From NCBI GenBank assembly GCA_037131105.1, contig JBAXRQ010000001.1, positions 560,589 through 624,588 on the forward strand: a stretch of DNA of 64,000 bases, written 5' to 3'. A program made the position numbers and the translations under genes. Shown here in pieces: positions 1 to 64,000 of this stretch (positions within the stretch are counted from its first letter, which is position 1; every line of letters begins with the position of its first letter). The notes below the pieces were generated by a model. It was not told where the DNA came from and ran no database searches. It saw only the letters and a program-made list of their open reading frames with translations. The stretch comes from a bacterium (lineage in GTDB: Bacteria > Patescibacteriota > UBA1384 > CAILIB01).

Positions 1-567
1 GGCACCGGCGACAACCGGGCCATCGAGGCAGCCCGCACCGCCATTGAGAGCCCGCTACTGGAGCTTTCCATCGACGGAGCCAAGGGTATTCTTTTCAATA
101 TTACCGGCGGCACTGACCTCGGCATGTACGAGATCGACGAGGCAGCCAAGGCCATCACTGAGGCGGCTGACGCTGACGCTAATATCATCTTCGGTGCCAT
201 CATCGATGAGGCCATGCAGGGTGAGGTGAAGATTACCGTCATTGCCACCGGCTTTGAAAGTGAGTCCAACCGTCGTGAACGACGCTTTGGCACTATCAAC
301 ACACATCAGATCGGCCGCATGGGCCAGCCTGAGTACGGACAGCCTGGAGGAACCACCTCTCAGCCGGAGCCGCAGCCTACCCAGCAGTCACAGCAGCCTC
401 AGTCCGCTCCGACCTATGAGCCGCCTGCGAACCCTTATCTTTCAAACCGACAGCAGCCCCAGCCACAACAGCCACAGCAGCCACAACAGCCGCTGTACGA
501 TCCTACCGCTGACAAGGAAGAGGAGGAGCTGGATGTACCTACCTTCATTCGAAGGAAACTCAAATAG
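1..567 (+). CDS. ftsZ: Cell division GTPase FtsZ, 3' portion (5' end outside window); C-terminal Q/P-rich linker and conserved DVPTFIRRK tail
   Basis: Frame 1 reads [11 protein letters not shown]...[12 protein letters not shown]...ITVIATGF (FtsZ core C-terminal region) and ends with the conserved C-terminal peptide [11 protein letters not shown]. Confidence 0.9.
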
Positions 568-577
568 ACAGCAGAAA

Positions 578-601
578 GAGCCCGGGAAACCGGGTTCTTT
601 T
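578..601 (+). terminator. Intrinsic terminator after ftsZ (GC hairpin cccgg-gaaa-ccggg followed by ttctttt)
   Basis: Hairpin plus T-run 10 nt after the ftsZ stop codon. Confidence 0.6.
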
Positions 602-648
602 AGTTAAGGGGGCAATTTGCTAGAATAAGAGCACTCATAACCTCAACT

Positions 649-1767
649 ATGCCAACTTCAAAAAACAGCTCAGGCATCGGACCCCACGATTATGCCGTCA
701 TTATGGCCGGAGGTTCAGGTACCCGGCTCTGGCCAATGAGCCGCCGAAACTCGCCTAAGCAGTTTCAGGCTTTGTTCAGTACCCAGAAGACGATGATCCA
801 GATGATGTACGACCTGCTCAGCGAGCTCTTTCCGCCTGAGCGCATCCTGGTGCAGACCGACAAGAAGTTTGCCCTCTTAGTAAACCAACAGCTGACCGAG
901 GTCCCTGAAGAGAATATCCTCTTAGAGCCAGAGGCCCGCGATACGGCACCTGCTTTCGGTTTTGCTACCGCTACATTGCTCCAGCGCGACCCTGAGGCCC
1001 GCATCGGCATCTTCTACTCAGACCATATCATTAACAGCCGAGCTCCCTTCATTAAGTCAGTGCTGGCTGCCTATCAGTCGGCTGTAGAGTTTCCTGAGTT
1101 TCTGACTATGATCGGGGTAAAGCCCACCTATCCGCATACCGGACTTGGCTACATCAAGATCAGCAAGCAGGCCACCTCACTACCAGACGGCGAGGCCTTT
1201 TACGTAGAGAAGTTCGTAGAGAAGCCCAAGCTCGAGGAAGCTGAAAAGTACGTAAAGTCCTGGGAATACTTCTGGAACACCGGCTACAAGGTCTGTACCG
1301 CAGCCCATTTGTTCAACCTTATCGAGAAGATTGACAGGGACATGGCCACCAAGCTCAAGAAGATTGCAAAACTTATGGGAGATGAGGGCAAGGAAGCTGA
1401 GATCACCACACTTTATAAAGAACTGCCCAAGATCTCATTTGAGTACTTCGTCACCGAGCACACCGAGCGCCTGCTGGTAATCCCTGCCGACATCGAATGG
1501 TCCGACATCGGCGACTGGAAGACATTACACTCCATGCTTGCCGAATTTAACGGACATCATGTAGTCAGCAAAGGCAACCACGTCGGGGTAGGGGACAGCA
1601 ACACCTTGGTCTACAGCGGTGAGCGGCTGATTGCCACCCTGGGGCTTACCGATACTATCATCGTAGACACCGGTGACGTCATCCTGGTAGCTGACAAGAA
1701 CCGGGTACTGGAGATGAAGGAGCTGATAGACGCCCTCAAGGACCAAAACAAGCACAGCTACCTATAA
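649..1767 (+). CDS. Mannose-1-phosphate guanylyltransferase (sugar-phosphate nucleotidyltransferase)
   Basis: N-terminal AVIMAGGSGTRLWPMSR...PKQF nucleotidyltransferase signature; size 372 aa typical of ManC. Confidence 0.75.
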   Translation: MPTSKNSSGIGPHDYAVIMAGGSGTRLWPMSRRNSPKQFQALFSTQKTMIQMMYDLLSELFPPERILVQTDKKFALLVNQQLTEVPEENILLEPEARDTAPAFGFATATLLQRDPEARIGIFYSDHIINSRAPFIKSVLAAYQSAVEFPEFLTMIGVKPTYPHTGLGYIKISKQATSLPDGEAFYVEKFVEKPKLEEAEKYVKSWEYFWNTGYKVCTAAHLFNLIEKIDRDMATKLKKIAKLMGDEGKEAEITTLYKELPKISFEYFVTEHTERLLVIPADIEWSDIGDWKTLHSMLAEFNGHHVVSKGNHVGVGDSNTLVYSGERLIATLGLTDTIIVDTGDVILVADKNRVLEMKELIDALKDQNKHSYL

Positions 1768-2720
1768 TGGAACGCATCCTCATCACCGGCGGCGCCGGAT
1801 TCATAGGTAGCAACGCTTGCAATATTCTTAGTAAAGAAGGCTACGAGGTCATAGCCTTCGACAATCTTTCGCTCGGCCGCAAGCGTAACCTCGAGGAAGG
1901 CGTAACCTTTATCAACGGGGACCTGGCCAATGCCGAGGACCTAGAGCAGGTAGGACAGGTGGACTACGTCATTCATCTGGCCGCCTCGTCCTCAGCCCCC
2001 ATGTTCGTCGACGACCTGATCGGCTCTTTCGAGAACAACATCGTCAACCATATGCGGGTACTCGAGTATGCCCGCACCCACGGCGCCAAGAAGATTATCT
2101 TCGCCTCCACCTCCTCGATCTACGGCAACAACCCGGTACCCCTGACCGAGGACCAGGACGTCACCCCTCCCAACATGTACTCGGTCACCAAGCACGCCCA
2201 GGAGGAGGCCTCCCAGGTCTATGCCGAGATGCACGAGCTGGAGATCATTGCCTTCCGGTTCATGAGCGTCTACGGCCTGCACGAAGAGCACAAGGGACGC
2301 TTTGCCAACCTTATCTCCCAGTTCATGTGGGGAATGGAGCAGGGGAGGCAGCCGACGGTCTACGGGGACGGCCTGCAGACCCGAGACTTCACCAACGTCA
2401 AGGACATCGTCCAGGCCTTTAGGCACGCTATCAAGAAGGAAGGGGGCTTCGGCTTCTCCGTCTATAACGTCGGCACTTCCCAGGCCATCAACATGCATGA
2501 CCTCATGAAGATCCTCAACCACGCCATGGGCACCAAGATCGAGGCAGCCCTGGTAGAGAACCCCATCAAGACCGGCTACGTCAAAAATCAATTAGGCAGC
2601 CTGGAAAAGATCAACCGCGAACTGGGCTACGAGCCCACCGTCAGCCTTGAGGAGGGCGTTAAGGAGATCGTCGAGCATAGGAAGACCGATCCCATCGCAC
2701 CGGCCAGCATGAGCTATTAG
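1767..2720 (+). CDS. NAD-dependent epimerase/dehydratase (SDR family, nucleotide-sugar modifying)
   Basis: ILITGGAGFIGS Rossmann motif, YxxxK catalytic region (YSVTK); start overlaps the stop of the upstream nucleotidyltransferase (ATAATGG), so the two are translationally coupled. Confidence 0.8.
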   Translation: MERILITGGAGFIGSNACNILSKEGYEVIAFDNLSLGRKRNLEEGVTFINGDLANAEDLEQVGQVDYVIHLAASSSAPMFVDDLIGSFENNIVNHMRVLEYARTHGAKKIIFASTSSIYGNNPVPLTEDQDVTPPNMYSVTKHAQEEASQVYAEMHELEIIAFRFMSVYGLHEEHKGRFANLISQFMWGMEQGRQPTVYGDGLQTRDFTNVKDIVQAFRHAIKKEGGFGFSVYNVGTSQAINMHDLMKILNHAMGTKIEAALVENPIKTGYVKNQLGSLEKINRELGYEPTVSLEEGVKEIVEHRKTDPIAPASMSY

Positions 2721-2821
2721 TTTTTTAGAAATATCCTGTAAACGCAGAAGAGGCGCTCCCTGTTAGGGGAACGCCTCTCGCTGATTACGACTCTACTTTC
2801 GAACCAATTCAAACGGGACGA

Positions 2822-3805
2822 CTAGCTACCCGATCGAATCATATTGATAACCGCGCGGAACTTGTCGTTCCCAATGTCATCAATGACTTCGTCGGTCAGC
2901 CGCAGAATCGGGAAGTTCGGGTCGAACTGCCCATTGTTGAAGCTGCAAACTGCCAGACGACCCTCTGCCGTCTCCAACACAATGCCGATGCGGCGGTTGA
3001 GGGCGCTTCCGTTGCGGCTCTCAAGATCAATGAAGCGCAGGCGCTGGTCATCTTCCAGAGAAAGCTCCAGGTCGCTCCGAACAAGACACTCGAGCGAGGC
3101 CGACTGGAACTCGAAGGCCAAACGTACGTCATTCACCGTTCCGACCCCCTCCAATACCATCTTGTCGGGATTGGGCGCAATGGAAGGCGTCGCCTCGACG
3201 ACAGGAATGGGAACTACCTTGTGGGCCTTCTGCCATTCCTGCGCGACATGCTCGTCCAGCCACGGTGTGGGCATGCGATACGAAACGCGCCCCTGCCGGC
3301 CATCGGCGTAATGCACCATCATGCCGATCTCACCGAAGTTTTCAGCAAGGCAATGTTTGACGATGAAGTCGCGGGCGGATTGAGGTATACGCTCGCCCCG
3401 TCCCGCGCCGCCGCCGTCAAAGACACCGTAGGTGCCGGGAGCACCGAGGTCTCGAAAGACAACCGGATGAGCCCGTACAGGCTCCGCGCCCATCTTCTTG
3501 CAGACCTTCTCCCAGATTTTGTCATGGGAGCCGCCGTCAATGGCAAAGTCAACTGACGGGGCGGGAACGGAATAGAACCCGCCGCCATTCACCACACGCA
3601 TCTGGCCGATACGGACGTTTCCGCCCAGACCCAGCGCGAGAGTAATGTCCTGACGAAGGCTACTGTCAGGATTAACCAAATCAAAATTGACCTGGTCGCC
3701 TTTGGGAAGGCTTGAACCTTCTGGGTCCTGCACTTCCAACTTGCTGATTGCAGTGGTTTTGCAGCCACCTACGACTTCAAGATCGACATTTCCGGAGATC
3801 CACAT
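2822..3805 (-). CDS. Conserved hypothetical protein (327 aa, Gly-rich GGGFY / DGGGAGRG motifs); start moved to an internal ATG with a strong SD
   Basis: Long ORF. The ATG at 3805 is preceded by AAGGAGG at 9 nt spacing and by a consensus promoter. The GTG at 3850 given in the ORF track has no SD. Confidence 0.5.
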   Translation of the reverse strand: MWISGNVDLEVVGGCKTTAISKLEVQDPEGSSLPKGDQVNFDLVNPDSSLRQDITLALGLGGNVRIGQMRVVNGGGFYSVPAPSVDFAIDGGSHDKIWEKVCKKMGAEPVRAHPVVFRDLGAPGTYGVFDGGGAGRGERIPQSARDFIVKHCLAENFGEIGMMVHYADGRQGRVSYRMPTPWLDEHVAQEWQKAHKVVPIPVVEATPSIAPNPDKMVLEGVGTVNDVRLAFEFQSASLECLVRSDLELSLEDDQRLRFIDLESRNGSALNRRIGIVLETAEGRLAVCSFNNGQFDPNFPILRLTDEVIDDIGNDKFRAVINMIRSGS

Positions 3806-3873
3806 TAGGCATCTCCTCCTTGTATCAAAGCTCCCCGTTTCCGGGGGCACACGGCCTTTTGGACCGATGCCTG

Positions 3874-3902
3874 TTTATACCATACCTATTTCACTCTGTC
3901 AA
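3874..3902 (-). promoter_or_regulatory. Sigma70 promoter TTGACA-17-TATAAA for the 2822-3805 gene
   Basis: Minus-strand TTGACA (3897-3902) and TATAAA (3874-3879) with 17 nt spacing, about 60 nt upstream of the SD/ATG. Confidence 0.6.
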
Positions 3903-3942
3903 CCTCATATACCGTACAATTACCGAACAATGTTTCAAACTT

Positions 3943-3952
3943 CTGCTATAGT
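3943..3952 (+). promoter_or_regulatory. Extended -10 (TGcTATAGT) ending 7 nt before the helicase ATG; likely leaderless transcript
   Basis: TGnTATAGT at 3944-3952, ATG at 3959, no SD in between. Confidence 0.35.
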
Positions 3953-3958
3953 AGGTAC

Positions 3959-6748
3959 ATGAACAACCCCCTCGCCGGACTCACCCCTGACCAAGCCAAA
4001 GCCGTCACCCACAAGGACGGTCCCTGCCTGGTAGTGGCAGGAGCCGGAACGGGCAAGACCAGCGTCATTACCAAGCGCATTGCCAACCTGATATTGAATG
4101 AAAAGGTTGAGCCCGAGCAGATTTTGGCCCTGACCTTCACTGACAAAGCCGCCGGGGAGATGGAGGAACGCCTGGATGTTCTCTTACCCTATGGCATGTT
4201 CGGCACCACCATCGGTACCTTCCACTCCTTCTGCCGGGAGTTGGTCCGCCGCCACGCCTTTACCATAGGCATTGACCCTAACGCCCGCCTGATCGGCAAG
4301 GCCGAAGAGGTGAGCCTGCTTCGGGCCAACCTTCTCCACCTTCCTCTTAAGCGCTACAAGCCGGCCGCCAACCCAGTCAGCTTCCTGCGCCAGCTGGCAG
4401 GGTTCATTGACCGGGCCAAGGAGGAACGAATCACTCCTGAGCTCCTGGCCGAGCATGGCAGTGAGATAATGGCCGCCGCCGAGAATGATGCCGACAAGGA
4501 AGCAGGCGAGCGCATCCTGGAACTTTCTGAGTGCTACGAAGCCGCCAACCGTCTCTACGCCGAGGCGAACATCCTCACCTACGCAGACCTGATTTCCTTC
4601 AGCCTGAGGATTCTTCAGGAGTCAGCCTTGGCCCGCAAGGAAGAGCAGGACCGGTTCCGCTATGTCCTCATCGATGAGTTCCAGGATACCAACACCGCGC
4701 AGGCGGAGATCTGCTACCTGTTGGCAGGGGAAAGGGAGAACATCTTCGTGGTAGGGGACGACGACCAGGCCATCTATAGGTTCCGGGGTGCCAACGTCGA
4801 CAATATCATCATGTTCAGGGCCCGTTACCCGAAGGCCCCCGTCGTGACACTCAGGGATAACTTCCGCTCTACCCAGCCCATACTTGACGCCGCCTACAGC
4901 CTCATCCAGCACAATAACCCGCACCGCCTGGAGGTGATCGAGAAGATCGATAAGCAGCTTATCGCCCACAGCGAGGCCGAGCCTGCCGCCGTCGAGTCGC
5001 TGCACTTCAGCGCCGGCAGCTATGAGCAGGAGGGAGTGGCCCTGCGCATCCAGGCACTGTTGGACATCGGCTACGAGAGCCAGGATATCGCAATACTTGC
5101 CCGGGGACACGCCCAGCTTGACCCCTTTGAGCGTGAGCTCTCTTCCTGGGGCATCCAGACCCTTCGCCACAAGGACGGATCTTTTTATAGCCTACCGACG
5201 GTGGAGCGGGCACTTTCCTACTTACGCTTCCTGGTCTCGCCACACGACTCATTCAATCTCTTCTTCCTTTTGTCCGAGCCGCCCTTTGCCGTGGAGACCG
5301 TACTCCTGCGTGAGCTCAGCGTTTCCGCCCGCAAGATAAACAATTCCCTCTGGGAAGAATTAGGGAGCAGTAGCGTGGAACTGCCCGAGGACGCCGCTGA
5401 GGCTTTCCGCTACCTGGGACAGAAGCTCACGTCAAAAGTACGCACGCCCACTGATGCCCTGCGCGACTTTATCGGCACTTCCGGCTGGGAGAAGCAGCTT
5501 ACCGAAGCTGATGACAGGGATGCCTTCGCTGCCCTGAACACGCTCTACGCCGAGGCAGGCTCTTTTGAGCGCCTGCACAAGCCAGTGGTCCTTTCCCAAT
5601 ACCTTCTGCACGTGGACCAGCTTATAGCTAGCGGTGAGGATATTAAGGTGGAAAGTGAACTAGGGAAGGAGAAGGAAGGCGTCCAGCTGATGACCATACA
5701 CGGGAGCAAGGGACTGGAGTTTAAGGCGGTGTTCGTGGTCAACATGACCTCAGACCGATTCCCAGGCCCGAACCGCAGTGGGGGACTACCGCTACCTGAA
5801 GAGCTGGTTACCCTCCAGGAAGACAAGGTGAAGTACGAGGAGGAACGCCGCCTAGCCTACGTGGCCATGACGCGGGCCAAGGAACGCCTCTTCCTGACCC
5901 ATTCGCAACGCTACGAGGGTAACAAGCGGGAGAAGAAGCTGTCTCCCTTCTTGTCAGAAGCCTTAGGGCCACAGGATGAGAAGAACTACGCCGATCAGCC
6001 GCTTCGACTTGGACTGTCTCAGGCAGACACCAGCGAGAAGGCTCCTCAGTTCAGCATCCCCACTACCTACTCAGCCTCAGCCCTGGAGGCGTTCGAGGAG
6101 TCGCCTGAGCGCTATCTAATCGAGCAGGTGTACCGACTGCCGCAGCCTGACTCGTCCTACTCCAGCTTCGGTACCTGCGTCCATGAAGTACTGCACGCCG
6201 CCTTCGGAGCCATCCGCTCAGGGAAGCCGCTGACCGACGGGCAGATAGTCGAGCAGTATGAGAAATGCTGGCGGGCTGAAGGTTTCGAGCACAAGCTGCA
6301 AGAAGAGGAGTGGCGCCAGGAGGGCCTGGCCGCTATTCAGGGTTATTTGTCCTCACATGACGGCGACTATGTGCCTGACCGTCTGGAGCACCCCATTGAG
6401 CTGGTACTGCCCAGTGGCATCCGGATTATCGGCAAGGTGGACCGGATAGACAAGCTGTCCGACGGAAGCGTCAAGGTAATCGACTACAAGACTGGCAGAA
6501 AGACGGCTACCCATGCCGACATCAAGAAGAACCTGCCACTGGCCGTCTACGCCGCCGCACTCAGCCAACGCCGAGAACAGGTAGGTTCGGTCTCCTTGCA
6601 TTACCTGATGAACGGTGAGACGGTGGACCTACCCGTAGACGAGGCGTTCCTAGCCCAGACCATAGAGCGGGTGTCTGACATTGTCAGCCGCATCGAGGAT
6701 GCTTACAAAACAAATACCTGGCCTTCGGTAAAGACATATTTTAATTAG
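3959..6748 (+). CDS. UvrD/PcrA-like ATP-dependent DNA helicase fused to a C-terminal PD-(D/E)XK (RecB-family) nuclease domain
   Basis: Walker A GAGTGKTSV, UvrD motifs (VLIDEFQDTN, FVVGDDDQAIYRFRGA, MTIHGSKGLEF), and a C-terminal GKVDRID...VIDYKTG nuclease motif. Confidence 0.85.
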   Translation: MNNPLAGLTPDQAKAVTHKDGPCLVVAGAGTGKTSVITKRIANLILNEKVEPEQILALTFTDKAAGEMEERLDVLLPYGMFGTTIGTFHSFCRELVRRHAFTIGIDPNARLIGKAEEVSLLRANLLHLPLKRYKPAANPVSFLRQLAGFIDRAKEERITPELLAEHGSEIMAAAENDADKEAGERILELSECYEAANRLYAEANILTYADLISFSLRILQESALARKEEQDRFRYVLIDEFQDTNTAQAEICYLLAGERENIFVVGDDDQAIYRFRGANVDNIIMFRARYPKAPVVTLRDNFRSTQPILDAAYSLIQHNNPHRLEVIEKIDKQLIAHSEAEPAAVESLHFSAGSYEQEGVALRIQALLDIGYESQDIAILARGHAQLDPFERELSSWGIQTLRHKDGSFYSLPTVERALSYLRFLVSPHDSFNLFFLLSEPPFAVETVLLRELSVSARKINNSLWEELGSSSVELPEDAAEAFRYLGQKLTSKVRTPTDALRDFIGTSGWEKQLTEADDRDAFAALNTLYAEAGSFERLHKPVVLSQYLLHVDQLIASGEDIKVESELGKEKEGVQLMTIHGSKGLEFKAVFVVNMTSDRFPGPNRSGGLPLPEELVTLQEDKVKYEEERRLAYVAMTRAKERLFLTHSQRYEGNKREKKLSPFLSEALGPQDEKNYADQPLRLGLSQADTSEKAPQFSIPTTYSASALEAFEESPERYLIEQVYRLPQPDSSYSSFGTCVHEVLHAAFGAIRSGKPLTDGQIVEQYEKCWRAEGFEHKLQEEEWRQEGLAAIQGYLSSHDGDYVPDRLEHPIELVLPSGIRIIGKVDRIDKLSDGSVKVIDYKTGRKTATHADIKKNLPLAVYAAALSQRREQVGSVSLHYLMNGETVDLPVDEAFLAQTIERVSDIVSRIEDAYKTNTWPSVKTYFN

Positions 6749-6753
6749 ACCCC

Positions 6754-7821
6754 ATGGAACTACTTCTCATCGCCGTCATCCTTGTACTGGTAGCCCTCGT
6801 GGGCTTCCTTATCTGGCGCCAACAGTCTGCCAGCAATCCGGGCGCTGAGCTGCAGCAGCTTTTGCAGCAGACCACCCAGCAGCAGGGGGCACAGCTTCAG
6901 GAGACCACCCGCCTGCTCCTTCAGCAGCTAAACAGCCAGAAGGAGTCTCAGGACCGCTCGAGCCACATGGTCTCCAGCCGTCTGGACCACGCCACCAAGG
7001 TAGTGGCCGACGTGCAGGGTAAGCTTATGCAGCTAGAGGAGGCCAATAAACGGATATTTGACCTAGGCAAGGGTATTAATGACCTGCAGAACATCCTAAA
7101 GTCACCTAAGCTGCGCGGCGGCATGGGTGAAATCTGGCTTTCTGAGATGCTTTCCCAAATTATCCCGGCCGGACACTTCACCATGCAGTACCGTTTTAAA
7201 AGCGGCGAGATCTGCGACGCGATCATTACCCTCCGGGACGGCCTGCTGCTGCCTATCGACTCAAAGTTCAGCCTAGAGAACTTCGTCAAGATGACCGATG
7301 CCGACGAGGCTGAGAAGCCTGCTTTCAAGCGCCTGTTCAACCAGGACATGAGGAAACGCATCGACGAGATTTCCAAGAAATACATATTGCCTGATGAGGG
7401 GACCATGGAGTTCGCCTTCATGTATGTGCCGGCCGAGAATGTCTATTACCAAGCTTTCATTCAGGATGAGGACAAGTTGAACATGCTGGACTATGCCATG
7501 AAGCAGCGGGTGATCCCCGTGAGTCCCAGCAGCTTCTATGCCTACCTCCAGGTGATTGCCCTGGGTCTGCGTGGCATGGAGATTGAGAAGAGTGCCAAGG
7601 AGATCCAGAAGAACCTAGGCGGCATAAAGGGTGAGCTGGCCAAGTTTCGCCAGGCGTATGATACGCTAGGTGGCCATCTCCGCCATGCCCAACAAAGTTT
7701 TGAGGGGAGCGAAAAGCGCCTAGGAAAAGTTGAGAACAAGTTCACCCAAATAGCCACATCAGAAGACGTTTTGCTTGAGTCAGGAGAAGACAACATACTA
7801 ATTATGCCAGATGAAGAGTAG
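6754..7821 (+). CDS. rmuC: DNA recombination protein RmuC
   Basis: N-terminal transmembrane helix, Q-rich coiled coil, RmuC core (GEIWLSEML..., FAFMYVPAENVYY). Confidence 0.8.
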   Translation: MELLLIAVILVLVALVGFLIWRQQSASNPGAELQQLLQQTTQQQGAQLQETTRLLLQQLNSQKESQDRSSHMVSSRLDHATKVVADVQGKLMQLEEANKRIFDLGKGINDLQNILKSPKLRGGMGEIWLSEMLSQIIPAGHFTMQYRFKSGEICDAIITLRDGLLLPIDSKFSLENFVKMTDADEAEKPAFKRLFNQDMRKRIDEISKKYILPDEGTMEFAFMYVPAENVYYQAFIQDEDKLNMLDYAMKQRVIPVSPSSFYAYLQVIALGLRGMEIEKSAKEIQKNLGGIKGELAKFRQAYDTLGGHLRHAQQSFEGSEKRLGKVENKFTQIATSEDVLLESGEDNILIMPDEE

Positions 7822-8776
7822 CCATACCGTTACGAATGAAGACGCCGGCAAGCGCCTTGACCTGTTTCTTTCCCAGGCAGAGGCCGATTACAGCCGCGGT
7901 TACTTTCAAAAACTGATTGGAGAAGGGCGGGTACTAGTTGGAGAGAAGCCGCCCCGCAAGGCAGGCCAGATCCTTAAAGAGGGTGAAGCCGTGATTGTCG
8001 AACACCCTGACCCAAACCGCCGTCCACAAGGTGAGAATGTGGCTCTCGACATCCTTTACGAGGATGACCAGGTCCTGGCCATTAACAAGCCGGCCGGCAT
8101 GGTCGTGCACCCCCAGGACGTGGAGGAGCAGGGGACAGTGGTGCATGCACTCCTTAACTATCTGCCGGACATCGCCCAGGCCGTGTATGACCCCGAGTCC
8201 CCCATGAGCCAGTTACGCCCCGGCATCGTCCATCGACTAGATAAAGACACTACCGGCGTGCTCCTGATTGGTAAGACCCCTGAGGCGCTCGAAGCACTCT
8301 CAAGCCAGTTCAAGGATCATAGTGTAGAGAAAACCTACCTTGCCCTGGTCTCAGGTACAGCGAAAGAAGAGAGCGTCACTACCGGCATGCAGCGCAAGCC
8401 CTACCGTCGCAACATGATGGGGGTCACCCGTACCGAAGAGGAGGGGAGGGAGGCCATCACTCATTTCAAACCCGTACAAAGCTTTGACTACTTCGGTAAG
8501 CCGCTGACCCTGGTGGAATGCCGCATAGATACCGGCAGGACCCATCAGATCCGGGTACACTGCAAGTTTCGTGCCCACCCCGTACTTGGCGACGACGTCT
8601 ACACTACTCGTACCGCCCAAGACCTTACCAGGCGGCTGCACGTCGACCGCCAGCTACTCCACGCTGCCAGGCTCACCTTCACCAATCCTACGACCGGGAA
8701 GCGCCAGACCGTGGAGGCACCACTGCCGGCTGACTTCATGTCCGTTGTTACTCGGCTCAGCCAGAAGGCGACCTAA
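7811..8776 (+). CDS. rluD: 23S rRNA pseudouridine synthase, RluA/RluD family (S4 domain plus PseudoU_synth_2)
   Basis: HRLDKDTTGVLLIGK catalytic motif; N-terminal S4-like domain; 11-nt overlap with rmuC. Confidence 0.85.
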   Translation: MKSSHTVTNEDAGKRLDLFLSQAEADYSRGYFQKLIGEGRVLVGEKPPRKAGQILKEGEAVIVEHPDPNRRPQGENVALDILYEDDQVLAINKPAGMVVHPQDVEEQGTVVHALLNYLPDIAQAVYDPESPMSQLRPGIVHRLDKDTTGVLLIGKTPEALEALSSQFKDHSVEKTYLALVSGTAKEESVTTGMQRKPYRRNMMGVTRTEEEGREAITHFKPVQSFDYFGKPLTLVECRIDTGRTHQIRVHCKFRAHPVLGDDVYTTRTAQDLTRRLHVDRQLLHAARLTFTNPTTGKRQTVEAPLPADFMSVVTRLSQKAT

Positions 8777-8930
8777 GCCCACTTTGACAAAGGCCGGCCC
8801 ACTTGGTAGCCTGGTAGCTAAGAGGCCGTTTGATAACCTCTTTCGCTGCCACCTTATACAGGAGCAGCTTGTAAGGTGAGTTATCAATCAGTCTCCAAAA
8901 AAGGCTCTACACTGTTTTTCTTTTATTGAT

Positions 8931-9602
8931 ATGGCTATGGGCTCTATTTCCGGCAAAGACCGGGTGCGTGTAACGATATCCCTTTCCAAGGATATCGCCG
9001 ACCAGATCGACGAAACGATCGATGGGGTACGTATACGCAATCGCTCCCACGCCATTGAAACCCTGGTGACCGACAGTCTTGATCTGGTGCAAGTCAAACA
9101 GGCAGTTATTTTGGCTGGGGGACAGCAGGCCCCCAAACGTATTCCGGCGATTAGCCAGATGCTCAGTACCTTGCACCATTACAGTATCTTCAACGTCATT
9201 ATCGCCGTCGGCTACCTCGGTGATAAGATCCGCAACGAGATAGGGACGGGGGAGAAGTTCGGCCTTCAGATCGAATACTCTGAGTCTGAGCTTGGAACCG
9301 GAGGCGCACTGCTCCAGCTAAAGTCCAAACTCAAACGTACTTTTCTCGTGATCAATGTAGACCAACCGGTGGACGTTGATTTGAAGAGCCTACTGAGGTT
9401 CCATAGAGAACACCAGCCGACTGTGACCATAGCCACCCGTTCATTGCGCGAACTCTCGGGAGTATATGTCATAGAACCTAAGATCTTCGCTGCCATTCCC
9501 GAGGGCTTCTGCATGCTAGAGGAGACGGTTTTCCACGACATGACTCGCCAGGGAAAGCTGCTTTCCTACCCCATACTTACCGACATCAAGAAAGATTCCT
9601 AA
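8931..9602 (+). CDS. Fusion protein: N-terminal ribbon-helix-helix (CopG/Arc-like) domain plus sugar-phosphate nucleotidyltransferase domain
   Basis: RVRVTISLSKDIADQIDE...RSHAIETLV matches the RHH pattern; AVILAGGQ...GTGGAL is a nucleotidyltransferase core. Confidence 0.6.
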   Translation: MAMGSISGKDRVRVTISLSKDIADQIDETIDGVRIRNRSHAIETLVTDSLDLVQVKQAVILAGGQQAPKRIPAISQMLSTLHHYSIFNVIIAVGYLGDKIRNEIGTGEKFGLQIEYSESELGTGGALLQLKSKLKRTFLVINVDQPVDVDLKSLLRFHREHQPTVTIATRSLRELSGVYVIEPKIFAAIPEGFCMLEETVFHDMTRQGKLLSYPILTDIKKDS

Positions 9603-9611
9603 CCCCATCCT

Positions 9612-10889
9612 ATGCGCCGACGACTGTGGATCAACTTCGCCCTTATTCTCGTACTTGCTGCAGCTGCCGCATTTATTAGCTTGCCTGCTACTCAAAGCCT
9701 ACGTATAGGTAGTATGTATCGCGACGTCTCACTTAGAGAAGGTCTTGACCTGAAAGGCGGAGCTCATTTGGTCTATGAGGCAGACACCTCGAAGATTGAC
9801 TCTGCAAACGTCGGTGCGGCCATGAACGGGGTGCGGGACGTTATCGAGGCTCGTGTCAACGGCTTAGGTGTCACCGAACCAGATATTAGACTTTCTTCGG
9901 TAGGTAGTAAGCCAGCTATCATCATCGACATGCCAGGAGTGTCAGATATCGAGAAGGCCAAGGGGCTAATCGGCTCCACCGCCAAGCTTGAGTTCAAGGA
10001 TGCGACCGGAAAGGTTCTGATGGAAGGAAGCGATCTAGAACCTCAAGGTGCATCTGCCGCTCCAGCAAACAATTCCACAGCCACTGCTGCCAAGGCCAAC
10101 TCCTGGCAGGTCAATATCACCCTGACCAGTACTGGCAAAGACAAGTTCGCCAAAGCCACTGCTGCAAATATTCAGAAGCAGATCGGAATTTACCTTGACG
10201 ACAAGCTGATCTCCAATCCTACCGTCAACAGTGCCATCACCGACGGCAGCGCCGTCATAAGTGGCAGCTTCACCGCCCAGCAGGCGGCCGACTTCGCACT
10301 CAAACTGAACTACGGCGCCCTTCCCGTTCCTATACACCTGACCCAAGAGCAGACCGTAGGGGCCAGCCTAGGTAGCGATGCCATCCACCAGACTCTCATA
10401 GCCGGTATCATCGGTATTCTACTCATCTTCCTCTTCATCATTGCCTACTACCGCTGGTGCGGTGTTGTAGCCACCCTAGCCCTGGTCGTTTACGCTCTGA
10501 TCAATGTCATGCTCTACAAGCTTCTTCCGGTCACCATGACCTTGGCAGGTATTGCCGGCTTCATTATCTCCATGGGTATTGCCGTGGACACCAACATCCT
10601 GACCTTCGAACGTTTGAAAGAAGAGCTACGCCTCGGCAAAGCTATGCCCGTAGCCATCCAGGAAGCCTTTAAGCGCGCCTGGACCAGCATCCGTGACTCC
10701 CATGTGTCAGGCCTGATCTCGGCAGTGATCATCTTCAGCTTTGCGTCCGGCCCGGTACGTGGATTCGCCCTGGTACTGATCATCGGTACCTTACTCAGCC
10801 TGTTCTCGGCTATCACCGTTACCCGTACCTGGATGCTTCTTATCGCCGGCAGCCGCTTCCAGAAGCTGCTCAATATTGCCAAGGCCTAA
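9612..10889 (+). CDS. secD: Protein translocase subunit SecD
   Basis: N-terminal signal anchor, periplasmic domain, C-terminal 6 transmembrane segments with SecD motifs; followed by secF. Confidence 0.9.
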   Translation: MRRRLWINFALILVLAAAAAFISLPATQSLRIGSMYRDVSLREGLDLKGGAHLVYEADTSKIDSANVGAAMNGVRDVIEARVNGLGVTEPDIRLSSVGSKPAIIIDMPGVSDIEKAKGLIGSTAKLEFKDATGKVLMEGSDLEPQGASAAPANNSTATAAKANSWQVNITLTSTGKDKFAKATAANIQKQIGIYLDDKLISNPTVNSAITDGSAVISGSFTAQQAADFALKLNYGALPVPIHLTQEQTVGASLGSDAIHQTLIAGIIGILLIFLFIIAYYRWCGVVATLALVVYALINVMLYKLLPVTMTLAGIAGFIISMGIAVDTNILTFERLKEELRLGKAMPVAIQEAFKRAWTSIRDSHVSGLISAVIIFSFASGPVRGFALVLIIGTLLSLFSAITVTRTWMLLIAGSRFQKLLNIAKA

Positions 10890-10904
10890 CCAACACATAC
10901 CACC

Positions 10905-11864
10905 ATGTCTAGCCTTCATCGTAACTTCGACATCATTGGTACCCGCACCCGCTGGTACATCCTTTCGTTGGTATTGATCCTACCTGGTATTATTTCACTT
11001 ATCGTCTGGGGTCTGCCCGTAGGCATCGACTTTAAGGGTGGCACCATGCAGGAGCTACATTTTACCGGTACCGCACCGGGAATAGACCAAGTCCGCACCG
11101 AGCTAGCCGGTACTAAGATCAACGGTCTCGGAGTGCAGAGCTCTAGCGGCAATGACCTCATTATCCGCTTCCCAATCACCGACAATGGCCAGGCACGCGA
11201 CGCTGGCAACAAAATCCTTGCCCAGGTAAAGAAAGATCATCCTGGCGCTACCGAGACCTCCTTCCAGAGTATCGGCGGATCAGTGGCAAGCTCCACAACG
11301 ACTAAGGCAGCCGAGGCTGTGGTCATCACCTCTATAGCCATCATCTTCTTTATCGCCTGGTCCTTTGGCTCGGTGCCCAAGCCTGCATCTTCCTGGCGCT
11401 TCGGGGTGACAGCCATCCTGGCCCTGGCCCATGACATCCTATTCATGGTCGGCGCTTTCTCTTTGATCGGACACTTCTTCCCCGGAGTAGAAGTTGACTC
11501 TCTATTTATTACGGCTGTCCTTACTATTCTAGGCTTCTCCACCAACGACACCATCGTGGTATTTGACCGTATCCGTGAAAACCTGCGCCGCAGTCCGGGA
11601 CGCAGTTTTGCTGAGATCGCGAATAGCAGTCTGAACCAGACCCTGGCCCGCTCACTGAACACCTCAATGACCGTGCTGATCGTACTGATCACCCTACTGG
11701 TACTGGGAGGTCCTTCTATCCGGAACTTTATCTTAGCCCTGACCCTCGGTGTAGCCATCGGAACCTATTCGTCGATATTTAACGCCAGCCCGCTGCTGGT
11801 CAGTTGGCAGGAGTTTGCCGATCGCCGGGCTGAAAAAACCGCTGCAGCCGCCAAGAAGAAATAA
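10905..11864 (+). CDS. secF: Protein translocase subunit SecF
   Basis: SecF motifs (GIDFKGGT, VVFDRIRENL), adjacent to secD. Confidence 0.9.
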   Translation: MSSLHRNFDIIGTRTRWYILSLVLILPGIISLIVWGLPVGIDFKGGTMQELHFTGTAPGIDQVRTELAGTKINGLGVQSSSGNDLIIRFPITDNGQARDAGNKILAQVKKDHPGATETSFQSIGGSVASSTTTKAAEAVVITSIAIIFFIAWSFGSVPKPASSWRFGVTAILALAHDILFMVGAFSLIGHFFPGVEVDSLFITAVLTILGFSTNDTIVVFDRIRENLRRSPGRSFAEIANSSLNQTLARSLNTSMTVLIVLITLLVLGGPSIRNFILALTLGVAIGTYSSIFNASPLLVSWQEFADRRAEKTAAAAKKK

Positions 11865-11966
11865 TACGGACCAAAGTCTTCCCGTCTCACTGTCCTCAAA
11901 CCTACATACCCACACGGTACTGCGGAGGCGAGACGATAAAGACCATGGCTCCGTATCCAGGTAGCG

Positions 11967-12548
11967 CTACCCAAGGATACTGAAGTGGGCCTTGATCTTA
12001 TCCAGGGCCTGGCGTAGATCGGCCTCGGTCTCCTCGGCATTGCCGTCATTTCGCACTACAAGGTCCATTAAGGCCCTGTCAGCCTTGTACGGCCTCACTT
12101 GGTTGTCCCACTGGTTATTATAGAGCTCTTCGGTCAGTACAAGGCCTTTGGCGGCATAGCGCTGGACAATAGTCTCGCGAGAGGCCTCAACCCAGATATT
12201 CAGCCCGCCGTGGCGGTGGATGGCCTTAAGGTTGTCTGCTAGCCTGAGTCCCGTGAGCGCCACACCTTCGACTCCCTGGGAACGGGCGTCACGCAAGCTC
12301 AGGTCCAGCCAGATATCAGGTCCGAAGGCATCATGCCCAGCCTTTGAAACCTGGGTGATCGGGCGTCGCACGGCATCCTTACGATCCTCGTCAGACGAAT
12401 CAATCTCATACGTATGCAGGGCGTCCAGCAGCCGGCGAATGGGCAGGGACGTGGGGTAGGAGATGAATTCCGGCAGGCGTCGGGACAGTTCCTCGGCGAT
12501 ATAGTCCTTGCCGGCGCGGAGATCGCCATAGGTGGCCACGATATGCAT
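11967..12548 (-). CDS. P-loop kinase, phage-type deoxynucleoside monophosphate kinase-like
   Basis: N-terminal ATYGDLRAGKDY resembles the GxxRSGKD P-loop of the dNMP kinase family; 193 aa. Confidence 0.45.
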   Translation of the reverse strand: MHIVATYGDLRAGKDYIAEELSRRLPEFISYPTSLPIRRLLDALHTYEIDSSDEDRKDAVRRPITQVSKAGHDAFGPDIWLDLSLRDARSQGVEGVALTGLRLADNLKAIHRHGGLNIWVEASRETIVQRYAAKGLVLTEELYNNQWDNQVRPYKADRALMDLVVRNDGNAEETEADLRQALDKIKAHFSILG

Positions 12549-12745
12549 AAGGCGGGGTTAGTGGAAGGGAGATACTGAGCGCAGTTCAAGGAAAAGACGA
12601 GTATCCGACCGAGACGTACTTGAGGTACGGTGAGAAAGGAACGGAGACTTTGACGCAGAAATACGCCAGTACCTGCCTTCCACCGGAATTGACTGTTTCC
12701 AGATTATAGCTTAGCATAACCTCATACAAAACCTAAGTACCGACC

Positions 12746-13297
12746 ATGGCAGGCAGCATCTACATACTTTCCGGCATCTCAGGTAGTGGTAAGAGCACTA
12801 TCAGTGACCTACTTATAGAGCGGCACCCAAATATTGCCCGGTCCATTACGCTGACCACCCGCAAGCCCCGCGAAGGCGAGCTGTTTGGCTTTCACTATTA
12901 TTTTACCAGCCCGGAGATCTTTAGCTGGCTGCAGGAGACCAACCAGCTGCTTGAGTTCACCCAAGTGTACGGAGATACCTTCTACGGCACTCTGAAGGTC
13001 TCAGTGGAGAAACTAATCACAGCCGGACGCGATGTACTGTTCGTGGTTGATAGTCGTGGAGTCGACCAAGTTACCGAACATTTCCCGAACGCACGTAGTT
13101 TGTTCCTCAAAGCACCTAGTGACGATGAGCAGCGAAAACGTTTGGAAGGGCGGGGTACCACCGGAAATGACCTGGAAATTCGCGTTGCCAAGGCCCACGA
13201 GGAACTTATCTGGGCCGAGAAGAAGGGTCTACCAGTAGTTGTGAACGACAGCCTTCACGTGGCGTTGAGTGAAGTAGAACGAATCTTCTTCGCCTAA
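12746..13297 (+). CDS. gmk: Guanylate kinase
   Basis: GISGSGKST P-loop and the TTRKPREGE..G..YYF guanylate kinase signature. Confidence 0.9.
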   Translation: MAGSIYILSGISGSGKSTISDLLIERHPNIARSITLTTRKPREGELFGFHYYFTSPEIFSWLQETNQLLEFTQVYGDTFYGTLKVSVEKLITAGRDVLFVVDSRGVDQVTEHFPNARSLFLKAPSDDEQRKRLEGRGTTGNDLEIRVAKAHEELIWAEKKGLPVVVNDSLHVALSEVERIFFA

Positions 13298-13324
13298 TAC
13301 AAAAATAGGCTAGGGGAGTACTTA

Positions 13325-13353
13325 TTGACACTCTGATGCAGACCTGGGAGAAT
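13325..13353 (+). promoter_or_regulatory. Putative sigma70 promoter TTGACA-17-GAGAAT upstream of the low-GC ORF
   Basis: Consensus -35, weak -10, followed by GGAGGTGA SD. Confidence 0.35.
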
Positions 13354-13373
13354 GCGCCCAGGAGGTGATTCCT

Positions 13374-13862
13374 GTGTATTTGTACAGCAACTTGGACATT
13401 AATACTTTGCCATTCGCAAGACTGAGTGCAGAGGCGGCAGTCTATGGGGGAAACCTATTCGATACCGCCTGCCATCGCCTAGCATCAATGACTGTTAGCC
13501 TCGAGAACTTCGCGTATACGCCACTGAATTCAACGTCGATATCTGAGCTCCGTTCATATATGCGATGCATACTTTCTGAGTGCTTTATTGTACTTATCTT
13601 AATGGAAGTCCCCGGGCTACATGTACTCGAGCTACTCAGAAACCATGGACTAACTACAGACCAGTGTACCGAAGCCGAACAAGTCATCAAGACGTTTTGG
13701 AGCGTCGTCACATCTGTTGATACTACTCTTGTTCATGAAATTCCCAAGATTATTGAGCAGGGGATAGCACGTGAACTCATAGCTGGACTACATATCATAA
13801 ATGAGTGTAGAGCGTATGGGGAAGACGACTCCAAAGAGCGGCAAGAGGACTCGCATCCTTAG
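13374..13862 (+). CDS. Hypothetical protein in an AT-rich segment (start set at the GTG 8 nt after GGAGG)
   Basis: Only sizeable ORF in the 13.3-14.15 kb AT-rich stretch; good SD; composition differs from neighbours. Confidence 0.3.
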   Translation: MYLYSNLDINTLPFARLSAEAAVYGGNLFDTACHRLASMTVSLENFAYTPLNSTSISELRSYMRCILSECFIVLILMEVPGLHVLELLRNHGLTTDQCTEAEQVIKTFWSVVTSVDTTLVHEIPKIIEQGIARELIAGLHIINECRAYGEDDSKERQEDSHP

Positions 13863-14144
13863 AGGAAATACTTATCAAGGAGGCAATAGCTCGTAACTAG
13901 TAAGAAGACCGAAGGATCGAACATTCAGAATCGCCACGGGCACTCACAATGAGACCCGTGGCAAACACAATTATAATGTCTTACAATGTATGTTCTAAGT
14001 CCTTATAGGTGGCGATTTGGCAACGCAGATATAATTAGACGATGGAGATTACCTGTATGAATATAAGCTCTGATAAATCAAATTATGAATATTTTCGCGC
14101 TATTTCCTGTTAAACCCGCGTAAATCTTATTCTTTCTATACGCC

Positions 14145-17072
14145 CTATTCCTCCCGTGAGTCAGCCGGATCCGGCCCCCACATAGACATCCCCTCGTTCG
14201 CAGTTTGTTCGGGAAGGGCGAGAGGGTCAGGGGACTCAGCTGCGGCTTTTTGGGCAAGCTCCTTGGCCAGGCGTTTTTGCTCAAGCTTCTCCAAAACCTC
14301 TTTTTCAGGCTCGCCTAAGAACCACTTCAGTCCTCCTTTTTGCGACACCTCCTTGTATACCCACTCATCCAAGACCTTCAAGGGCTTTTCTTTGCGTGGC
14401 GGCTTGGGAACTCCCCCACCCTCCTGCTCCATGGGAACTACGAACGGCTCAGCTACTTCAAGCTGAATAATCTCGTTCGGTTTTTGTTCGTATACTACGG
14501 GAGCCGGTATCGGCTCGGTAACCATAGGTAATGGCACAGGCGTCTCTAGGACGGCTACTGGAGCAGGCGCAAGTGTAGCCACTGGTACAGGCTGAGGAAC
14601 AGGTAGAGGCTGCGGAGCAGGCGCTACCGGCTGCACTGGAGGACTCATCGGAGTCCGGATCGCTAATGACTCCCCGCTCTTCAAGATCTCCTGTGCCACG
14701 TTCTTAGCCTCTTCCACCTCACGCTTCTTCTTGTATCCTGCCGTCTCGTCAATAACCAGCTCCACTTCCTCACGAGGACGAGCGTAACGTTCACGAGAAT
14801 ACTGCATGACCAAATCACGGTTCGACTCCCCTATCTCCTTAGGCATCATGGTCTGGGCCGAGAAGGCAGGAGTGGCGATGCCATCCACCAGCAGCTTCAC
14901 ATAGACATGCCCTCTCTGCAGGTTCACCAGGTCGTTGGCATCAAAGACGGGAGCAAACTCTTTGACCAGCACGTCAGCGTCAGGAGCACCTATCCGAAAG
15001 CTTACCATAGTACCAACATTACCAATGACAGCGTCACGCACAGCCTCTGACATCTGGGCGATGTACTGGTGAGCGATGGTTAGTCCCAGGCCGTACTTAC
15101 GGGCTTCAGAAAGAATGGTAGCAAATGACTCGGTGGCAAAGTTCTGGAACTCATCCACGTACAGGAAGCAGTCAGGCCGCTCAGCCGCAGTTACATTTGC
15201 CCGGCTCATAGCCGCAAGCTGCACCTTGGTGATCATCATGGCACCGAGCAGGGCCATGTTGTCTTCACCTATCTTACCCTTTGACAGGTTTACCACCAGG
15301 ATCTTCTGTTCATCCATGATCTGACGTATATCGATGGACGAGGTAGGCTGCCCAACGATATTTCGCATGGTTGAGGTGGACAGGAACTGGCCGACCTTGT
15401 TCAGGATGGATCCAGGAGCTTCCGCCCGCTGTTGTGGCGACATACTCAGCCACTCATTACTCCAGAAGTCCTTAATAACTACATCCTTGATCTGGGCCAC
15501 TATGGACTCCCGGAAGGCATTGTCAGTGAGCATGCGGGGAATACCCAGCATAGTGGGGTTATCTGAGTCCAAGAGAGCGAGTACTGTATTTCTGAGAATG
15601 TATTCAAGGCGAGGACCCCAGGAATCAGAGTAGAGCTTCTTAAAGATGCCGATGAAGCCCGACGCCACCATCCCCTTGTACTCATCCGCTACCTTCTCAA
15701 GAGGGTTGAAGGAGATCGGGAAGTCACGGTCAGAGGGATCAAAGACCACCACGTCCTTTACCCGGTGAGGCGGCACGCTGTCGATGATCTTGTCGGCCAG
15801 TTCTCCGTGCGGATCCACTACCACAACTCCCCTGCCCTCCATCACATCATCGATGATCATATTCTCAAGCAGGGTGGATTTACCCACACCAGACTTACCA
15901 ATGACGTAGATATGGCGCTTTCGGTCGTCTAGCTTGATACCGAACTCTCGTGAGCTGTTACGGAAGTCGGTCTTACCAAGAACGGTAAGTTCCTTAGGCT
16001 CCACCTCATCCTTGAACGGTAGGTTGAACGGAGCTTCGCCCTTCTTAGAGCCGGCCCAGGAGATAGCCGAGGTCTCTACCGCCTTGGTTGGGAAATGGTA
16101 CAGAGAAGCCAGCTCCTCAATGTTCAGGACGCCGCCCTTCTCCTCAAACTGACGGGTGATGTACTTCGTCCAGGAAGCATGGTCATCGACCAGAGTCGAA
16201 ACCCCCCTGAAGCCGTTGAGGTTGGTGGTGTTGTACTGCTTCAGGGCTGCCAGCATAGCCTGGGAGCGTGACTTGGCGGTCTGGGCCTCGTTGGCGATTA
16301 CAACCAGCCTAAATAAGCTTTCAAAACCTAACTTGGTGATCTTGGTCTCAATCCCCTTCAAAGCGGCCTCTTCAGGCGCAGAAAGCTTCGGGGGCTCCTT
16401 AGGACCGCTTCCGGCCGCGTCCCCTACCCCGGATCCCGGCACCACCATCTCCTGCAGTATGCGGGCACCGAAACGGACCACCTTGGCAGCCGCACCTCCC
16501 CCTCCTCCCATGTCTCCGCTTCGTATGGCCTTTACGTGGGCTACTCCGCGATTCTGCCATTCGTCCCCTACCGGCCGCACTACGATTTGCAGCCAGACCT
16601 GTTCACCCTCATTTAGACCAGCCATTACGGCGGTAATACTTGCCAACGGGTCCACCCCTTCGGAAGCCGTTACTGTCTTGATAGGATACACATCCTCCTT
16701 GGTAAGCTCAATCTTGGTAGTACCCACGTGCTTGCCCTCAAGCTCTACCTGCTTGGTATAGTCAGTCACCTGATGGATCTGCAGGTCGGGATACTGGGCA
16801 TAGAGCTGTCCTTCGATGAAGTCCCTCAAATGTAAAGGCGTGAATACATAAAAGATGATCGAGTCCTTCACCGCCACTATCTCAAAGCTTACGTGCTCCT
16901 GGACAATGGGATCCTCTCGGTAGATGCCGTGCAGCGCTGAGAAGAACTGCTCAGCACTGGCGGCAGTCTTCTCGTTTTCCTTGGCCACTTGGATCGCCAG
17001 CACCACAAAGGTCTGGGACTCCAACCACTCTGCTCGGCGTTTCAGATCATTCGGCTTGGACCATAGGGCCAT
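14145..17072 (-). CDS. FtsK/HerA/VirD4-superfamily ATPase A (975 aa): novel ~390-aa N-terminal domain, Walker A GKSGVGKST, VVVDPHGE, Walker B YVDEFQNF, Pro-rich C-terminal tail
   Basis: Motif order matches type IV coupling-protein/HerA ATPases; paralogous to 17655-20270. Confidence 0.7.
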   Translation of the reverse strand: MALWSKPNDLKRRAEWLESQTFVVLAIQVAKENEKTAASAEQFFSALHGIYREDPIVQEHVSFEIVAVKDSIIFYVFTPLHLRDFIEGQLYAQYPDLQIHQVTDYTKQVELEGKHVGTTKIELTKEDVYPIKTVTASEGVDPLASITAVMAGLNEGEQVWLQIVVRPVGDEWQNRGVAHVKAIRSGDMGGGGGAAAKVVRFGARILQEMVVPGSGVGDAAGSGPKEPPKLSAPEEAALKGIETKITKLGFESLFRLVVIANEAQTAKSRSQAMLAALKQYNTTNLNGFRGVSTLVDDHASWTKYITRQFEEKGGVLNIEELASLYHFPTKAVETSAISWAGSKKGEAPFNLPFKDEVEPKELTVLGKTDFRNSSREFGIKLDDRKRHIYVIGKSGVGKSTLLENMIIDDVMEGRGVVVVDPHGELADKIIDSVPPHRVKDVVVFDPSDRDFPISFNPLEKVADEYKGMVASGFIGIFKKLYSDSWGPRLEYILRNTVLALLDSDNPTMLGIPRMLTDNAFRESIVAQIKDVVIKDFWSNEWLSMSPQQRAEAPGSILNKVGQFLSTSTMRNIVGQPTSSIDIRQIMDEQKILVVNLSKGKIGEDNMALLGAMMITKVQLAAMSRANVTAAERPDCFLYVDEFQNFATESFATILSEARKYGLGLTIAHQYIAQMSEAVRDAVIGNVGTMVSFRIGAPDADVLVKEFAPVFDANDLVNLQRGHVYVKLLVDGIATPAFSAQTMMPKEIGESNRDLVMQYSRERYARPREEVELVIDETAGYKKKREVEEAKNVAQEILKSGESLAIRTPMSPPVQPVAPAPQPLPVPQPVPVATLAPAPVAVLETPVPLPMVTEPIPAPVVYEQKPNEIIQLEVAEPFVVPMEQEGGGVPKPPRKEKPLKVLDEWVYKEVSQKGGLKWFLGEPEKEVLEKLEQKRLAKELAQKAAAESPDPLALPEQTANEGMSMWGPDPADSREE

Positions 17073-17085
17073 GGTTTGGGTTCGA

Positions 17086-17613
17086 TTAAAGCATATTGTC
17101 GATCACCGCCCAACGGGAGGGATGATCGGCGGGAATAAGTAGCATAACCTTGTCTCCCAAATGAAGATTAAAGAGTGACATGTAATAAGTCACTGATGCG
17201 GTCAGGATGCTATAGGTGTTGCCGTCCTCAGCATCCACCACATAGTGGTTACCCTCGGCTCGCAGTACACCTGGAATAGTCGAACGCTCGATGGGGCCAA
17301 GCTGCTTGTAGAAGAACTTGCCATCCGGAGTGATATAGAGCTTAAGCGGATCGCCTTCGACTAGCTTGCTTTTGGAGGCGTAGTTTGAGGAAACCTGGTA
17401 TCCCTTGCCGTTATAGTCAACCATCCTCTCGCCGTCAAAGATACCCTCGATCCCGTCGTCAGTACCAGACTGCTCCTGCAGCGCATAGGTAGGCTGGGCA
17501 GCATAACCAGCCGCTCCTACCCCTAATAGCTGCCGCAGATCACGTATATCCTGCTCGATCCGCTCTAACAGTCGCGCCGCCCGCTCAGCATTTCCATCGG
17601 TATTTGTTTCCAT
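17086..17613 (-). CDS. Hypothetical protein (175 aa) between the two ATPase genes
   Basis: Tightly packed within the operon (13-nt and 41-nt gaps); AAAGG SD. Confidence 0.5.
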   Translation of the reverse strand: METNTDGNAERAARLLERIEQDIRDLRQLLGVGAAGYAAQPTYALQEQSGTDDGIEGIFDGERMVDYNGKGYQVSSNYASKSKLVEGDPLKLYITPDGKFFYKQLGPIERSTIPGVLRAEGNHYVVDAEDGNTYSILTASVTYYMSLFNLHLGDKVMLLIPADHPSRWAVIDNML

Positions 17614-17654
17614 ACCTTTATTTAGTTTTTGATCTTAGGATCACTATATTCTTT

Positions 17655-20270
17655 TCAGACCTGGGGAGCAAGCTGAGGGGCAGGAGCTGGGGCCGGTTCA
17701 GGAGTGGCGGCGGGTACCGGTGCGAGTGGCGTTGAAGCCGTTGGAGCCACAGGAGCGACGGGTGCTGAAAGCCCCTTTGAGCGTAGGCGGATCTCGGACT
17801 CCACCAGCTCGCGGTCACGGCCGTACTTGAGGCGGGACAGCTGCTTGATCGCCTCCCCTACCTGGACGTTCTCGTTAGGGTCCGGCGGATAAGCAGCGGC
17901 ATTGAACGGCTTGGACGGACTTCCGTCGATAAGCATCTTGATGTAGTAGTTGTACTTTTCGGTATTGACCATGTCCTCTATCTCCAGTGGATCAAACTCC
18001 TTCTTAAAGAACTCAGCATCCGAGGCACCGATACGCCAGGTAAGCATAGTACCGACGTTACCGATGACGGCATTTCTCGTATCTTCATCAAGCTGTTCGA
18101 CAAACTGGTTGGTGATATTAAGCGACAGCTGGTACTTACGAGCTTCGGAGAGAATGGTGGCAAAAGTCTTGGACGTGAAGTTCTGGAACTCATCCACATA
18201 GAGATAAAATGGTACTCGTTCTGCCTCGGACTGGTTCTGACGTGAGAATGCGGCGATCTGGATCTTACCTGAGATGATCATACCGAGCAGCTGGGCGTTG
18301 ATATCTCCAAGCAGACCCTTCGGCAAGGTCACCAGGAGGATCTTCTTGCTGTCCATGGCCTCCCGAAAGTTGAAGGCGCTGTTCTGCTGGCCGATGATCG
18401 GCCGCATGATGTCATTGGTGGTGAACTGGGTGAGCTTGGAGGTGATGTACGGCACGATATTAGCAAGAGCCGCCTCTCCCCCAGCCTTTTCAGCCTCGTT
18501 CACCCAGAAGTCGATGACCACCTGGTTGCGGGTCTTGGAGAGTTTCAGCTTGCGGAACTCGGCGTCGGCCAGTACCTTTGGGATCTCCATAAGGGTGCTT
18601 CCCGAGTCAGGGTCGTCCATAACCAGCATCATGGCATTTCGCATGTACTGCTCAAACATAGGTCCTCCGGTGGCCTTCAGGTCATACAGCTTGTCGAAGA
18701 TGGAGATCATCTCGTTGATGACCATGGTCTTCTGCTCTGGATAGCGGGGGTCGAACTCAAGTAGGTTGAAGGCCATGGGGCGGGCGGTATCGGAAGGGTC
18801 AAACAGGATGACGTCCTCGGCCCGCTCCTTGGGAATGTGCTTGAGTATCCACTCGACGGCGTCACCGTTAGGATCCATGTAGCAGACCCCGTGCCCAGCC
18901 CGGATGTCCTGCAGTATCATGTTCTGGAACATAACCGTCTTACCTACACCAGTCTTTCCTATCATGTAGAAGTGGCGAGACCGGTCAGGATAGTTCATAT
19001 AGACCGGGATCTCAGTGCCACGGAAGGCGCTGTAGCCCAGCAATAGACCCGACTTCGGGATGTTGTTAGGAGGTGAAAGCCGGCGGGCACCCAGCCAGTG
19101 GATGTTTGGCGTGTCCAGTACCCGGTTTGGGAAATGGAAGATACTGGCCAGCTCCTCTGTGTTCAAGATAAAGCTAGGCTGGTCCTTGGAGAATAGACGC
19201 AGGATGTAGTCATTACGCAGATGCTGGCTACCGACTGCCGCGGTCTTAAACCCGTTCGACTCAGGCGCCTGATACTGAGAGAAAGCTGAGAGCATGGTCT
19301 GGACGTGGTTCTTAGCCTCAATCTCGGTAGCCGCCCAGGCCACGCAGCGGATCTGTACTTTGAAGCCTACCTTGCTGCCCTTCTCCACCATCAGCTTGGC
19401 TTGCTGCTCCTGCATGGCGGTAAGCCTGACATTAGCCTGGGTGGTGTTACCCGCCTCGTTATGAGTAGGTGCATCAGTCTTCTGGCTGGCCACTGCGGAC
19501 TGACCAACTTCCTTGGCAATATTTCCTACCTTCTGCATATTCGTGGTATGGAAGGATTTGCCCTGCTGCACGTTATGGAGCGCCTCCTCTATCTTATGCT
19601 GCCAGGACTGGTCGGTGGGCTGCACCAGGATCTGAATAGCGCCTCTCCCCTGCCCCATCTTGGATAGTGAGTTGGTCAAGCCATTCAGCGGATCATTCTC
19701 CAGGTTCTTATACGTTCTAATAGGAAATATTTGTTGCTTCATCAGCTGGATACCACCAGAGGCTGTAGCACCACCCTCCTTGATAAAGACGTCGTAATCC
19801 GTAGCCTCCTCGATCTGGGCAGCCGGGTATTGGCCATGGATCTGCCGCTCCACCTGATCCACCGTGTCAGAGGGACAGATAACATAAAAGAAAATCTCAC
19901 CATCATGGGCGGCTAGCTCAAAGGAAAAAGTCGGCTGGCCCTTCAGAAACGTATCAAACCAACTCGAGTCATAGAAATGATGCAGCGATGTGAATACCGC
20001 TTCCATGACGCCCATAATCTCCTTGGGATCACGCCGGTCGTCAGGATTGGCGAGCTGTTTAGGCATTGTCACCCGCAGAGCCCGTGTCTTCAAGGCGCGG
20101 TCTTGGTGCTGCTTGGTACGACGCATATAAATGTAGCGTGCCGCCACAGCCAAGCCGATAAGTAGAACAGCCAGTAGAAAGTCAGTCACTAAAAGTGCCG
20201 CCGTGTTGGTAGTACTGCTACCGCCGTCGGTGTAACTGGTGTCGTAGGTGTAGTCGGTGGTGTCTGCCAT
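17655..20270 (-). CDS. FtsK/HerA/VirD4-superfamily ATPase B (871 aa): N-terminal transmembrane helix, same novel domain, Walker A GKTGVGKT, DPNGD, Walker B YVDEFQNF, Pro/Ala-rich tail
   Basis: Clear paralog of ATPase A (shared blocks EELAS.FHFP, FATILSEARKY, AVIGNVGTM). Confidence 0.7.
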   Translation of the reverse strand: MADTTDYTYDTSYTDGGSSTTNTAALLVTDFLLAVLLIGLAVAARYIYMRRTKQHQDRALKTRALRVTMPKQLANPDDRRDPKEIMGVMEAVFTSLHHFYDSSWFDTFLKGQPTFSFELAAHDGEIFFYVICPSDTVDQVERQIHGQYPAAQIEEATDYDVFIKEGGATASGGIQLMKQQIFPIRTYKNLENDPLNGLTNSLSKMGQGRGAIQILVQPTDQSWQHKIEEALHNVQQGKSFHTTNMQKVGNIAKEVGQSAVASQKTDAPTHNEAGNTTQANVRLTAMQEQQAKLMVEKGSKVGFKVQIRCVAWAATEIEAKNHVQTMLSAFSQYQAPESNGFKTAAVGSQHLRNDYILRLFSKDQPSFILNTEELASIFHFPNRVLDTPNIHWLGARRLSPPNNIPKSGLLLGYSAFRGTEIPVYMNYPDRSRHFYMIGKTGVGKTVMFQNMILQDIRAGHGVCYMDPNGDAVEWILKHIPKERAEDVILFDPSDTARPMAFNLLEFDPRYPEQKTMVINEMISIFDKLYDLKATGGPMFEQYMRNAMMLVMDDPDSGSTLMEIPKVLADAEFRKLKLSKTRNQVVIDFWVNEAEKAGGEAALANIVPYITSKLTQFTTNDIMRPIIGQQNSAFNFREAMDSKKILLVTLPKGLLGDINAQLLGMIISGKIQIAAFSRQNQSEAERVPFYLYVDEFQNFTSKTFATILSEARKYQLSLNITNQFVEQLDEDTRNAVIGNVGTMLTWRIGASDAEFFKKEFDPLEIEDMVNTEKYNYYIKMLIDGSPSKPFNAAAYPPDPNENVQVGEAIKQLSRLKYGRDRELVESEIRLRSKGLSAPVAPVAPTASTPLAPVPAATPEPAPAPAPQLAPQV

Positions 20271-20287
20271 GCCCCTCGGTGGCTTTC

Positions 20288-20665
20288 TTAGGAAGTGGGA
20301 GTATCAGGTCCTGGATTCGCATTCTGGGACGCAAGCAACCGCAGGTTCGCCATGAACTGCGCCCTCTGCGAAAGGGGCATCTTCTCAAAATCCTCCGGAA
20401 GTTCGTGCAGGACAGAAACGACTCCAGGAGAACCTGCCCCGGTGTCACTGCCAGCTACGGCCTCAGGACCAGAATCAGGTGCGAGGGTTACCAGCGCAGT
20501 AGCACCCTCTACCGTACTATTAACCCCATCGACAGGACCCTCAACCTGCGCCGGAATCTGTTCTCCACCTGAAAGCACGGCGGCTTCGGGATTCTGCTGG
20601 TCAATCTGTTGAGTCTGGGCATCACGTAGCGACTCGGGAGTATTTGAACCTGGAAGCTCAGGCAT
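20288..20665 (-). CDS. Hypothetical small acidic protein (125 aa), probably disordered
   Basis: ORF fills the gap between the giant membrane protein and ATPase B; no SD. Confidence 0.35.
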   Translation of the reverse strand: MPELPGSNTPESLRDAQTQQIDQQNPEAAVLSGGEQIPAQVEGPVDGVNSTVEGATALVTLAPDSGPEAVAGSDTGAGSPGVVSVLHELPEDFEKMPLSQRAQFMANLRLLASQNANPGPDTPTS

Positions 20666-20721
20666 GGGATATCCGTTACTAGTTCATATTAAGCATACCA
20701 GCCCGGAGGTAAAGTCGAAAG

Positions 20722-23700
20722 CTATGAAGACCCACCCGGGAGCAGTACATCCTGAAGAGCCTCGTTATTGAGAATATTGGCCATGGCGGCTCCGATCAGG
20801 AGAATGCGGTTTTCCAGTGGGCTTCCGTCTGGGAGTTTTTTGTATCTTTCTCTTGTCGGGGCACTGAGTTGCCTTAGGCGAGTCAGCGCCTCCTTACGGC
20901 CGTCTCCTTCGGTCAGGTTAAGAAGCTCCATGACGCTTTCCCTATCCGCAAAGAAGTCCTCTAGGGCGGCATCATCCGCTGGCATCCCGTCCCCACCATT
21001 AATAAGCTCTTCTAGGTTCTTCTTTATACGATCAGAAAATGCCGGATATTTCTTTTCAGCTTCTGGAGGTGCGGCGCTTCTCAGCCTCAGCTGCAGCCTC
21101 CGCAAGCTATCCATAATAGAAGATGGTCGACTTTCTTCAGTAGAAGGAGTCACAGTCACGGCTGGCGGTTCTTCAGCTGGCGCTGCTTCGACTGTACCCG
21201 GATCAGCAACAGGCGGAGCCTCCAAATCACCCTCGTCCGCTACTGCTTCGATAGGGGCGCCTACGGGCTCCGCAGCAGGAGCCTCAGTCCCTGCACCAGC
21301 ATCCGGATCACCGGGAGCAGCTGGCGGCTCAGTAGTAACGGTCTCTGTACGACCCGCTACGGGATCACTATTATTGGCCTCCTTCTGCATGAACTGACCC
21401 TGTCTCCTTATGGTAAGGTCAAAGGAACGGACCGGCATGCAGCCTTCGGTACCATATGACCGGTCGTTGGCTTCGTTAAAGAGATATCTGCTCCAGTTCT
21501 TCACGAGTGGTACGAAATGCAGGGAAAGGGCCGGACGCCATGGACCCCGGGTATCAGTCGTAGCCGGATCCATAAGGGCCTTATAGGACTGCCTCAGAGC
21601 CTCTTGCCTCTCTAGGCTCGACAGCACCTCGTCATCAACCGCCATGAAGAGCTTCACATTTCCATTGAAGCGATCGTTGAAATCCTCAGGTGCGTTCTCA
21701 CCGAAACGCTTGGCACTACCCTGGTAGTCCCAGATCGCTTCCATTTTACCCCTCACCATGGCAGGTGACTGCTCAGGAGTAAAGGCAAGAAGAAATCTCT
21801 GCTCGTCTTTCGGCCAATCACTCAGGGTTTCAGCTGCTAACCTGAACGCGTCCCTGTGCAGCGGATTCCTAAGCTCGTCCCTGAAGTTCTTGGCCCCCGG
21901 ACCCGCGGCAGACCTGAGGCCATTCTTGTATGCCTCCCAGGAACCAAGCTCGGAGATACTGCCCACCCCATCATCCCCGGCACCGCCATCCTCGATGATC
22001 AGCTCAGTTTTTGTTGAGCGTAGCTTATTTTGAATGTAATACTCTTCAAGCTCGCTGACCTCGTATTTTATGCCGCCGTACCCCACGCTCTCCTCATTCC
22101 CCGCAAAGGGACCTTCGATGTTCAATGGCCGAAGGATTGCGGTGTCGGGGTCAGTCTCATAGTCAGCGTTATTGGGTCCGGACACCAAGTACACGTAATC
22201 AAACATAACAAGGTTTCCCTGTGCCGGCGTATCCATCTGGAAGACCGTTCCAGGCTTCTTCATGAGCTCCTGAAATTCGACCCGACGAGTTTCGCGCTCT
22301 GCAGGTGACAGTCCTGGCTCTGGCCGAACAGGAGCCTCTCTGCCTGCCGGAGGTCGTTCGGTAGGAGGTACTGGTGGTGCAGGTGGCACCGGAGCCTGAG
22401 GTCCCTCAGGCCCTCCGGGACGCGGAGGAGTGGGCGGTACTGGTGGAGCAGGTGGCACAGAAGCCGGCGGTGTCGCCGTTGCTGCCTCGGGCGTAGCAGG
22501 AGGAGCAGGCACAACAGACCCTTCTGGCTGCACTTGGCTGGCATTTCCTACCCCGCCTAGTGAAGTCAGCTCCGACTTGCCGCGAGCAGCGTTCAGGCGG
22601 GTCCTATTGGCCTCACCCATGGTGGCAATACCCTCGGACATGGCAGCGCCCGCCCCGAAGAAAGCCGTAAGCGGAACCGTCTGGGCAAGACTGTCCTTCA
22701 GAAAGGCACCGAAGATCTGCAGGCCACCGACCTCTGAATTATGGAAAAGCTGCAGGCCACGGCCAGTAGTTGCGTCATACATCGCCCCTCCCAGCCGTCT
22801 AGCGGCGTCCACCGCGTCTGTAGTTGCACCATTTCCGGGATATATGGCATGCAAGGTGTTCGGCGACACGTTTATCATGTCCTTCCTCTCAAGGACGAAC
22901 CTGGCCACTTTGTCGTGGGCCCCCTGTATCATCTTGGTCAGATGTCCCCTGGTTGAGTCGTGAGCCACGCTCATGCCGTCCAGCCGCACACCGTCGGCAC
23001 CGTACAGTGAGTTCTGCAGCCCATGCCAGTGATTGATGATGTTGTAGAGGCCACCGGTCAGGCTTCCAGCTGCGCCGCCGATCATTCCCGCCTTATTGAT
23101 CTGCTTGTCAGCCTCTTTCCTGGCCTTCATGAACTCACCGAACTTGGCCAGCTTCTCGTCGGCAGGTGGCTCACCAATATTCTTCAGACGGCTGTCGGTC
23201 GAGTCACGCATGCTGCGGGCAACAAAGCGCAGTAGGTCGGCCTTCTGCTCCTGAGTAGCCTCAGGTGCCGCTTCAGGATTCTCAGTAGTATGAATATAGC
23301 GCTGGGCATACTCAGTTGCCTTGCCGACATTCTCAGTCAGCTCCTGGAAGGCCGACCCTCCCAGAGTAGTGCCGTCTTCTTGCTCCTGGTAGAGCTTCTT
23401 CTCCTTGAAGTGGCGCATGATGCTGCGCCCGGCCATGGCACCGGCAAAGCTCAAGGCCGCCAGAGGTACAGCGGTTCCCATGGAAATGGTAGCCAGTCCT
23501 AACGCTGAAAGCCCCATGCCCACGCCGAGGCCGCCGGCAGTGGTCTTGGCGGTCCGCACTCCATCCTTTATGACCCGCTTCACATAACTTGGCTGTTTGA
23601 GGTTGACGTTTATTTCGGACTGAGGATCAATACCTCCCTGCGAGGAGAAGCTTTCGATATCCACACCGAACTGGTCGCAGGCCTCCTGCAGATTTTTGAA

Positions 23701-24240
23701 GCCTAGGCGGTGCACATACATCTCGCCGGCGATAGAGTCCCAGCCGTACTGCACCAGATCCCTAGCAATGAACAGCAGATCCTCCTCGTCAAGCTCCTCT
23801 CGGCGCTTCAGCTTTTCCTTGAAGCGAGTAAGAATAAGTCGACGGACAAGCTGGCGATGGGCGTCGGCGTCCAGCATTTCAGGCTCAGCCGGTACCTCGA
23901 TCGCCGGGGCAGGAGCTTCTTCAGCCGGAGGAGTTTCAACCAGAGGGGCAATGGCAGGCTCGGCCACAGGGTCAGCGGCAGGGACCTCAGGTTCAGGATC
24001 GGAAGCAGGGACTGGTTCCGGAGCGATAGGCTGCTCTTCACCGTTCAAGTAGAGCTCCTTCAATCGGGCCAGGTCATAGCGCTTATACTCACGCTCACGC
24101 TGGGCCAGCAGCCGTTTCTGCTGCTTGGGCTTATGGACGTTCTCCTCCATAAACTCATTCTTGTACTCGTTAACCCTGTCGGCGAGAGTGCCGGCATTGG
24201 TACGTGCGTTCTGCCATCCTTCCCCCCATGCGACAGCCAT
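20722..24240 (-). CDS. Giant membrane protein (1172 aa) with Gly/Ala-rich transmembrane hairpins, Pro-rich linkers and a C-terminal globular region; possible VirB6/TrbL-like channel or scaffold
   Basis: Hydrophobic G/A-rich segments (GGLGVGMGLSALGLATISMGTAVPLAALSFAGAMAG; GMIGGAAGSLTGGLY; VPLTAFFGAGAAMSEG); start 2 nt from the stop of the upstream ORF. Confidence 0.6.
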   Translation of the reverse strand: MAVAWGEGWQNARTNAGTLADRVNEYKNEFMEENVHKPKQQKRLLAQREREYKRYDLARLKELYLNGEEQPIAPEPVPASDPEPEVPAADPVAEPAIAPLVETPPAEEAPAPAIEVPAEPEMLDADAHRQLVRRLILTRFKEKLKRREELDEEDLLFIARDLVQYGWDSIAGEMYVHRLGFKNLQEACDQFGVDIESFSSQGGIDPQSEINVNLKQPSYVKRVIKDGVRTAKTTAGGLGVGMGLSALGLATISMGTAVPLAALSFAGAMAGRSIMRHFKEKKLYQEQEDGTTLGGSAFQELTENVGKATEYAQRYIHTTENPEAAPEATQEQKADLLRFVARSMRDSTDSRLKNIGEPPADEKLAKFGEFMKARKEADKQINKAGMIGGAAGSLTGGLYNIINHWHGLQNSLYGADGVRLDGMSVAHDSTRGHLTKMIQGAHDKVARFVLERKDMINVSPNTLHAIYPGNGATTDAVDAARRLGGAMYDATTGRGLQLFHNSEVGGLQIFGAFLKDSLAQTVPLTAFFGAGAAMSEGIATMGEANRTRLNAARGKSELTSLGGVGNASQVQPEGSVVPAPPATPEAATATPPASVPPAPPVPPTPPRPGGPEGPQAPVPPAPPVPPTERPPAGREAPVRPEPGLSPAERETRRVEFQELMKKPGTVFQMDTPAQGNLVMFDYVYLVSGPNNADYETDPDTAILRPLNIEGPFAGNEESVGYGGIKYEVSELEEYYIQNKLRSTKTELIIEDGGAGDDGVGSISELGSWEAYKNGLRSAAGPGAKNFRDELRNPLHRDAFRLAAETLSDWPKDEQRFLLAFTPEQSPAMVRGKMEAIWDYQGSAKRFGENAPEDFNDRFNGNVKLFMAVDDEVLSSLERQEALRQSYKALMDPATTDTRGPWRPALSLHFVPLVKNWSRYLFNEANDRSYGTEGCMPVRSFDLTIRRQGQFMQKEANNSDPVAGRTETVTTEPPAAPGDPDAGAGTEAPAAEPVGAPIEAVADEGDLEAPPVADPGTVEAAPAEEPPAVTVTPSTEESRPSSIMDSLRRLQLRLRSAAPPEAEKKYPAFSDRIKKNLEELINGGDGMPADDAALEDFFADRESVMELLNLTEGDGRKEALTRLRQLSAPTRERYKKLPDGSPLENRILLIGAAMANILNNEALQDVLLPGGSS

Positions 24241-24242
24241 AC

Positions 24243-24590
24243 TCAGGCCTCCTGTGGGAGGGCAGTTACGGCGATATCCGGGTCAATAGCGGCCTTGAAG
24301 GTAGCGGCCAGCTCAAATCGGTAGCGCATAGCCTCCTCAGTGATAAGGGCGGCCAGGTCTATCCCCTGCGCCTCGATGTAAGGAATCATGTCGTCGGCGG
24401 AAAGCTCGGAGAAATGATGGCGCTGGTCTTCGGGAAGCATCTCGTAGACGGTGAGATATACCCGTCCCTGGACAGTCTGATTCATGGTCTTGAGCAGCTC
24501 TTCCTTCTCATCCTCAGGCAAGCCCTGCAGACCAAGGAGGGTGAAGAAATCCTCTTCGAGAATATCCTGGAGAGTCAGAGAAAACGACAT
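24243..24590 (-). CDS. Hypothetical small acidic protein (116 aa; start set at MSFSL)
   Basis: ORF coupled to the downstream giant gene; no recognisable motif. Confidence 0.45.
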   Translation of the reverse strand: MSFSLTLQDILEEDFFTLLGLQGLPEDEKEELLKTMNQTVQGRVYLTVYEMLPEDQRHHFSELSADDMIPYIEAQGIDLAALITEEAMRYRFELAATFKAAIDPDIAVTALPQEA

Positions 24591-24710
24591 GGGCAGGCTA
24601 TTAGTTTTCCTTATGATACGCCCGGGAGGGAATGAAGCGCAAGTACACAAAACATCCGGCCCTCTTGTGAGGTACCGGATGCAATGGATGTTCTTGTGCA
24701 GTCACGGCGA

Positions 24711-25766
24711 CTATGCTGTCGCTGGAGCTGCTGTGCCCGGAGGCGGCGTAGGAGCCGGCGTCGGGGCGGGAGTTGTGGTGGCCGGTGTGGCCGGGGTGCC
24801 AGTAGCTGGCGTCGCAGTCGCACCGGTTGTAGCCGGTGGTGCCGTGACGGTCGCTGTGGCCGGCTTCTTGAAAAGCCAGGCCAACGCAACCAGTATCAGG
24901 ATGCCGAGCCCTACCAGTCCCCAGTTTATCTGGATGACGCTGTTGACGCCGCTCCGGATGTCGCTGCCCTGGGCCTTGATCTCGGTTGCCTGCTTCTGGA
25001 TGTCGGTCGCCTGATCCCCGATAGTGGCCAGTGAGGTCAGGAAGTCTTTGTCGTCAACCTCCTGCTTGCTGGCTACTCCGTTGATCGTGGTGACAACCGT
25101 TGCCAGTGTGGCAGTGTTGGCGCTCGTTGAGGCCTGAACCGCCTTCACGCCAGTGGCAATCGCGTCGATCTTCTTACCCAGGCCGTCGAACTTGGCGTCG
25201 GTCCGCTTTTCGGAAGCGGCGACCAGGCCTTTTACGGCGACTAGTGTCACGCCAGACTTGCTCACCCTTCCACCAGTTGCCTTGCGGCTTGCGGCGTGGT
25301 GACGGACAGATCCACCGCTGCGGTGGCGGCGAACACCCCCACCGTGATGGCGGTGATGACGGACCGGAGCAGCAGGGGCAGCCGCGGGTGCGGCGGCCGA
25401 ATGCGTGTCCGGCACGACCTCGGGGGCCGGTTTGGTCTCCGGGTCAGGAGCGGGATCTGGCTCGGTGGCAATGCCACTGTCGCCGTCTTCCACGTCATTG
25501 CCTTCGTCCTCTCCAACCCCGTATTCGGGAGCAGGGGCGGCTTCGGGCAATCCTGCCTGCGGGGCAGGCGGGGCCAGTGCCAGCCGTTCTCCACTCTGGC
25601 CTTCAGGGGCCTTCGGGGCGGAAACGGTTGTTTCAAAGCCCGGGTTCGGCGCCGGGGCGCCTATGCTGGCCTGACTTCTTCCAGTCGAGCTGGTGGACGT
25701 CATATGGACCGCCACACCGAGTACCATGCCGATCGCCAATGCGACGATCACAATTCGATTTTTCAT
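24711..25766 (-). CDS. Membrane protein (351 aa): signal/transmembrane N-terminus, acidic Pro/Ala region, His/Arg-rich patch, coiled segment, C-terminal transmembrane helix and Pro/Thr-rich tail
   Basis: Start MKNRIVIVALAIGMVLG is preceded by AGGAGG; it is the first gene of the operon, behind a consensus promoter. Confidence 0.55.
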   Translation of the reverse strand: MKNRIVIVALAIGMVLGVAVHMTSTSSTGRSQASIGAPAPNPGFETTVSAPKAPEGQSGERLALAPPAPQAGLPEAAPAPEYGVGEDEGNDVEDGDSGIATEPDPAPDPETKPAPEVVPDTHSAAAPAAAPAAPVRHHRHHGGGVRRHRSGGSVRHHAASRKATGGRVSKSGVTLVAVKGLVAASEKRTDAKFDGLGKKIDAIATGVKAVQASTSANTATLATVVTTINGVASKQEVDDKDFLTSLATIGDQATDIQKQATEIKAQGSDIRSGVNSVIQINWGLVGLGILILVALAWLFKKPATATVTAPPATTGATATPATGTPATPATTTPAPTPAPTPPPGTAAPATA

Positions 25767-25821
25767 TTCTACCTCCTGTCGTGATTTGGCTCCCCCTTGT
25801 CGGGTAGCGGACAGTGGCCGC

Positions 25822-25850
25822 ATTAAACCACAAAAACAGCCTTTTGTCAA
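25822..25850 (-). promoter_or_regulatory. Sigma70 promoter TTGACA-17-TTTAAT driving the 24711-14145 operon
   Basis: Minus-strand TTGACA (25845-25850) and TTTAAT (25822-25827) with 17 nt spacing; about 55-nt 5'UTR with AGGAGG. Confidence 0.6.
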
Positions 25851-25876
25851 GGCCCTTAGGCTCTCACAGCCTATTA

Positions 25877-27079
25877 CTATAGACCGAAGGCAGCTCTTAG
25901 CAGTGAGGTCTTGCCACATCGTATGGCATTAGCAAGATGCGAGGTCACTAAGGAAAGCACCGCTACATTATGCAAGGTCAGGATCCGATAGCCCAGCATC
26001 TCGTGCTCCTTTATATAATGGTGCAGACTGGCCCGGGTGAATCCAACCAGATCCTTTGGCAGGGGTCCGAAGCCTACCAACGGGTTGGGATCAGCTGCAA
26101 ACCGGGCATTGTTCAGGTTCCAGCGCTCAAAGGCCAGATTGCCCTGTAGCAATGTGTCGGTATCCCCTTCCCAGAAGGCCCTTACCGTACCCTCGTCCCC
26201 TACCGGTATCCAGACCGCCCCGTGCCGGGCCAGGCGGCTGGGAGAGACGCAGTCATACATGTCTACACCTCTGAGAGTAGCCTCTACCAGATCGGTAGGC
26301 TCGCCCAGCCCCATGAAGTAGCGCGGCTTCTCGAGTGGCAACAGGGAGTTAATAGACTCGACAGCCTGCCACATCTCAGCCTTGCCTTCGCCCACGGAAA
26401 GGCCGCCGATGGCATTTCCAGGGAGATCAAGAGCAGCAACCGCCTCTGCCGACGTACGGTGCAGATCGGTATGGATGCCGCCCTGCACAATGCCAAAGAG
26501 AGCCTGCTTTCCAGGTTCGGACTTCTTCCACTCTTCAGCGCTTCGCTCAAGCCAGCGCATGCTCCGCTCCATCGCCTCCTTGGCCGCTAACGGGTCAGAG
26601 AGGCCATAGACCGGCTGGTCGAAGGCCATTATGATGTCGGCACCCAGGTTACGCTGGATGTCTATGCTCTTTTCAGGGGTAAACAGGTGCTTGGAGCCGT
26701 CCAGGTGTGAATGGAAGGTAATCCCCTCCTCTGCCACGCTTCTTAGAGCGGTCTTCTCGGTACCGGCCATCCCCCGCTCCCCGAGGGAAAACACCTGAAA
26801 ACCTCCACTATCGGTAAGAATAGGACCGTCCCACTGCATAAACTGATGCAGTCCGCCCACTTCCTTCACCAACCCATCGCCAGGCCTGAGGTACATATGG
26901 TAGGTATTGGCCAGGATAACCTGGGATCCAACCTGTGAAAGCTCGGCAGGAGATACGGACTTTACCGCCCCGTGCGTGCCCACTGGCATGAACACAGGAG
27001 TGTTGACCACCCCGTGCGGAGTAGTCAACTGACCTGTACGGGCCTCCCCATCGGTAGCGGTGACAGTGAATTCAAACAT
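25877..27079 (-). CDS. tgt: Queuine tRNA-ribosyltransferase (tRNA-guanine transglycosylase)
   Basis: Tgt signature (FMPVGTHGAVK, ILANTYHMYLRPG) and zinc site C..C..C..H near the C-terminus. Confidence 0.9.
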   Translation of the reverse strand: MFEFTVTATDGEARTGQLTTPHGVVNTPVFMPVGTHGAVKSVSPAELSQVGSQVILANTYHMYLRPGDGLVKEVGGLHQFMQWDGPILTDSGGFQVFSLGERGMAGTEKTALRSVAEEGITFHSHLDGSKHLFTPEKSIDIQRNLGADIIMAFDQPVYGLSDPLAAKEAMERSMRWLERSAEEWKKSEPGKQALFGIVQGGIHTDLHRTSAEAVAALDLPGNAIGGLSVGEGKAEMWQAVESINSLLPLEKPRYFMGLGEPTDLVEATLRGVDMYDCVSPSRLARHGAVWIPVGDEGTVRAFWEGDTDTLLQGNLAFERWNLNNARFAADPNPLVGFGPLPKDLVGFTRASLHHYIKEHEMLGYRILTLHNVAVLSLVTSHLANAIRCGKTSLLRAAFGL

Positions 27080-27095
27080 AGGTACAGAGTAGCAC

Positions 27096-27120
27096 CAAAA
27101 AGGCCCCTTGCGGGGCCTTT
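27096..27120 (-). terminator. Intrinsic terminator after rplL (ggcccc-ttgc-ggggcc hairpin flanked by A/T runs; bidirectional)
   Basis: Hairpin plus U-run on the minus strand, 15 nt after the rplL stop. Confidence 0.65.
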
Positions 27121-27136
27121 GAGGGCTTCGATTGAG

Positions 27137-27523
27137 TTACTTCAATTCTACGGTAGCGCCAGCTCCCTCGAGCTTGGCCTTGGCGGCGTCAGCCTCGTCC
27201 TTCTTGACGTTGGCCAGAACCTCCTTAGGAGCACCGTCAACCAGGTCCTTGGCTTCCTTCAGGCCCAGGTCGGCGCGAACTTCGCGTACAGCCTTGATCA
27301 CGTTGATCTTCTGGTCACCAGCGGCAGCCAGGACAACGGTGAAGGAGGTCTTCTCCTCAGCGGCCTCAGCAGGAGCAGCAGCGCCGGCAGGAGCCATCAT
27401 CATAGGAGCGGCAGCGGAAACACCGAACTTCTCTTCAAGTTCCTTTACGAGCTCGGAAAGCTCAAGGACGGTCAGCTTCTCAATCTTCTCAATCAGGTCG
27501 GCAAAGTTTGACTTGTCAGCCAT
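27137..27523 (-). CDS. rplL: 50S ribosomal protein L7/L12
   Basis: Canonical L7/L12 sequence ([35 protein letters not shown]...). Confidence 0.92.
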
Positions 27524-27560
27524 GGTATATAGTTAGCGGCTTTATGTAAGTGGAAACGAA

Positions 27561-28082
27561 TTAGGCGCGAGAATCCCTGATCTGTCCCATGACAGTAACA
27601 AGGCCGCGGATGTTACCCTGCAGAACGTTGACCATACCGGAAATAGGTGCGGCCAAAGTACCAACCAGCTGACCGAGGAGCTGCTCGCGGCTCGGAAGCT
27701 TCGACAACGCAATAACCTGGGCTTGGGACAGATATACTCCGTCCATAATACCGCCCACTACCTCAAGGTTCTCGACTTCCTTCAGGAAGGGAGCGACCAG
27801 CTTGGCGCCGGCTACGGCGTCGTCATAGGAGAACACCAGACCGAGGGGCTGTCCGAGGGCCTCTTCAGGAACCTCGATACCGGCATCGGCTAGGGCCTTC
27901 TTCAGAATGTTATTCTGAGCGATCTGAAGCTGCAGCCCGTCGCTAAAGAGCGAGTCGCGGATGCTTTCCAGATCCCCTACCTTCACACTCTGGACATTGA
28001 CCAGAACGACGGACTGAGAGCGGCTGAGCCGATCTGTGGTCCGAGCCAGAATCGCCTCTTTTTGGACGCGTGTCTTTGGCAT
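27561..28082 (-). CDS. rplJ: 50S ribosomal protein L10
   Basis: L10 family sequence, upstream of rplL. Confidence 0.9.
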   Translation of the reverse strand: MPKTRVQKEAILARTTDRLSRSQSVVLVNVQSVKVGDLESIRDSLFSDGLQLQIAQNNILKKALADAGIEVPEEALGQPLGLVFSYDDAVAGAKLVAPFLKEVENLEVVGGIMDGVYLSQAQVIALSKLPSREQLLGQLVGTLAAPISGMVNVLQGNIRGLVTVMGQIRDSRA

Positions 28083-28230
28083 AGGCGCTTGGGGTTATAC
28101 TTGTAAAATGTGATGGTAATAAAAAACTGGACCATCAGGTAGGTCCAGAGAACGTATATGCAAACCACAAAAAGCGGCTGACATACCTCGGCGGGACTTA
28201 TGGGTGCCTGCTGTCTCTGGTACGTCCTTA

Positions 28231-28259
28231 GTTATACCTGATACCTTAGCTCCTGTCAA
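28231..28259 (-). promoter_or_regulatory. Sigma70 promoter TTGACA-17-TATAAC for rplJ-rplL, followed by a ~150-nt leader (candidate L10 leader)
   Basis: Consensus hexamers with 17 nt spacing on the minus strand, 150 nt upstream of the rplJ ATG. Confidence 0.6.
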
Positions 28260-28324
28260 CAAACCTGACATGCGAAAGGGGGCCGGTTTCCCAGCCCCCT
28301 ACGGAGGTGCCCCTCAAGCACGCT

Positions 28325-29458
28325 CTAACCACTCTTCTTCCGATACGTAGCTAGACGTACCAGCCAGTAACCCACAAACAACACCAAAGCCGCTGCCAAC
28401 AGTGCCAGCAGAACCGGCCAGCTCAGGCCGACAAGCACTGCCAGGGCGGCCCACCATCTCCTTCGGTTCGGAGTCGCACTCCCCTCAACTGCAACTGCCG
28501 TCATCCCAATGAACAGAATAACCGACAGGCCAAGGAGGTAGTTTGACAAAATGTTCAGCCAAACCCGGATCACCACGTTCGGTACGTTGGTCAGGGTCAC
28601 CGATGGCTGGCCCGTATAACCGACATCGCTCCATTCGCGGGACCTTCCCTGTGAGACCATGCCGATCTTCTTCCAAACCAGATCGTTGGTCTGCTGCCAG
28701 GTCCAGTACGAGACCGCGTTATACCCGCGCGTGCGCTTGCCGAACTCCAGCACTTCGCTGGCCTCAGACAAACCATACGTCTGACCAAGGGGCACTATCG
28801 GCTTCTTGATGCCGTTCTCATGCTCCCAGGCCTTCCACTCTCGGTAGGTCCAGTTGACGGTCTCTTTGACGGACCTCCCCATCGTCCTCCAATACATCTG
28901 GGGCTCAATGAAGTCAGTACCGCCTACCAGGACCTGGTAGGGAAGCGCTCGATGCTTGGAAGGAATGGCATAGGGTGCGAATCCGAGCAGCTTCTGGGGA
29001 CACTTAGTCGTCCTGTAGTCAGAAACTTCACTGACAAGCTGCTCAGTCTCCCCCCACTTTGGTTTGGACTCCATCGGCGTCTCCGTGTTGTACACGTAGC
29101 CATCGACATAGTCGCGGGACAGCCAGTCGCAGATCAGGTGGGCCTCCTCATGCGGATGGTTTGCATGGTTGAAGCCCCAGACGAAAACCTTTATCCCTGC
29201 GGACTGCATGGCCCTGGCAATCTCGGGCACCCGGTCAGCCTCCACGTAAAGCTGGATGCCGTCGTGCACCTTCAGGTAGACATGACCGATGCCGGCCGCC
29301 TTGGCCTGGTTGACCATCTCTGCGGGCGTACCGCACTTGCTGGGCTGCCCGATCCAGATACCGACCCCGATCTGCCTGAGCTGGTCGGATACCGGCGCTG
29401 CCTGGACCATCGAAGTCCAAGCACATACAAACAGTGCTACTATCAAAGAACGTTTCAC
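28325..29458 (-). CDS. Secreted/membrane-anchored putative glycoside hydrolase (TIM-barrel, GH25-lysozyme-like pattern) with a C-terminal transmembrane anchor; start moved to the GTG giving signal peptide MKRSLIVALFVCAWTSMVQAAP
   Basis: SD GAGGGAGCAAGA-GTG and its own consensus promoter; GH25-like spacing of GI..G / AKAAGI..YLKVHDG / AGIKVFVWGFNH blocks; C-terminal hydrophobic stretch plus RKKSG. Confidence 0.5.
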   Translation of the reverse strand: MKRSLIVALFVCAWTSMVQAAPVSDQLRQIGVGIWIGQPSKCGTPAEMVNQAKAAGIGHVYLKVHDGIQLYVEADRVPEIARAMQSAGIKVFVWGFNHANHPHEEAHLICDWLSRDYVDGYVYNTETPMESKPKWGETEQLVSEVSDYRTTKCPQKLLGFAPYAIPSKHRALPYQVLVGGTDFIEPQMYWRTMGRSVKETVNWTYREWKAWEHENGIKKPIVPLGQTYGLSEASEVLEFGKRTRGYNAVSYWTWQQTNDLVWKKIGMVSQGRSREWSDVGYTGQPSVTLTNVPNVVIRVWLNILSNYLLGLSVILFIGMTAVAVEGSATPNRRRWWAALAVLVGLSWPVLLALLAAALVLFVGYWLVRLATYRKKSG

Positions 29459-29489
29459 TCTTGCTCCCTCTAAAATGAAGTGACGCCTT

Positions 29490-29518
29490 ACTATAGGCAG
29501 TTTATCGTCTTCTGTCAA
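29490..29518 (-). promoter_or_regulatory. Sigma70 promoter TTGACA-17-TATAGT for the glycoside-hydrolase-like gene
   Basis: Consensus -35 and near-consensus -10 with 17 nt spacing, immediately downstream of the rplA terminator. Confidence 0.65.
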
Positions 29519-29520
29519 TA

Positions 29521-29550
29521 AAAAAGAGCCCCTTAAGGGGCTCTTTTTTA
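29521..29550 (-). terminator. Intrinsic terminator after rplA (agagcccc-ttaa-ggggctct, flanked by A6/T6; bidirectional)
   Basis: Perfect 8-bp GC-rich stem plus a U-run on the minus strand, 15 nt after the rplA stop. Confidence 0.7.
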
Positions 29551-29564
29551 TTGCTTCGGCTACG

Positions 29565-30494
29565 TTACTTAACCGCGATCTCCACCTTCACACCGGGACC
29601 CATGGTAGGGGCAAGGCTGATGGACTCGATTTTGTTTGAGGCAAGAAGCTGTTCCAAGATACGGAAGTTCTCTACCAGCTGTTCGCTCTTGAAGGAAACA
29701 CGGCCGATAGCCAGGTGCACTACGCCGCTCTTGTCAGCCCGGTATTCGATACGGCCGCCACCGATCTCAGTGCGTGCTTTCTCGATATCCTCGGTGACGG
29801 TACCAGCCTTAGGAGACGGCATCAGACCCTTAGGACCCAGCACCTTGGCGTACTTGGCAAGCTTTGGCATCTGGGCAGGAGTAGCCAGCAGGATGTCGAA
29901 GTCAAGCTTACCAGCGGCGATAGCCTCTAAGGTCTCGTCGTCAGCAACGGCTACTTTCTTAGTTTTACCAGTGCCGTGGGGCAGGGTAACCATGCCGCGC
30001 AGACCTTCAGTCTTCACCTTGGCGTGCAGCTCAACAGTGGCGTCAAAGCTGACGTAGGACAGCTGCTTGACCAGCTCAACGGCTTCCTCGATAGGGTAGG
30101 CCTTACTGCGGTCTACCAGAGCGATCTTGGCCCGGTACTTCTTGCCACGCAGACGGAGGGGGTCCAATACTTTGGTAGGGGCCGGTGCAGGAGCGGCTCC
30201 CTTGGCCTCACGGGCGGCGGCAGCCTTCTTGGACTTCTCAGAGGTGCTCTCACGGCCCTTCTTGGCCTCTACGGCCTCCTCGTCAACGATCGCAGCCTCC
30301 TTCTCAAGCTGTGAATAGTCGATCTCGGTCGCCGCATCTGCCTCACGAGCAGTGTCATTGTCGGTGTTCATGGCGGACTCCTCAGCGGGGGTGACTTCGG
30401 CGCTGCCGGTCACCTGCTCGAGCTCTTCCAGTACCATGTCGTTCTCGTCCTGGTTCTGATCCATAGGATCATGCTTGATGGCGTCATCAGCCAT
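29565..30494 (-). CDS. rplA: 50S ribosomal protein L1 with a ~85-aa acidic low-complexity N-terminal extension
   Basis: Residues ~95-309 are a canonical L1 core; N-terminal D/E/A-rich region with no alternative start nearer the core. Confidence 0.85.
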   Translation of the reverse strand: MADDAIKHDPMDQNQDENDMVLEELEQVTGSAEVTPAEESAMNTDNDTAREADAATEIDYSQLEKEAAIVDEEAVEAKKGRESTSEKSKKAAAAREAKGAAPAPAPTKVLDPLRLRGKKYRAKIALVDRSKAYPIEEAVELVKQLSYVSFDATVELHAKVKTEGLRGMVTLPHGTGKTKKVAVADDETLEAIAAGKLDFDILLATPAQMPKLAKYAKVLGPKGLMPSPKAGTVTEDIEKARTEIGGGRIEYRADKSGVVHLAIGRVSFKSEQLVENFRILEQLLASNKIESISLAPTMGPGVKVEIAVK

Positions 30495-30542
30495 ATGTGC
30501 CTTTCTGATGGTGCTAGCGCCGATTTTCGGCTCCCATCTTAC

Positions 30543-30625
30543 ATGTTTTGACTTCGCTTTTACTCACTGTCCTCGTTCTCCCTTGTTACCGACTGCGGAG
30601 GCGAGAAAAAGCGAAGTCAAAACAT
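30543..30625 (-). promoter_or_regulatory. Perfect 19-bp inverted repeat (ATGTTTTGACTTCGCTTTT ... AAAAGCGAAGTCAAAACAT) with a 45-nt spacer in the pth-rplA intergenic leader
   Basis: Exact reverse-complement arms at 30543-30561 and 30607-30625; no U-run follows on the minus strand, so it is not a classical terminator. Confidence 0.45.
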
Positions 30626-30645
30626 TTCTACTAATTAATTGGATC

Positions 30646-31224
30646 TTACGGATGGATGGTCTCCTCCGCAAGAGTGCCTTGCTCGAGCCACTCTACCAGT
30701 TTTGGGACTACTCTGTCAATCGCCTGCTCCACCATCTTGCGCTCATGGGCAGGGAGCGGCTGCAGTACGTACTCGTCGAGCGGCGGCTGGTGCACGCGGT
30801 GCTCAGGATGTTGCTCGTACAGTCCTACTCCAATCTTGACCCGCCAGAACTCATCGGAGCCGGAATGATCCAGGAGCGACTTCAGTCCGTTGTGTCCCCC
30901 ATCCCCGCCTGACTTGCGCACCCGTACCGACCCTGGAGCGATGTATACATCATCAGCAATGACGCAGATGTCCTCAGGAGCCACCCCGAAATACTCTACG
31001 ACTTCGCGTACCGGCCGGCCAGAGGTGTTCATGAACTGAGTTGGCTTAAAAAGCAAAGACTTGGTAGTTCCGCTGCCAATTTCCCAGAGCTCGCCGTCCT
31101 TAAACTGCTTAGCCTTCCCCGCCCCTAGCTTTTTAGCTACAGCATCAAGACAGACGAAACCTATAGTATGACGATCGCGCACGTGCTGTTCCCCGGGATT
31201 TCCCAAACCGATGAGTAGACGCAT
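30646..31224 (-). CDS. pth: Peptidyl-tRNA hydrolase
   Basis: MRLLIGLGNPG...H motif typical of Pth. Confidence 0.9.
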   Translation of the reverse strand: MRLLIGLGNPGEQHVRDRHTIGFVCLDAVAKKLGAGKAKQFKDGELWEIGSGTTKSLLFKPTQFMNTSGRPVREVVEYFGVAPEDICVIADDVYIAPGSVRVRKSGGDGGHNGLKSLLDHSGSDEFWRVKIGVGLYEQHPEHRVHQPPLDEYVLQPLPAHERKMVEQAIDRVVPKLVEWLEQGTLAEETIHP

Positions 31225-31274
31225 AGGTCTCTGATTACGGATAGGTGAAGGATAATGGCCTCTTCCCTCTAAAA

Positions 31275-31592
31275 CTACAAACCCAGACCGGCAGGTAAAT
31301 TAAGATCACCAGCAACTTTCTTCATCTGTTCAGCCGCAACCGCCTGGGCTTTGGAAATAGCCTGGCCGGTCACGTTCATGATCGACTTCTCGAGCTCGCG
31401 GCCCTTGCCTGGCTCCAGCCAGGAGTCGTCGATCTGGATGTCTACCATGCGCTGTTCGCCGTTGAACACCACGGTAATGGTGCCGTCAGCTGACGACGCC
31501 TCGATCTCGGTCTCCTTCAGCTCCTTCTGGATGGCCCGGGCCTTCTTTACCAGCTCATAGGTCTCTTTGCCCTTGGAAAATGGATTACTCAT
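31275..31592 (-). CDS. ybaB: Nucleoid-associated protein YbaB/EbfC
   Basis: 105 aa, YbaB family pattern. Confidence 0.85.
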   Translation of the reverse strand: MSNPFSKGKETYELVKKARAIQKELKETEIEASSADGTITVVFNGEQRMVDIQIDDSWLEPGKGRELEKSIMNVTGQAISKAQAVAAEQMKKVAGDLNLPAGLGL

Positions 31593-31606
31593 GGTGGAAC
31601 GCGAAA

Positions 31607-32731
31607 TTAGGCGGATATATTCGAATCTGACTTTAGGTAGGCCTCGATGAAGCCACTCAGCTCGCCGTCCAGTACTCCCTGCACGTCGCTGGTCTCATAC
31701 TCGGTACGGTGGTCCTTGACCAACTGGTAGGGCTGCATGACGTAGGAACGGATCTGGTTACCCCAGCTGCCTTCCTTGAACTCACCCTTGAGGATAGCAG
31801 TTTCCTCGGCGTCCTGCAGTAAGCGAAGTCGCTCTAGCTTGGAGAGCAGGATCTTCATAGCGGTAGCCTTGTTCTGGTGCTGGCTGCGCTCATTCTGGAC
31901 ACTTACCACCAGGCCGCTGGGAAGGTGGGTCAGGCGTACGGCCGAGTCGGTGGTATTTACCCCCTGTCCTCCTTTGCCGCTCGAGCGAAAGACATCGATG
32001 CGCAGGTCCTTCTCGTCAATGTTTGCAGCCGCGGAGGCGTCCATCTCGGGAATGACCTCGACTAGGGCAAAGCTGGTCTGACGCAAACCCTTAGCATTAA
32101 AAGGCGACATACGCACCAGACGGTGTACTCCGGCCTCGGACTTCAGTAGGCCGAAGGCATTGCTGCCCTGGATCTCAAGTACCGCCCGCTTGAGGCCCGC
32201 CTCCTCTCCCCTAGTCCGCTCGACGATGTCTACCTTCCAATTGTGCCGATCAACTGAGAGTGTACGCTCCTCTGGCTGCTCGGTGCTCCCCTGCTCCACA
32301 TACCGCAAGAACATGCGCTCCAACATCTCGGCGAAATCCTGGGCATCTACGCCTCCGGTGCCGGCGTGAATGGTCAGGATGGCCCCTCTAGCGTCATGAA
32401 CACCTGAAAGCAAGGCCTTCTGCTCAAGCACTGTAAGCTCTTTATCTAGACTAATGAGATCATCCTCAGATAATTCAACCATGCCAAGAAATCCTTCCAG
32501 ATCGTCCCACTGGGAAAGAGTTGCCTGCAGCTCATTAAGCTCGGACATGGTCTTCACTGCCTTCTCCTGGTCCTCCCAGAGGTCGCTGGCCTGGCTAGCC
32601 GCCTCGAGTTCAGGTAAGCGTATTCGCTTTGCCTCAATGCCAAGCTTAGGCCCCAGGGCCTGCAGGCGTTCACCCAGGTTGTCTAGTTCTGTGGCCATTG
32701 ATGAGATTAGTGTCTCCAGAGATACTACCAA
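31607..32731 (-). CDS. prfB: Peptide chain release factor 2 (SPF and GGQ motifs), encoded without the programmed +1 frameshift
   Basis: SPF tripeptide (RMSPFNAKG) and GGQ (SGKGGQGVNTTDSAVR); single uninterrupted ORF. Confidence 0.85.
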   Translation of the reverse strand: MVVSLETLISSMATELDNLGERLQALGPKLGIEAKRIRLPELEAASQASDLWEDQEKAVKTMSELNELQATLSQWDDLEGFLGMVELSEDDLISLDKELTVLEQKALLSGVHDARGAILTIHAGTGGVDAQDFAEMLERMFLRYVEQGSTEQPEERTLSVDRHNWKVDIVERTRGEEAGLKRAVLEIQGSNAFGLLKSEAGVHRLVRMSPFNAKGLRQTSFALVEVIPEMDASAAANIDEKDLRIDVFRSSGKGGQGVNTTDSAVRLTHLPSGLVVSVQNERSQHQNKATAMKILLSKLERLRLLQDAEETAILKGEFKEGSWGNQIRSYVMQPYQLVKDHRTEYETSDVQGVLDGELSGFIEAYLKSDSNISA

Positions 32732-32786
32732 AAAAAGAACCCCGCGGCCATAAGGCTCACGGGGTTTCTTTTGTGCTATCTGGGAG

Positions 32787-34673
32787 TTACCGGATGTCCA
32801 GGTTCTCCAGGCTCTTCTTCAGGGCCTTCTTCAGCTTCAGGTAGCGAGCAAGTCCTGCACCTAGTCCAGAAGTGGTTCCTGCTAGTAGCAGGCCAGCTTC
32901 AGGGCCGGTCTTAGGCAACTGAGGCGGAACCGTGACAACTACGGGAGACGGACTTGGGGTCGGGCTATGCGTAGGAGTCGGGGTAGCGGTAGGAACTGGG
33001 GTCGGAGTAGGAGTCGGACTTGGGGTAGGCGTAGGTGTTGGCGTAGGCTTCGGGGTAGCTGTTGGCGTGGGGGTAGGGGTAGCCGTAGGCTTGGGAGTAG
33101 GAGTCGGGGTGGGCTTTGGCGTAGGTGTAGGCGTGGCCGTAGGGGTAGGCTTCGGAGTCGGGGTTGGGGTCGGCTTCGGGGTAGGAGTCGGAGTAGCCGT
33201 AGGTGTTGGGGCAGGCGTAGGAGTAGGAATGACACAGGCAGGCAGGATAGCCGTAGCAGTGTCGCTCTTCTCTCCGGTTCCGTTGGCCTTGATGAAGGCG
33301 GTGTTCACCGCAGTGGTCTGAGCCACGAGACAACGAACCTGAACCTTCAGGGTAATCGTCTTACCATGACCGGGGTCAAAGGTGGTCAGGATAATACCTC
33401 CCTTGAAGAAGGCGTCCTGTACCGGCTGAGACTGAACCGCGTTGTCGATGGTCAGACTGTTAGGCACATAGGTGGCACCGGTAGGCAGCACGTCACGCAG
33501 GGTAGGATTCACAGCGGTAGTGTTGCCAGTGTTACCGACCAAGATACGGTAGGTCAGGGTCTGGTTAGGGTTAATCAGTCCGATAGAGTCTACGTAGGCA
33601 CCGGTAGCGGGGTTCTGAACGTCCTTTACGACGGTCAGACCGCGGGTGCAGGAAATCAAGGTGGTAGCATCGTCAGAGGCCTTTACAGCGCCCTGGTATA
33701 CGATCTGAGCCTTGTCGACAACGGTTACGTCGGCACCACAGTTCGAAGGCGCAATGGCCTCAAACTGGATACGCTGGTATCCGCCGGTATGAGGCTCCAG
33801 GCTGGAGAACACATAGCCGCCGTTCACGATGGCATTACCCGAGATAGGGGTACCGTTCGTGTTGTTCTGGTTGGTCAAGAGAGCGTTGCCAGCATAGGTG
33901 AACCCAGCAGGCAGCACGTTCTTCAACGAGACATTGTTGGCAGTAGTATTACCGGTGTTCAGGATGGTCATACGATAGGCCACCTTGTCACCAGGAGCGA
34001 TGATAGCAGTAGCGGCATCGTACCAGATATCATAGCCGAGACTCATGTCACGGACCTCATTCTTCACGCTGAATGAGGTTACCGGAGTACCGTACCGGGT
34101 AACGGTATAGGATACCGGATTGGTGACAGCGCTTACCCCGTCAAACGAAGAGGTAGCGGTATTGGTATAGGTAGTCTGGCCAACCGAGAACTGGTCGTCA
34201 GAAGCAAGGCGAGCCTTGAACTGAAGATACAGGGCAGCGTTTGGCTGAGGAGCCATGTCAACGAAGGCCCAGCCAAGGTCATGACCGTTGTTCTTAATGC
34301 TCATGTAGCTATCCGAAAGCGGATAGTCATGGTCCTTGTTATCGCTGCCCTTTACCCGTACGAACGAGCTGTTAGGGGTATAGGTCAGACGAGAGTCAAG
34401 GTGCTCTACGATCTTCGGGTGGGCGCCGTTAGCGTCACCGGTGTTCTCAAGGAGTACGCGGAACGCCAGCGAGTCACCAGGAGTAGCCTGGGCACTGGAA
34501 GCATACTCGGACTGCCCGCCGGACAGCTGTACGGCAAGCCTGGTGTTGATCTGGGGACCAGAGGTCGCAATGACCGACTGCATACCCATGAAGCCAAGGG
34601 CCAGGGCGGAAGCAGCCACCACAAAGCGGGTGCCGAATCGTCCCATGGATGTAAGGAGTGAACTTTGTGTCAT
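32787..34673 (-). CDS. Cell-wall-anchored surface protein: signal peptide, DUF11-type repeat domains, Pro/Thr-rich stalk, LPKTG sortase motif plus hydrophobic segment plus basic tail
   Basis: C-terminal [31 protein letters not shown] is a canonical LPXTG sorting signal; ~100-aa (PTPT/PKPT)n linker. Confidence 0.7.
32932..33235 (-). repeat. Degenerate tandem DNA repeats (GGNGTNGGN-type units) encoding the Pro/Thr-rich stalk of the LPXTG protein
   Basis: Visible periodic gtaggngtnggngt units on the plus strand; explains the Gly/Val shadow ORFs on the opposite strand. Confidence 0.6.
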
Positions 34674-34769
34674 AGAGACTCTGGTTAGATAGTGGTGAGT
34701 ATAGGTCCGCCAGGGATATTTCGGTGTAAGTTGGCTTACATAACCGATAATCCGCAGCAGTAATAGTGT

Positions 34770-34798
34770 GTTTTACCATACTAGAGACTTTTTGTCAA
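34770..34798 (-). promoter_or_regulatory. Putative promoter TTGACA-17-TAAAAC for the LPXTG surface protein gene
   Basis: Consensus -35, weak -10, about 95 nt upstream of the ATG. Confidence 0.35.
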
Positions 34799-34822
34799 TA
34801 GGTAAATAGGCTCTGGGATACG

Positions 34823-34856
34823 AAAAACGACCCCGAGCATTGCTGCTGCGGGGTCG
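34823..34856 (-). terminator. Intrinsic terminator after the 34894-35970 gene (cgaccccg ... cggggtcg 8-9 bp stem, 13-nt loop, U5)
   Basis: Hairpin plus T-run on the minus strand, 40 nt after the stop. Confidence 0.65.
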
Positions 34857-34893
34857 TTTCGTTAGACAGTCGGCGCGGTGGTGGTCGCGCTGA

Positions 34894-35970
34894 CTAGTTG
34901 AATGGAACCTGGACAGGGTTGTCGCCAGGACCAGTTACCGGACCGCCCGGATCCCCCGGTATGGGGTAATTCGGTGGCTCGTCAGGTCCAGTGGGTTGTC
35001 CGGGATTGCCCGGTGTAGGTGGCTTACGGTGATGCCCACCCTGGTGCTGGTGCTGATTCTGAGTCTGCGACTGGCGGATGTCAATCCTGCTTGGCAGGCT
35101 GATGTATCCGCTCTGGGAGCCGGCTGTGACCGTGAAGTCATGGCCATGTGCGCGGCCGGGAGTTCCCAGCTGCACGGGTGGCGCCGGTGTCTCGCGTTCG
35201 ATCACCGTGGTGCCACCGCCGACGATGAGGAAGGTTTGACGCTCCTGCACGACGGTCTTCGGCTGATGCCAGCGCTCGACAATCTTCTCCTTGTACTTGA
35301 TCTTGGTCTTATACTTGACCTTGGTCTTGTACTTGGTGACGGTCCTTGTCTTGCACTTGCACTCGCAGGGAGGCGACGGTGTACCTTTGGAAGGCTGGCC
35401 GTTAGACTCGTTGCCGCAGTATCCGTGCCGCGACATATCGTCCCAGACATGCGTATAGTCCCACGACTTATTCCCATCTTTCCAGGTAACGACCATCGTG
35501 TAACGGTCGTAGTCCTTGACGATGTAGGGGTTAGCCGAAGTACCGTAGCCCGAGACCCACTTGCCGCCGCGAACGAAGGAGTAATTGAACTGGTCGCCCT
35601 TGTTAAGAGTGAACCACTTCTCTCCTGGACCGGGTGCGATGCCCCGCTTGGGGCCTGGAAAATCCAGGCACTCCATGCTGGTATCGACTTTGCCCGGAAC
35701 GGACAGCAGGGCGGTGTTGCGCTGACCTTCGGGCACGTTGGCTGCCCAAGCGCCGTACTTGACCGTCCACTTACGCTCGGGCATGCTGTCGACCTCGCGG
35801 ACGACGTCGTTGCTGTACCCGAGGTGGCGGTTGTAGTCTCGCTTCCACTGTGCCTCGGCCATAAGCCTTGGCATTTCGGACATCGGTGGTTGCCGAAGGT
35901 CGTTCGTCTGGGCGATTACCGGCATTGCTGCCAGCAGAAGCCCAAAAGCCATCAATATGATACGTTTCAT
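34894..35970 (-). CDS. Secreted hypothetical protein (signal peptide MKRIILMAFGLLLAAMPVIAQ; Lys-rich KYKTKVKYKTKIKYKEKI repeat; Pro/Gly-rich C-terminus)
   Basis: Start moved to the ATG preceded by AGGAGAAAAAG; 20 nt after the stop of the upstream gene. Confidence 0.55.
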   Translation of the reverse strand: MKRIILMAFGLLLAAMPVIAQTNDLRQPPMSEMPRLMAEAQWKRDYNRHLGYSNDVVREVDSMPERKWTVKYGAWAANVPEGQRNTALLSVPGKVDTSMECLDFPGPKRGIAPGPGEKWFTLNKGDQFNYSFVRGGKWVSGYGTSANPYIVKDYDRYTMVVTWKDGNKSWDYTHVWDDMSRHGYCGNESNGQPSKGTPSPPCECKCKTRTVTKYKTKVKYKTKIKYKEKIVERWHQPKTVVQERQTFLIVGGGTTVIERETPAPPVQLGTPGRAHGHDFTVTAGSQSGYISLPSRIDIRQSQTQNQHQHQGGHHRKPPTPGNPGQPTGPDEPPNYPIPGDPGGPVTGPGDNPVQVPFN

Positions 35971-35992
35971 CTTTTTCTCCTCATTCCTCTTC

Positions 35993-37042
35993 CTACTGCT
36001 TGCCCAGGAAAGAATCCTGGTTGAAGGCAATGACACCTTCGCCGTACTTCAGATCCCGAAGGGTGAAGAACAGCTCGGTTGTCACCTTCTTTCCGGTGCC
36101 CACTTCCGTAAGAACTTGCCGCTCCACCTGAAAGGTGGTTCCGGCCGGTCCGACGAAGCGGTCATGAAAGTCGACTTTTCGGCCGTCAGAATACTTGTAG
36201 TATCCGACAACTTCATAATCAACTTCGCTCAATGCCCGGAAATCGATGGTGCCGTTAACACCCGTAAGCGGGTATCCTCCACTGAACCGGTTAGCCGGTG
36301 GCGTGGTGGTTACATGCTCGACGGGCTTTTGCGGTGCCAGGGGAGCCACATATACAGGGGCGGCTGCGATTGACGGTGCCGGCGGTCCGGCAATTCCGTT
36401 CAACCGATAGTACTCCTGCCACATCCACGCGATGATGTCGTCCGCGGTGCCATCGGCAACCGGACAGTCCTCACCGATGAATGTGATCGTGGTATCGCTC
36501 CAACCCGGCGGGTGCTTTGCACTGCCACCGAATAAGCCTGCGACGGCATTGCCGGCGACCTGGCCCAGACTTCCTTCCGAAGTTATCCGCAACACCCGGC
36601 TGCTTCCGCAAGCTGGAGTAACGGTTATCTTCTCCTTAAGGTAGTCGGGCTTGTTTTTGTCCTGCCAACTGGGCTGCGCACCGTCCCATCCACGACGAAC
36701 GTGAGCTGTAGTGCGATCCCTATGCTGCATGTCAGGGGCATAGCCGAAAGGCGTGCCTATGACTTCATCGGAAAAGCTCATACCTTTCGGCAGGTTGGTC
36801 GGCACGACCAGGAACGTATTTTCGTTCATCGGTGCGTGCACTATCGACAGCTTGGTACCGACCATTCGAAAAAGGTCAGTGTTCACGCCGGCGGCAGTTT
36901 GGACGGAAGACGAGGTCGGCTTGGTGCCGCTGATGCCAAATCCACCCAATGCCCCAGGCACTCCAGCGTGAGCCGGGAGAGCGTGGGACGACATAACAAG
37001 TAACAGTACAGCCGCAATGGCTGTCTTAAATACGCATTTCAT
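35993..37042 (-). CDS. Secreted hypothetical protein (signal peptide, AHA cleavage site)
   Basis: SD AAGGAGA 8 nt upstream; N-terminal MKCVFKTAIAAVLLLVMSSHALPAHA; first gene of a 2-gene operon. Confidence 0.55.
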   Translation of the reverse strand: MKCVFKTAIAAVLLLVMSSHALPAHAGVPGALGGFGISGTKPTSSSVQTAAGVNTDLFRMVGTKLSIVHAPMNENTFLVVPTNLPKGMSFSDEVIGTPFGYAPDMQHRDRTTAHVRRGWDGAQPSWQDKNKPDYLKEKITVTPACGSSRVLRITSEGSLGQVAGNAVAGLFGGSAKHPPGWSDTTITFIGEDCPVADGTADDIIAWMWQEYYRLNGIAGPPAPSIAAAPVYVAPLAPQKPVEHVTTTPPANRFSGGYPLTGVNGTIDFRALSEVDYEVVGYYKYSDGRKVDFHDRFVGPAGTTFQVERQVLTEVGTGKKVTTELFFTLRDLKYGEGVIAFNQDSFLGKQ

Positions 37043-37156
37043 TCTAATTCTCCTTGGAATCTCATATTGTCAAAGGCGCCCCACCACAGGCATTCCTCTT
37101 AAAACTGTGGGACCTGACTACCGCTGTGCGGCACTGGCATTCGCCAGGAATGTCTC

Positions 37157-37185
37157 TTTATAGCCTAATTCTCTTATTTTGTCAA
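37157..37185 (-). promoter_or_regulatory. Sigma70 promoter TTGACA-17-TATAAA for the secreted-protein operon (37042-34894)
   Basis: Consensus hexamers with 17 nt spacing on the minus strand, ~110 nt upstream of the ATG. Confidence 0.6.
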
Positions 37186-37220
37186 TACCATAGCCTAATA
37201 TTTGTGGGTTACTTCACAGC

Positions 37221-37446
37221 AAAAAACCGGCCTTTCGGTCGGTTTTCCCTCACTCTCTTTTGTTGGGCTGATCTAGCCAGGAAAAGGGCGCGCGCGCAGA
37301 GACAGTCGGTTTATGTGGCATGTAGCCTAAGATCCCGTCTGTGTTGAGTTCTGCGAAGCAATCATCCGCAATTCCCAGCCAGGTCAGCCAAGCAAAATGT
37401 AAAAGTAAAAACAGCCCTTCTACCGTGGTCTAGCGTTGTCCTGTTC
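37221..37446 (-). ncRNA. Candidate ~225-nt small RNA (or structured 3' region of the epimerase transcript), delimited by a consensus promoter and a strong intrinsic terminator; no ORF longer than 16 codons
   Basis: TTGACA-17-TATAGT promoter at 37453-37481 (minus). Terminator aaaaccgacc-gaaa-ggccggtttttt at 37221-37250 (minus). Only 12- and 16-codon ORFs between them. Confidence 0.35.
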
Positions 37447-37452
37447 TGAAGC

Positions 37453-37481
37453 ACTATACAACACGATTATTGGCTTGTCAA
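37453..37481 (-). promoter_or_regulatory. Sigma70 promoter TTGACA-17-TATAGT inside the 3' region downstream of the epimerase gene
   Basis: Perfect -35, near-perfect -10, 17 nt spacing. Confidence 0.55.
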
Positions 37482-37525
37482 GCCCCTTTCATACTTCTGC
37501 ATATATCTGCCCCCGACATCCATGT

Positions 37526-38467
37526 TCAGGACCGATACTGTCGATACCATTCAACAGTCTGTCGTACTCCCTCGGTAAAGTCGACCTGAGGGCTCCAATC
37601 CAGGTTAGAAGCCGCTTTCTCCACTGAAAGGCTCACTGCCATCAACTCACCAGGTCGAAGCGGCTCATATCGTGCCTCTAGGACATACCCTGTTGCCCCG
37701 CTAAGGGTGCGAAATACCTCGTTGGTAGAAGTGCCACGGCCGGTTCCAATATTAAAGGCCTCCCCGTCTCCCTCTCTCAGGGCAGCCGTATTAGCAGCTG
37801 CTACGTCACTGACGAATATATAGTCCCTGAGGGGAGTACCGTCACCAAACACTGTAACCGGCTGACTGTGCAGCATGCGCTCGGTAAAAATAGCGCAAAC
37901 GCCTACCTCACCATGCGGGTCTTGACGAGGACCATAGACATTGCCATATCGCAAAACAGTAGCCCTAAGCCCATATATGTCAGCATACAACCAAACATAA
38001 CGCTCTGCTGTGTATTTAGAAAGACCGTAAGGTGAAGTAGGTGAGGCCGGAGTGTCCTCAAGGGTGGGAAGAGTCTCGGCGACGCCGTACATAGTGCCAC
38101 CGCTCGCCGAATAGATGACCTTGGACTGAGGCGACTCAGTACGAACTGCTTCCAGGATATTTACCGTACCCAGCACATTCAGTGTCAGGTCATCGAGAGG
38201 TCGCATGGAGGATATAGCTACTGAGACTTGGGCGGCATGATGGCTGACCACATCGGGCCGAACCTGAGTCATCACCGACTTGAGAAAGTCTAGGTCACGT
38301 ATGTCTCCTTCTCGAACTGTCAGGCCGACTCGTCCCTCGTTTCCCAGGTTCTCCCGCTTTCCGGTAGAAAAGTCATCGATTACCGTCACCTCATGACCAG
38401 CTTTCAGATAAGCATCCACCACATGTGAACCAATAAATCCAGCTCCTCCAGTAACTACGATCTTCAT
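37526..38467 (-). CDS. NAD-dependent epimerase/dehydratase (UDP-sugar 4-epimerase/decarboxylase family); start set at MKIVVTGGAGFIGSH
   Basis: Rossmann GGAGFIGS and YSASKY-type catalytic motif (YGLSKY). Confidence 0.8.
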   Translation of the reverse strand: MKIVVTGGAGFIGSHVVDAYLKAGHEVTVIDDFSTGKRENLGNEGRVGLTVREGDIRDLDFLKSVMTQVRPDVVSHHAAQVSVAISSMRPLDDLTLNVLGTVNILEAVRTESPQSKVIYSASGGTMYGVAETLPTLEDTPASPTSPYGLSKYTAERYVWLYADIYGLRATVLRYGNVYGPRQDPHGEVGVCAIFTERMLHSQPVTVFGDGTPLRDYIFVSDVAAANTAALREGDGEAFNIGTGRGTSTNEVFRTLSGATGYVLEARYEPLRPGELMAVSLSVEKAASNLDWSPQVDFTEGVRQTVEWYRQYRS

Positions 38468-38477
38468 ATAGTGTAAG

Positions 38478-39872
38478 TTAGAGTGGGTAGACCTGGCCGA
38501 CACCCTCACTGTCGCGCACGGCATAGCCGGCTTTTTCAATCTCAAGGCGAAGCTGGTCGGCTACCTCCCACTCTCTAGCTGTCCGAGCCACATCCCGCTG
38601 TTGGGCTAACTCCCTGACGTTCTCTGGTACAGTCATGCTGGGCGCTTCATACGTACCACCCAGGCCCAGGGACAGAATCGGCTCAAACGACTCAACCACC
38701 ATCCTCTTCCCAGCAGGTTCAAGGTCGGACTGAAATGCTTCCCAGATCACCGCCATAAGCTGTGAGGTGTTAAGGTCGTCGGCAAGGGCGGCACTCCCAC
38801 GCTCAATCAGACTCTCCACATCTGGGCCGGTAGCGCCTTTTTCAGGAAGATCTGCCGTTAGCCGTCTCAGACGTTCTAAACTCTTCTGGGCAGCCTCAAT
38901 AGCCTCCCAGGTGAAGTTAAGCTTGCTTCGATAGCCGGCCGAATAAGTGAAGATACGAAAAGCCAACGGGTCTATCTTTCTTTCTACCAGATCAGCAACG
39001 GTGTAAAAGTTTCCCAGTGACTTACTCATCTTGCCACCGTCAACTAGGAGAAAGTCAGTATGTAGCCATTCCTTGGCCAATGGCTTTCCAGTAAGCGACT
39101 CGCTCTGAGCAATCTCATTGACGTGGTGGACCGGTATATGGTCGGTGCCGCCGCAATGAATGTCGATCTCATCCCCCAGTTGGTCGCGGATAATGGCCGA
39201 GCATTCGATATGCCAACCTGGAAATCCGGTGCCCCAAGGACTCTCCCACTCCATATCGCGTTTTCCGGGCGGCCTTGAGAACTTCCACAGAGCAAAGTCA
39301 GTCACTCTTCGTTTTCCCTCTGCCATCTCGACTCGGGCTCCTGCTTGCAAGCCTTCTAGATCAAGCCTGGCAAGTCGGCCATAATCAGAGACCTTTGAGC
39401 TATCAAAGTAGACACCGTCCTCAATAGTATAGGTGAGCCCTTTCTCTTCCAGCCCCTTGATAAAGGCGACCTGCTGAGTAATGGTGTCAGTGGCTCTGAT
39501 CAGGCGAGTGGGACGCTCTATATGTAGCTGGTCAAGGTCGGCTAGAAAAATTCCCTCATAGCGTTTGGCCACGTCCCAGGCAGTAAGTCCTTCGCGACGT
39601 GCCCCGACCTCCATCTTGTCCTCCCCTTCGTCCTCATCTGAAGTAAGATGCCCCACGTCAGTGATGTTCATCACCCGATCAACCTCGTAGCCAAAAAAGC
39701 GCAAGGTCTTTACCAATACGTCCTCATAGATATAGGTCCGGTAATTTCCAACGTGTTGGTTATTGTACACCGTCGGTCCACAGGTGTAGATGGCGACCCG
39801 ATCTCCAGTAAGTGGTACGAGCGGCTCCACCGAGCGACTCATCGTGTTATAGAGAGAGATAGGCCGCGCCAT
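38478..39872 (-). CDS. cysS: Cysteinyl-tRNA synthetase; HIGH motif reads HVGN, KMSKS intact
   Basis: CGPTVYN..HVGN..., zinc-ligand positions, KMSKSLGN; 464 aa. Confidence 0.9.
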   Translation of the reverse strand: MARPISLYNTMSRSVEPLVPLTGDRVAIYTCGPTVYNNQHVGNYRTYIYEDVLVKTLRFFGYEVDRVMNITDVGHLTSDEDEGEDKMEVGARREGLTAWDVAKRYEGIFLADLDQLHIERPTRLIRATDTITQQVAFIKGLEEKGLTYTIEDGVYFDSSKVSDYGRLARLDLEGLQAGARVEMAEGKRRVTDFALWKFSRPPGKRDMEWESPWGTGFPGWHIECSAIIRDQLGDEIDIHCGGTDHIPVHHVNEIAQSESLTGKPLAKEWLHTDFLLVDGGKMSKSLGNFYTVADLVERKIDPLAFRIFTYSAGYRSKLNFTWEAIEAAQKSLERLRRLTADLPEKGATGPDVESLIERGSAALADDLNTSQLMAVIWEAFQSDLEPAGKRMVVESFEPILSLGLGGTYEAPSMTVPENVRELAQQRDVARTAREWEVADQLRLEIEKAGYAVRDSEGVGQVYPL

Positions 39873-39874
39873 AT

Positions 39875-40141
39875 CTAAATACTACCTGGGTCGAACAGAT
39901 CGTCAGGCTCCAGGTCCTTCTCAATGAGTTGACTGGGCAACATCTTCACCTTGGCTGGCTCTTCCTCAATGATCACCTTCTTTATCTCGCGCTCGATCTC
40001 AGGATCAAGCTCAGGCGTGGCCGGAGTATGGGAAGACTCATCATGCTCCTCGGCGGGGCCCGTCTCCTCAGGGTCTACGTCCAGGGGCATGATCTGCTCA
40101 TCCAGCTGCTCGTCATGCTCGTCGTTCGCTACATCACTCAT
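39875..40141 (-). CDS. Hypothetical small highly acidic protein (88 aa)
   Basis: ORF between recR and cysS with D/E-rich composition; no motif. Confidence 0.4.
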   Translation of the reverse strand: MSDVANDEHDEQLDEQIMPLDVDPEETGPAEEHDESSHTPATPELDPEIEREIKKVIIEEEPAKVKMLPSQLIEKDLEPDDLFDPGSI

Positions 40142-40162
40142 ATGCGGTATATCAGGAAAGGC

Positions 40163-40801
40163 TTATAAAGTTGGCCCCATGCTTTTTCGTCCCTCCATCG
40201 CCCTCTGAAGAGTAGTAGGATCTGCGTACTCCAAATCACTTCCCATAGGCAGCCCGCGGGCGATGCGGGTTACTACTACTGTTCCATCTTCGACGAGCGA
40301 CTGCAAGAGCTGACCGATATACATTGATGTGGCCTCCCCTTCCAAAGAAGGATTCGTGGCAAGGATTACCTCGAGTTTGTGTCCCTCGGATACAGCTAAG
40401 CGTATACGCGTCTCAAGAAGCCCCACCCTTAGCTGGTCAGGACCGATGCCGTCGATAGGTGAAAGCGCTCCACCGAGGACATGGTAGAGGCCATGGAAAC
40501 TACCGGTTCTCTCAAGAGCGATTACATCCAAGGGACCCTCCACTACACAAATGAGGTCAGGGTTGCGCTGACCGTCCTGGCAGACGCTACAGAGATCATG
40601 CTCGGAGATATTTCCACACTGCTTGCAGTCCTGCAGACCGTGCCGAATCCCGTCTAGGGCATCAACGAAGCGTGCCACATCATAGTCCGACTTCTGCAGA
40701 AGATGAAAGGTGAGGCGTGAGGCCATCTTTGATCCTATCCCTGGCAACCGGCCGAAGGTATCGATCAGATTCTGGACTGAAGTCGGGAGCTTTGCGGACA
40801 T
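40163..40801 (-). CDS. recR: Recombination protein RecR
   Basis: HhH motif (LPGIGSKMASRL), C4 zinc finger (CKQCGNISEHDLCSVC), Toprim domain. Confidence 0.9.
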   Translation of the reverse strand: MSAKLPTSVQNLIDTFGRLPGIGSKMASRLTFHLLQKSDYDVARFVDALDGIRHGLQDCKQCGNISEHDLCSVCQDGQRNPDLICVVEGPLDVIALERTGSFHGLYHVLGGALSPIDGIGPDQLRVGLLETRIRLAVSEGHKLEVILATNPSLEGEATSMYIGQLLQSLVEDGTVVVTRIARGLPMGSDLEYADPTTLQRAMEGRKSMGPTL

Positions 40802-40834
40802 GAAAATAGTATACTAGAGCCCATCTCGTAATTA

Positions 40835-42892
40835 CTAGGCTTCCTCAGCGGCAGCTACCGGCGGCGGAAGTTCGGCAAAAGCAGCGAGGGACTGCTCCTT
40901 GAAGGGAAGGACGGTGCCCTCAGCCTCAAGATCCTCAATCTTCTTAGGTAGCTGTTCTTTCTTCCAGACTGCTACCTTGCAATCAGGGTACCCACTACAA
41001 CCGTAGAACATACCACGACGAGCCCGCTTCTCAGTCAGAGCCTTACCACAAAGGGGGCAGATAAGTCCGCTTGGCTCGGCTACACTCAGTGGCAGTGTGG
41101 TCTTGCAGTCTGGAAATTTGGTACAGGCCAGGAACTTACCGAAGCGTCCACGCTTTACTAGCATCTCCGATCCACAAGTAGGACACACCACATCGCTCTT
41201 TTCGGTGGTGTCGACCTTCTCAATCTTGTCCACTTCGGTCTCCACCTGGGCATGGAAAGGTTTCCAGAATTCGGAAAGCACATCGGCATAAGCAGCTTCG
41301 CCGTCAGCAACACTATCAAGCTTCTCTTCCATGCTGGCCGTAAAGGTGACATCCACAATGTCAGGGAAGTGCTTTACCAGCATATCAGTGACCAGGAAAC
41401 CAACTTCCTGTGGTGCCAGGCGACGCTGCTCTGAAAGCACATATCCGCGTTGCATAAGGGTGTCGATAGTGGGGGCGTACGTGGAAGGCCGGCCAATCCC
41501 CTGCTCTTCCAGGGCCTTGATGAGAGATGCTTCCGTATAACGTGGAGGCGGCTCAGTGAAATGCTGTTCAGGCTGCAGTTCCTTTAGATCGACAGCTTGT
41601 CCAGGAGTAAGGGCTGGCAAGATATTTTCATCTTTGTCATCTTTCTCCATTACCGCCATAAATCCGGGAAAGACAATACGCTGACCAGTGGCTCGGAATA
41701 CCGCCTTGCCTGCTTCGATAATCGCCACCGTCTGCTCAAGCTCAGCATCAGTCATCTGACTGGCTAAGGCGCGGCGACGAATCAGGTCATACACCTTCTG
41801 GGTTGCCGGCTCCCCTCCGATATCAGCACCGGTGCGAGTAGGATCGGTAGGACGGATGGCTTCGTGGGCCTCCTGGGCGTTCTTGGACTTCGCCTGGTAT
41901 GTATTAGGCTTGACAGGAAGATATTTGGCACCATACTCATCCTTTATATGGCCCCGTATAGCCTCCAGAGCCGTCTCTGAAAGTGCTACCGAGTCAGTAC
42001 GCATATAGGTGATGTCACCCGCCTCGTAGAGGCGCTGGGCAATCTGCATCACCCGCTTGGCGGAAAGGCCAAGCTTGTTTACCCCATCCTGCTGGAAGCT
42101 GGAGGTAGTATAGGGAGCAGCGGGCTTGCGCTTGGTCGGCTTGCTTTCAACTGAGACTACTGTATAGGTAGCCTTTTCCAAGGACTTCACTATGGTGTCC
42201 ACTTCAGCAGCAGCAGACAAGGTCATCTTCTCAATCTTCTTGCCATCATATACAGAAAGGCCGGCAGTAAACTCAGCCTTCTGTTTAGGCTCATTGAGCA
42301 AAGCCTTTAAGCTCCAATACTCTTCAGGCTTAAAAGCCAGGCGCTCTCGCTCACGATCCACGATGATACGGAGGGCAACAGACTGCACGCGTCCAGCAGA
42401 AAGACCCTTATAGAGCTTCTTCCAAAGCACGGGTGAGAGCGTATACCCAACCAGGCGATCCAGAACGCGCCGGGCCTGCTGGGCGTCAATAAGCTGGAGA
42501 TTCAAAACGCCCGGATGCTCTATGGCCTTCAGAATGGCAGGCTTAGTGATCTCATCAAAGGTGATGCGGGAAACCTTTATGTCCTGCTTCTCCAGGTCAA
42601 GAGCCTGACTGATATGCCATGCAATTGCCTCACCTTCGCGGTCCAAGTCTGTCGCCAGAAAAACGCTCGTCTTACCCTTAAGAGCTTCTTTCAACGCCTT
42701 AAGCGTCTTGCGTGCCTTGGGGGGAATGACATAGCTAGGCACGAAGTTGTCCTCAACATCTACTCCCAGCTTGGAAGCAGGTAGATCGCGAACATGACCC
42801 ATGCTGGCAACGACCTTGTAGTCGGAGCCAAGGTATTTCTCAATTGTACCCGCTTTGGCGGGAGACTCGACGATTACAAGATGCTTTGCCAT
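40835..42892 (-). CDS. topA: DNA topoisomerase I with C-terminal zinc ribbons
   Basis: Toprim (IVESPAKA), catalytic Tyr region (TYMRTDS), C-terminal CPTCG/CPLCG zinc fingers. Confidence 0.9.
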   Translation of the reverse strand: MAKHLVIVESPAKAGTIEKYLGSDYKVVASMGHVRDLPASKLGVDVEDNFVPSYVIPPKARKTLKALKEALKGKTSVFLATDLDREGEAIAWHISQALDLEKQDIKVSRITFDEITKPAILKAIEHPGVLNLQLIDAQQARRVLDRLVGYTLSPVLWKKLYKGLSAGRVQSVALRIIVDRERERLAFKPEEYWSLKALLNEPKQKAEFTAGLSVYDGKKIEKMTLSAAAEVDTIVKSLEKATYTVVSVESKPTKRKPAAPYTTSSFQQDGVNKLGLSAKRVMQIAQRLYEAGDITYMRTDSVALSETALEAIRGHIKDEYGAKYLPVKPNTYQAKSKNAQEAHEAIRPTDPTRTGADIGGEPATQKVYDLIRRRALASQMTDAELEQTVAIIEAGKAVFRATGQRIVFPGFMAVMEKDDKDENILPALTPGQAVDLKELQPEQHFTEPPPRYTEASLIKALEEQGIGRPSTYAPTIDTLMQRGYVLSEQRRLAPQEVGFLVTDMLVKHFPDIVDVTFTASMEEKLDSVADGEAAYADVLSEFWKPFHAQVETEVDKIEKVDTTEKSDVVCPTCGSEMLVKRGRFGKFLACTKFPDCKTTLPLSVAEPSGLICPLCGKALTEKRARRGMFYGCSGYPDCKVAVWKKEQLPKKIEDLEAEGTVLPFKEQSLAAFAELPPPVAAAEEA

Positions 42893-43743
42893 TGGGTGCC
42901 GTTACAGTAGATATATCCGTCCAGTTCCAATACGGAAAGGACGCTGCGCAGTTCGGAGATACTGAGTCCGCTGCGCGCGGAGAGCAGGTTGGCTTCGTTA
43001 CAGCCATGCGAGATCAAATCATACAGAGTTGCAGGCGTACCTGTCAAGGCTGGCTGGAGTCGCAACGGTGTAACCGTGGGCAGTGCCTTGGTATAAAGCT
43101 CCAGAATGTCCTCAACCGATCCTACCGGATGGGCTCCCTGCTTCAATAGACTGAGAATTCCCCGGCTTTGCTCCCGGGTGACATCTCCAGGAACTACACA
43201 GACCTCTCGTCCCGCCTCAAGGGCAAACCGGGCGGTAATGAGGGTGCCCGATTGTTCGCCCGCCTCTATTATAAGGGTCACGGGGCTTAGTGCCGCAACT
43301 ATCCGATTTCGAGCCGGAAAATGATAGCTCTGGGGACCGGTTCCCAGCGGGTATTCACTGAAAGCGCAGCCGCCTGACTCCAGGATCTTACCATACAAGC
43401 CGACATTGCGCTGAGGATACGGTCGGTCAAGGCCGCTCCCCAGTACTACCACACACTTCCCCTCGTTCTGAAGAGCCACCGAATGGGCGTACCCGTCCAC
43501 ACCATATGCCAGGCCAGAGACAATGACCAGCCCGCTACGCACGAGCCCTGGGACCAACTGACGCACCATCCGCTCCCCATAGTCACTCACCCGTCGACTA
43601 CCGATGATACTTATCGAAGGCAGTTCGCATAGTGTAACTTCGCCAGATGCGTAGAGGAGCTTAGGATGCCCCTTGCTTTCCCGTAACAGCACCGGATATC
43701 TCTCGTTTTCAGAGTTAAGGGTATATACGGGGGGATAGAGCAT
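42874..43743 (-). CDS. dprA: DNA processing protein DprA (Smf)
   Basis: Rossmann-like DprA core (IIGSRRVSDYG...VSGLAYGVD), 289 aa; overlaps the topA start. Confidence 0.85.
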   Translation of the reverse strand: MLYPPVYTLNSENERYPVLLRESKGHPKLLYASGEVTLCELPSISIIGSRRVSDYGERMVRQLVPGLVRSGLVIVSGLAYGVDGYAHSVALQNEGKCVVVLGSGLDRPYPQRNVGLYGKILESGGCAFSEYPLGTGPQSYHFPARNRIVAALSPVTLIIEAGEQSGTLITARFALEAGREVCVVPGDVTREQSRGILSLLKQGAHPVGSVEDILELYTKALPTVTPLRLQPALTGTPATLYDLISHGCNEANLLSARSGLSISELRSVLSVLELDGYIYCNGTQWQSIL

Positions 43744-43784
43744 ATATCCGGTATATCCCCTGCCACTCCCATGGGCAACCTAGT

Positions 43785-45713
43785 TTACTCTTCAGAAGAA
43801 TGAAATAGCGGAATATGCAGCCTGCGAGCCTGTCTTCCGATCTCTTCCTGTAACAACTGGCTATACAGCAGCAGCCCTATCGACTCCATGTTGCCGTGCT
43901 GCTCATGACCCAGGATATTGCCACCACCGCGTATCTCAAGGTCCCGCAAGGCAATAGACCAGCCGCTACCCAAGGTATCTGCCTCCATAAGTGCCTCAAG
44001 CCTTCTACGGGCGTTCTCTGTAGTCGTAAGCACCTCAGGTTGCAGCTCATAGCCGGCCCTCTCTACCCCGCCCACCATAAAGTAAGCAAAAGCCTGGGTA
44101 CGGCGGCGGCCTACCCGTCCGCGCAGCTGATACAGGTCGGAAAGGCCGAACCACTCGCTATGGAGTACAACGAGCGTATTGGCACTCGGACTATCTAGTC
44201 CGTATTCAACGATGCTTGAAGCCACCAGCACATCGATTTCACCCGCCAAAAACAGGCTCATCGCCTCAGCCAGGGCGTTTTCCCCCATCTGGCCGTGGGC
44301 CATGCAGATCACTACCTCCCCTTTTGACTTAGTACTGGCCCGGGCGCCGTCGGCAAAGTACGTAGACTTCAATCCCCCGGCAGTAAGGATAGTAGATACA
44401 CGCTCTAACACGAGCGGCAATGACTGTACCCGATTGTGAACCACATAGGTCTGGCCGCCACGTTTGATTTCCGCCAGCATGGCCTTTCCCAACACTTTGT
44501 CCTGGTAGGGACCCACCTCAGTCGTGACCGGGAGGCGGCCCTGGGGAGGCGTACGAAGTATGCTGAGGCTTCTTAGACCCGAAAGACTCATCGAAAGCGT
44601 ACGGGGAATTGGCGTGGCTGACAGCGAAAGCACGTCGATACTTGGGCGAAGCTCCTTAAGACGCTCCTTTTGTCCGACGCCGAACTTCTGCTCCTCATCC
44701 AGGATAAGCAGACCAAGGTCCTTGAACTGGACGTCCTTCCCCAGCAGTCTATGAGTGCCGATGACTAAATCCACACTACCATCAGCAAGCCCAGGCAATA
44801 CCGCCTGGTTTTTAGTCCCCGTGAGTCGTGAGATATGCCCCACCTTCACTGGCAGATCTGCGAATCGCTTTTCCAGAACCACGTAATGCTGCTCAGCCAG
44901 GACCGTAGTAGGTGCGACAAGGGCCACCTGCTTGCCCGAGGCTATGACCTGGGCGGCCGCTCTCAGAGCCAGCTCGGTCTTACCAAAACCGACATCGCCG
45001 CAGATAAGCCTGTCCATAGGAAGCCTTCTGGCAAAATCCTTTTGCATTTCATCCCACGCCCGGGCCTGGTCTTCGGTCAGGTCAAAATCCACTTGGCTTT
45101 CTAGCACGTTCTGCCACTCTTCTGCATGGGGAAACGGTTCACGCTCAGTCAGCTGACGCTGGGCATAGATCTGTAAGAGCTGGCGGGCTATGGCAATCAG
45201 ATCCTTCTGGATACGCTCCTTCGTACGTAGCCAAGCCTTAGAGTACAGCCTGGTCAGTCGTGGGTGCCGACTACCAATATATGGCATCAGTTCCTTATAG
45301 CGATCGTAGGGAAACAGCAGCCGGTCGTTACCAGCGTACTGTAGGGAAACAAAGCGTTTTTCTCCCTCCGCAGACATACGTGTCTCTATCCGTTCAAAAA
45401 TACCTACTCCGTGGAACGGATGAACTACATATTCGCCGGGCCTAATCGTGCCATGCTCGGTCTCAATCTCATTAGCAACAACTTCGGGGGTAAGCTCAGT
45501 AAGATTCCAGTCACCCTCCTCACCTCGCTCCATCTTTTCTAGATCGGCGTCAAAGAAATGAAACCGATATGCCTTCGAAGCAGACACCGGCCACCAGCTG
45601 ACCGTATCTCCGCGCACTACGAAATCACCGGATTGGTGTATCCGGTCTACCTCCTGATATGAGTGCTTCCTTAGAAAAAGCAGTAACTCCGTGTACGATA
45701 GCATCCGGGCCAT
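43785..45713 (-). CDS. mfd: Short Mfd-like transcription-repair coupling factor (CarD/RNAP-interacting domain plus RecG-like helicase; lacks the N-terminal UvrB-homology D1-D2 domains)
   Basis: GEYVVHPFHGVGIF (CarD_TRCF RID), helicase motifs GDVGFGKTE, DEEQKFG, SATPIPRT; 642 aa versus ~1150 for canonical Mfd. Confidence 0.75.
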   Translation of the reverse strand: MARMLSYTELLLFLRKHSYQEVDRIHQSGDFVVRGDTVSWWPVSASKAYRFHFFDADLEKMERGEEGDWNLTELTPEVVANEIETEHGTIRPGEYVVHPFHGVGIFERIETRMSAEGEKRFVSLQYAGNDRLLFPYDRYKELMPYIGSRHPRLTRLYSKAWLRTKERIQKDLIAIARQLLQIYAQRQLTEREPFPHAEEWQNVLESQVDFDLTEDQARAWDEMQKDFARRLPMDRLICGDVGFGKTELALRAAAQVIASGKQVALVAPTTVLAEQHYVVLEKRFADLPVKVGHISRLTGTKNQAVLPGLADGSVDLVIGTHRLLGKDVQFKDLGLLILDEEQKFGVGQKERLKELRPSIDVLSLSATPIPRTLSMSLSGLRSLSILRTPPQGRLPVTTEVGPYQDKVLGKAMLAEIKRGGQTYVVHNRVQSLPLVLERVSTILTAGGLKSTYFADGARASTKSKGEVVICMAHGQMGENALAEAMSLFLAGEIDVLVASSIVEYGLDSPSANTLVVLHSEWFGLSDLYQLRGRVGRRRTQAFAYFMVGGVERAGYELQPEVLTTTENARRRLEALMEADTLGSGWSIALRDLEIRGGGNILGHEQHGNMESIGLLLYSQLLQEEIGRQARRLHIPLFHSSEE

Positions 45714-45806
45714 AGTAGCATTAGATGGTCTTTCCTGAAAGTAGTAAGGGATATTTCCAATTGTATGAATACAGATTAATACTTCATATATATGATTAAA
45801 TATGAG

Positions 45807-45835
45807 TTGACAAGAAAAGTTGGCTATGGTAGTAT
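45807..45835 (+). promoter_or_regulatory. Sigma70 promoter TTGACA-17-TAGTAT on the plus strand, in an otherwise minus-strand region
   Basis: Consensus -35, good -10, AT-rich upstream region. Confidence 0.55.
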
Positions 45836-45841
45836 CAGATC

Positions 45842-45985
45842 ATATTTGAGCGACCAGGTTGTCTATCTATCTACGCAGCCAACGATCTTTGCCCCTCCTT
45901 TGGATCGGGCCCGCAAGGGCCGGCACGTAGATAGATACATCACCTGGTCCAAGCACAAAAACACCGCCTTCAAGCGGTGTTTTTA
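45842..45985 (+). ncRNA. Candidate ~145-nt small RNA: outer 8+13-bp stem enclosing a hairpin with a 15-nt C-rich loop (UUUGCCCCUCCUUUG) and a GCAA-tetraloop hairpin, ending in an intrinsic terminator
   Basis: Transcript bounded by the promoter at 45807-45835 and the terminator at 45957-45985; 64-codon ORF has no SD and unusual composition. Confidence 0.4.
45957..45985. terminator. Bidirectional intrinsic terminator (aaaaa-acaccgcc-ttcaa-ggcggtgt-ttttt) serving the small RNA candidate (plus) and the rplK transcript (minus)
   Basis: 8-bp GC stem flanked by A5 and T5. Confidence 0.7.
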
Positions 45986-46136
45986 GTTGCAAGCGGTAAA
46001 CGTGTCCGGTACAGATCCCGTAAACGTTTTCAGGGAGATGAATTTTGAGGAAGAAGTGAGTATTCGACCGAGGCGTACTGACGTACGTCGAGGAAGAAAC
46101 GGAGCTTCTGACAAAGAAATTCGCTCGCTGAAACGT

Positions 46137-46568
46137 TTACTTTTCGACGTCGACGCCCATGGATCGAGCAGTTCCCGCAATTATCTTAGCCGCCTCCTCA
46201 GGAGTACGTGCGCTAAGGTCCGACATCTTGATCTCAACGATCTTGGCCATCTGGTCCTTGGTAAGGGTACCGATCTTGGTCTTCTTTGGATTGGCGGAAC
46301 CTACCTTGATACCGAGTGCCTGCTTAATTAGTACGGCTGCAGGTGGCTGCTTCAGGATGAAACTGAAGGTACGGTCCTCGTAGATGGTAATTTCGCAAGG
46401 AATGATGGTATCGCCCTTGTCCTTGGTAGCCTCATTGAACTGCTTACAGAAGTCCATGATGTTAATACCTTGAGGACCGAGAACAGTACCTACTGGAGGT
46501 GCAGGCTGTGCCTTACCGGCTGGACACTGCAGCTTGATGATAGTCTTGATTGGCTTTTGAGTGGCCAT
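46137..46568 (-). CDS. rplK: 50S ribosomal protein L11
   Basis: Canonical L11 sequence (KLQCPAGKAQPAPPVGTVLGPQGINIMDFCKQFN...). Confidence 0.92.
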   Translation of the reverse strand: MATQKPIKTIIKLQCPAGKAQPAPPVGTVLGPQGINIMDFCKQFNEATKDKGDTIIPCEITIYEDRTFSFILKQPPAAVLIKQALGIKVGSANPKKTKIGTLTKDQMAKIVEIKMSDLSARTPEEAAKIIAGTARSMGVDVEK

Positions 46569-46571
46569 GGC

Positions 46572-47180
46572 TTAAACCTGAGTTAATTGTAGGTAGTCGA
46601 GTGTGACAGGGGTCTCGCGTCCAAACATAGAGACGAGAACCTTTACCTTGCCCTTCTCGACGTCGATGGAGTCAACCTTGGCCTGGAAGCCCTTCAGAGC
46701 GCCATCGGTGATCTGGACCAGGTCACCGTTCTTGTACTCGATCTTGTACTTAGGCTCCTCGATCTGCATACGGCGGCGAATGGACTCAACCTCAGTGGGA
46801 GACATCGGGGTGGGACGAACTCCGAAACCGATGAAGCCGGTGACGTTCGGGGTATTACGAACGACGAACCACGACTCTTCAGTCACCATCATGTCTACCA
46901 TGACGTAGCCAGGGAAGATCTTCTTCTCGACGGTGCGACGCTTGCCGTTTTTGATTTCAATCTGCTTTTCAACCGGTACCAGCACATCGAAGATCATGTC
47001 ACCCATGTTCAGAGACTCAATACGCTGATGCAGGTTCTGAGCTACCTGATCCTCATATCCGGAGTAGGTGTGGATAACATACCAGTTACGCTCACCGGAC
47101 TGTTTGCCGGTTGTGCGACCAGAAAGACGAGAAACCGTCTCTTCCTGGGCCTGTGGTGACTGCTGCTGTTCGCTCGACAT
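46572..47180 (-). CDS. nusG: Transcription termination/antitermination factor NusG (with ~30-aa N-terminal extension)
   Basis: NGN domain (WYVIHTYSGYE) and KOW domain (GDLVQITDGALKGF). Confidence 0.9.
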   Translation of the reverse strand: MSSEQQQSPQAQEETVSRLSGRTTGKQSGERNWYVIHTYSGYEDQVAQNLHQRIESLNMGDMIFDVLVPVEKQIEIKNGKRRTVEKKIFPGYVMVDMMVTEESWFVVRNTPNVTGFIGFGVRPTPMSPTEVESIRRRMQIEEPKYKIEYKNGDLVQITDGALKGFQAKVDSIDVEKGKVKVLVSMFGRETPVTLDYLQLTQV

Positions 47181-47189
47181 AGAGGCCGG

Positions 47190-47387
47190 TTATTTGTTGA
47201 CGATAAAACCGAGGCCGTGAATGAACACATAGTCCACACCGGCTACAAAAGCAGTGAAGACGACCAGTCCGACCACGACACTCACAAAGTGCTGAAGGAG
47301 CACCGGAAAAGTGGGCCAGACTACTTTACGTAGCTCAGCCTGTACTCCGCGGAAATAGGTGGTCAGCCAGGCTAGTGCCTTTTTCAT
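47190..47387 (-). CDS. secE: Preprotein translocase subunit SecE
   Basis: 65 aa, single C-terminal transmembrane helix, upstream of nusG. Confidence 0.8.
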   Translation of the reverse strand: MKKALAWLTTYFRGVQAELRKVVWPTFPVLLQHFVSVVVGLVVFTAFVAGVDYVFIHGLGFIVNK

Positions 47388-47388
47388 A

Positions 47389-47760
47389 CTAGACGGTCTT
47401 TGCGGTTGCCTTCTTTGGTGCAGCGGCCTTAGGAGCCTTCGTAGCAGAGGTGGAGATAGTAGTAATCTTTACCTGTGTCAGCTGCTGACGGTGACCGAGA
47501 GTGCGACGCTGACGCTTCTTAGGCTTGTACGTCACTACCCTGATCTTTGGTCCCTTGCGCTGGGCAAGAACCTGGGCCACGACAGTAGCCCCCTCGATAA
47601 GAGGGGCTCCAACGATAGGATCTCCATCCTCCTGAACAAGAAGAACCTTGTCAAAGGTGATGTTGTCGCCCTCGTTTCCTTCCAGCTTTTCAACTGAAAT
47701 AACGCTGCCGGAACTTACTCGATATTGTTTGCCACCCGTTTCAATTACCGCGAAGGACAT
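47389..47760 (-). CDS. rplU: 50S ribosomal protein L21 (with Lys/Ala-rich C-terminal tail)
   Basis: MSFAVIETGGKQYRVSSG...KPKKRQRRTLGHRQQLTQVKI matches L21. Confidence 0.8.
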   Translation of the reverse strand: MSFAVIETGGKQYRVSSGSVISVEKLEGNEGDNITFDKVLLVQEDGDPIVGAPLIEGATVVAQVLAQRKGPKIRVVTYKPKKRQRRTLGHRQQLTQVKITTISTSATKAPKAAAPKKATAKTV

Positions 47761-47838
47761 GCCGATTCGTTAGAGTCTGATAGGATTGCGCTGGACAATT
47801 AAAAAAATCCCTAGTGCACTTACTGTACCAGATTAGCC

Positions 47839-48960
47839 TTAGAAGGTCAACCGCTTATACCGAATCACTACTGACTGGACAATTCCCAGGGCCAGCATAT
47901 TGGTGAAAAGAGTGGTGCCGCCGTAACTGAGTAGCGGCAACGGGATACCAGTAACTGGCATTAGACGGATGTTCATCCCAACGTTTACGAGCACCTCGAT
48001 CAGTACCTTGGCAAGCACCCCGATACAGATAAGCATGCCAAAATCATCCTTGGCAATGCGGGCGGCCTGCAGAACCCTATAGAGTAGAAAGAAGTATATT
48101 CCTAGTATCGCCCAGGTTCCCACCAGTCCCCAGGCCTCGGCAATACCAGCAAAAATGAAGTCAGCATATACAACAGGCAAGAAGTTCAGCTCTGACTGAC
48201 TCCCATAGCCTAGTCCTTTTCCGGTCACACCTCCCGAGCCAACCGCGATAACCGACTCCTGCACGTTGTAGCCGGTCTTCAAAGGGTCTCGCGAAGGATC
48301 GATAAAACTGGCCAGCCGGTCCTTCTGGTATTCCTTCAGAATCTTAGAGAAAGGAGCCACTTCTTTAAATGATAACGAGACCACTGTAATCACTAGTACT
48401 AGTCCCGTGATAATCGTAACCAGCTGCCATCTCCTGAGCCGGGCATGCAGAAGTATTACCGTCCCAGTGAATGCTACGACAATAGCGGTACCGAGGTCGG
48501 GCTGAAGCATGATGGCTACAACCGGAAGAAGTATAGCCCCGACTACCATGGCAAAACGTCGGCCCGATACCGCCATACGCGCCCGGCTCAGTAGCGCAGC
48601 CACTACGATGATGATGACCAGCTTCTCTATCTCAGCAGGCTGAAGCTGGAAAAATCCCAGATTGATCCAACGCTGGGCACCGAAGTCACTCTTTCCTATT
48701 GCTGGGATGCGGACCAGTACCAGGCCAATGAGACCGGCCAAATAGATCCAGTTCGCCCAGCTGCGCAAACCACGATAGTCTATAAACGTAGCTGCCAGCA
48801 TAAGGACCACTCCGATAACCCCAAACACGGCCTGATGCTCGTACAGCCCAGGACCACTGGAATCAACAGTAAGGGTGTAGATGAAGACAACGCTTATGGC
48901 CAACAGGATCAACGGCAGCAAATAGAGCCAGGGATCGAAGGTCTTAAAGCGATTCCACAT
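47839..48960 (-). CDS. ftsW: SEDS-family peptidoglycan glycosyltransferase (FtsW/RodA)
   Basis: 10 transmembrane segment pattern and conserved SEDS blocks. Confidence 0.8.
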   Translation of the reverse strand: MWNRFKTFDPWLYLLPLILLAISVVFIYTLTVDSSGPGLYEHQAVFGVIGVVLMLAATFIDYRGLRSWANWIYLAGLIGLVLVRIPAIGKSDFGAQRWINLGFFQLQPAEIEKLVIIIVVAALLSRARMAVSGRRFAMVVGAILLPVVAIMLQPDLGTAIVVAFTGTVILLHARLRRWQLVTIITGLVLVITVVSLSFKEVAPFSKILKEYQKDRLASFIDPSRDPLKTGYNVQESVIAVGSGGVTGKGLGYGSQSELNFLPVVYADFIFAGIAEAWGLVGTWAILGIYFFLLYRVLQAARIAKDDFGMLICIGVLAKVLIEVLVNVGMNIRLMPVTGIPLPLLSYGGTTLFTNMLALGIVQSVVIRYKRLTF

Positions 48961-51818
48961 TAGGACGAGATAAGGTCTATATAGACACTCTCACCACCTA
49001 CTTGTGTCTCCACCGCATCAGTAGGGCGCCAACTATTCTCATCAAGACGTAAGAACGTGTCCGACAGAATATCGGCACGTAGCAACGGTTCCACGAGGTG
49101 CCTACCTGAAGGATCGACCACTAACAGCACCTCCTGACCTGGCTGTAGTCCTCGCTCCTTACGGAGTTGCTGGACGGTGCGCTGGAAGTCACGGGCCAGA
49201 CCGGCTTGTACCAGCTCATCTGTGAGTACAAAGTCCAACTCTACCGAAACGGCCGTTTCAGTGGTCTCGGCTTGGACCTTCAGTACATTCAGCTCTTCAC
49301 CCAGGATAGTAAGCAACTCCTGACGTACAGGGCGCAAGAAGTAAGCAGTCGCCTTGGCTAGGGGCTGGCGAACCTTGACCTTTTCAGACGCCCGGAGAGA
49401 TAGGCCTAGCTCAACGGCGGAACGTACCTCAAGCATTTCCTCATCCAGCTTCTCATCTCTTCCCGACAGCTCTCCTGGCCACTCTTCAAGATGGACCGAC
49501 TGGGGCTGTGAGTCGTGGCGCAGAGTCTGGTAAATCTGCTCACTGAGGAATGGAGTCAGCGGCGCCAGCATCACCGACAGATTCATGAGCACGTCATGAA
49601 GTATTGCGAAGAACGCCTGGTCATCCCGCTTACGGGAACGACGCAGATACCAGGTGGAAAGATCTCCCATATAACCTTCCAAGGTGCGCCCGGCCCGCAT
49701 AAAGTCGTAGGCCTCCATATGAGCGGTCACCTCAGCGCTAATCCGAGACTGCTGAGAAAGTATCCACTGGTCAAGGGCATTCTCCTGATTCTGGCGAGAA
49801 GCCTCGCGGTCCTCGGGGCTGGGTGCCTCAAAGTCGGCCAGATTGGCGTAGGTAACAAAGTAATTGAAGACGTTCCAGTAGAGCATCAGACCGCGACGGA
49901 AGGCTGTCTGAATCTCTTTGTGGCTCATGGCCTTCGACTCGCCTGGAGAGTTGACGGTGAGCAGAAACCAACGGATGGCATCGGCCCCGTGTTTAGCAAA
50001 CATCTCCCAGGGATCAAAGACATTACCCAATGACTTGGACATTTTCTTGCCGTCCTCGTCGACCAGGTGGCCCATGCACATCACCCTCTGGTAGGCGGTA
50101 CCGCGACCAGTAGCCGTACTAATGGCCTGCATGGTATAGAACCATCCCCTTGTCTGGTCCACTGCCTCAGCAATGTAGTCAGCTAGGAACTCACCGGCAG
50201 CCTCACGTCCGGAAGCATAGGGCATGGCCCCTGAGTCGAACCAGACATCGAGCACGAAGGGCTCATGGAAATACTCTTCCCCGTCCTTGACCAGCACTAT
50301 CTCATCCACTGAGGGACGATGCGGGTCAAACTCCTCCCCTACTTGAGAAGGGTCCTTGGCAAGCGATCTGAGCTCCTCAAAGGAACCGACACAGAGACTC
50401 TTTCCTGAAGCAGCCACCCAGATCGGCACCGGACTTCCCCAGAAGCGCTCTCGCGAGACCGCCCAGTCACGGGCCTCCTTAATGAACTCACCGAACCTAC
50501 CGTCCCGGATATGCTCTGGAAACCACTCTACCTGGGAGTTATTGGCTACCAGCTCACCTCTCAGCTTGGACATGGCAATGTACCAGGAATCTTTGGCGTA
50601 ATACAGTAATGCAGTCTTACAGCGCCAGCAGTGCGGATAGCTATGGGTGATGGTCTGCTTGGCGTAGAGCTTCCCCTTGCCGGCCAGGTCCTTGATGATG
50701 TCGATGATGGCATCCTTGGCGTAGCTTCCGGCAAACTCCTTCACATTTGGTAGGAAGTGGCCGTCGGGACCCACCGTATGCATCAGGGCCAAGCCCTCGT
50801 CCTTGGCCATGGTGAAGTCGTCCTCCCCGTACATGGGGGCCTCATGGGCGATACCGGTTCCGTCGGTCGATGTGACAAAATCAGCATGTACCACCACGAA
50901 CTTCCTACCCTCAGCATCAGCCAGAGGCTCTGGATAAAGTGGCTCATAGGAATTCCCTATAAGCTCAGAGCCCTTGAACTCATCAACGATGACATAGTCG
51001 CCCTTGAGTACCTCGAGGCGTTCCTTGGCGACAACGTATTCACGACCTTCCTGGGACACTGCCACATAGTCAATATCCTTACCGACAGCTAGTGCGGTAT
51101 TACCAGGTAGCGTCCATGGGGTGGTGGTCCAAGCCAGTACTAAACGGTTCGGATTGTCTATAAGGGGGAAGGAGACAAAGACCGAGATATCCTTGACGTC
51201 CTGATATTCCATGGCCACTTCGGCAGCAGATAGTCCGGTGCCGCAGCGCGGACAGTAAGGCAGCACTTTGTAACCCTTGTAGACTAGGTCACGGTCCCAG
51301 ATCTGCTTGAAGGTCTCCCAGACCTTTTCCACATACTTCGGCTCATAAGTGATGTAGGGATTCTCAGTGTCCACCCAGTAGCCAGTACGAGGTACGAACT
51401 TGTCCCACTCCTGCTTGAACTCCCAGACGCTGGTCCGGCAGGCATCGTTAAACTGACGCATAGAAGCCGCCTCGTCCCCAGGGACCAGGTTCAATACCTC
51501 CTTTTTCCCAGCCAAACCTAACTTCTTCTCTATTTGTACTTCTACAGGAAGGCCATGTGTATCCCAGCCGGCCTGGCGGCGCACATAGTCACCGCGCATG
51601 GTCCGGTAGCGGCCGACCACATCCTTAAAGGTCATGGGGACCATAGTATGCAGGGGCGGCTTGGCATTGGCTGTGGGCGGCCCGTCGTAGATCACATAAG
51701 GGGTCTTGCCGGCGTTACGCTCGACACTCTTTTGAAATATCTTTTCAGACTGCCAGAAGGAGAGAACCTCCTCTTCCTGGCCCGGAAAGTCAGGCTGGGG
51801 AGCAACAGGTTTGAACAT
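48960..51818 (-). CDS. ileS: Isoleucyl-tRNA synthetase, type 2 (eukaryote/Thermus-like); HIGH position reads PLHT, KMSKS intact
   Basis: YDGPPTAN...RTMRG...GWDTHGLPVE alignment to type 2 IleRS; YCPRCGTGL editing/zinc region; KMSKSLGN. Confidence 0.9.
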   Translation of the reverse strand: MFKPVAPQPDFPGQEEEVLSFWQSEKIFQKSVERNAGKTPYVIYDGPPTANAKPPLHTMVPMTFKDVVGRYRTMRGDYVRRQAGWDTHGLPVEVQIEKKLGLAGKKEVLNLVPGDEAASMRQFNDACRTSVWEFKQEWDKFVPRTGYWVDTENPYITYEPKYVEKVWETFKQIWDRDLVYKGYKVLPYCPRCGTGLSAAEVAMEYQDVKDISVFVSFPLIDNPNRLVLAWTTTPWTLPGNTALAVGKDIDYVAVSQEGREYVVAKERLEVLKGDYVIVDEFKGSELIGNSYEPLYPEPLADAEGRKFVVVHADFVTSTDGTGIAHEAPMYGEDDFTMAKDEGLALMHTVGPDGHFLPNVKEFAGSYAKDAIIDIIKDLAGKGKLYAKQTITHSYPHCWRCKTALLYYAKDSWYIAMSKLRGELVANNSQVEWFPEHIRDGRFGEFIKEARDWAVSRERFWGSPVPIWVAASGKSLCVGSFEELRSLAKDPSQVGEEFDPHRPSVDEIVLVKDGEEYFHEPFVLDVWFDSGAMPYASGREAAGEFLADYIAEAVDQTRGWFYTMQAISTATGRGTAYQRVMCMGHLVDEDGKKMSKSLGNVFDPWEMFAKHGADAIRWFLLTVNSPGESKAMSHKEIQTAFRRGLMLYWNVFNYFVTYANLADFEAPSPEDREASRQNQENALDQWILSQQSRISAEVTAHMEAYDFMRAGRTLEGYMGDLSTWYLRRSRKRDDQAFFAILHDVLMNLSVMLAPLTPFLSEQIYQTLRHDSQPQSVHLEEWPGELSGRDEKLDEEMLEVRSAVELGLSLRASEKVKVRQPLAKATAYFLRPVRQELLTILGEELNVLKVQAETTETAVSVELDFVLTDELVQAGLARDFQRTVQQLRKERGLQPGQEVLLVVDPSGRHLVEPLLRADILSDTFLRLDENSWRPTDAVETQVGGESVYIDLISS

Positions 51819-51830
51819 AATAATGTGAGG

Positions 51831-52244
51831 TTAGAGGACTCCGTCCAGAGCCTGGTTTACCAACTTGTCGGCCAAGGCGTTCTGGGCGCGGCGGACATGG
51901 ACGAACTGGTACGGGATAGTGAGAGCGGACAGCTGCTGGAGAACCTTGGCGTGCAGCGTTTGCAAGAACGGTTCCTTTACCTTGTATTCACGTCGAATTT
52001 GCTTTACTACCAGCTCGCTGTCCAAATTGAAAAGAATAGAAGTTATGCCCTGAAGGGCAATAATCTGAGGCAGCTGCTCAAGTGCGTCAAGCACGCCGGT
52101 ATACTCGGCAACGTTATTGGTAGCGTCCCCTATAGTACGGGCATGCTCCAGATGGAACCCCTCGGCGTCAAAGACCACGCCAACAGCGGACGGACCTGGA
52201 TTGCCGCGAGCGCCTCCGTCGGTGTGAATAGTAAGGGTAGACAT
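51831..52244 (-). CDS. rnhA: Ribonuclease HI
   Basis: IHTDGGARGNPGP...; the ATG at 52244 is preferred over the upstream TTG. Confidence 0.8.
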   Translation of the reverse strand: MSTLTIHTDGGARGNPGPSAVGVVFDAEGFHLEHARTIGDATNNVAEYTGVLDALEQLPQIIALQGITSILFNLDSELVVKQIRREYKVKEPFLQTLHAKVLQQLSALTIPYQFVHVRRAQNALADKLVNQALDGVL

Positions 52245-52350
52245 AGATTCACAGTAGCGCAATTCGAGTCTTTTCTCAATGCGATCCTGGCCTACCTATC
52301 GCTGAAAACTGATCGCAGTCGGAAATTAGATGCGCGCCTTCGGCGCACGC

Positions 52351-53253
52351 TCAAAAGTTTTCAGCGATAGGCAGCCCAGGTACACGACAAATGCCGCGGA
52401 GTTTGGCGGACCTACTGCGCGGATTGGTATTCCTCTCCTCCTCAGTTGCCTCAATCGGCTTCTTGGTCAGGAGCTCAAAACCTCCGGCTGTTACAGCCTC
52501 CCGGAACCGATGCTTTACGATGCGATCCTCAAGAGAATGAAAGGAAATGATAGCCAGACGTCCCTCCGGTGCCAGCAGAGACAGGGCGTCGGCAATCCCC
52601 TGCTCCAGCACATCCAACTCCTGATTCACCGCGATCCGTAGGGCCTGAAAAACCCGGGTGGCCGGATGAGGATGCTTATGGCGTAGATGAGGTGGATATG
52701 CACCTTTGATCATATCGGCCAGATCCATAGTATTGGTAAACGGTCGTTTCTGTCGCCGCTCGAGAATCAGGCGGGCCAGCTTCCGGCCCAGGCGCTCCTC
52801 GCCGTAGGTAAAGAAGATTTCGGAGAGCTTATGCTCGGGCCAGGTATTAAGAATAGACGCTGCTGTCACCCCTCCGCGCTGGTCCATACGCATATCCAGC
52901 GGTCCCTCTTCTTGAAAGGAAAAGCCACGATCTGGAGTATCGATCTGGTAACTGGAAACTCCAAGATCCATCAGTACACCGTCAACTTGGGTGATGTCAC
53001 GCCCCTCGAGAAGAAATTTAAGATCACCAAAATTACCCTGAAGATAGTCGGCCTGCTTCCCCAGTCGTTTCTTAGACTTCAAAATGGCTTCAGCGTCCTG
53101 ATCGATGCCAATGACTCGCAGATTTTTCCCTCCCCTTTCAAGCATGGCAAGGCTATGGCCGCCCAGCCCAAGAGTGGCATCAACAAAAACCCCTCCTCGC
53201 TCGGGAAGTAAAAGCTCTAGCACTTCGTGCTCTAGGACTGGTATATGGGACAT
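52351..53253 (-). CDS. rsmH: 16S rRNA (cytosine1402-N4)-methyltransferase RsmH (MraW)
   Basis: MSHIPVL...DATLGLGGHS SAM-binding signature. Confidence 0.9.
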   Translation of the reverse strand: MSHIPVLEHEVLELLLPERGGVFVDATLGLGGHSLAMLERGGKNLRVIGIDQDAEAILKSKKRLGKQADYLQGNFGDLKFLLEGRDITQVDGVLMDLGVSSYQIDTPDRGFSFQEEGPLDMRMDQRGGVTAASILNTWPEHKLSEIFFTYGEERLGRKLARLILERRQKRPFTNTMDLADMIKGAYPPHLRHKHPHPATRVFQALRIAVNQELDVLEQGIADALSLLAPEGRLAIISFHSLEDRIVKHRFREAVTAGGFELLTKKPIEATEEERNTNPRSRSAKLRGICRVPGLPIAENF

Positions 53254-53262
53254 GGCGTCATC

Positions 53263-54477
53263 TTACTTGATGAAGCCGTCGTCGTCAAAGGCTCCAGAGA
53301 AATCAACTACGCTCTTGCGAGAGCCAGGATTGTGAGGAATACTGAGCAGCAGCTTGCGCTGGACGCCGAAAGCAAACCCTATAGCCTCAACTTTGGTAGA
53401 GCCCGTCTCGATGATCATGTCCGCATGCCGGGCGTCAAGGTTATTGCCCGTTCCGAAATTAGGATCCAACGGAGCCTTAAGGATGAGTACCTGATCTCCT
53501 ACAAGATAGGTCGGCGACTCTGCCACGCTGGCCATAGACTTGGCAATTGCTAGCGCCTTTGCGTTTGACGGTATCTGGACCCGCTGGTGCGAGTCGTCGA
53601 ACTCCAGCTTGTACCAGGTGCCATTAAGAAGTGAACTACTCCACATCAGCTTCAGGGAGGCCTTGCCATCAGAGCGATTCCCAATTGCTGACTCCATCTC
53701 AACCAACATGACCTTGTTAACAGTGTCGGGATAGACGTTATAGTACGGTATCTGAAGTATCAGGAAAGGATTGGAAGCGCTGGGTGCCGCCGGATCGGAT
53801 TGGATGATACCGGAGTTATAAGGCTTCGCATCCCAGACGGCATTATCACTATTGTAAGGCACCTCGCTATCGCTCAAGGTAAACTTCGGGTACGTGTTCA
53901 CACTGTGACCAGGAGTGTCATCCATATGAAGCCGCACAAAGCTGCGCACGGTCATATCATACCCCTGCGAAGAGCATCCCGTAGTAGGTATGGCCACAGG
54001 ATAGCTAGTGTTGCTTTGTGACGAGTTATAACCTGCCATATTATACACATACTTCGACTCGCCGGGCTTGCAGTCTTTGGTCCCGCTATATAGCCGGCGC
54101 AGGGTATACGGAAACGTCGTGCTATCCTGACTTATCGCGGTCCTGGTAGCAGGCACAGGATGCGGAATCGAAGGATCATACGGAGGACCGTACCTTATCC
54201 AAGGATTATGGGTATCATCAGGGGTGCCTATGCCATAAACGGGACCATACAGAGGGTTGGTAGCCAACAGGTCCGTGTTATTTAGAACTAGCGTAGCCTC
54301 CTGAATAGCCGACTGAGCCATATCGGTGGCCACCTTGGCGCTATCAAACTGAGCAACACTTCGAACCGTACCAGCCGAACGCCGAATAGCAAGCAGGGTA
54401 ACTGTTGAAACCACCATCATTACCAATAGGACGGTAAGCAGGGCGGAACCGGGTCTTCGGAAGGATGATATGGTCAT
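53263..54477 (-). CDS. Type IV pilus minor component (PilX-like; N-terminal hydrophobic segment without canonical G-F prepilin site)
   Basis: GSALLTVLLVMMVVSTV N-terminus; last gene of a 4-gene overlapping pseudopilin operon. Confidence 0.5.
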   Translation of the reverse strand: MTISSFRRPGSALLTVLLVMMVVSTVTLLAIRRSAGTVRSVAQFDSAKVATDMAQSAIQEATLVLNNTDLLATNPLYGPVYGIGTPDDTHNPWIRYGPPYDPSIPHPVPATRTAISQDSTTFPYTLRRLYSGTKDCKPGESKYVYNMAGYNSSQSNTSYPVAIPTTGCSSQGYDMTVRSFVRLHMDDTPGHSVNTYPKFTLSDSEVPYNSDNAVWDAKPYNSGIIQSDPAAPSASNPFLILQIPYYNVYPDTVNKVMLVEMESAIGNRSDGKASLKLMWSSSLLNGTWYKLEFDDSHQRVQIPSNAKALAIAKSMASVAESPTYLVGDQVLILKAPLDPNFGTGNNLDARHADMIIETGSTKVEAIGFAFGVQRKLLLSIPHNPGSRKSVVDFSGAFDDDGFIK

Positions 54478-55394
54478 GGTGCTGGTGTTGGGAAAGGAGT
54501 TGCCTGGGGTCCGCTGGAATAATCAGAGTGCCGGTTAGCAATGAACCTGAATGTCATCGGAGTACTGATCAGGGAGTTGTCTCCGGCTCGGCCTGAAAGC
54601 GCCGGCTTGCCGTTAGCAACGTTATATCTGGCAGTCAGCTGGATAGTGACTGCAGCCGGGTCAACGCCAGCGGTCCTGCTCGGGTTTATACTGGTAAGGT
54701 TAGTAAACACCGGAATGAACCGTAGTGAGAGTACCTCCATGGTGGGGGCAGTAACGTAGTCGACCGTTGTCAACATAACACTCCCCCCCTTAAACATGGC
54801 CTGTAGGTCTGAAGCGGTGCAGGATCTTGGCCTACTTAGCTGTGAGCCGTCAGGATCAAAGGAAGGCAACGTCGTAAGAGGCTCTGAGGTAAACCTAGCC
54901 AGGCGCTTCCCGGCAATAGCACTTGCTCCGGGCGTAGGCTCGGGACAGTAGATGCGCTTAATGAACTTACCTGTCCCGGCGCCGGCAGAGTCGAATACCG
55001 GCATTGTCATGACCAGGATATTGTCCGGTTCGTAGCATAGATAGTTTCCATGGGCACAGAAGGCCATCTGGGAATAATCGGACTGGTTAAACTGTACCAC
55101 CTGTATAGCGGCTGCCATCGTCTTGTTAATGCTAGGGGCAAAGGGCCAGTCTAGAGGAGTGCTTCCGGTTGAATCCGAATAATAGTTGATGGACGATTGC
55201 AGGTCAGAGGTAATAGCCTGCATTACCTGCTGGGACTGGGCAGCCAGCTGCTGGGACTGGCTTTCGTTAGCCTGCAGTCTTACCGTGGTCGCTAGCGTAA
55301 CGGTAGCCACGCTTGCGACCAGTACAAAGACTGAGACCGCCACCAACATCTCCAAAAGGGTAAACCCGGGCAGATTAGGATAGTCGTGTTTCAT
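54474..55394 (-). CDS. Type IV minor pilin / pseudopilin (prepilin N-terminal cleavage/methylation motif GFTLLEML)
   Basis: Class III signal peptide; ATGA overlap with neighbours. Confidence 0.6.
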   Translation of the reverse strand: MKHDYPNLPGFTLLEMLVAVSVFVLVASVATVTLATTVRLQANESQSQQLAAQSQQVMQAITSDLQSSINYYSDSTGSTPLDWPFAPSINKTMAAAIQVVQFNQSDYSQMAFCAHGNYLCYEPDNILVMTMPVFDSAGAGTGKFIKRIYCPEPTPGASAIAGKRLARFTSEPLTTLPSFDPDGSQLSRPRSCTASDLQAMFKGGSVMLTTVDYVTAPTMEVLSLRFIPVFTNLTSINPSRTAGVDPAAVTIQLTARYNVANGKPALSGRAGDNSLISTPMTFRFIANRHSDYSSGPQATPFPTPAP

Positions 55395-56329
55395 CGGACC
55401 TTCAAACTAGGGGTATTATCTGTGATGAACACCGTACGGGTAAGCGTAGAGGCCGGCACCAGATAGTTTGAAACCTTGACCGTTACCGCATAGGTGGCGC
55501 TATTCAGGTCCTGAAGGGTAGTAACAGAGCTGAGAGAACTGGTTCGCAAGCCAGCAACCGTCGTCAAGCAGTTGACAGGGGTAGTACCGTTGGCCTTCTT
55601 GCACGGGTTCTGGGTGATAATCACACTACGTATATAGAAATTCCAGTTCTTAGCATTCGCAGCAGAAGCCTGCAGACAAGAAGTAGTGACCCCGAGAAGA
55701 GAGGACCCTGGTATGCCCGTAGCAGGACTGAGAGCACTCAAAACCATAGGATGAGGAACAGCGCCCAGGGGGACAGCTGGTAAAGGAGTCACCCTTGGGT
55801 CAACTGGCATACAGTCAGTCCAACTTTCCTGCTTGCTTTTATAGGTAGCATCTCCCCCATGCAGGTCAATACTGGGATCAACCCGACGAACGGCTACAAG
55901 CTCACCTCCAACGCTGGCATAGGTATCAGAGACGCTGGATCTCCCGAAATTATCGTAATCGACTGGAGTCGATACCACCGGAGCAGTAACGTTCGTGCAA
56001 CTCGTATTCCGCTCACACCACTTGACCATGCCCGTAGCGGTATCAGTATAGAAGCTTCCCTCCACCGTTCCCCCCGAAGTGATACCGAACACGCTAGACA
56101 AGGGAGCCGCACCGGGAGCCTCATACCGCGTATCAGCAAACAGTTGAGCGGCCGAGATAGCCTCGTCGGCAAGGCCTGTCATCTGGGCCCGGTCTGCCGC
56201 CCGGAAGGCCTGGGAAGCCATAGTACGGCTCGCAAGGACAGTACCCCCCAGCACCAAGGTCAGAATAGCCAGGGCGGCCAGGGTCTCTAGCAAGGTGAAA
56301 CCAGATTGTCGACGCAGGGTAATAGTCAT
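55391..56329 (-). CDS. Type IV minor pilin / pseudopilin (GFTLLETL)
   Basis: Class III signal peptide motif. Confidence 0.6.
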   Translation of the reverse strand: MTITLRRQSGFTLLETLAALAILTLVLGGTVLASRTMASQAFRAADRAQMTGLADEAISAAQLFADTRYEAPGAAPLSSVFGITSGGTVEGSFYTDTATGMVKWCERNTSCTNVTAPVVSTPVDYDNFGRSSVSDTYASVGGELVAVRRVDPSIDLHGGDATYKSKQESWTDCMPVDPRVTPLPAVPLGAVPHPMVLSALSPATGIPGSSLLGVTTSCLQASAANAKNWNFYIRSVIITQNPCKKANGTTPVNCLTTVAGLRTSSLSSVTTLQDLNSATYAVTVKVSNYLVPASTLTRTVFITDNTPSLKVR

Positions 56330-57072
56330 TTGTTGAGAGTGAAGATTATCGGTGCACCTAGCGGACCTATAGTGATATCGCCCGAGGTAGGATCACTGGT
56401 ACCGGCAGTAGTTGCGTCAACAAGGGTTATTTTCATTTCAAAGCCCGCGCCCTGGTATTTGCTGCTGCAGTCACTTCCATGGAAAGCATTGGTGAAGTTC
56501 GTCCTGTTAGTATTATAAGGAGGGAAGGGAGGCTGACAGATGATGCGGGGCAGGCCGTGCTCGTTCACCCCGAACAGTATCCGTATAGGCTGCCCGGGAT
56601 CGATGCTATTAGGGGATACGGCGACAGTAGCCCCACCCAGCCGGACTGAGGAAGAGGCGGTCACGCTTCGCAAAGTGGCGACATAGACAGGTCCTGGCAA
56701 AGAGCCACTGCCAGTCTGGCCTCCGGCCAGGTTAGGAGGACGACCGATATAGTCAAGGGACTTGTAAGCGTCAACCACGCAGTAAACCGGTCCGACGTTA
56801 AGCGGAACAGGACTGGTGGCAGTATCAGGAGCAGTGGTAAGAGTGACCGAAACAAAGCCCATTTTCATGCCGTCAGTATCGGTACCTGGAGCTGCAGCCG
56901 TTCGCTGGGCATACTGTATGCAGTCAACGATATCCTGGGCTGAGCCAGCGAACTCCTGCTGTCGAATAAAGCCGTTATACCGTGGAACGGCCACCATAAG
57001 GACCGCAACGCTGATGGCAGCGGCAATGATCAGCTCAATAAGGGTGAAACCGGTAGGGCGTCGAAGGATCAT
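56326..57072 (-). CDS. Type IV minor pilin / pseudopilin (GFTLIELI); start set at MILRRPTGF
   Basis: Class III signal peptide motif; overlaps pilD stop. Confidence 0.6.
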   Translation of the reverse strand: MILRRPTGFTLIELIIAAAISVAVLMVAVPRYNGFIRQQEFAGSAQDIVDCIQYAQRTAAAPGTDTDGMKMGFVSVTLTTAPDTATSPVPLNVGPVYCVVDAYKSLDYIGRPPNLAGGQTGSGSLPGPVYVATLRSVTASSSVRLGGATVAVSPNSIDPGQPIRILFGVNEHGLPRIICQPPFPPYNTNRTNFTNAFHGSDCSSKYQGAGFEMKITLVDATTAGTSDPTSGDITIGPLGAPIIFTLNK

Positions 57073-57851
57073 GGGTATAGTATATACCATCGGAGGAAGG
57101 CTTGTCCCGCTAGTAGCGCAAGGAGTAGGCCAAGATACAAAAATGGACCGAAGGGTATGGCGCTCGCATAGCTTTTTTTCCTCATCAATACCAAGACACT
57201 GCCCAGTATGGCCCCGGAGAAGACTGCCGCCATTAGTCCTACGAATATCATCGGAAAGCCCAGAATGGCCCCCATGGCAGCCGCGATGACCAGGTCACCT
57301 TCCCCCATTCCTTTCTTATGAAACAGCAGCAGCCATCCGTAGAGCACAACCGCCAGGCTTCCTGCGCCCGCCACCGCACCCAATAAGGCGCTCTGCCAGG
57401 TCAGTTGGCCGCTCACTACCATAGTGACTCCCCCTATGATTCCTGCCACCAGTACGTAGTCCACTGGTACCTCCATCAGAGCCAGGTCCACCAGCGTCAC
57501 TGAAAGTAGCACTAGCAAGGAAAGTGCCAAGCCGGCAGCCAGCACCCAGCTCCCCCGTTCTAAAAAACCGTACCAAACTGAGAATATAGCCAGGCAGGCT
57601 GCTAGCAGCTCCACCAGCGGATATCGAGTCGAGATCGCCTTCTTGCAATGCCTGCATCGTCCAGCCTGTACCAGAAAGCTCAGTACCGGCAGCAGCTCAT
57701 ACCAAGCTAGATCATGCTTGCAGTGAGGGCAGTGGGAACGTCCGGTGACTATGCTCCCCCTCTCCCGGTCGCGGAGAGCCACGACATTAAAAAAGGAGCC
57801 GAGGATGAGCCCCAGAATCCCGGCAAGAGTAATATAAAAACCGTTTGTCAT
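57069..57851 (-). CDS. pilD: Prepilin peptidase (A24 family) with N-terminal zinc-binding CxxC pairs
   Basis: CPHC...CRHC tetracysteine, catalytic Asp-containing membrane domain. Confidence 0.85.
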   Translation of the reverse strand: MTNGFYITLAGILGLILGSFFNVVALRDRERGSIVTGRSHCPHCKHDLAWYELLPVLSFLVQAGRCRHCKKAISTRYPLVELLAACLAIFSVWYGFLERGSWVLAAGLALSLLVLLSVTLVDLALMEVPVDYVLVAGIIGGVTMVVSGQLTWQSALLGAVAGAGSLAVVLYGWLLLFHKKGMGEGDLVIAAAMGAILGFPMIFVGLMAAVFSGAILGSVLVLMRKKSYASAIPFGPFLYLGLLLALLAGQAFLRWYILYP

Positions 57852-57874
57852 ACCTCGTAAGTATACGCTATACT
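57845..57874 (+). promoter_or_regulatory. Promoter TTGTCA-18-TATACT placing the TSS on the ATG at 57881 (leaderless ABC transporter mRNA)
   Basis: -10 ends 7 nt before the ATG; no SD. Confidence 0.45.
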
Positions 57875-57880
57875 CGACTC

Positions 57881-58612
57881 ATGCCACAACCGCTCAAGGT
57901 CGAAAAACTTAGCAAATCCTTCTACGGTGAGCCAGCCGTACGAGACCTATCCTTCTCTGTAAAGGCCGGAGAAATGCTTGGCATAGTCGGGCCAAACGGT
58001 GCCGGCAAGACCACCACCATCAAGATGATCCTCGGACTGCTGCGACCTGACAGCGGCAGGGTAAGCCTGTTTGGCAAGGAGATCTCAGATCCCGAGGTAC
58101 GGAGACGTATCGGCTATATGCCGGAAAGCCCTTCATTTTACGCCTATCTAACCGGCCGAGAGCTGTTGCAGTTGGCCGCTGATCTCTTCGACATCCCCAA
58201 AAAGCAGAGCCGGCCCCGCATCCAGGAACTATTGGACCGAGTCGGACTGAAGGATGCGGCTGACCGGGGGCTGGGAGGCTATTCGAAAGGCATGCTCCAG
58301 CGCATCTGCCTGGCCCAAGCCCTGGTAAACAAGCCCGAGCTACTCTTCCTGGACGAACCTCTGGACGGCCTTGATCCCCTCGGACGAGTACGTATGAAAG
58401 AAGTGCTGCTGGAGATCCGCTCCGAAGGCACCGCCATCGTGTTAAACTCCCACATCCTTAGCGACGTGGAGGTCATGAGCGACCGGATAGCCATTGTTGA
58501 CCGCGGCCAGCTTCTTCGGCTCGGCAGTGTCTCCGAGCTGATCCCTATGGGCAAGACACTGGAGCAGGTATTTATCGAAACCATTGAACAGGCCGACGCT
58601 AGCCGCTCTTAA
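57881..58612 (+). CDS. ABC transporter ATP-binding protein (ABC-2 type)
   Basis: Walker A GPNGAGKTT, signature YSKGMLQR, Walker B LLFLDEP. Confidence 0.8.
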   Translation: MPQPLKVEKLSKSFYGEPAVRDLSFSVKAGEMLGIVGPNGAGKTTTIKMILGLLRPDSGRVSLFGKEISDPEVRRRIGYMPESPSFYAYLTGRELLQLAADLFDIPKKQSRPRIQELLDRVGLKDAADRGLGGYSKGMLQRICLAQALVNKPELLFLDEPLDGLDPLGRVRMKEVLLEIRSEGTAIVLNSHILSDVEVMSDRIAIVDRGQLLRLGSVSELIPMGKTLEQVFIETIEQADASRS

Positions 58613-58616
58613 CCCT

Positions 58617-59393
58617 ATGCTCAAAAGCCTCTCCCCCATCCGCACCATCGCTATCACTACCTATAAGGAGCTGATCCGTGACCGGCTGCTCTACGGCATT
58701 CTGGTAGCCGCCCTTCTGGTCACTTCTGCTACCTTTTTTCTCGGCTCCATCTCGCTGGACCAGGACCACCGGGTCATTCAGAATATCGGCCTGGCCTCCA
58801 TCCATATCTTCACCACCTTCATCCTGATCTTCGTGGCTTCCAATGCCATCTTCAGGGACATAGAGCGACGGGCCCTCTATCTGCTCTTGCCCAAGCCTAT
58901 TTCCCGCACCCAGTATGTGCTGGGCAAGTACGTTGGACTATTGCTTCTGCTGCTTACCACCCTCGTGGTATTGGGTGGCTTCTTCATTGCCGGCGGCTTC
59001 TTCATAGACCGCTCTCTTATCCTCGGCACCCTGATGGTACTCCCCTATTCCTTCCTAGAGATCTCGCTCCTGACCGCCCTCTCCATACTGTTTGCCTCCT
59101 TTGCCGCCCCGCTGAACGCTTCCCTCTATACCTTGGCCTTCTTTATCATCGGTCACTCGCTCGGCTCGGTTCGTGCCTATCTTGACCGATTTGGTACTCC
59201 CTTGGCCCAAAATCTGACTGCCGTCTGCTACTATCTGCTTCCCAACCTGGATAAGTTCGACATTCGTCAGGCGGTGCTCTATGGCATGCATATCTCCCCT
59301 GCCCAGGTAGCCTGGAGCCTGCTCTACTGGCTGGTCTATACCGGCCTCATTCTCGGTCTTGCCGTACTGGTCATCCAGAAGCGGGAGGTCTAG
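58617..59393 (+). CDS. ABC-2 family transporter permease
   Basis: 6 transmembrane segment pattern, immediately downstream of the ATPase. Confidence 0.7.
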   Translation: MLKSLSPIRTIAITTYKELIRDRLLYGILVAALLVTSATFFLGSISLDQDHRVIQNIGLASIHIFTTFILIFVASNAIFRDIERRALYLLLPKPISRTQYVLGKYVGLLLLLLTTLVVLGGFFIAGGFFIDRSLILGTLMVLPYSFLEISLLTALSILFASFAAPLNASLYTLAFFIIGHSLGSVRAYLDRFGTPLAQNLTAVCYYLLPNLDKFDIRQAVLYGMHISPAQVAWSLLYWLVYTGLILGLAVLVIQKREV

Positions 59394-60257
59394 GTGGGAA
59401 AGGCCTCCACAAATTTCGGTATCTGGTTCCTGGTCTTTCTGGCCCTAGGCAGCTTGGCATCAAGCCAATACCTCTACGATGCCGGCGCTGACGGCTATAC
59501 CCATCAGCTGAAGGCAGCCATCCTCCACAACGACCATCCCCTCATCCCCTCCCTCCCTATCCTTAGGGCGCTGAGTCTGGGTAATACCTCAATGACCGCC
59601 GATATCCTCTGGCTGCAGACCATCCAGTACTATGGCGGCGGCGATATCTACGGAAAATACGAATCGCTCGGTTCCCTGCTGGACACCATCACCCAGCTCG
59701 ACCCCAAGTTTAACTACGCCTATCAGTTCGCCCTCATCGTATTGCCGTACATGGGACAGGCCGATATGGCGGTTAAGATAGGATTACGGGCCCAGCAGGA
59801 AGGCCTCAATGACGGCCTCATCACCTATTACCTGGCCAGCGTCTACCATTTGAATCTCAAGGAGTACAAGCAGGCCGCCAAGTACTACCAGCTGGCTTCT
59901 ACCCAGTCCGGCTCGCCTACCGCCGCCAAAACACTGGCCGCCACTGCCTTGGATAATGTAAGCGGTAGCCTGGCCGACCGCCTGGTGGCTGCCGACTACT
60001 GGAAGACCGTCTTTGACAATGCCACCGATCCCGACCAGAAGAAGCTGGCCGCCAGCTGGTACCAGCAGATGCAGAATGTCTATAGCATCGAGAAAGCTTC
60101 CCAGGACTTTCATGCCAAACAAGGACGCTTCCCAAACAGCCAGGAAGAGCTGGTGCAATATGGATTGCTGCCAGCCGAACTTGGCTCGCCGGTGGGACGG
60201 GTCATTACTTTAGATCCCAAGAGTGGGAAGGTGGACTTCAGCCAACGAGCTCAGTAA
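59394..60257 (+). CDS. Hypothetical exported/membrane protein with TPR-like helical repeats (GTG start after GGGAGG)
   Basis: N-terminal hydrophobic helix; YYLASVYHLNLKEYKQAAKYYQLA repeat-like helices. Confidence 0.5.
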   Translation: MGKASTNFGIWFLVFLALGSLASSQYLYDAGADGYTHQLKAAILHNDHPLIPSLPILRALSLGNTSMTADILWLQTIQYYGGGDIYGKYESLGSLLDTITQLDPKFNYAYQFALIVLPYMGQADMAVKIGLRAQQEGLNDGLITYYLASVYHLNLKEYKQAAKYYQLASTQSGSPTAAKTLAATALDNVSGSLADRLVAADYWKTVFDNATDPDQKKLAASWYQQMQNVYSIEKASQDFHAKQGRFPNSQEELVQYGLLPAELGSPVGRVITLDPKSGKVDFSQRAQ

Positions 60258-60271
60258 AACGCTCACAAACT

Positions 60272-60301
60272 AAAATAGGACCACAATTGCGGTCCTATTT
60301 T
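60272..60301. terminator. Bidirectional terminator between convergent genes (aaaa-taggacc-acaattgc-ggtccta-tttt)
   Basis: 7-bp stem flanked by A4/T4. Confidence 0.65.
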
Positions 60302-60317
60302 AGTGCTTAGCGGTCGA

Positions 60318-60908
60318 TTAGCAGGCAGGAGTAGCGCTAACAGGAGGAGTTCCCGATACTGTGGTAAACCCAGTGGAGCCATCAGCTGACTCAAAGATAG
60401 AGGCATTGACAGGGATAGAAGTGTCTCCAGAAGAAACAAGGCCAGAGGCCCAGAAGTGATAGCCAGGCTTAGAAGTAGAAGCCACTACTGTACCGTCACT
60501 TCCTAGCCCAGCATGGTCCGTTGAACAGTAGTTGTAAGTAATACCAGAACCAGAAGTTTTGGTAATCCTAGCACCGTACGTACCCTGACCAGTGGCGCTT
60601 AGAATGCCAGTAAAGACTGCTGCAAACCTTGCCGAAGCAGTAGTATTAGTCAAAGTATATGGAGCTTTCAAGGCAGCTAGACCAGCAACAGTCAGGTCAG
60701 TCTGAACAATGCCGCCAGAATTGTTGGCATCGTCGTTCTTGAAGTTCTCGATAGAGTTTCCAGCCGCTTGAACATCGCTCTTAGCACCCGCATTGATAGC
60801 CTTTACCCGAGCATTCTGCAGCTGGGTCAGTACCAAGGTTGCCAAGATGGCGATGATGGCAATAACCACCAACAGTTCGATAAGTGTGAATCCTTTCAAT
60901 CTACGCAT
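60318..60908 (-). CDS. pilA: Type IV major pilin (PilA-like)
   Basis: MRRLKGFTLIELLVVIAIIAILA class III signal peptide; 196 aa; strong promoter and SD. Confidence 0.8.
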   Translation of the reverse strand: MRRLKGFTLIELLVVIAIIAILATLVLTQLQNARVKAINAGAKSDVQAAGNSIENFKNDDANNSGGIVQTDLTVAGLAALKAPYTLTNTTASARFAAVFTGILSATGQGTYGARITKTSGSGITYNYCSTDHAGLGSDGTVVASTSKPGYHFWASGLVSSGDTSIPVNASIFESADGSTGFTTVSGTPPVSATPAC

Positions 60909-60947
60909 ACGTGCCTCCTTTGATTAGTTCGATTAATGCTTGTACTT

Positions 60948-60976
60948 AGTATAGGGTCCTGCCTGTTAGCTCGTCA
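60948..60976 (-). promoter_or_regulatory. Sigma70 promoter TTGACG-17-TATACT for pilA
   Basis: Near-consensus hexamers; 40-nt 5'UTR with AAGGAGG. Confidence 0.55.
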
Positions 60977-61018
60977 ACACTTCAGCTTCATTTCAGCTTC
61001 GTTATCCATCCATAGGCA

Positions 61019-62221
61019 TCAGATTGAAGTGCTGATGGTATAGATTGGAAGCAAGATAGCCTGCACCAGCCATGCGACACCGAGGGCCAGGATGATGATA
61101 ATGACCGGCTCAACCAGGGCAGCGAGGCCCGAGACTTTGGCATCCACCTCGGACTCATAGTACTCAGCCAGCTTGACCATCACCTCATCCATCTTTCCGG
61201 TCTGCTCACCTACCGCCACCATCTGGGAAACCATGGGTGGGAAGAGATGATCCGCAGTGATAGGTACGCTCATGGGGATACCACGCTCTACATCAGCAGC
61301 TACCCTGGCTACGGCGCCCTTCTGCAGTGAGTTGGTAAAGGAATCATCCACCAAGCGCAAAGCGTCTAGCAGAGGCACACCGGAGTTCAGAAGCAGTCCT
61401 AATAAGCGGCCGAAGCGGGCCATACTGGCTTCCTCGATAATAGAACCAAGCACCGGCAGCCTTAAAGAGACTTGGCTATAGAAGCGTACACCGGTAGCCG
61501 TGCGCAGGAATACCCTGACGGCGATCACGATGATCACCAGAGCGAGGATGACAAAGTACCAGTCATTGATAAAGAAGTCGGACATGGCCAGCAGGAAGCG
61601 GGTGGAAGCTGGCAACACCTGGCCGGAACTAAGGAAGACGTCCTTCAGCTGCGGGATAACCTTAACGGTCATCACGATAGCTACACAAACCATGACGAAG
61701 AGCACGAAGGCCGGGTAGATCAGGGCTCCGCGGATCTTGCTGCGGATAGAGACGTCCTTCTCCATGTCATGGGCCAGCTCCTTCAGGACCACTTCCATGC
61801 GGCCGGTAGCCTCACCTGAGCGGACTACGTTGATGAACACCGAGTCGAAGACATCGGGATACTTAGCCAAGGCATTGGAAAAACTGAAGCCATCCTGCAC
61901 GTCATTCAGGACACCGGTCATAACCTTCTGGAAGCGTCCTTGGCCGCCTTGAGCCACCAGCAGGCGCAGAGCCTGGCTCAGAGTAAGACCAGCCTCTACC
62001 ATGGTAGCCAGCTGTCGGGCAAACAAGGTCCGCTGCTTCAGACTTACCTTCCCGATGAATGGAACGTACTCCATCCAGTTTTTAGGCAATGAGATGGTGA
62101 TCGGGGTCAGGTTGTTCTTCTGCAGGATCTTGCGCGCCGACTCAAGGTTAACCGCCTGGATACGTCCAGTAACGATCTTATTGTTCGCGGTGCGGGCCTG
62201 GTAGACGTAGTATTGGACCAT
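61019..62221 (-). CDS. pilC: Type IV pilus assembly platform protein PilC (GspF family)
   Basis: Two GspF repeats, 3 transmembrane segments. Confidence 0.85.
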   Translation of the reverse strand: MVQYYVYQARTANNKIVTGRIQAVNLESARKILQKNNLTPITISLPKNWMEYVPFIGKVSLKQRTLFARQLATMVEAGLTLSQALRLLVAQGGQGRFQKVMTGVLNDVQDGFSFSNALAKYPDVFDSVFINVVRSGEATGRMEVVLKELAHDMEKDVSIRSKIRGALIYPAFVLFVMVCVAIVMTVKVIPQLKDVFLSSGQVLPASTRFLLAMSDFFINDWYFVILALVIIVIAVRVFLRTATGVRFYSQVSLRLPVLGSIIEEASMARFGRLLGLLLNSGVPLLDALRLVDDSFTNSLQKGAVARVAADVERGIPMSVPITADHLFPPMVSQMVAVGEQTGKMDEVMVKLAEYYESEVDAKVSGLAALVEPVIIIILALGVAWLVQAILLPIYTISTSI

Positions 62222-62227
62222 AGGGGG

Positions 62228-63301
62228 CTAGTAAATCATCATCTTTAGACTCTTAGGATCAACAGCCCAGTTCAGCGCCTCGTCAACGGAGATCTCGCCC
62301 TTACTGACCAGCTCGGCTAGCGCCTTCTCCATGGTGATCATGCCTTCAGCGGCGGACGTCTGGATGAGGTTTGGCAGCTGGTGGGTCTTACCCTCACGCA
62401 GGATAGAGCGAACAGCTGGGTTGGCGACCATCACCTCGGAGACCAGTACGCGTCCTCCCTGGACCTTGGGTAGCAGACGCTGTGATACGATACCGATGAG
62501 CATTTCGGAAAGCTGCTGGCGAACCTGATTCTGGCGCTCATTTGGGAACATGCTAATGACGCGCTCAGCAGTCTGGGCAGCCGAGTTGGTGTGCAGTGAT
62601 GTCAGGACCAGGTGACCAGTCTCAGCCATCCGTAGGGCTGACTCAACCGTCTCCAGGTCGCGCATCTCACCAAGCAGCACTACATCCGGATCCTCACGCA
62701 GGGCGGAACGCAGGGCGCTGGCGAACGAGGGAGTGTCCACCCCTACCTCGCGCTGGGAGACCATGCTCTTCTTCTGGCTGAAGAGATACTCTATAGGATC
62801 CTCAATAGTAATGATGTGGCCGCGACGCTGTTCGGAGATATGGGCGACGATGGAGGCCAGCGTAGTGGACTTACCATGGCCGGTGGGACCTGCGACGATG
62901 ATCAGACCCTGATGGTGTTCGGCCATCTGTAGCAGTATGGGAGCGACACCGAGGGTAGCGGGATCCAGTATCTCATTGGCCAGGACACGCAGGCTGGCGG
63001 CAAGTACACCCTTGGTATAGAACACGTTCACACGGAAACGGTGGTCACGGTAGCCGAATGAGAAGTCCAGCTCACGGCGGGTGGTGGAGATCCGCTCAGC
63101 CAAATGCTGGCCGACAAAGTCGCCGATCAGGGCATTGGCCTGGTCAGCGGTAAACGGCGGTTTGTCGAGGCTACGCAGAAGTCCGTCGACCCGGATGGTC
63201 GGCGAGTACTGTTCAGCGATGTGGAGGTCCGATGCGTGGTTGTCGATAGTCTGATCGAGCATCCACGCCATGTCCGGGTTGAGGGAGGTTGATTGGTTCA
63301 T
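62228..63301 (-). CDS. pilT: Type IV pilus retraction ATPase PilT
   Basis: Walker A GPTGHGKSTT, PilT motifs (AALRAAETGHLVLTSLHT-like), 357 aa. Confidence 0.85.
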   Translation of the reverse strand: MNQSTSLNPDMAWMLDQTIDNHASDLHIAEQYSPTIRVDGLLRSLDKPPFTADQANALIGDFVGQHLAERISTTRRELDFSFGYRDHRFRVNVFYTKGVLAASLRVLANEILDPATLGVAPILLQMAEHHQGLIIVAGPTGHGKSTTLASIVAHISEQRRGHIITIEDPIEYLFSQKKSMVSQREVGVDTPSFASALRSALREDPDVVLLGEMRDLETVESALRMAETGHLVLTSLHTNSAAQTAERVISMFPNERQNQVRQQLSEMLIGIVSQRLLPKVQGGRVLVSEVMVANPAVRSILREGKTHQLPNLIQTSAAEGMITMEKALAELVSKGEISVDEALNWAVDPKSLKMMIY

Positions 63302-63313
63302 GTACTTATTCTA

Positions 63314-64000
63314 TCACTTGTTTGATGTCTCACGCAGCACCTCATCTAAGGTGGTGATACCGGAAATGACCTTCAGTAGCCCATCCTGATACATTGTTAT
63401 CATTCCCTCCTTCTGGGCTTCCTCCTGAATGGCAGTGGCAGAGGCATGGGAAAGGGTCAGCTCCTCGATCTTCTCAGACATATTCAGTACCTCGTAGATA
63501 CCAACCCGACCAAGATAGCCTTTGCCATTGCAGAGGTTACATCCCCTACCCTGCGAGAAGTTGATAGGATGGGTAATACGCTTGGCGTCCATAGGACTCA
63601 CCTTGGCCACGGTTTCCAAGTCGCGAGCAATCTGGTCCTTTACTCCCTGTGGCAGACTGATCTCGCTCTTGCAGTTGTGGCAGATCTTACGCACCAGACG
63701 CTGGCCCATGGCCACGTTCAAGGAGGAGGCTATAAGGAACGGCTCGATACCCATATTGGTGAGACGAGGGATGGCGCCGGAGGCATCATTGGTATGCAGG
63801 CTTGAGAGCACCAGATGACCGGTGAGGGCGGCCTGGGTAGCCATAGTGGCGGTCTCCCCGTCCCGGATCTCACCTACCATGATAATGTTCGGGTCCTGGC
63901 GCAGGATGGACCTCAGACCTTCGGCGAAGGTATAGCCGATCTTAGGACGGATCTGGCTCTGATTGATACCCTTCACCTCGTACTCTACCGGGTCCTCCAG
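63314..64000 (-). CDS. pilB: Type IV pilus assembly ATPase PilB (GspE family), C-terminal part; N-terminus beyond window end
   Basis: GspE C-terminal domain with tetracysteine (CHNCK...CNLCNGKGY). Confidence 0.85.

Follow-up and report, generated by a model that had tools for sequence, protein, structure and literature searches.

A structured RNA family absent from Rfam, conserved in one clade of Patescibacteria

In Patescibacteria, whose genomes measure about 1 Mb, non-coding DNA is very scarce. What, then, is held by a 483-bp non-coding gap found in a metagenome-assembled genome of this group (CPR)? The gap (37043-37525) lies in a window of 64,000 nucleotides, the whole stretch of DNA analysed here, and runs from the stop codon of an epimerase gene to the ATG of a gene for a secreted protein of 349 residues. 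Both flanking genes are on the minus strand, the epimerase upstream of the gap and the 349-aa protein downstream. A first-pass annotation had placed in it a minus-strand TTGACA-17-TATAGT promoter and a terminator, and had read the two as the bounds of a small RNA. Both signals hold, with their coordinates confirmed, and so does the reading itself: promoter, covarying body and terminator are found in 11/11 genomes.

Promoter, terminator and their conservation

The -35 box of the RNA gene, TTGACA (37476-37481, minus strand), is followed after a 17-nt spacer by the -10 box TATAGT and then GC (37453-37458, minus strand). Together they match 11 of the 12 consensus positions and constitute the sole promoter-like site across 35.5-39.5 kb. 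Transcription is predicted to start at 37445-37447 (minus strand), 6-8 nt past the -10 box, a position that rests on promoter geometry only and was not measured. The intrinsic terminator AAAACCGACC-GAAA-GGCCGGUUUUUU (37221-37249, minus strand), identified by sequence and fold, lies 226 nt downstream of the promoter. The predicted 226-nt transcript has a minimum free energy of -77.8 kcal/mol (z = -3.8), and none of 200 dinucleotide shuffles is as good. Its ends and its abundance are predictions made from sequence alone, without experimental data.

Across the window, perfect TTGACA-N16-18-TANNNT sites exceed expectation, with 6 found for 0.93 expected. In a local scan, neither promoter-like hits (1 against 2.6 expected) nor terminator-like hits (4 against 3.6 expected) rise above chance singly; the case for an RNA gene therefore rests on cross-genome comparison. 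The first-pass annotation had counted only 12- and 16-codon reading frames between the two signals, which holds in part. The list of open reading frames in the region also contains a 30-codon GTG frame on the minus strand (37362-37454), starting within the -10 box, as well as frames of 97 and 30 codons on the plus strand; none of these three is conserved. ARAGORN detects no tRNA or tmRNA gene in the 64-kb window, and a second copy of the RNA is absent from it, both in a search of the window against itself and with the covariance model described below.

The nearest relatives of the source genome share 55-64% CysS identity with it. In this clade IleRS identity is at least 54% and the largest contigs measure 0.91-0.95 Mb; its gene content combines housekeeping genes with a type IV secretion-like ATPase and numerous large hypothetical proteins. 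Exact copies of the epimerase and of the 349-aa protein are encoded on two further contigs, one from an ENA metagenome and one, from a lake, at JGI; in the lake contig the gap sequence is identical as well. The comparison set, anchored on CysS, comprises 11 genomes: the window and ten fetched relatives (loci L164-L176).

The same RNA is present in the same syntenic place in all ten fetched relatives, within the common gene order mfd-dprA-topA-recR-small acidic protein-cysS-RNA-two secreted proteins-CLIPPER/DUF11 proteins. At the homologous site, TTGACA is perfect in 11/11 genomes and stands 17-18 nt from a -10 box that reads TATAGT, TATAAT, TAAGGT, TATACT or CATAAT. Each copy consists of a 5' hairpin of unrelated sequence, a conserved rod of ~165 nt and a terminator, for a predicted transcript length of ~190-230 nt. 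In every homologue termination is assigned either to a separate terminator hairpin or to the GC-rich base of the rod, directly followed by a U-run; in six genomes the rod base and its U-run are themselves the terminator. Identity averages 78% in the rod core (minimum 69%), against 59% in cysS DNA.

A covariance model, R1, was built from the family alignment, with L176 left out of training. On the window it scores 153.7 bits on the minus strand (E 1e-34) and 24.9 bits on the plus strand. The untrained L176 homologue, from a genome with 55% CysS identity, scores 156.4 bits, and no hit occurs in ~90 unrelated loci (~590 kb). A blastn search of a plasmid collection gives no match to the RNA, and a pattern scan of viral contigs gives 0 hits.

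The conservation of promoter, body and terminator, all three in 11 genomes, is the decisive evidence. We have little doubt that the gap contains an independently promoted and terminated gene for a conserved and structured non-coding RNA. It is taken as an independent unit because it has its own promoter and terminator, and because separate TTGACA boxes precede the downstream operon in at least 4 genomes. The RNA is the founding member of a family without an entry in Rfam 15, conserved within one Patescibacteria (CPR) clade.

An unbranched rod with invariant loops

The consensus fold of the ten-sequence alignment (A1) contains 51 pairs, 22 of them with compensatory changes, and 93.9% of its cells are paired; 0/500 shuffles reach these values. 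The covariation score is 0.369 against 0.176 for the shuffles, again with 0/500 reaching it, and slid-partner controls give at most 0.136, with 42-48% of cells paired. The rod, unbranched and ~165 nt long, is supported by this covariation. Its full R1 match spans 37241-37414, with the helices proper at 37251-37408, as defined by the alignment, the consensus fold and the pair statistics; all features of the RNA described here lie on the minus strand. In the window, the transcript folds into a 5' hairpin, the long rod and the terminator. The 5' hairpin (37409-37446) is variable in sequence and present in the MFE folds of every homologue.

The basal arm (helix 1) is made of P1 and P2, whose 5' strands (37384-37408) vary in sequence with covarying pairs; changes on both sides occur in 16 of its 25 pairs. 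The P2 and P1 3' strands (37251-37272) are placed by the consensus fold and the pair statistics, as is the 3' strand of P3, UUCCUGGCUAG (37273-37283). It pairs with the nearly invariant P3 5' strand, CCUGGCUGGGAA (37372-37383). The P3 consensus, CUGGCUGGG/CCUGGCURG, is invariant and wobble-rich, with three conserved G-U wobbles (GU 9/10, UG 10/10, GU 9/10). These wobbles are strand-specific, because on the opposite strand they would be C-A mismatches. Two sequence elements singled out by the first-pass annotation can now be placed: the CCAGCCAGGTCAGCC quasi-palindrome is present and is the complement of the P2/P3 5' strand, and the GCGCGCGCGC tract, also present, is the 3' strand of the bulged helix above P3.

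This central helix joins the 5' strand UUGCGGAUGAUUGCUUCGCAG (37351-37371), in which GGAUGA is invariant, to the GC tract on the 3' side, CUGCGCGCGCGCCC (37286-37299), which reads CUGUGAUCGCGCCC in relatives. Its consensus is GYGGAUGAUYGUUUCGCAG opposite CUGYG..CGCGCC, with four bulges on the 5' strand and with GGAUGA and CGCC invariant. Pairs 73:145, 75:143, 77:142 and 79:140 covary; the invariant part gives no covariation signal either way, and its mean predicted pairing probability is 0-0.9. Likewise, the central 15/10-nt segment is predicted to be partly paired (probability 0-0.9), its flanking pairs covarying and its core pairs invariant and uninformative. Next comes an asymmetric internal loop, AACUCAACA (37342-37350), with 8-9 nt opposite 3 nt and an invariant CUCAAC. 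Its consensus is UACUCAAC opposite UYU, and its predicted pairing probability is near 0.

The apical domain (37303-37341), taken from the consensus fold, comprises P5 (CAGACGG/CCGACUG), an internal loop of ~7/7 nt and P6 with its loop, GGC-UACAU-GCC. P5 has the consensus CAAGCGG/CCGUUUG and covaries (94:131 is AU in 7 sequences and GC in 3). P6 is conserved in sequence, and its apical loop is UACAU, UCCAU or UAUAU among homologues. Comparisons with the K-turn, loop E, the tetraloop receptor, the hairpin ribozyme and 5S RNA were made by eye only, and none fitted.

The L173 homologue contains an extra hairpin, GAAUAGC-UUG-CUAUUC (5517-5538), between P3 and the GGAUGA segment, giving a three-way junction. 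Its insertion, at the 2x2 loop beside P3, fits a site that tolerates a junction.

Neighbouring genes and insertions

The first-pass annotation had also considered that the RNA might be processed from the 3'UTR of the epimerase transcript. This part failed and is ruled out, because the epimerase is a lineage-specific insertion: it is absent from the cysS-RNA interval in 10/10 relatives, where the RNA follows cysS or another insert. The gene for this NAD-dependent epimerase (37526-38467, minus strand) has its real start, MKIVVTGG, at 38467. Scans of genomes and metagenome contigs place its best homologues, 46-47% identical, in Dormibacteria, Chloroflexia and Actinobacteria, and it was probably acquired horizontally. 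With best matches at this level and in unrelated phyla, it failed as an anchor for finding relatives.

In L165, a different gene, of 280 aa, is inserted at the epimerase's spot. In L172, a fragment of an IS200/IS605-type Y1 transposase lies just downstream of the RNA (5066-5332). The two upstream insertions and this fragment suggest that the flanks of the RNA are an insertion hotspot. In this clade, rplK (L11; 3102-3536 in L176) and rplA (L1; 19630-20442 in L176) are split by a block of ~16 kb, mfd...pth, that holds the RNA; the two genes are adjacent in most bacteria. The acidic 88-aa protein encoded upstream of cysS belongs to no family that we could find.

The upstream stop codon is separated from the -35 box by at most 40 nt in most relatives, so that the RNA terminator probably serves the cysS operon too; in the window, the cysS-epimerase operon likely stops there as well. 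Transcription of the upstream operon is likely to run on into the RNA gene, since the space ahead of the -35 box is usually too short for a terminator. In L167, the TGA stop of cysS lies inside the TTGACA -35 box (5386-5391). On sequence evidence only, we infer that the RNA is probably mainly a primary transcript, made from its own promoter with the perfectly conserved -35 box.

The 349-aa protein has a signal peptide and no Pfam domain. Two signal-peptide proteins are encoded downstream of the RNA (34894-37042, minus strand), a position kept in their L164-L176 counterparts. They contain no Pfam domain, cannot be aligned by BLASTP between genomes and match only themselves among 5.8 billion proteins. 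They may be fast-evolving surface proteins that adjoin a nearly invariant RNA.

A promoter-like site of this downstream operon is found outside the RNA (37157-37199, minus strand), with TTGACA at 37185-37180, a 17-nt spacer and TATAAA at 37162-37157. Comparable TTGACA boxes occur downstream of the RNA in L165, L167 and L171. These new boxes argue, with good probability, for the RNA and the operon as separate units. At the window's site, two direct repeats of ATTAGGCTAT (37199-37190 and 37169-37160), at a spacing of 30 bp, bracket the two promoter boxes. In L171, AATAGGCTAGGGTATTGC is found at the homologous place (~5685-5705). Elsewhere in the window, UUAGGCUA is also present in the apical region of the RNA (37322-37331), and GGCTATGGTA recurs within the spacer of a promoter at 45807. 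The repeat motif at the downstream promoter could be an operator motif or a product of chance. The TTAGGCTA motif, which the RNA tip has in common with the downstream promoter, occurs only in the window and L171, and was thus rejected as a family feature.

Known RNA classes and possible functions

At gathering score, none of the 4,227 families of Rfam 15 matches the 64-kb window or the ten homologous loci (111 kb). At E <= 10 (window, L171 and L165), only inconsistent noise is returned, never 6S or SRP RNA. The hits to P9, SraG, STnc370 and mir-4510 were rejected as terminator-like or miRNA-like noise.

Of the known RNA classes, 6S RNA, taken up below, comes nearest in size, rod shape and arm proportions. 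With small SRP RNA (4.5S; RF00169) the RNA shares one long hairpin in which conserved internal loops, asymmetric and near-symmetric, lie close to the tip, a housekeeping-type gene and a high sequence conservation. It differs by the lack of a model match (RF00169/RF01854) and of the SRP domain IV motifs, by its greater length (a 165-nt rod) and by its tip, GGC-UACAU-GCC instead of a GNRA tetraloop. Orphan structured RNAs such as the raiA motif and OLE are likewise lineage-restricted and strongly covarying, with invariant loops; their function was initially unknown, and they are often associated with proteins. In contrast to them, the present RNA forms a rod without branches and comes from a reduced CPR genome, and it has no sequence or model similarity to them in Rfam 15. 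RNAs of the MicL and DapZ types are small RNAs embedded in 3'UTRs, with internal promoters and Hfq-dependent seed pairing, that overlap a coding sequence or its 3' end. The present gene resembles them in following immediately on the upstream coding sequence, with no terminator between the two and a terminator common to both. It differs in its large conserved structure and in its varying upstream gene (cysS, the epimerase or the 280-aa gene).

That wobbles, bulges and loops stay invariant between helices that covary suggests that a macromolecule, in the simplest case a protein, recognises the RNA. In the explanation that we prefer, the RNA would act in trans, as an abundant protein-binding decoy or a ribonucleoprotein scaffold, and its recognition surface would consist of the invariant wobble helix, the bulges and the CUCAAC loop. 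That it is a trans-acting protein-binding RNA, 6S-like function included, seems to us almost as likely to be right as wrong; it is inferred from the conservation pattern only, without binding data. The most concrete model would be a decoy that binds the sigma-70-type RNA polymerase holoenzyme in the manner of 6S RNA. The closing arm measures ~37 nt per strand, the central irregular segment 15/10 nt and the apical arm 60 nt. The P3 duplex amounts to -14.6 kcal/mol, against -20.5 kcal/mol for a perfectly complementary product-RNA hybrid, and the wobble-weakened P3 could be displaced by such a product RNA. A conserved alternative hairpin for refolding induced by the product RNA was looked for and not found.

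It is possible, if rather unlikely, that the RNA is in fact a true, highly divergent 6S RNA (ssrS; RF00013), an open-promoter mimic that would sequester the sigma-70 holoenzyme and be released through product-RNA synthesis, the binding being inferred. 6S RNA is defined as rod-shaped and ~200 nt long (PMC8876501). The present RNA is likewise a single-copy, unbranched rod of ~200 nt with paired 5' and 3' regions, irregular bulged helices and its own strong, conserved promoter, and the proportions of its closing arm, central segment and apical arm resemble those of 6S RNA in the same paper. Its conserved wobbles also leave P3 weaker than a product-RNA hybrid. Moreover, 6S RNA is described as present in nearly all bacteria (PMC8414754), yet neither the 64-kb window nor the related loci (111 kb) show another candidate; this search for canonical 6S covered, however, only a small fraction of each genome. 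Against this reading, neither RF00013 nor another Rfam family matches at E <= 10 in three homologues, and the RNA carries an extra 5' hairpin. No large open central bubble is predicted: the longest unpaired stretch is 8-9 nt opposite 3 nt, and the centre contains G-C pairs with covarying flanks. The conservation of its primary sequence is also far above what is usual for 6S RNA. Since the family model finds no match and no large central bubble is predicted, we do not file the RNA as a member of 6S; it is treated here as a new family with a possibly 6S-like mode of action, polymerase binding and product RNA being assumed by analogy only.

The other explanations fare less well. A cis-acting leader, riboswitch-like or a protein-dependent attenuator, would control the downstream operon of secreted and CLIPPER-domain surface proteins through regulated read-through of the rod or terminator. 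In its favour, the RNA lies on the same strand, directly upstream of the same operon, wherever the downstream side is visible (at ~95-280 nt, excluding a doubtful gene call at 26 nt in L173). Both gene insertions, the epimerase and the 280-aa gene of L165, are upstream of the RNA and none separates it from the operon; the rod base and U-run form the terminator in six genomes, and invariant loops between covarying helices are typical of aptamers. As the RNA invariably adjoins the same operon, with both gene insertions upstream, a cis role cannot be dismissed. We nevertheless hold it unlikely: a full terminator and then a new TTGACA promoter-like box precede the operon in the window, L165, L167 and L171, the start codon is far away, across sequence that is not conserved, the RNA is nearly invariant next to proteins that evolve too fast to align, and neither a ligand nor an alternative pairing of an expression platform was identified. 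A trans-acting RNA that pairs with its targets through a seed, the invariant single-stranded CUCAAC(C) loop, is doubtful to a similar degree. The stand-alone small-RNA gene architecture and the invariant unpaired loop of 8-9 nt would suit it, but such an RNA has no need for the conservation of both strands of a long helix, with their wobbles and bulges, and conservation at 55-64% CysS identity is unusually deep for this class. The invariant loops, bulges and wobbles between covarying helices probably speak against simple seed pairing. It is very improbable that the RNA is merely an elaborate terminator or processed 3' end of the cysS(-epimerase) operon, devoid of its own function. The upstream stop indeed precedes the -35 box by no more than -4 to 44 nt in 9/11 genomes; nonetheless the perfect -35 box and the 17-18-nt spacing are kept in 11/11, a 165-nt body with invariant loops far exceeds the needs of termination, the RNA persists behind a different upstream gene in the window and L165, and L165 and L172 have a separate terminator-like hairpin upstream. 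Finally, a small protein gene or an element acting as DNA (repeat, mobile hairpin or recombination site) is practically excluded. In several homologues one frame runs for 47-58 codons without a stop, and the region is an inverted repeat; however, the same conserved nucleotides change frame from one genome to another through loop indels of 1-2 nt, and the coding reading was rejected on this inconsistency. Compensatory substitutions, strand-specific G-U wobbles, and the lack of a second copy in the window or of a match in viral contigs or plasmids speak equally against a DNA element.

Returning to the preferred trans-acting, protein-binding RNA, a bolder version would make it an undescribed, clade-specific housekeeping ribonucleoprotein RNA that is not 6S, SRP, RNase P or tmRNA, and whose protein partner, as yet unidentified, would be recruited through the invariant wobble helix and loops. 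For us the balance tips slightly against it. If it were true, these ~1-Mb genomes would keep, with a second RNA at ~45.8 kb, their own small set of essential non-coding RNAs. The RNA is likely important in any case, being more conserved than an aminoacyl-tRNA synthetase gene, preceded everywhere by a promoter with a perfect -35 box, and absent from Rfam. As a 6S equivalent it would show how far the 6S fold can drift; otherwise it would reveal a new RNA-protein system in a major uncultivated lineage. A transcriptome paper on the cultivated strain TM7x states that validated small RNAs are lacking (10.1101/2022.03.25.485537), and our literature search found no papers tying CPR, Patescibacteria or Saccharibacteria to 6S RNA or to the present RNA. 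The alignment and the model can be used now for genome annotation, for mapping of metatranscriptome reads and for the design of pull-downs.

The second small RNA candidate (45807-45990, plus strand), which is probably the one listed first in the first-pass annotation, is also conserved and absent from Rfam. Its promoter is TTGACA-17-TAGTAT (45807-45835) and its terminator lies at ~45955-45985. It folds into a long near-perfect hairpin with two apical hairpins, one of them closed by a GCAA tetraloop, at a minimum free energy of -70.2 kcal/mol. Homologues are found by blastn between rplK and mfd in L166 (88%), L165 (85%) and L176 (76% over 140 nt), and another in L164 (95%) is cut by the end of the locus.

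What the first reader, a model, noticed from the sequence alone, without database searches (positions are those of the whole stretch)
38478..51818. Both class I aminoacyl-tRNA synthetases in the window have degenerate HIGH motifs
CysRS reads CGPTVYNNQ-HVGN-YRT where the canonical sequence is C-HIGH-GRT. The type 2 IleRS reads DGPPTANAKP-PLHT-MVP where Thermus has PPTANGLP-HVGH-AQ. KMSKS is intact in both. The second His of HIGH contacts the ATP phosphates and is almost invariant. Two independent enzymes deviating in one genome suggests a lineage-specific change in ATP binding. The alternatives are relaxed constraint, or that these genes are not the sole functional copies.
Basis: partly seen in the sequence, partly recalled or inferred. 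Interest (0 to 1): 0.5.

Follow-up and report, generated by a model that had tools for sequence, protein, structure and literature searches.

The report
Non-canonical HIGH motifs in two synthetases
Both tRNA synthetases really lack the textbook HIGH motif, but each carries a conserved, family-wide substitute (CysRS HxGN, as in the Borrelia crystal structure; IleRS a new PLHT version of the known "swapped" GxHH motif), so they look like working housekeeping enzymes, not decayed ones.

Summary
CysRS (38478-39872, -) reads HVGN and the type 2 IleRS (48960-51818, -) reads PLHT where HxGH is expected. No register shift restores HxGH, and KMSKS is intact in both.

The shared-cause interpretation does not hold. 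CysRS HxGN is the norm for a whole subfamily: 116 of its 120 best homologs have it, across several phyla, and so does the solved Borrelia burgdorferi CysRS (3SP1). That part is ordinary.

None of the 120 best IleRS homologs has HxGH. They carry G/AxHH, the "swapped" IleRS2 motif of Brkic et al. 2023, which is linked to mupirocin hyper-resistance. The nearest 25 carry PLH(T/S).

PLHT keeps the third-position His but has Pro at position 1 and Thr at position 4. It comes with Pro61 and loss of the otherwise near-invariant Arg62. Its codons vary synonymously among orthologs, and the gene sits in conserved housekeeping synteny. All other active-site motifs are invariant.

The ALHH and PLHT forms switched at least twice within this Patescibacteria lineage. 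A V(L/F)HT form arose separately in another clade. I found no published description.

Verdict: functional enzymes and two unrelated subfamily traits. The IleRS motif is a new variant of a known kind. Moderate interest.

The parts
48960..51818 (-). ileS, type 2 isoleucyl-tRNA synthetase, 952 aa
   Evidence: TIGR00392 scores 819 bits against a cut-off of 621. Best solved relatives are the IleRS2 structures 1ile and 8c8u-w at 714-732 bits, versus IleRS1 at 317-331 bits. The Foldseek best hit is 8c8w. The C-terminal PF19302 domain is present.
51645..51656 (-). IleRS signature motif P55-L56-H57-T58, in place of HxGH
   Evidence: Translation confirmed. It aligns to HVGH of 1ile and GVHH of 8c8w. P55, L56 and H57 are invariant and T58 is at least 90% conserved in 21 clade members. 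The codons vary synonymously among loci.
51633..51644 (-). M59-V60-P61-M62, following the motif on helix alpha1; P61 and M62 co-vary with the motif
   Evidence: Pro61 is present in 30/30 xxH[TS] sequences, versus 5/117 GxHH and 2/41 HxGH. Arg62 is present in 41/41 HxGH and 112/117 GxHH but only 1/30 xxH[TS], where it is Met (24) or Phe (4).
51390..51395 (-). V142-P143, clade-specific residues one helical turn after W138 (= PmIleRS2 W130)
   Evidence: They are two of only five positions that separate PLH(T/S) sequences from xxHH sequences. The W130 region is described as adjoining the HXGH motif (PMC10485003). That V142-P143 lie close to the motif in space is inferred, not measured.
50031..50045 (-). 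IleRS KMSKS loop (residues 592-596)
   Evidence: Translation confirmed. It is invariant in all 117 homologs compared.
38478..39872 (-). cysS, cysteinyl-tRNA synthetase of the HxGN subfamily, 464 aa
   Evidence: TIGR00435 scores 397 bits against a cut-off of 340. The best solved relative is 3sp1, Borrelia burgdorferi CysRS, at 328 bits.
39744..39755 (-). CysRS signature motif H40-V41-G42-N43
   Evidence: Translation confirmed. In an alignment of the 120 best homologs (the window's own protein included): HIGN 106, HVGN 6, HLGN 4, TxGN 2, HxGH 2 (one search agrees).
39018..39032 (-). CysRS KMSKS (residues 281-285)
   Evidence: Translation confirmed. The subfamily has KMSKS (56) or KMAKS (58) at this site.

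Best explanation
Both genes encode functional housekeeping synthetases. Each unusual signature motif is an inherited trait of that enzyme's subfamily and is under purifying selection. The two traits are unrelated to each other.

(1) CysRS belongs to a widespread subfamily in which the fourth motif residue is Asn (HxGN). The first His and the Gly are kept. The Asn side chain is inferred to supply the hydrogen bond to ATP that the fourth His normally gives.

(2) IleRS is a type 2 enzyme of the 'swapped-motif' class (G/AXHH; Brkic et al. 2023). In that class a His at position 3 takes the place of the catalytic first His. Here the motif has gone one step further, to P-L-H-T. His57 (position 3) is the only His left and is inferred to stabilise the transition state. 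Thr58 replaces the fourth His as a small polar hydrogen-bond partner. Pro55, Pro61, Met62 (replacing a near-invariant Arg) and V142/P143 are inferred to re-pack the N-terminus of helix alpha1. KMSKS and all other substrate-binding motifs are unchanged.

Because the third-position His is the residue held responsible for the clash with mupirocin, the enzyme is predicted to be mupirocin hyper-resistant.

Shown here: sequence, conservation, co-variation, synteny and phylogenetic distribution. Inferred: the roles of His57 and Thr58, the re-packing, and the resistance.
For: CysRS:
- 116 of the 120 best homologs have HxGN, from records named Patescibacteria, Parcubacteria, Casimicrobiaceae and Pseudomonadota.
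- The closest solved structure, 3SP1 (B. burgdorferi CysRS with AMP and Zn), reads HIGN.
- The zinc-ligand motifs CGPT, WH[ILV]EC and HHxNE are conserved.
- TIGR00435 is above its cut-off.

IleRS:
- None of the 120 best homologs has HxGH. Counts: GIHH 44, ALHH 33, PLHT 24, GLHH 12, GMHH 3, PLHS 1, GILH 1, and 2 not parsed by the first pattern, which an alignment resolves as ALHH and GVHH.
- G/AXHH is a published functional motif. Wild-type ALHH D. radiodurans IleRS2 has kcat 45 s-1 and Ki(mupirocin) 6.6 mM. In the GXHH crystal structures the third His N-epsilon-2 sits where the first His N-epsilon-2 sits in HXGH (PMC10485003).
- P55, L56 and H57 are invariant in 21 PLHT-clade sequences at 56-68% identity to the window protein.
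- The motif codons differ synonymously among five loci: CCC/CCG/CCT, CTG/CTC/TTG/CTT, CAT/CAC, ACT/ACC/ACG.
- PPTAN, GWDTHG, WFDSG, E..DQ.RGW, G.xxD and KMSKS are invariant in the PLHT group, as in its relatives.
- The gene order rsmH-rnhA-ileS-ftsW-rplU-secE-nusG-rplK-mfd-dprA-topA-recR-orf-cysS is the same in four PLHT loci and in the ALHH locus L085; the second ALHH locus, L086, shares it as far as dprA, where its contig ends.
- Co-variation: Pro61 30/30 and loss of Arg62 29/30 in xxH[TS].
- An independent V(L/F)HT..PF group has ALHHLEAR sequences as its nearest relatives.
- Asn, Ser or Thr at position 4 also occurs in other IleRS2 representatives (HxGN, HxGS, HYGT).

Independence of the two traits: CysRS stays HxGN whether the IleRS of the same contig is PLHT, ALHH or GLHH.
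Against: - No biochemical data exist for a PLHT IleRS or for any enzyme of this lineage.
- The AlphaFold model is uncertain exactly at the motif (pLDDT 58-65 for residues 41-60) and at the KMSKS loop (below 50). Coordinates could not be inspected, so the roles assigned to His57, Thr58 and Met62 are not structurally verified.
- Brkic et al. kept the fourth His in every construct. A fourth-position His-to-Gln change in S. aureus IleRS1 is reported only from laboratory strains and is thought to be costly, so losing it may lower activity.
- Only 64 kb of a roughly 0.95 Mb contig could be read, so a second ileS or cysS elsewhere in the genome is not excluded.
- The trees are neighbour-joining only.
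Confidence: 0.8

Rival explanations
1. A single lineage-specific change in how this organism's class I synthetases bind ATP (for example adaptation to a different nucleotide pool) altered both motifs together.
For: Both deviations touch the fourth motif position in one genome. Both enzymes come from a Patescibacteria-like genome with unusual biology.
Against: The CysRS state is not lineage-specific. HxGN is found in 116 of 120 homologs from several phyla and in Borrelia. Within the lineage, CysRS is HxGN regardless of whether IleRS is PLHT, ALHH or GLHH. The IleRS motif switched at least twice with no matching change in CysRS. The substitutions also differ in kind: a single His-to-Asn change in CysRS, versus a swapped motif plus Pro and Thr in IleRS.
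Confidence: 0.04
2. Relaxed constraint: the genes are decaying or have been recruited to a non-translational role, and the motifs are degenerate.
For: Two of the three defining residues of the published G/AXHH motif are missing in the IleRS. The model has low confidence around the motif.
Against: Both reading frames are full length. The family models pass their cut-offs. The motif residues are invariant across orthologs at 56-68% identity to the window protein, while their codons change synonymously. All other catalytic, zinc-binding and editing motifs are conserved. The operon context is a conserved housekeeping one. The xΦHT form evolved convergently, which implies selection.
Confidence: 0.03
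3. These are second copies (for example antibiotic-resistance paralogs), and canonical ileS and cysS genes elsewhere in the genome do the housekeeping work.
For: IleRS2 is known to occur as a second, resistance-conferring copy in some bacteria (PMC10485003). Only 64 kb of the genome could be read.
Against: The gene sits between rnhA and ftsW-rplU-secE-nusG-rplK, in the same place in every related genome examined. That indicates vertical inheritance. MupA and MupB models score about 650 bits against a cut-off of 1900. Contigs of 0.9-0.95 Mb suggest reduced genomes, where duplicate synthetases would be unusual (an inference). IleRS2 with a non-canonical motif is reported as a housekeeping enzyme elsewhere. 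To my knowledge, Borrelia relies on a HIGN CysRS as its only cysS.
Confidence: 0.08
4. Artefact: a sequencing or assembly error, or a misalignment, creates the apparent loss of HxGH.
For: None found.
Against: No register shift can restore the motif. Identical proteins are on record from three independent sources. 24 other protein clusters have the same IleRS motif and 115 have the same CysRS motif type.
Confidence: 0.01

Closest known systems
IleRS2 with the non-canonical G/AXHH signature motif (Brkic et al., Nat Commun 2023, PMC10485003; natural examples D. radiodurans ALHH and S. griseus; engineered PDB 8c8w)
   Same: A type 2 IleRS fold with the C-terminal domain of IleRS2. A His at the third motif position in place of the conserved Gly, and no His at the first position. 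KMSKS is intact. The nearest relatives outside the PLHT group carry ALHH or GxHH. The best structural match is 8c8w.
   Different: Position 1 is Pro, not Gly or Ala. Position 4 is Thr, not His, so a single His remains. The motif is accompanied by Pro61, by Met62 in place of a near-invariant Arg, and by V142/P143. This form is absent from the text and held supplements of that paper and from the searchable literature. Its activity and mupirocin Ki are unknown.
Borrelia burgdorferi CysRS, PDB 3SP1 (SSGCID; PMC5428304)
   Same: It is the best solved relative of the window CysRS (328 bits). It has the same CGPTVYNxxH(I/V)GN(F/Y)RTYI segment, the same insert TD(I/V)GHLT.D.D.GEDK, the same zinc ligands and KMSKS. 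It was crystallised with AMP and Zn in the active site.
   Different: Val instead of Ile at motif position 2, and a different phylum. The paper does not comment on the Asn.
TrpRS 'TIGN' signature, and the TyrRS His48Asn mutant (recalled from my own knowledge; not checked with the tools)
   Same: Class I enzymes that work with Asn at the fourth signature position. In TrpRS there is no His in the motif at all. This shows that a small polar residue can replace the fourth His.
   Different: These are different synthetase families. They serve only as precedent for the chemistry, not as relatives.
S. aureus IleRS1 laboratory mupirocin-resistant mutants with His-to-Gln at the fourth HIGH position (cited in PMC10485003)
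   Same: Loss of the fourth His in an IleRS, linked to mupirocin resistance.
   Different: They are type 1 enzymes, selected in the laboratory and thought to carry a fitness cost. They are not seen in clinical isolates. PLHT is natural, conserved and in a type 2 scaffold.

Membership tests
Isoleucyl-tRNA synthetase, type 2 (IleRS2) | Passes the curated IleRS family model | tested here: met
   TIGR00392 ileS scores 819.1 bits against a cut-off of 621.4.
Isoleucyl-tRNA synthetase, type 2 (IleRS2) | Closer in sequence and fold to IleRS2 than to IleRS1 | tested here: met
   1ile scores 732 bits and 8c8u-w score 714-719 bits, versus IleRS1 8c9f/1ffy at 317-331 bits. In Foldseek, 8c8w scores E 3.8e-79 and IleRS1 8c9e scores 2.1e-50.
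Isoleucyl-tRNA synthetase, type 2 (IleRS2) | Type 2 C-terminal domain (PF19302) rather than the zinc-binding C-terminus of IleRS1 | tested here: met
   PF19302 is on record for the identical protein P0001 and for the gene in L081.
Isoleucyl-tRNA synthetase, type 2 (IleRS2) | KMSKS loop and the substrate-binding motifs PPTAN, GWDTHG, WFDSG and E..DQ.RGW | tested here: met
   All are present in the window protein and invariant in the clade.
IleRS2 non-canonical G/AXHH motif class (Brkic 2023) | His at the third motif position | tested here: met
   H57 aligns with the third-position His of GVHH in 8c8w and is invariant in the clade.
IleRS2 non-canonical G/AXHH motif class (Brkic 2023) | Gly or Ala at the first motif position | tested here: not met
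   Pro55, invariant in 21 clade members.
IleRS2 non-canonical G/AXHH motif class (Brkic 2023) | His at the fourth motif position | tested here: not met
   Thr58 (Ser in P0040). By contrast, His is present in 93/93 xxHH homologs.
IleRS2 non-canonical G/AXHH motif class (Brkic 2023) | Millimolar Ki for mupirocin with near-normal catalysis | not testable with these tools
   This needs enzyme kinetics. It is predicted only because the third-position His is kept.
Mobile mupirocin-resistance IleRS (MupA / MupB) | Passes the NCBIfam exception models NF000257 / NF000258 | tested here: not met
   657 and 645 bits against cut-offs of 1900.
Cysteinyl-tRNA synthetase | Passes the curated CysRS model | tested here: met
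   TIGR00435 cysS scores 396.7 bits against a cut-off of 340. MshC scores 212 against 485, so it is not MshC. The narrower equivalogs NF011108 (447 against 780) and NF011107 (344 against 744) are not reached.
Cysteinyl-tRNA synthetase | Zinc-ligand residues and KMSKS | tested here: met
   CGPT (C31), GWHIEC, HHVNE and KMSKS are present and conserved in 120 homologs. They align with the solved CysRS structures.
Cysteinyl-tRNA synthetase | Canonical HIGH (H-x-G-H) | tested here: not met
   HVGN. This is also true of 116 of the 120 homologs and of PDB 3SP1.
HxGN-type CysRS subfamily (Borrelia 3SP1-like) | H-Φ-G-N motif plus the insert TDVGHL..D.D.GEDK | tested here: met
   HVGN, and TDVGHLTSDEDEGEDK at residues 71-86. 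The same features are in 3sp1 and in the homologs.

The most novel reading that the evidence does not exclude
[P/V]-Φ-H-[T/S], together with Pro at +3 and Met/Phe replacing the conserved Arg at +4, is a third, discrete catalytic solution for the class I signature motif in IleRS2. It has a single His at position 3. It evolved convergently in at least two Patescibacteria clades, and within one lineage it switches back and forth with ALHH as a tightly coupled package with no intermediates seen. That pattern would point to strong epistasis, and to fluctuating selection on the ATP/inhibitor pocket, for example by natural IleRS inhibitors or by ATP supply in episymbiotic cells.
Probability: 0.3. Interest if true: 0.55.

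Novelty: new variant of a known kind. Interest (0 to 1): 0.35.

Why it matters
The HIGH motif is one of the two defining signatures of class I synthetases and is used in annotation and in drug design. In 2023 IleRS2 was shown to tolerate a swap of positions 1 and 3 and to gain about 1000-fold mupirocin resistance from it.

The PLHT/VΦHT forms found here show that nature has gone further. One His at position 3 appears to be enough, provided the neighbouring helix residues change with it. The form has arisen more than once.

If confirmed biochemically, this would narrow down which contacts of the signature motif are really needed for adenylate formation. It would also widen the set of IleRS expected to be insensitive to mupirocin-like inhibitors. 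For genome annotation, the practical message is that a missing HxGH in CysRS or IleRS2 of candidate-phyla bacteria is not evidence of a pseudogene.

Tried and rejected
It returned only relatives at 43% identity or less and none from the clade. As a result there is no species-level taxonomy and no whole-genome check for second copies.
- Cluster look-up gave no name better than 'bacterium' or 'Patescibacteria group'.
- Structure modelling gave a good overall model (mean pLDDT 83.7, IleRS2 fold). No statement about ATP-pocket geometry could be derived from it.
- Literature searches for HIGN/HVGN with CysRS and for PLHT with IleRS found nothing relevant. The review on mupirocin hyper-resistance is not in the library.
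- The fragment search returned only short partial proteins. It was nonetheless useful, because it revealed the V(L/F)HT group.
- Rfam found nothing in the window.
- I first expected the PLHT sequences to form one clade. They do not.

Full report
**What is in the sequence**

The two genes are as described. cysS is at window 38478-39872 (-) and encodes 464 aa. Its protein reads IYTCGPTVYNNQ-HVGN-YRTYI and has GGKMSKSLGN further on. ileS is at 48960-51818 (-) and encodes 952 aa. Its protein reads VIYDGPPTANAKP-PLHT-MVPMTFKD and has GKKMSKSLGN further on.

NCBIfam calls them cysteine--tRNA ligase (TIGR00435, 397 bits against a cut-off of 340) and isoleucine--tRNA ligase (TIGR00392, 819 against 621). 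The IleRS is type 2. It scores 714-732 bits against Thermus IleRS (1ile) and P. megaterium IleRS2 (8c8u-w), but only 317-331 bits against IleRS1 structures. It also carries the PF19302 C-terminal domain.

HMMER aligns PLHT column for column on HVGH of 1ile and on GVHH of 8c8w. It aligns HVGN on HIGN of 3sp1. The IleRS contains no H-x-G-[HN] anywhere, and there is no Gly between G46 and G69, so a register shift cannot restore the motif.

No other synthetase was found among the ten largest remaining ORFs of the window.

**CysRS is ordinary for its subfamily**

In an alignment of its 120 best-scoring homologs (90% identity clusters, the window's own protein included), 106 have HIGN, 6 HVGN, 4 HLGN and 2 T(I/V)GN. 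Only 2 have HxGH (one search agrees). The named records include Patescibacteria, Parcubacteria, Casimicrobiaceae and Pseudomonadota.

The closest solved structure is 3SP1, the CysRS of Borrelia burgdorferi crystallised with AMP and zinc (PMC5428304). It reads CGPTVYNYA-HIGN-FRTYI. The subfamily also shares the insert TDVGHL(T/V)SDxDxGEDK, the zinc-ligand motifs CGPT, WH(I/L/V)EC and HHxNE, and either KMSKS or KMAKS.

Asn at the fourth signature position is therefore the normal state of this kind of CysRS. From my own knowledge (not checked here), TrpRS uses TIGN, and a TyrRS His48Asn mutant keeps its activity. That fits an Asn side chain replacing the hydrogen bond of the fourth His.

**IleRS belongs to the known swapped-motif class but goes beyond it**

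None of the 120 best IleRS homologs has HxGH. The counts are GIHH 44, ALHH 33, PLHT 24, GLHH 12, GMHH 3, PLHS 1 and GILH 1, plus 2 that the first pattern did not parse and that an alignment resolves as ALHH and GVHH.

Brkic et al. (Nat Commun 2023, PMC10485003) described G/AXHH as a natural non-canonical motif of IleRS2:
- The His at position 3 places its N-epsilon-2 where the first His of HXGH sits.
- Catalysis is only mildly affected. Wild-type ALHH Deinococcus IleRS2 has kcat 45 s-1.
- Ki for mupirocin rises about 1000-fold, into the millimolar range.
- IleRS1 cannot accept the swap.

The Foldseek best match of an AlphaFold model of the window protein is 8c8w, their hyper-resistant GVHH mutant.

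PLHT keeps the third-position His but fails two of the three defining positions of G/AXHH: Pro at position 1 instead of Gly or Ala, and Thr at position 4 instead of His. I found no mention of PLHT in that paper, in its held supplements, or in the searchable literature.

**PLHT is selected, not degenerate**

- In 21 clade members that are 56-68% identical to the window protein, P54, P55, L56, H57 and P61 are invariant. T58 and M62 are at least 90% conserved.
- Across five genomes the four codons differ synonymously while the residues stay the same: CCC/CCG/CCT, CTG/CTC/TTG/CTT, CAT/CAC and ACT/ACC/ACG.
- All other synthetic-site motifs are invariant in the PLHT group, just as in xxHH relatives: PPTAN, GWDTHG, WFDSG, E..DQ.RGW, G.xxD and KMSKS. 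The zinc-binding and editing motifs CPRC, CWRC, TTTPWT and GTGxxH are conserved too.
- The gene order is the same in the window, in four other PLHT loci and in the ALHH locus L085; the second ALHH locus, L086, shares it as far as dprA, where its contig ends. The order is: type IV pilus genes, rsmH, rnhA, ileS, ftsW, rplU, secE, nusG, rplK, mfd-like, dprA, topA, recR, a small ORF, cysS. This is a vertically inherited housekeeping context, not that of an acquired second copy.
- The MupA and MupB models are far below their cut-offs.

**Co-variation and evolutionary pattern**

Only five positions separate PLH(T/S) sequences from xxHH sequences: 55, 58, 62, 142 and 143.

In a larger set of N-terminal fragments:

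| Motif class | Pro61 | Arg62 |
|---|---|---|
| xxH[TS] | 30/30 | 1/30 (Met 24, Phe 4) |
| AxHH | 27/48 | 21/48 |
| GxHH | 5/117 | 112/117 |
| HxGH | 2/41 | 41/41 |

Residues 58 and 62 are i and i+4 on helix alpha1, which spans residues 56-74 in the model. Residues 142 and 143 lie one turn after W138, the equivalent of PmIleRS2 W130, which Brkic et al. place next to the motif. That these residues touch each other is inferred, not measured.

A second group (P0401, labelled 'Candidatus Paceibacterota', with P0410, P0474 and P0482) has V(L/F)HT followed by M-x-P-F. Outside their own group, their nearest relatives are ALHHLEAR and GIHH sequences (72-78% identity over the N-terminal fragment, motif region masked). 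They are 55-59% identical to the window clade over the same fragment. The single-His form therefore arose independently.

Within the window's lineage the two forms interleave:
- With the motif columns masked, PLHT is monophyletic in 0 of 100 neighbour-joining bootstraps of IleRS.
- A tree of six concatenated neighbouring proteins (1809 columns) pairs an ALHH genome (L086) with a PLHT genome (L087) in 200 of 200 bootstraps.
- The same tree keeps the window with L082 and L083 in 190 of 200 bootstraps. This requires at least two switches.

No mixed states (PLHH, ALHT) were seen among about 390 IleRS2 sequences inspected. Thr to His needs two nucleotide changes. This package-like toggling is unexplained.

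More broadly, Asn, Ser or Thr at position 4 occurs in other IleRS2 representatives (HxGN, HxGS, HYGT).

**The two deviations are independent**

CysRS proteins paired with IleRS proteins by shared longest-contig length (an inference), or found together on the fetched loci, are HxGN whether the IleRS is PLHT, ALHH or GLHH. HxGN CysRS also extends to phyla far outside this lineage. A common lineage-specific change in ATP binding is not supported. Relaxed constraint and sequencing error are contradicted. A hidden canonical copy is unlikely but could not be excluded, because only 64 kb of a roughly 0.95 Mb contig was readable and the one genome-collection scan returned only distant relatives.

**Mechanism proposed**

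Shown: motif identity, conservation, co-variation, synteny and distribution.

Inferred:
- His57 acts as the transition-state-stabilising His, as the third-position His does in GXHH enzymes.
- Thr58 in IleRS, and Asn43 in CysRS, give the hydrogen bond normally supplied by the fourth His.
- Pro55, Pro61, Met62, V142 and P143 re-pack the start of helix alpha1 once the His4/Arg62 pair is gone.
- The KMSKS lysines carry the main charge stabilisation.
- The retained third-position His predicts mupirocin hyper-resistance.

The AlphaFold model is too uncertain at residues 41-60 (pLDDT 58-65) and 583-600 (below 50) to test any of this.

**Verdict**

The CysRS half of the finding is already known in databases and in a crystal structure. 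The IleRS half is a new variant of a recently described kind of motif, with an interesting convergent and toggling evolutionary pattern. There is no evidence of loss of function. Interest is moderate (0.35).

Noticed in passing
window 39875-40141 (-): An 88-aa, very acidic ORF lies between recR and cysS, with no Pfam hit on record. An ORF of 87-110 aa occupies the same slot in six of the seven fetched loci (L081-L085, L087); L086 ends before that point.
   Followed up: partly
window 14145-24240 (-): A TrwB/VirD4-like coupling ATPase (14145-17072) is followed by two very large ORFs of 871 aa (17655-20270) and 1172 aa (20722-24240). Neither large ORF has a Pfam family at E <= 1e-5.
   Followed up: no
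window 53263-63976; also L081-L087 upstream of rsmH: A type IV pilus-like cluster (PilC/T2SSF, A24 prepilin peptidase, several N-methyl pilins, an ABC transporter pair) is conserved next to rsmH-rnhA-ileS in all related genomes.
   Followed up: partly
window 48960: The ileS stop and the ftsW/rodA start share one base (a 1-nt overlap). The same arrangement is in L082, which suggests translational coupling.
   Followed up: no
window 43785-45713 (-): The Mfd-like gene is only 642 aa (UvrB_inter, CarD_TRCF_RID, DEAD and Helicase_C domains). As far as I recall, that is much shorter than canonical Mfd. The short form is conserved in relatives at 622-641 aa.
   Followed up: no
window 1-64000: No Rfam family reaches its gathering score anywhere in the 64 kb, so the window has no tRNA, rRNA or riboswitch.
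   Followed up: no
CysRS homologs P0146, P0148; alignment of P0121-P0240: Two CysRS homologs have TIGN/TVGN, with no His in the motif at all (TrpRS-like). About half of the HxGN CysRS carry KMAKS instead of KMSKS.
   Followed up: partly
IleRS homologs P0120, P0271: P0120 reads GILH, with Leu at the otherwise invariant third-position His. It is a single sequence and possibly an error. P0271 reads TIHH, the only case of a non-Gly/Ala first position together with a fourth His.
   Followed up: no
window 37526-38545 (-): The NAD-dependent epimerase ORF as listed starts at TTG and overlaps the 3' end of cysS by 68 nt. The internal ATG (MKIVVTGGAGFIGS...) is the likely true start, which removes the overlap.
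   Followed up: no

Follow-up and report, generated by a model that had tools for sequence, protein, structure and literature searches.

Small RNAs (sRNAs) that carry anti-Shine-Dalgarno (anti-SD) motifs in hairpin loops are an established kind, an example being NfeR1, which shows a C/U-rich anti-SD-like motif (CCUCCUCCC) in its hairpin loops. RsaE/RoxS of Firmicutes and 6C/B11 of Actinobacteria likewise present C-rich loops on stable hairpins, are deeply conserved within their phyla and pair with G-rich translation-initiation regions. The anti-SD sequence of the bacterial 16S rRNA tail is CCUCCUUU, and the 3' tail itself reads ...GGAUCACCUCCUUU-3'. The NfeR1/alpha-r14 family of rhizobial sRNAs is the subject of PMC10746234. 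CPR/Patescibacteria account for a large part of bacterial diversity, and their tiny genomes contain little non-coding DNA; no description of regulatory small RNAs in this group was found in the papers searched. The RNA analysed here appears, by analogy, to be closest in design to the trans-encoded sRNAs that expose C/U-rich anti-SD-like loop motifs (NfeR1/alpha-r14, RsaE/RoxS, 6C), and it is this group that it most resembles. With NfeR1/alpha-r14 it would share the trans-encoded design, a promoter and terminator of its own and the anti-SD-like loop motif; however, it has one such loop where NfeR1 has three, it comes from an unrelated phylum, no sequence or Rfam match connects the two, and its host genome shows no SD usage, so that its target class cannot be ribosome-binding sites in general. 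With RsaE/RoxS and 6C/B11 it has in common a C-rich single-stranded loop on a stable hairpin and deep conservation, but in place of their repeated UCCC or C6 motifs it carries just one such loop, 13 nt long with a CCUCC core, on a scaffold that is either a three-way junction or a long hairpin, and the start regions of its genome are poor in the complement.

The RNA lies in a 64-kb stretch of DNA (the window) with a G+C content of about 55%, whose proteins identify it as part of an uncultured Patescibacteria (CPR) genome; the nearest named homologues of its IleRS are from Kerfeldbacteria and Uhrbacteria, at 46-47% identity. The minus strand carries every large ORF from 14145 to 57851, in keeping with what the first-pass annotation had said of the surroundings, and within the all-minus-strand gene block rplU-secE-nusG-rplK / mfd-dprA-topA-recR a 423-nt spacer separates rplK (46137-46568, minus strand) from an mfd-like helicase gene (43785-45713, minus strand). 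Three items occupy the plus strand of this spacer: a promoter-like site, a strongly structured segment and a hairpin ending in a U-run. The first is a predicted sigma-70-type promoter (45807-45835, plus strand; 10/12 matches plus TG), composed of a -35 box, TTGACA (45807-45812), and a -10 box, TAGTAT (45830-45835), set apart by a 17-nt spacer that includes the extended -10 TG at -15/-14 (45827-45828). A scan of the 6-kb region returned 4 promoter-like sites against 4.7 expected, so that the match in the window alone is insignificant; what lifts the case above chance is the conservation of the promoter, the core and the covarying pairs, and not matches at a single site. A -35 box of the form TTGAC(A/T), a 17-18 nt spacer and a TAnnnT-type -10 box recur in 19/19 distinct chromosomal copies, always with the -35 box 61-90 nt upstream of the loop, and the TG at -15/-14 is present in 12/19 of them.

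The hairpin at the other end is a predicted intrinsic terminator (45957-45988, plus strand; AAAAACACCGC / GCGGUGUUUUU, with a 6-nt loop), which appears both as inverted repeat I4 and in the fold and has perfect 11-bp arms (45957-45967 / 45974-45984; 11 nt, 100% complementary) ending in U5. Its T-run is part of the stem, which is why a consensus terminator scan overlooked it; being symmetrical, the hairpin can also stop the convergent rplK operon. In the relatives the sequence of the terminator differs, with a hairpin and T-run kept: the 19 chromosomal copies end either in a separate terminator, unrelated in sequence, or in a U-run right after the outer stem (P1), which would then serve as terminator, and in 6 relatives the T-run follows P1 directly. 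From these signals we infer a transcription start near 45842 and a transcript of ~145 nt in the window, with a version of ~105-115 nt in those relatives where P1 would act as terminator. The near-consensus plus-strand promoter and the intrinsic terminator proposed in the first-pass annotation are both present, and both are conserved in the 19 homologues.

On the plus strand, the segment 45840-45988 folds with an energy of -69.4 kcal/mol (z = -9.4 versus 200 shuffles); since the reverse strand of the same segment folds about equally well (z = -9.2), fold energy alone cannot identify the strand. The predicted fold comprises a 22-bp interrupted outer stem, a hairpin with a C-rich loop and a GCAA-capped hairpin, which bears out, to within one base pair, the earlier picture of a 21-bp outer stem enclosing two hairpins, one of them capped by GCAA. 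All parts lie on the plus strand. The 5' strand of P1 (45852-45875; inverted repeat I1, 24 nt, 88% complementary) is variable distally and conserved proximally (CUAUCUACG), and its 3' strand, CGUAGAUAGAUACAUCACCUGGUC, occupies 45926-45949. Inside P1, the short helix P1b joins GCC (45878-45880) to GGC (45922-45924), with 100% of cells paired in the alignment and one compensatory UA, and the junction AA (45881-45882) leads from its 5' strand into the P2 hairpin (45883-45907), whose stem is CGAUCU/GGAUCG (45883-45888 / 45902-45907). The C-rich loop on P2, UUUGCCCCUCCUUUG, has 15 nt, as given before, when its closing U.G pair is counted as loop, and 13 nt when that pair is counted as paired; this 13-nt core, UUGCCCCUCCUUU (45889-45901), is the presumed functional site. 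The P3 hairpin (45908-45921), GGCCC-GCAA-GGGCC, is a variable accessory stem.

Eighteen further distinct metagenomic relatives, with Mfd identities as low as 42%, carry the same RNA at the same position, which gives 19 chromosomal copies in all; an exact-pattern scan of metagenome contigs contributed nine further distinct copies, its other matches being chance occurrences in coding DNA. Conservation in relatives had been named in the first-pass annotation as a check on the RNA, and these 19 distinct chromosomal copies, with the RNA kept at the syntenic position, answer it in the affirmative. At the loci of Mfd relatives spanning 70% to 42% identity (L083-L086, L115-L121) the order rplU-(secE)-nusG-rplK-spacer-mfd is kept in all, and in each the spacer holds the element, opposite in strand to the genes. 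The core is almost invariant where the Mfd proteins share just 63-70% identity, and the Mfd and IleRS proteins of relatives carrying the RNA have diverged to 42-50% identity. The most distant relatives, L120 and L121, are without P3 and form a single long hairpin that bears the same loop. At a Paceibacterota locus with 43% Mfd identity (L242), neither the synteny nor the motif was found.

Within this set the helices change in the manner of a paired RNA. P1 has changed on both sides at 14/22 pairs, P3 has compensatory changes at 4/5 pairs, with GCAA, UUCG, GUAA or CUCG as its loop and some stems longer, and P2 shows a G-C to A-U change in 3 sequences and, in L120, replacement of the whole stem by AGGCU/AGCCU. 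RNAalifold, applied to 18 sequences, predicted 34 pairs, 21 of which have compensatory changes. A hand-written structure (P1 with 22 pairs, P1b GCC/GGC, P2 CGAUCU/GGAUCG and P3 with 5 pairs), evaluated over an alignment of 17 sequences, has 91.6% of cells paired and 20/36 pairs that change on both sides; 0/500 shuffles reached the observed pairing values, and when the partners were slid by 1-3 columns as a control, pairing fell to 23-42%. The proximal part of P1, UCUAC/GUAGA, is conserved more than pairing demands. The strand, on which fold energy is silent, is indicated by the invariant U.G that closes P2 and further G.U pairs in P1, together with the promoter and the U-runs, all of which place the RNA on the plus strand; U.G pairs such as 39-53, present in 17/17 sequences, would become A.C on the opposite strand. 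With R1, the covariance model derived from this alignment, the window reaches 110.2 bits on the plus strand versus 33.5 bits on the minus strand; the scores of the relatives are 77-105 bits, with 38.6 bits for L120, and a search with R1 of 553 kb of rplK loci from other phyla, which served as negative control (loci of L11 genes 53-62% identical, among the matches listed), returned zero matches. By this comparative evidence the element is a strand-specific structured RNA supported by covariation. The proposal, first made from the window alone, of an orphan small RNA on the plus strand with a promoter and a terminator to itself has thereby gained the support of conservation, covariation and a score of 110 versus 33 bits; what the comparison confirms is a structured small RNA gene, predicted to be independently transcribed and deeply conserved in a CPR lineage.

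Does this RNA belong to a class already described? At gathering score, Rfam 15 returned no family in the whole 64-kb window, where no tRNA genes were found either, or in 132 kb from the relatives; within 45650-46200, searched at E <= 10, the best matches were to unrelated families with E >= 0.7. The covariance search against Rfam, another check named at the outset, thus turned up no SRP_bact, 6S or RsaE match and no confident match to an unrelated family. Three candidate classes were considered and rejected individually. Bacteria_small_SRP (RF00169) gave no model match, either at gathering score in the window and relatives or at E <= 10 in 45650-46200; 6S RNA (RF00013) gave no model match, and the RNA has nothing like the large central bubble by which 6S mimics an open promoter, the bulges of P1 being just 1-2 nt; and membership in RsaE/RoxS (RF01820), whose loops and linkers bear several UCCC motifs, was dismissed, with no match at E <= 10 and one C-rich loop only. 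Searches for sRNAs of CPR/Saccharibacteria and for the loop sequence likewise found no description of the RNA in the papers searched. As judged from these comparisons, it is a new RNA family, without a match in Rfam 15 or a description in the papers searched; covariance model R1 can be used to annotate it in public genomes.

The loop is the sole part of the RNA kept without any change: UUGCCCCUCCUUU is identical in 19/19 chromosomal copies and in a phage-like copy (for details, see below). Because it is invariant while the helices covary, are replaced or are lost, the loop is best taken as the functional site and the rest as scaffold. It contains CCUCCUUU, and, as in the bacterial 16S tail, a GGAUC adjoins, in this case as part of the stem; however, the two blocks are permuted with respect to the tail, and the sequence sits in a closed loop instead of at a free 3' end. 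What could such a loop pair with in a genome of this kind? A 4-nt SD core precedes 7/54 genes versus a background of 16% in random windows, which is equal to background, and the upstream regions in the window are G-poor, and the preceding gene typically ends in a TAA stop 10-14 nt ahead of the ATG. Predicted pairing with the loop is weaker at start regions (mean -6.55 kcal/mol) than in same-sense intragenic windows (-7.71 kcal/mol; Mann-Whitney p = 0.006), that is, start regions are depleted, not enriched, in loop-complementary sequence. No conserved loop pairing was found at the start regions of 11 syntenic genes, and when the window (<=3 mismatches allowed) and 195 kb of relatives (<=2) were searched for AAAGGAGGGGCAA, the complement of the loop, just the RNA's own gene and chance-level matches came up. 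The first-pass annotation had stressed the C-rich, anti-SD-like loop as the key feature, and in this it was right, the loop being the only part invariant in the 19 copies and the phage-like copy, whereas the RsaE/RoxS-style picture of a regulator that would mask GGAGG SD sequences throughout does not fit this genome (7/54 genes versus 16%, and weaker pairing at starts); target prediction at SD regions, which it had also named as a check, gave no support for start regions as a whole, with start regions weaker than coding sequence and the 11 syntenic genes devoid of conserved pairing. Two isolated candidate sites do exist in the window. The best predicted start-site pairing is at a VirD4/TrwB-like coupling-protein gene (17655-20270, minus strand; -17.2 kcal/mol), which has GAGGGGC at its start codon, and the second at a type IV pilin-like gene with an N_methyl motif (60318-60908, minus strand; -14.6 kcal/mol), where CAAAGGAGG, among the few strong SD sequences, lies just upstream of the ATG.

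The phage-like copy is carried by an IMG/VR contig (L087 11380-11480, minus strand; the same as metagenome contig L097), which contains the identical 23-nt hairpin, GAUC-UUUGCCCCUCCUUUG-GAUC, set within a different three-way junction whose two hairpins come in the reverse order (z = -6.7). The contig is temperate-phage-like, encoding an integrase, an Erf recombinase, an M23 peptidase, an LPD38 protein and an Mrr-like nuclease, and its leftward early operon includes the RNA, at a distance of 1.6 kb from the integrase. An Rfam search of the contig gave nothing credible. Its gene starts are of the SD-less 'TAA ... ATG' style, as in the window, and on account of this match a host of the same kind is plausible for the element. 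Viral contigs scanned with a 14-mer produced no further convincing hairpin among the matches listed (at least 120). Most of the exact TTTGCCCCTCCTTT matches among the viral contigs listed (L122-L241) are, as a side observation, the reverse complement of a strong SD plus start codon (AAAGGAGGGGCAAA-ATG) in unrelated phages, from which it follows that the perfect complement of the loop is a common ribosome-binding site in phages that do use SD sequences.

On the sequence evidence, we give a roughly even chance to the reading that this is a stable non-coding sRNA acting in trans, whose loop would pair with targets that are few and purine-rich. The three-way junction, together with the long stem P1, would form a rigid scaffold displaying the 13-nt single-stranded loop UUGCCCCUCCUUU, which would base-pair in trans with purine-rich AAAGGAGG(GG)-like stretches; pairing of this type seems the most likely because the loop contains CCUCCUUU, as the anti-SD tail does. 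At its targets the RNA might block ribosome access or trigger cleavage. Since the genome does not generally use SD sequences, these targets would be a small set of mRNAs and not start sites in general, the candidates in the window being the pilin-like and the VirD4/TrwB-like gene named above. However, invariance of all 13 bases, including UUGCC outside the anti-SD core, across so deep a divergence exceeds what a generic SD-binding seed would need, and a single very conserved partner, RNA or protein, fits this better.

The main rival, which we hold to be possible though rather unlikely, is that the RNA is a mimic or decoy of the 16S rRNA 3' tail, its loop (CCUCCUUU flanked by GAUC) titrating a protein or enzyme that binds or cuts the tail. 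The factor would be a tail-sequestering ribosomal protein as in Bacteroidetes, a maturation RNase or a MazF-type toxin that cleaves the anti-SD, and the role of the phage copy would be to hijack or neutralise that factor. Papers exist on anti-SD sequestration in Bacteroidetes ribosomes (PMC7797042) and on anti-SD removal by a MazF toxin (PMC12274833). The invariance, across deep divergence, of the 13 loop bases together with the top of the P2 stem, the retention of proximal UCUAC/GUAGA in P1 beyond the needs of pairing, the recurrence of the same 23-nt hairpin in a temperate-phage-like element and the lack of SD usage, which leaves no general class of mRNA targets, all speak for a mimic, which indeed fits the full invariance of the loop and the phage copy better than trans pairing does; yet the protein partner remains hypothetical, and the resemblance to the tail extends over just 8 contiguous bases. 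A position between rplK and mfd that is fixed in every relative whose context was visible might instead point to a cis-acting or antisense element of that junction, whose strong convergent transcription unit and long hairpin would insulate mfd from read-through out of the ribosomal-protein operon, or whose RNA would pair with read-through transcripts, without trans targets. The terminator of the window is bidirectional, and in several relatives the RNA consists essentially of a promoter followed by a giant terminator hairpin, as such a role would have it. An insulator, however, needs neither an invariant 13-nt loop nor a covarying three-way junction, rplK has a separate terminator of its own in relatives such as L115-L117, and the phage-like element carries the hairpin in a wholly different context; a function confined to the junction is therefore improbable.

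Still less can be said for a divergent housekeeping RNA (SRP/4.5S, 6S or a Y-like RNA) missed by the Rfam models, to which we attach a very small probability. The RNA is similar in size to 4.5S and 6S RNA and, like them, has a strong, constitutive-looking promoter and a long terminal helix formed from its 5' and 3' ends; the GNRA tetraloop of the window copy and the deep conservation are further points in its favour. Against this, Rfam 15 gave no match in the window or the 132 kb of relatives beyond local ones to unrelated families (best E >= 0.7), there are neither helix-8 internal loops nor a 6S-type central bubble, and the GNRA hairpin is perfectly paired, varies and is dispensable, being missing in L120 and L121. 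In SRP RNAs, helix 8 carries a conserved GNAR tetraloop, and Ffh binds its symmetric and asymmetric internal loops. P3 cannot be this helix, since it is paired throughout, differs among the copies in loop and length and is lost from those two relatives, and the divergent SRP/4.5S RNA entertained as an alternative in the first-pass annotation has accordingly been abandoned. The least probable reading by our estimate, one that we keep with scarcely any weight, is that the element is a small protein gene or a DNA repeat, either a MITE or a phage attachment site. A 64-codon ORF does exist (45792-45986), P1 is a 24-nt inverted repeat, and a phage-like contig with an integrase gene shares an identical 23-nt block. 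But the stop-free stretch in the frame of that ORF varies from 26 to 70 codons across the homologues (18-92 in any frame), none of the frames is kept, and the alignment shows indels of 2, 3 and 5 nt in P3, not all multiples of three; the element is for these reasons not a protein gene, and the doubt voiced earlier about the 64-codon ORF was well placed. A repeat, for its part, would have to be reconciled with substitutions that are compensatory for RNA pairing, with a strand-asymmetric signal, with a single copy in the 64-kb window, and with a phage copy that lies in an early operon, 1.6 kb from the integrase, as a complete folded three-way junction and not as a gene fragment.

A broader and more speculative proposal, which we consider unlikely although not to the degree of a role confined to the rplK-mfd junction, is that a lineage that does not use SD sequences keeps an abundant, dedicated and free-standing copy of the anti-SD to act on the translation apparatus or on foreign RNA, and that its own temperate phages copied it for the same purpose. 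The RNA could then serve as decoy for a factor binding or cutting the 16S tail, as a ribosome-associated RNA in charge of the few SD-led messages, or as a sponge silencing foreign mRNAs with SD sequences, from phages or from a host bacterium, and leaves the cell's own mRNAs unharmed. Whichever of these applies, the RNA is probably important for the cell, given its strong promoter, its fixed address and a 13-base loop that does not change across relatives whose Mfd and IleRS proteins retain 42-50% identity, and the pairing of an anti-SD-like loop with a genome lacking SD usage, along with the phage-like copy, offers a testable entry into translation or RNA surveillance in the CPR.

Some further features of the neighbourhood deserve mention. 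The stretch from the sRNA terminator to the rplK stop codon (45990-46136, ~145 nt) is mostly missing from the three closest aligned relatives (L083, L084, L085) and is flanked by inverted repeats, GTAAACGT(G/T)T ... AAACGTTTAC; because these repeats bound it, it may be a small insertion or a structure of the rplK 3'-UTR. In two relatives an unannotated ORF of 100-124 aa with no Pfam match is inserted between the sRNA and rplK on the strand of the sRNA (L115 3319-3621 and L117 3275-3649, both on the minus strand). A study of CPR ribosomes reports that in a subgroup of Parcubacteria the anti-SD motif of the 16S rRNA is often missing and uL1 is missing as well (PMC9297842). A link to these Parcubacteria, prompted by the fact that rplK is not followed by rplA, was considered and rejected: a uL1 gene is present at 29565-30494, so that an explanation through loss of uL1 and the anti-SD does not apply as such. 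This rplA gene (minus strand) lies ~16 kb away from rplK and adjoins pth and a class-1 release factor gene (PCRF and RF-1 domains), and the uL1 protein it encodes, of 309 aa, has an N-terminal extension of ~110 residues beyond typical uL1.
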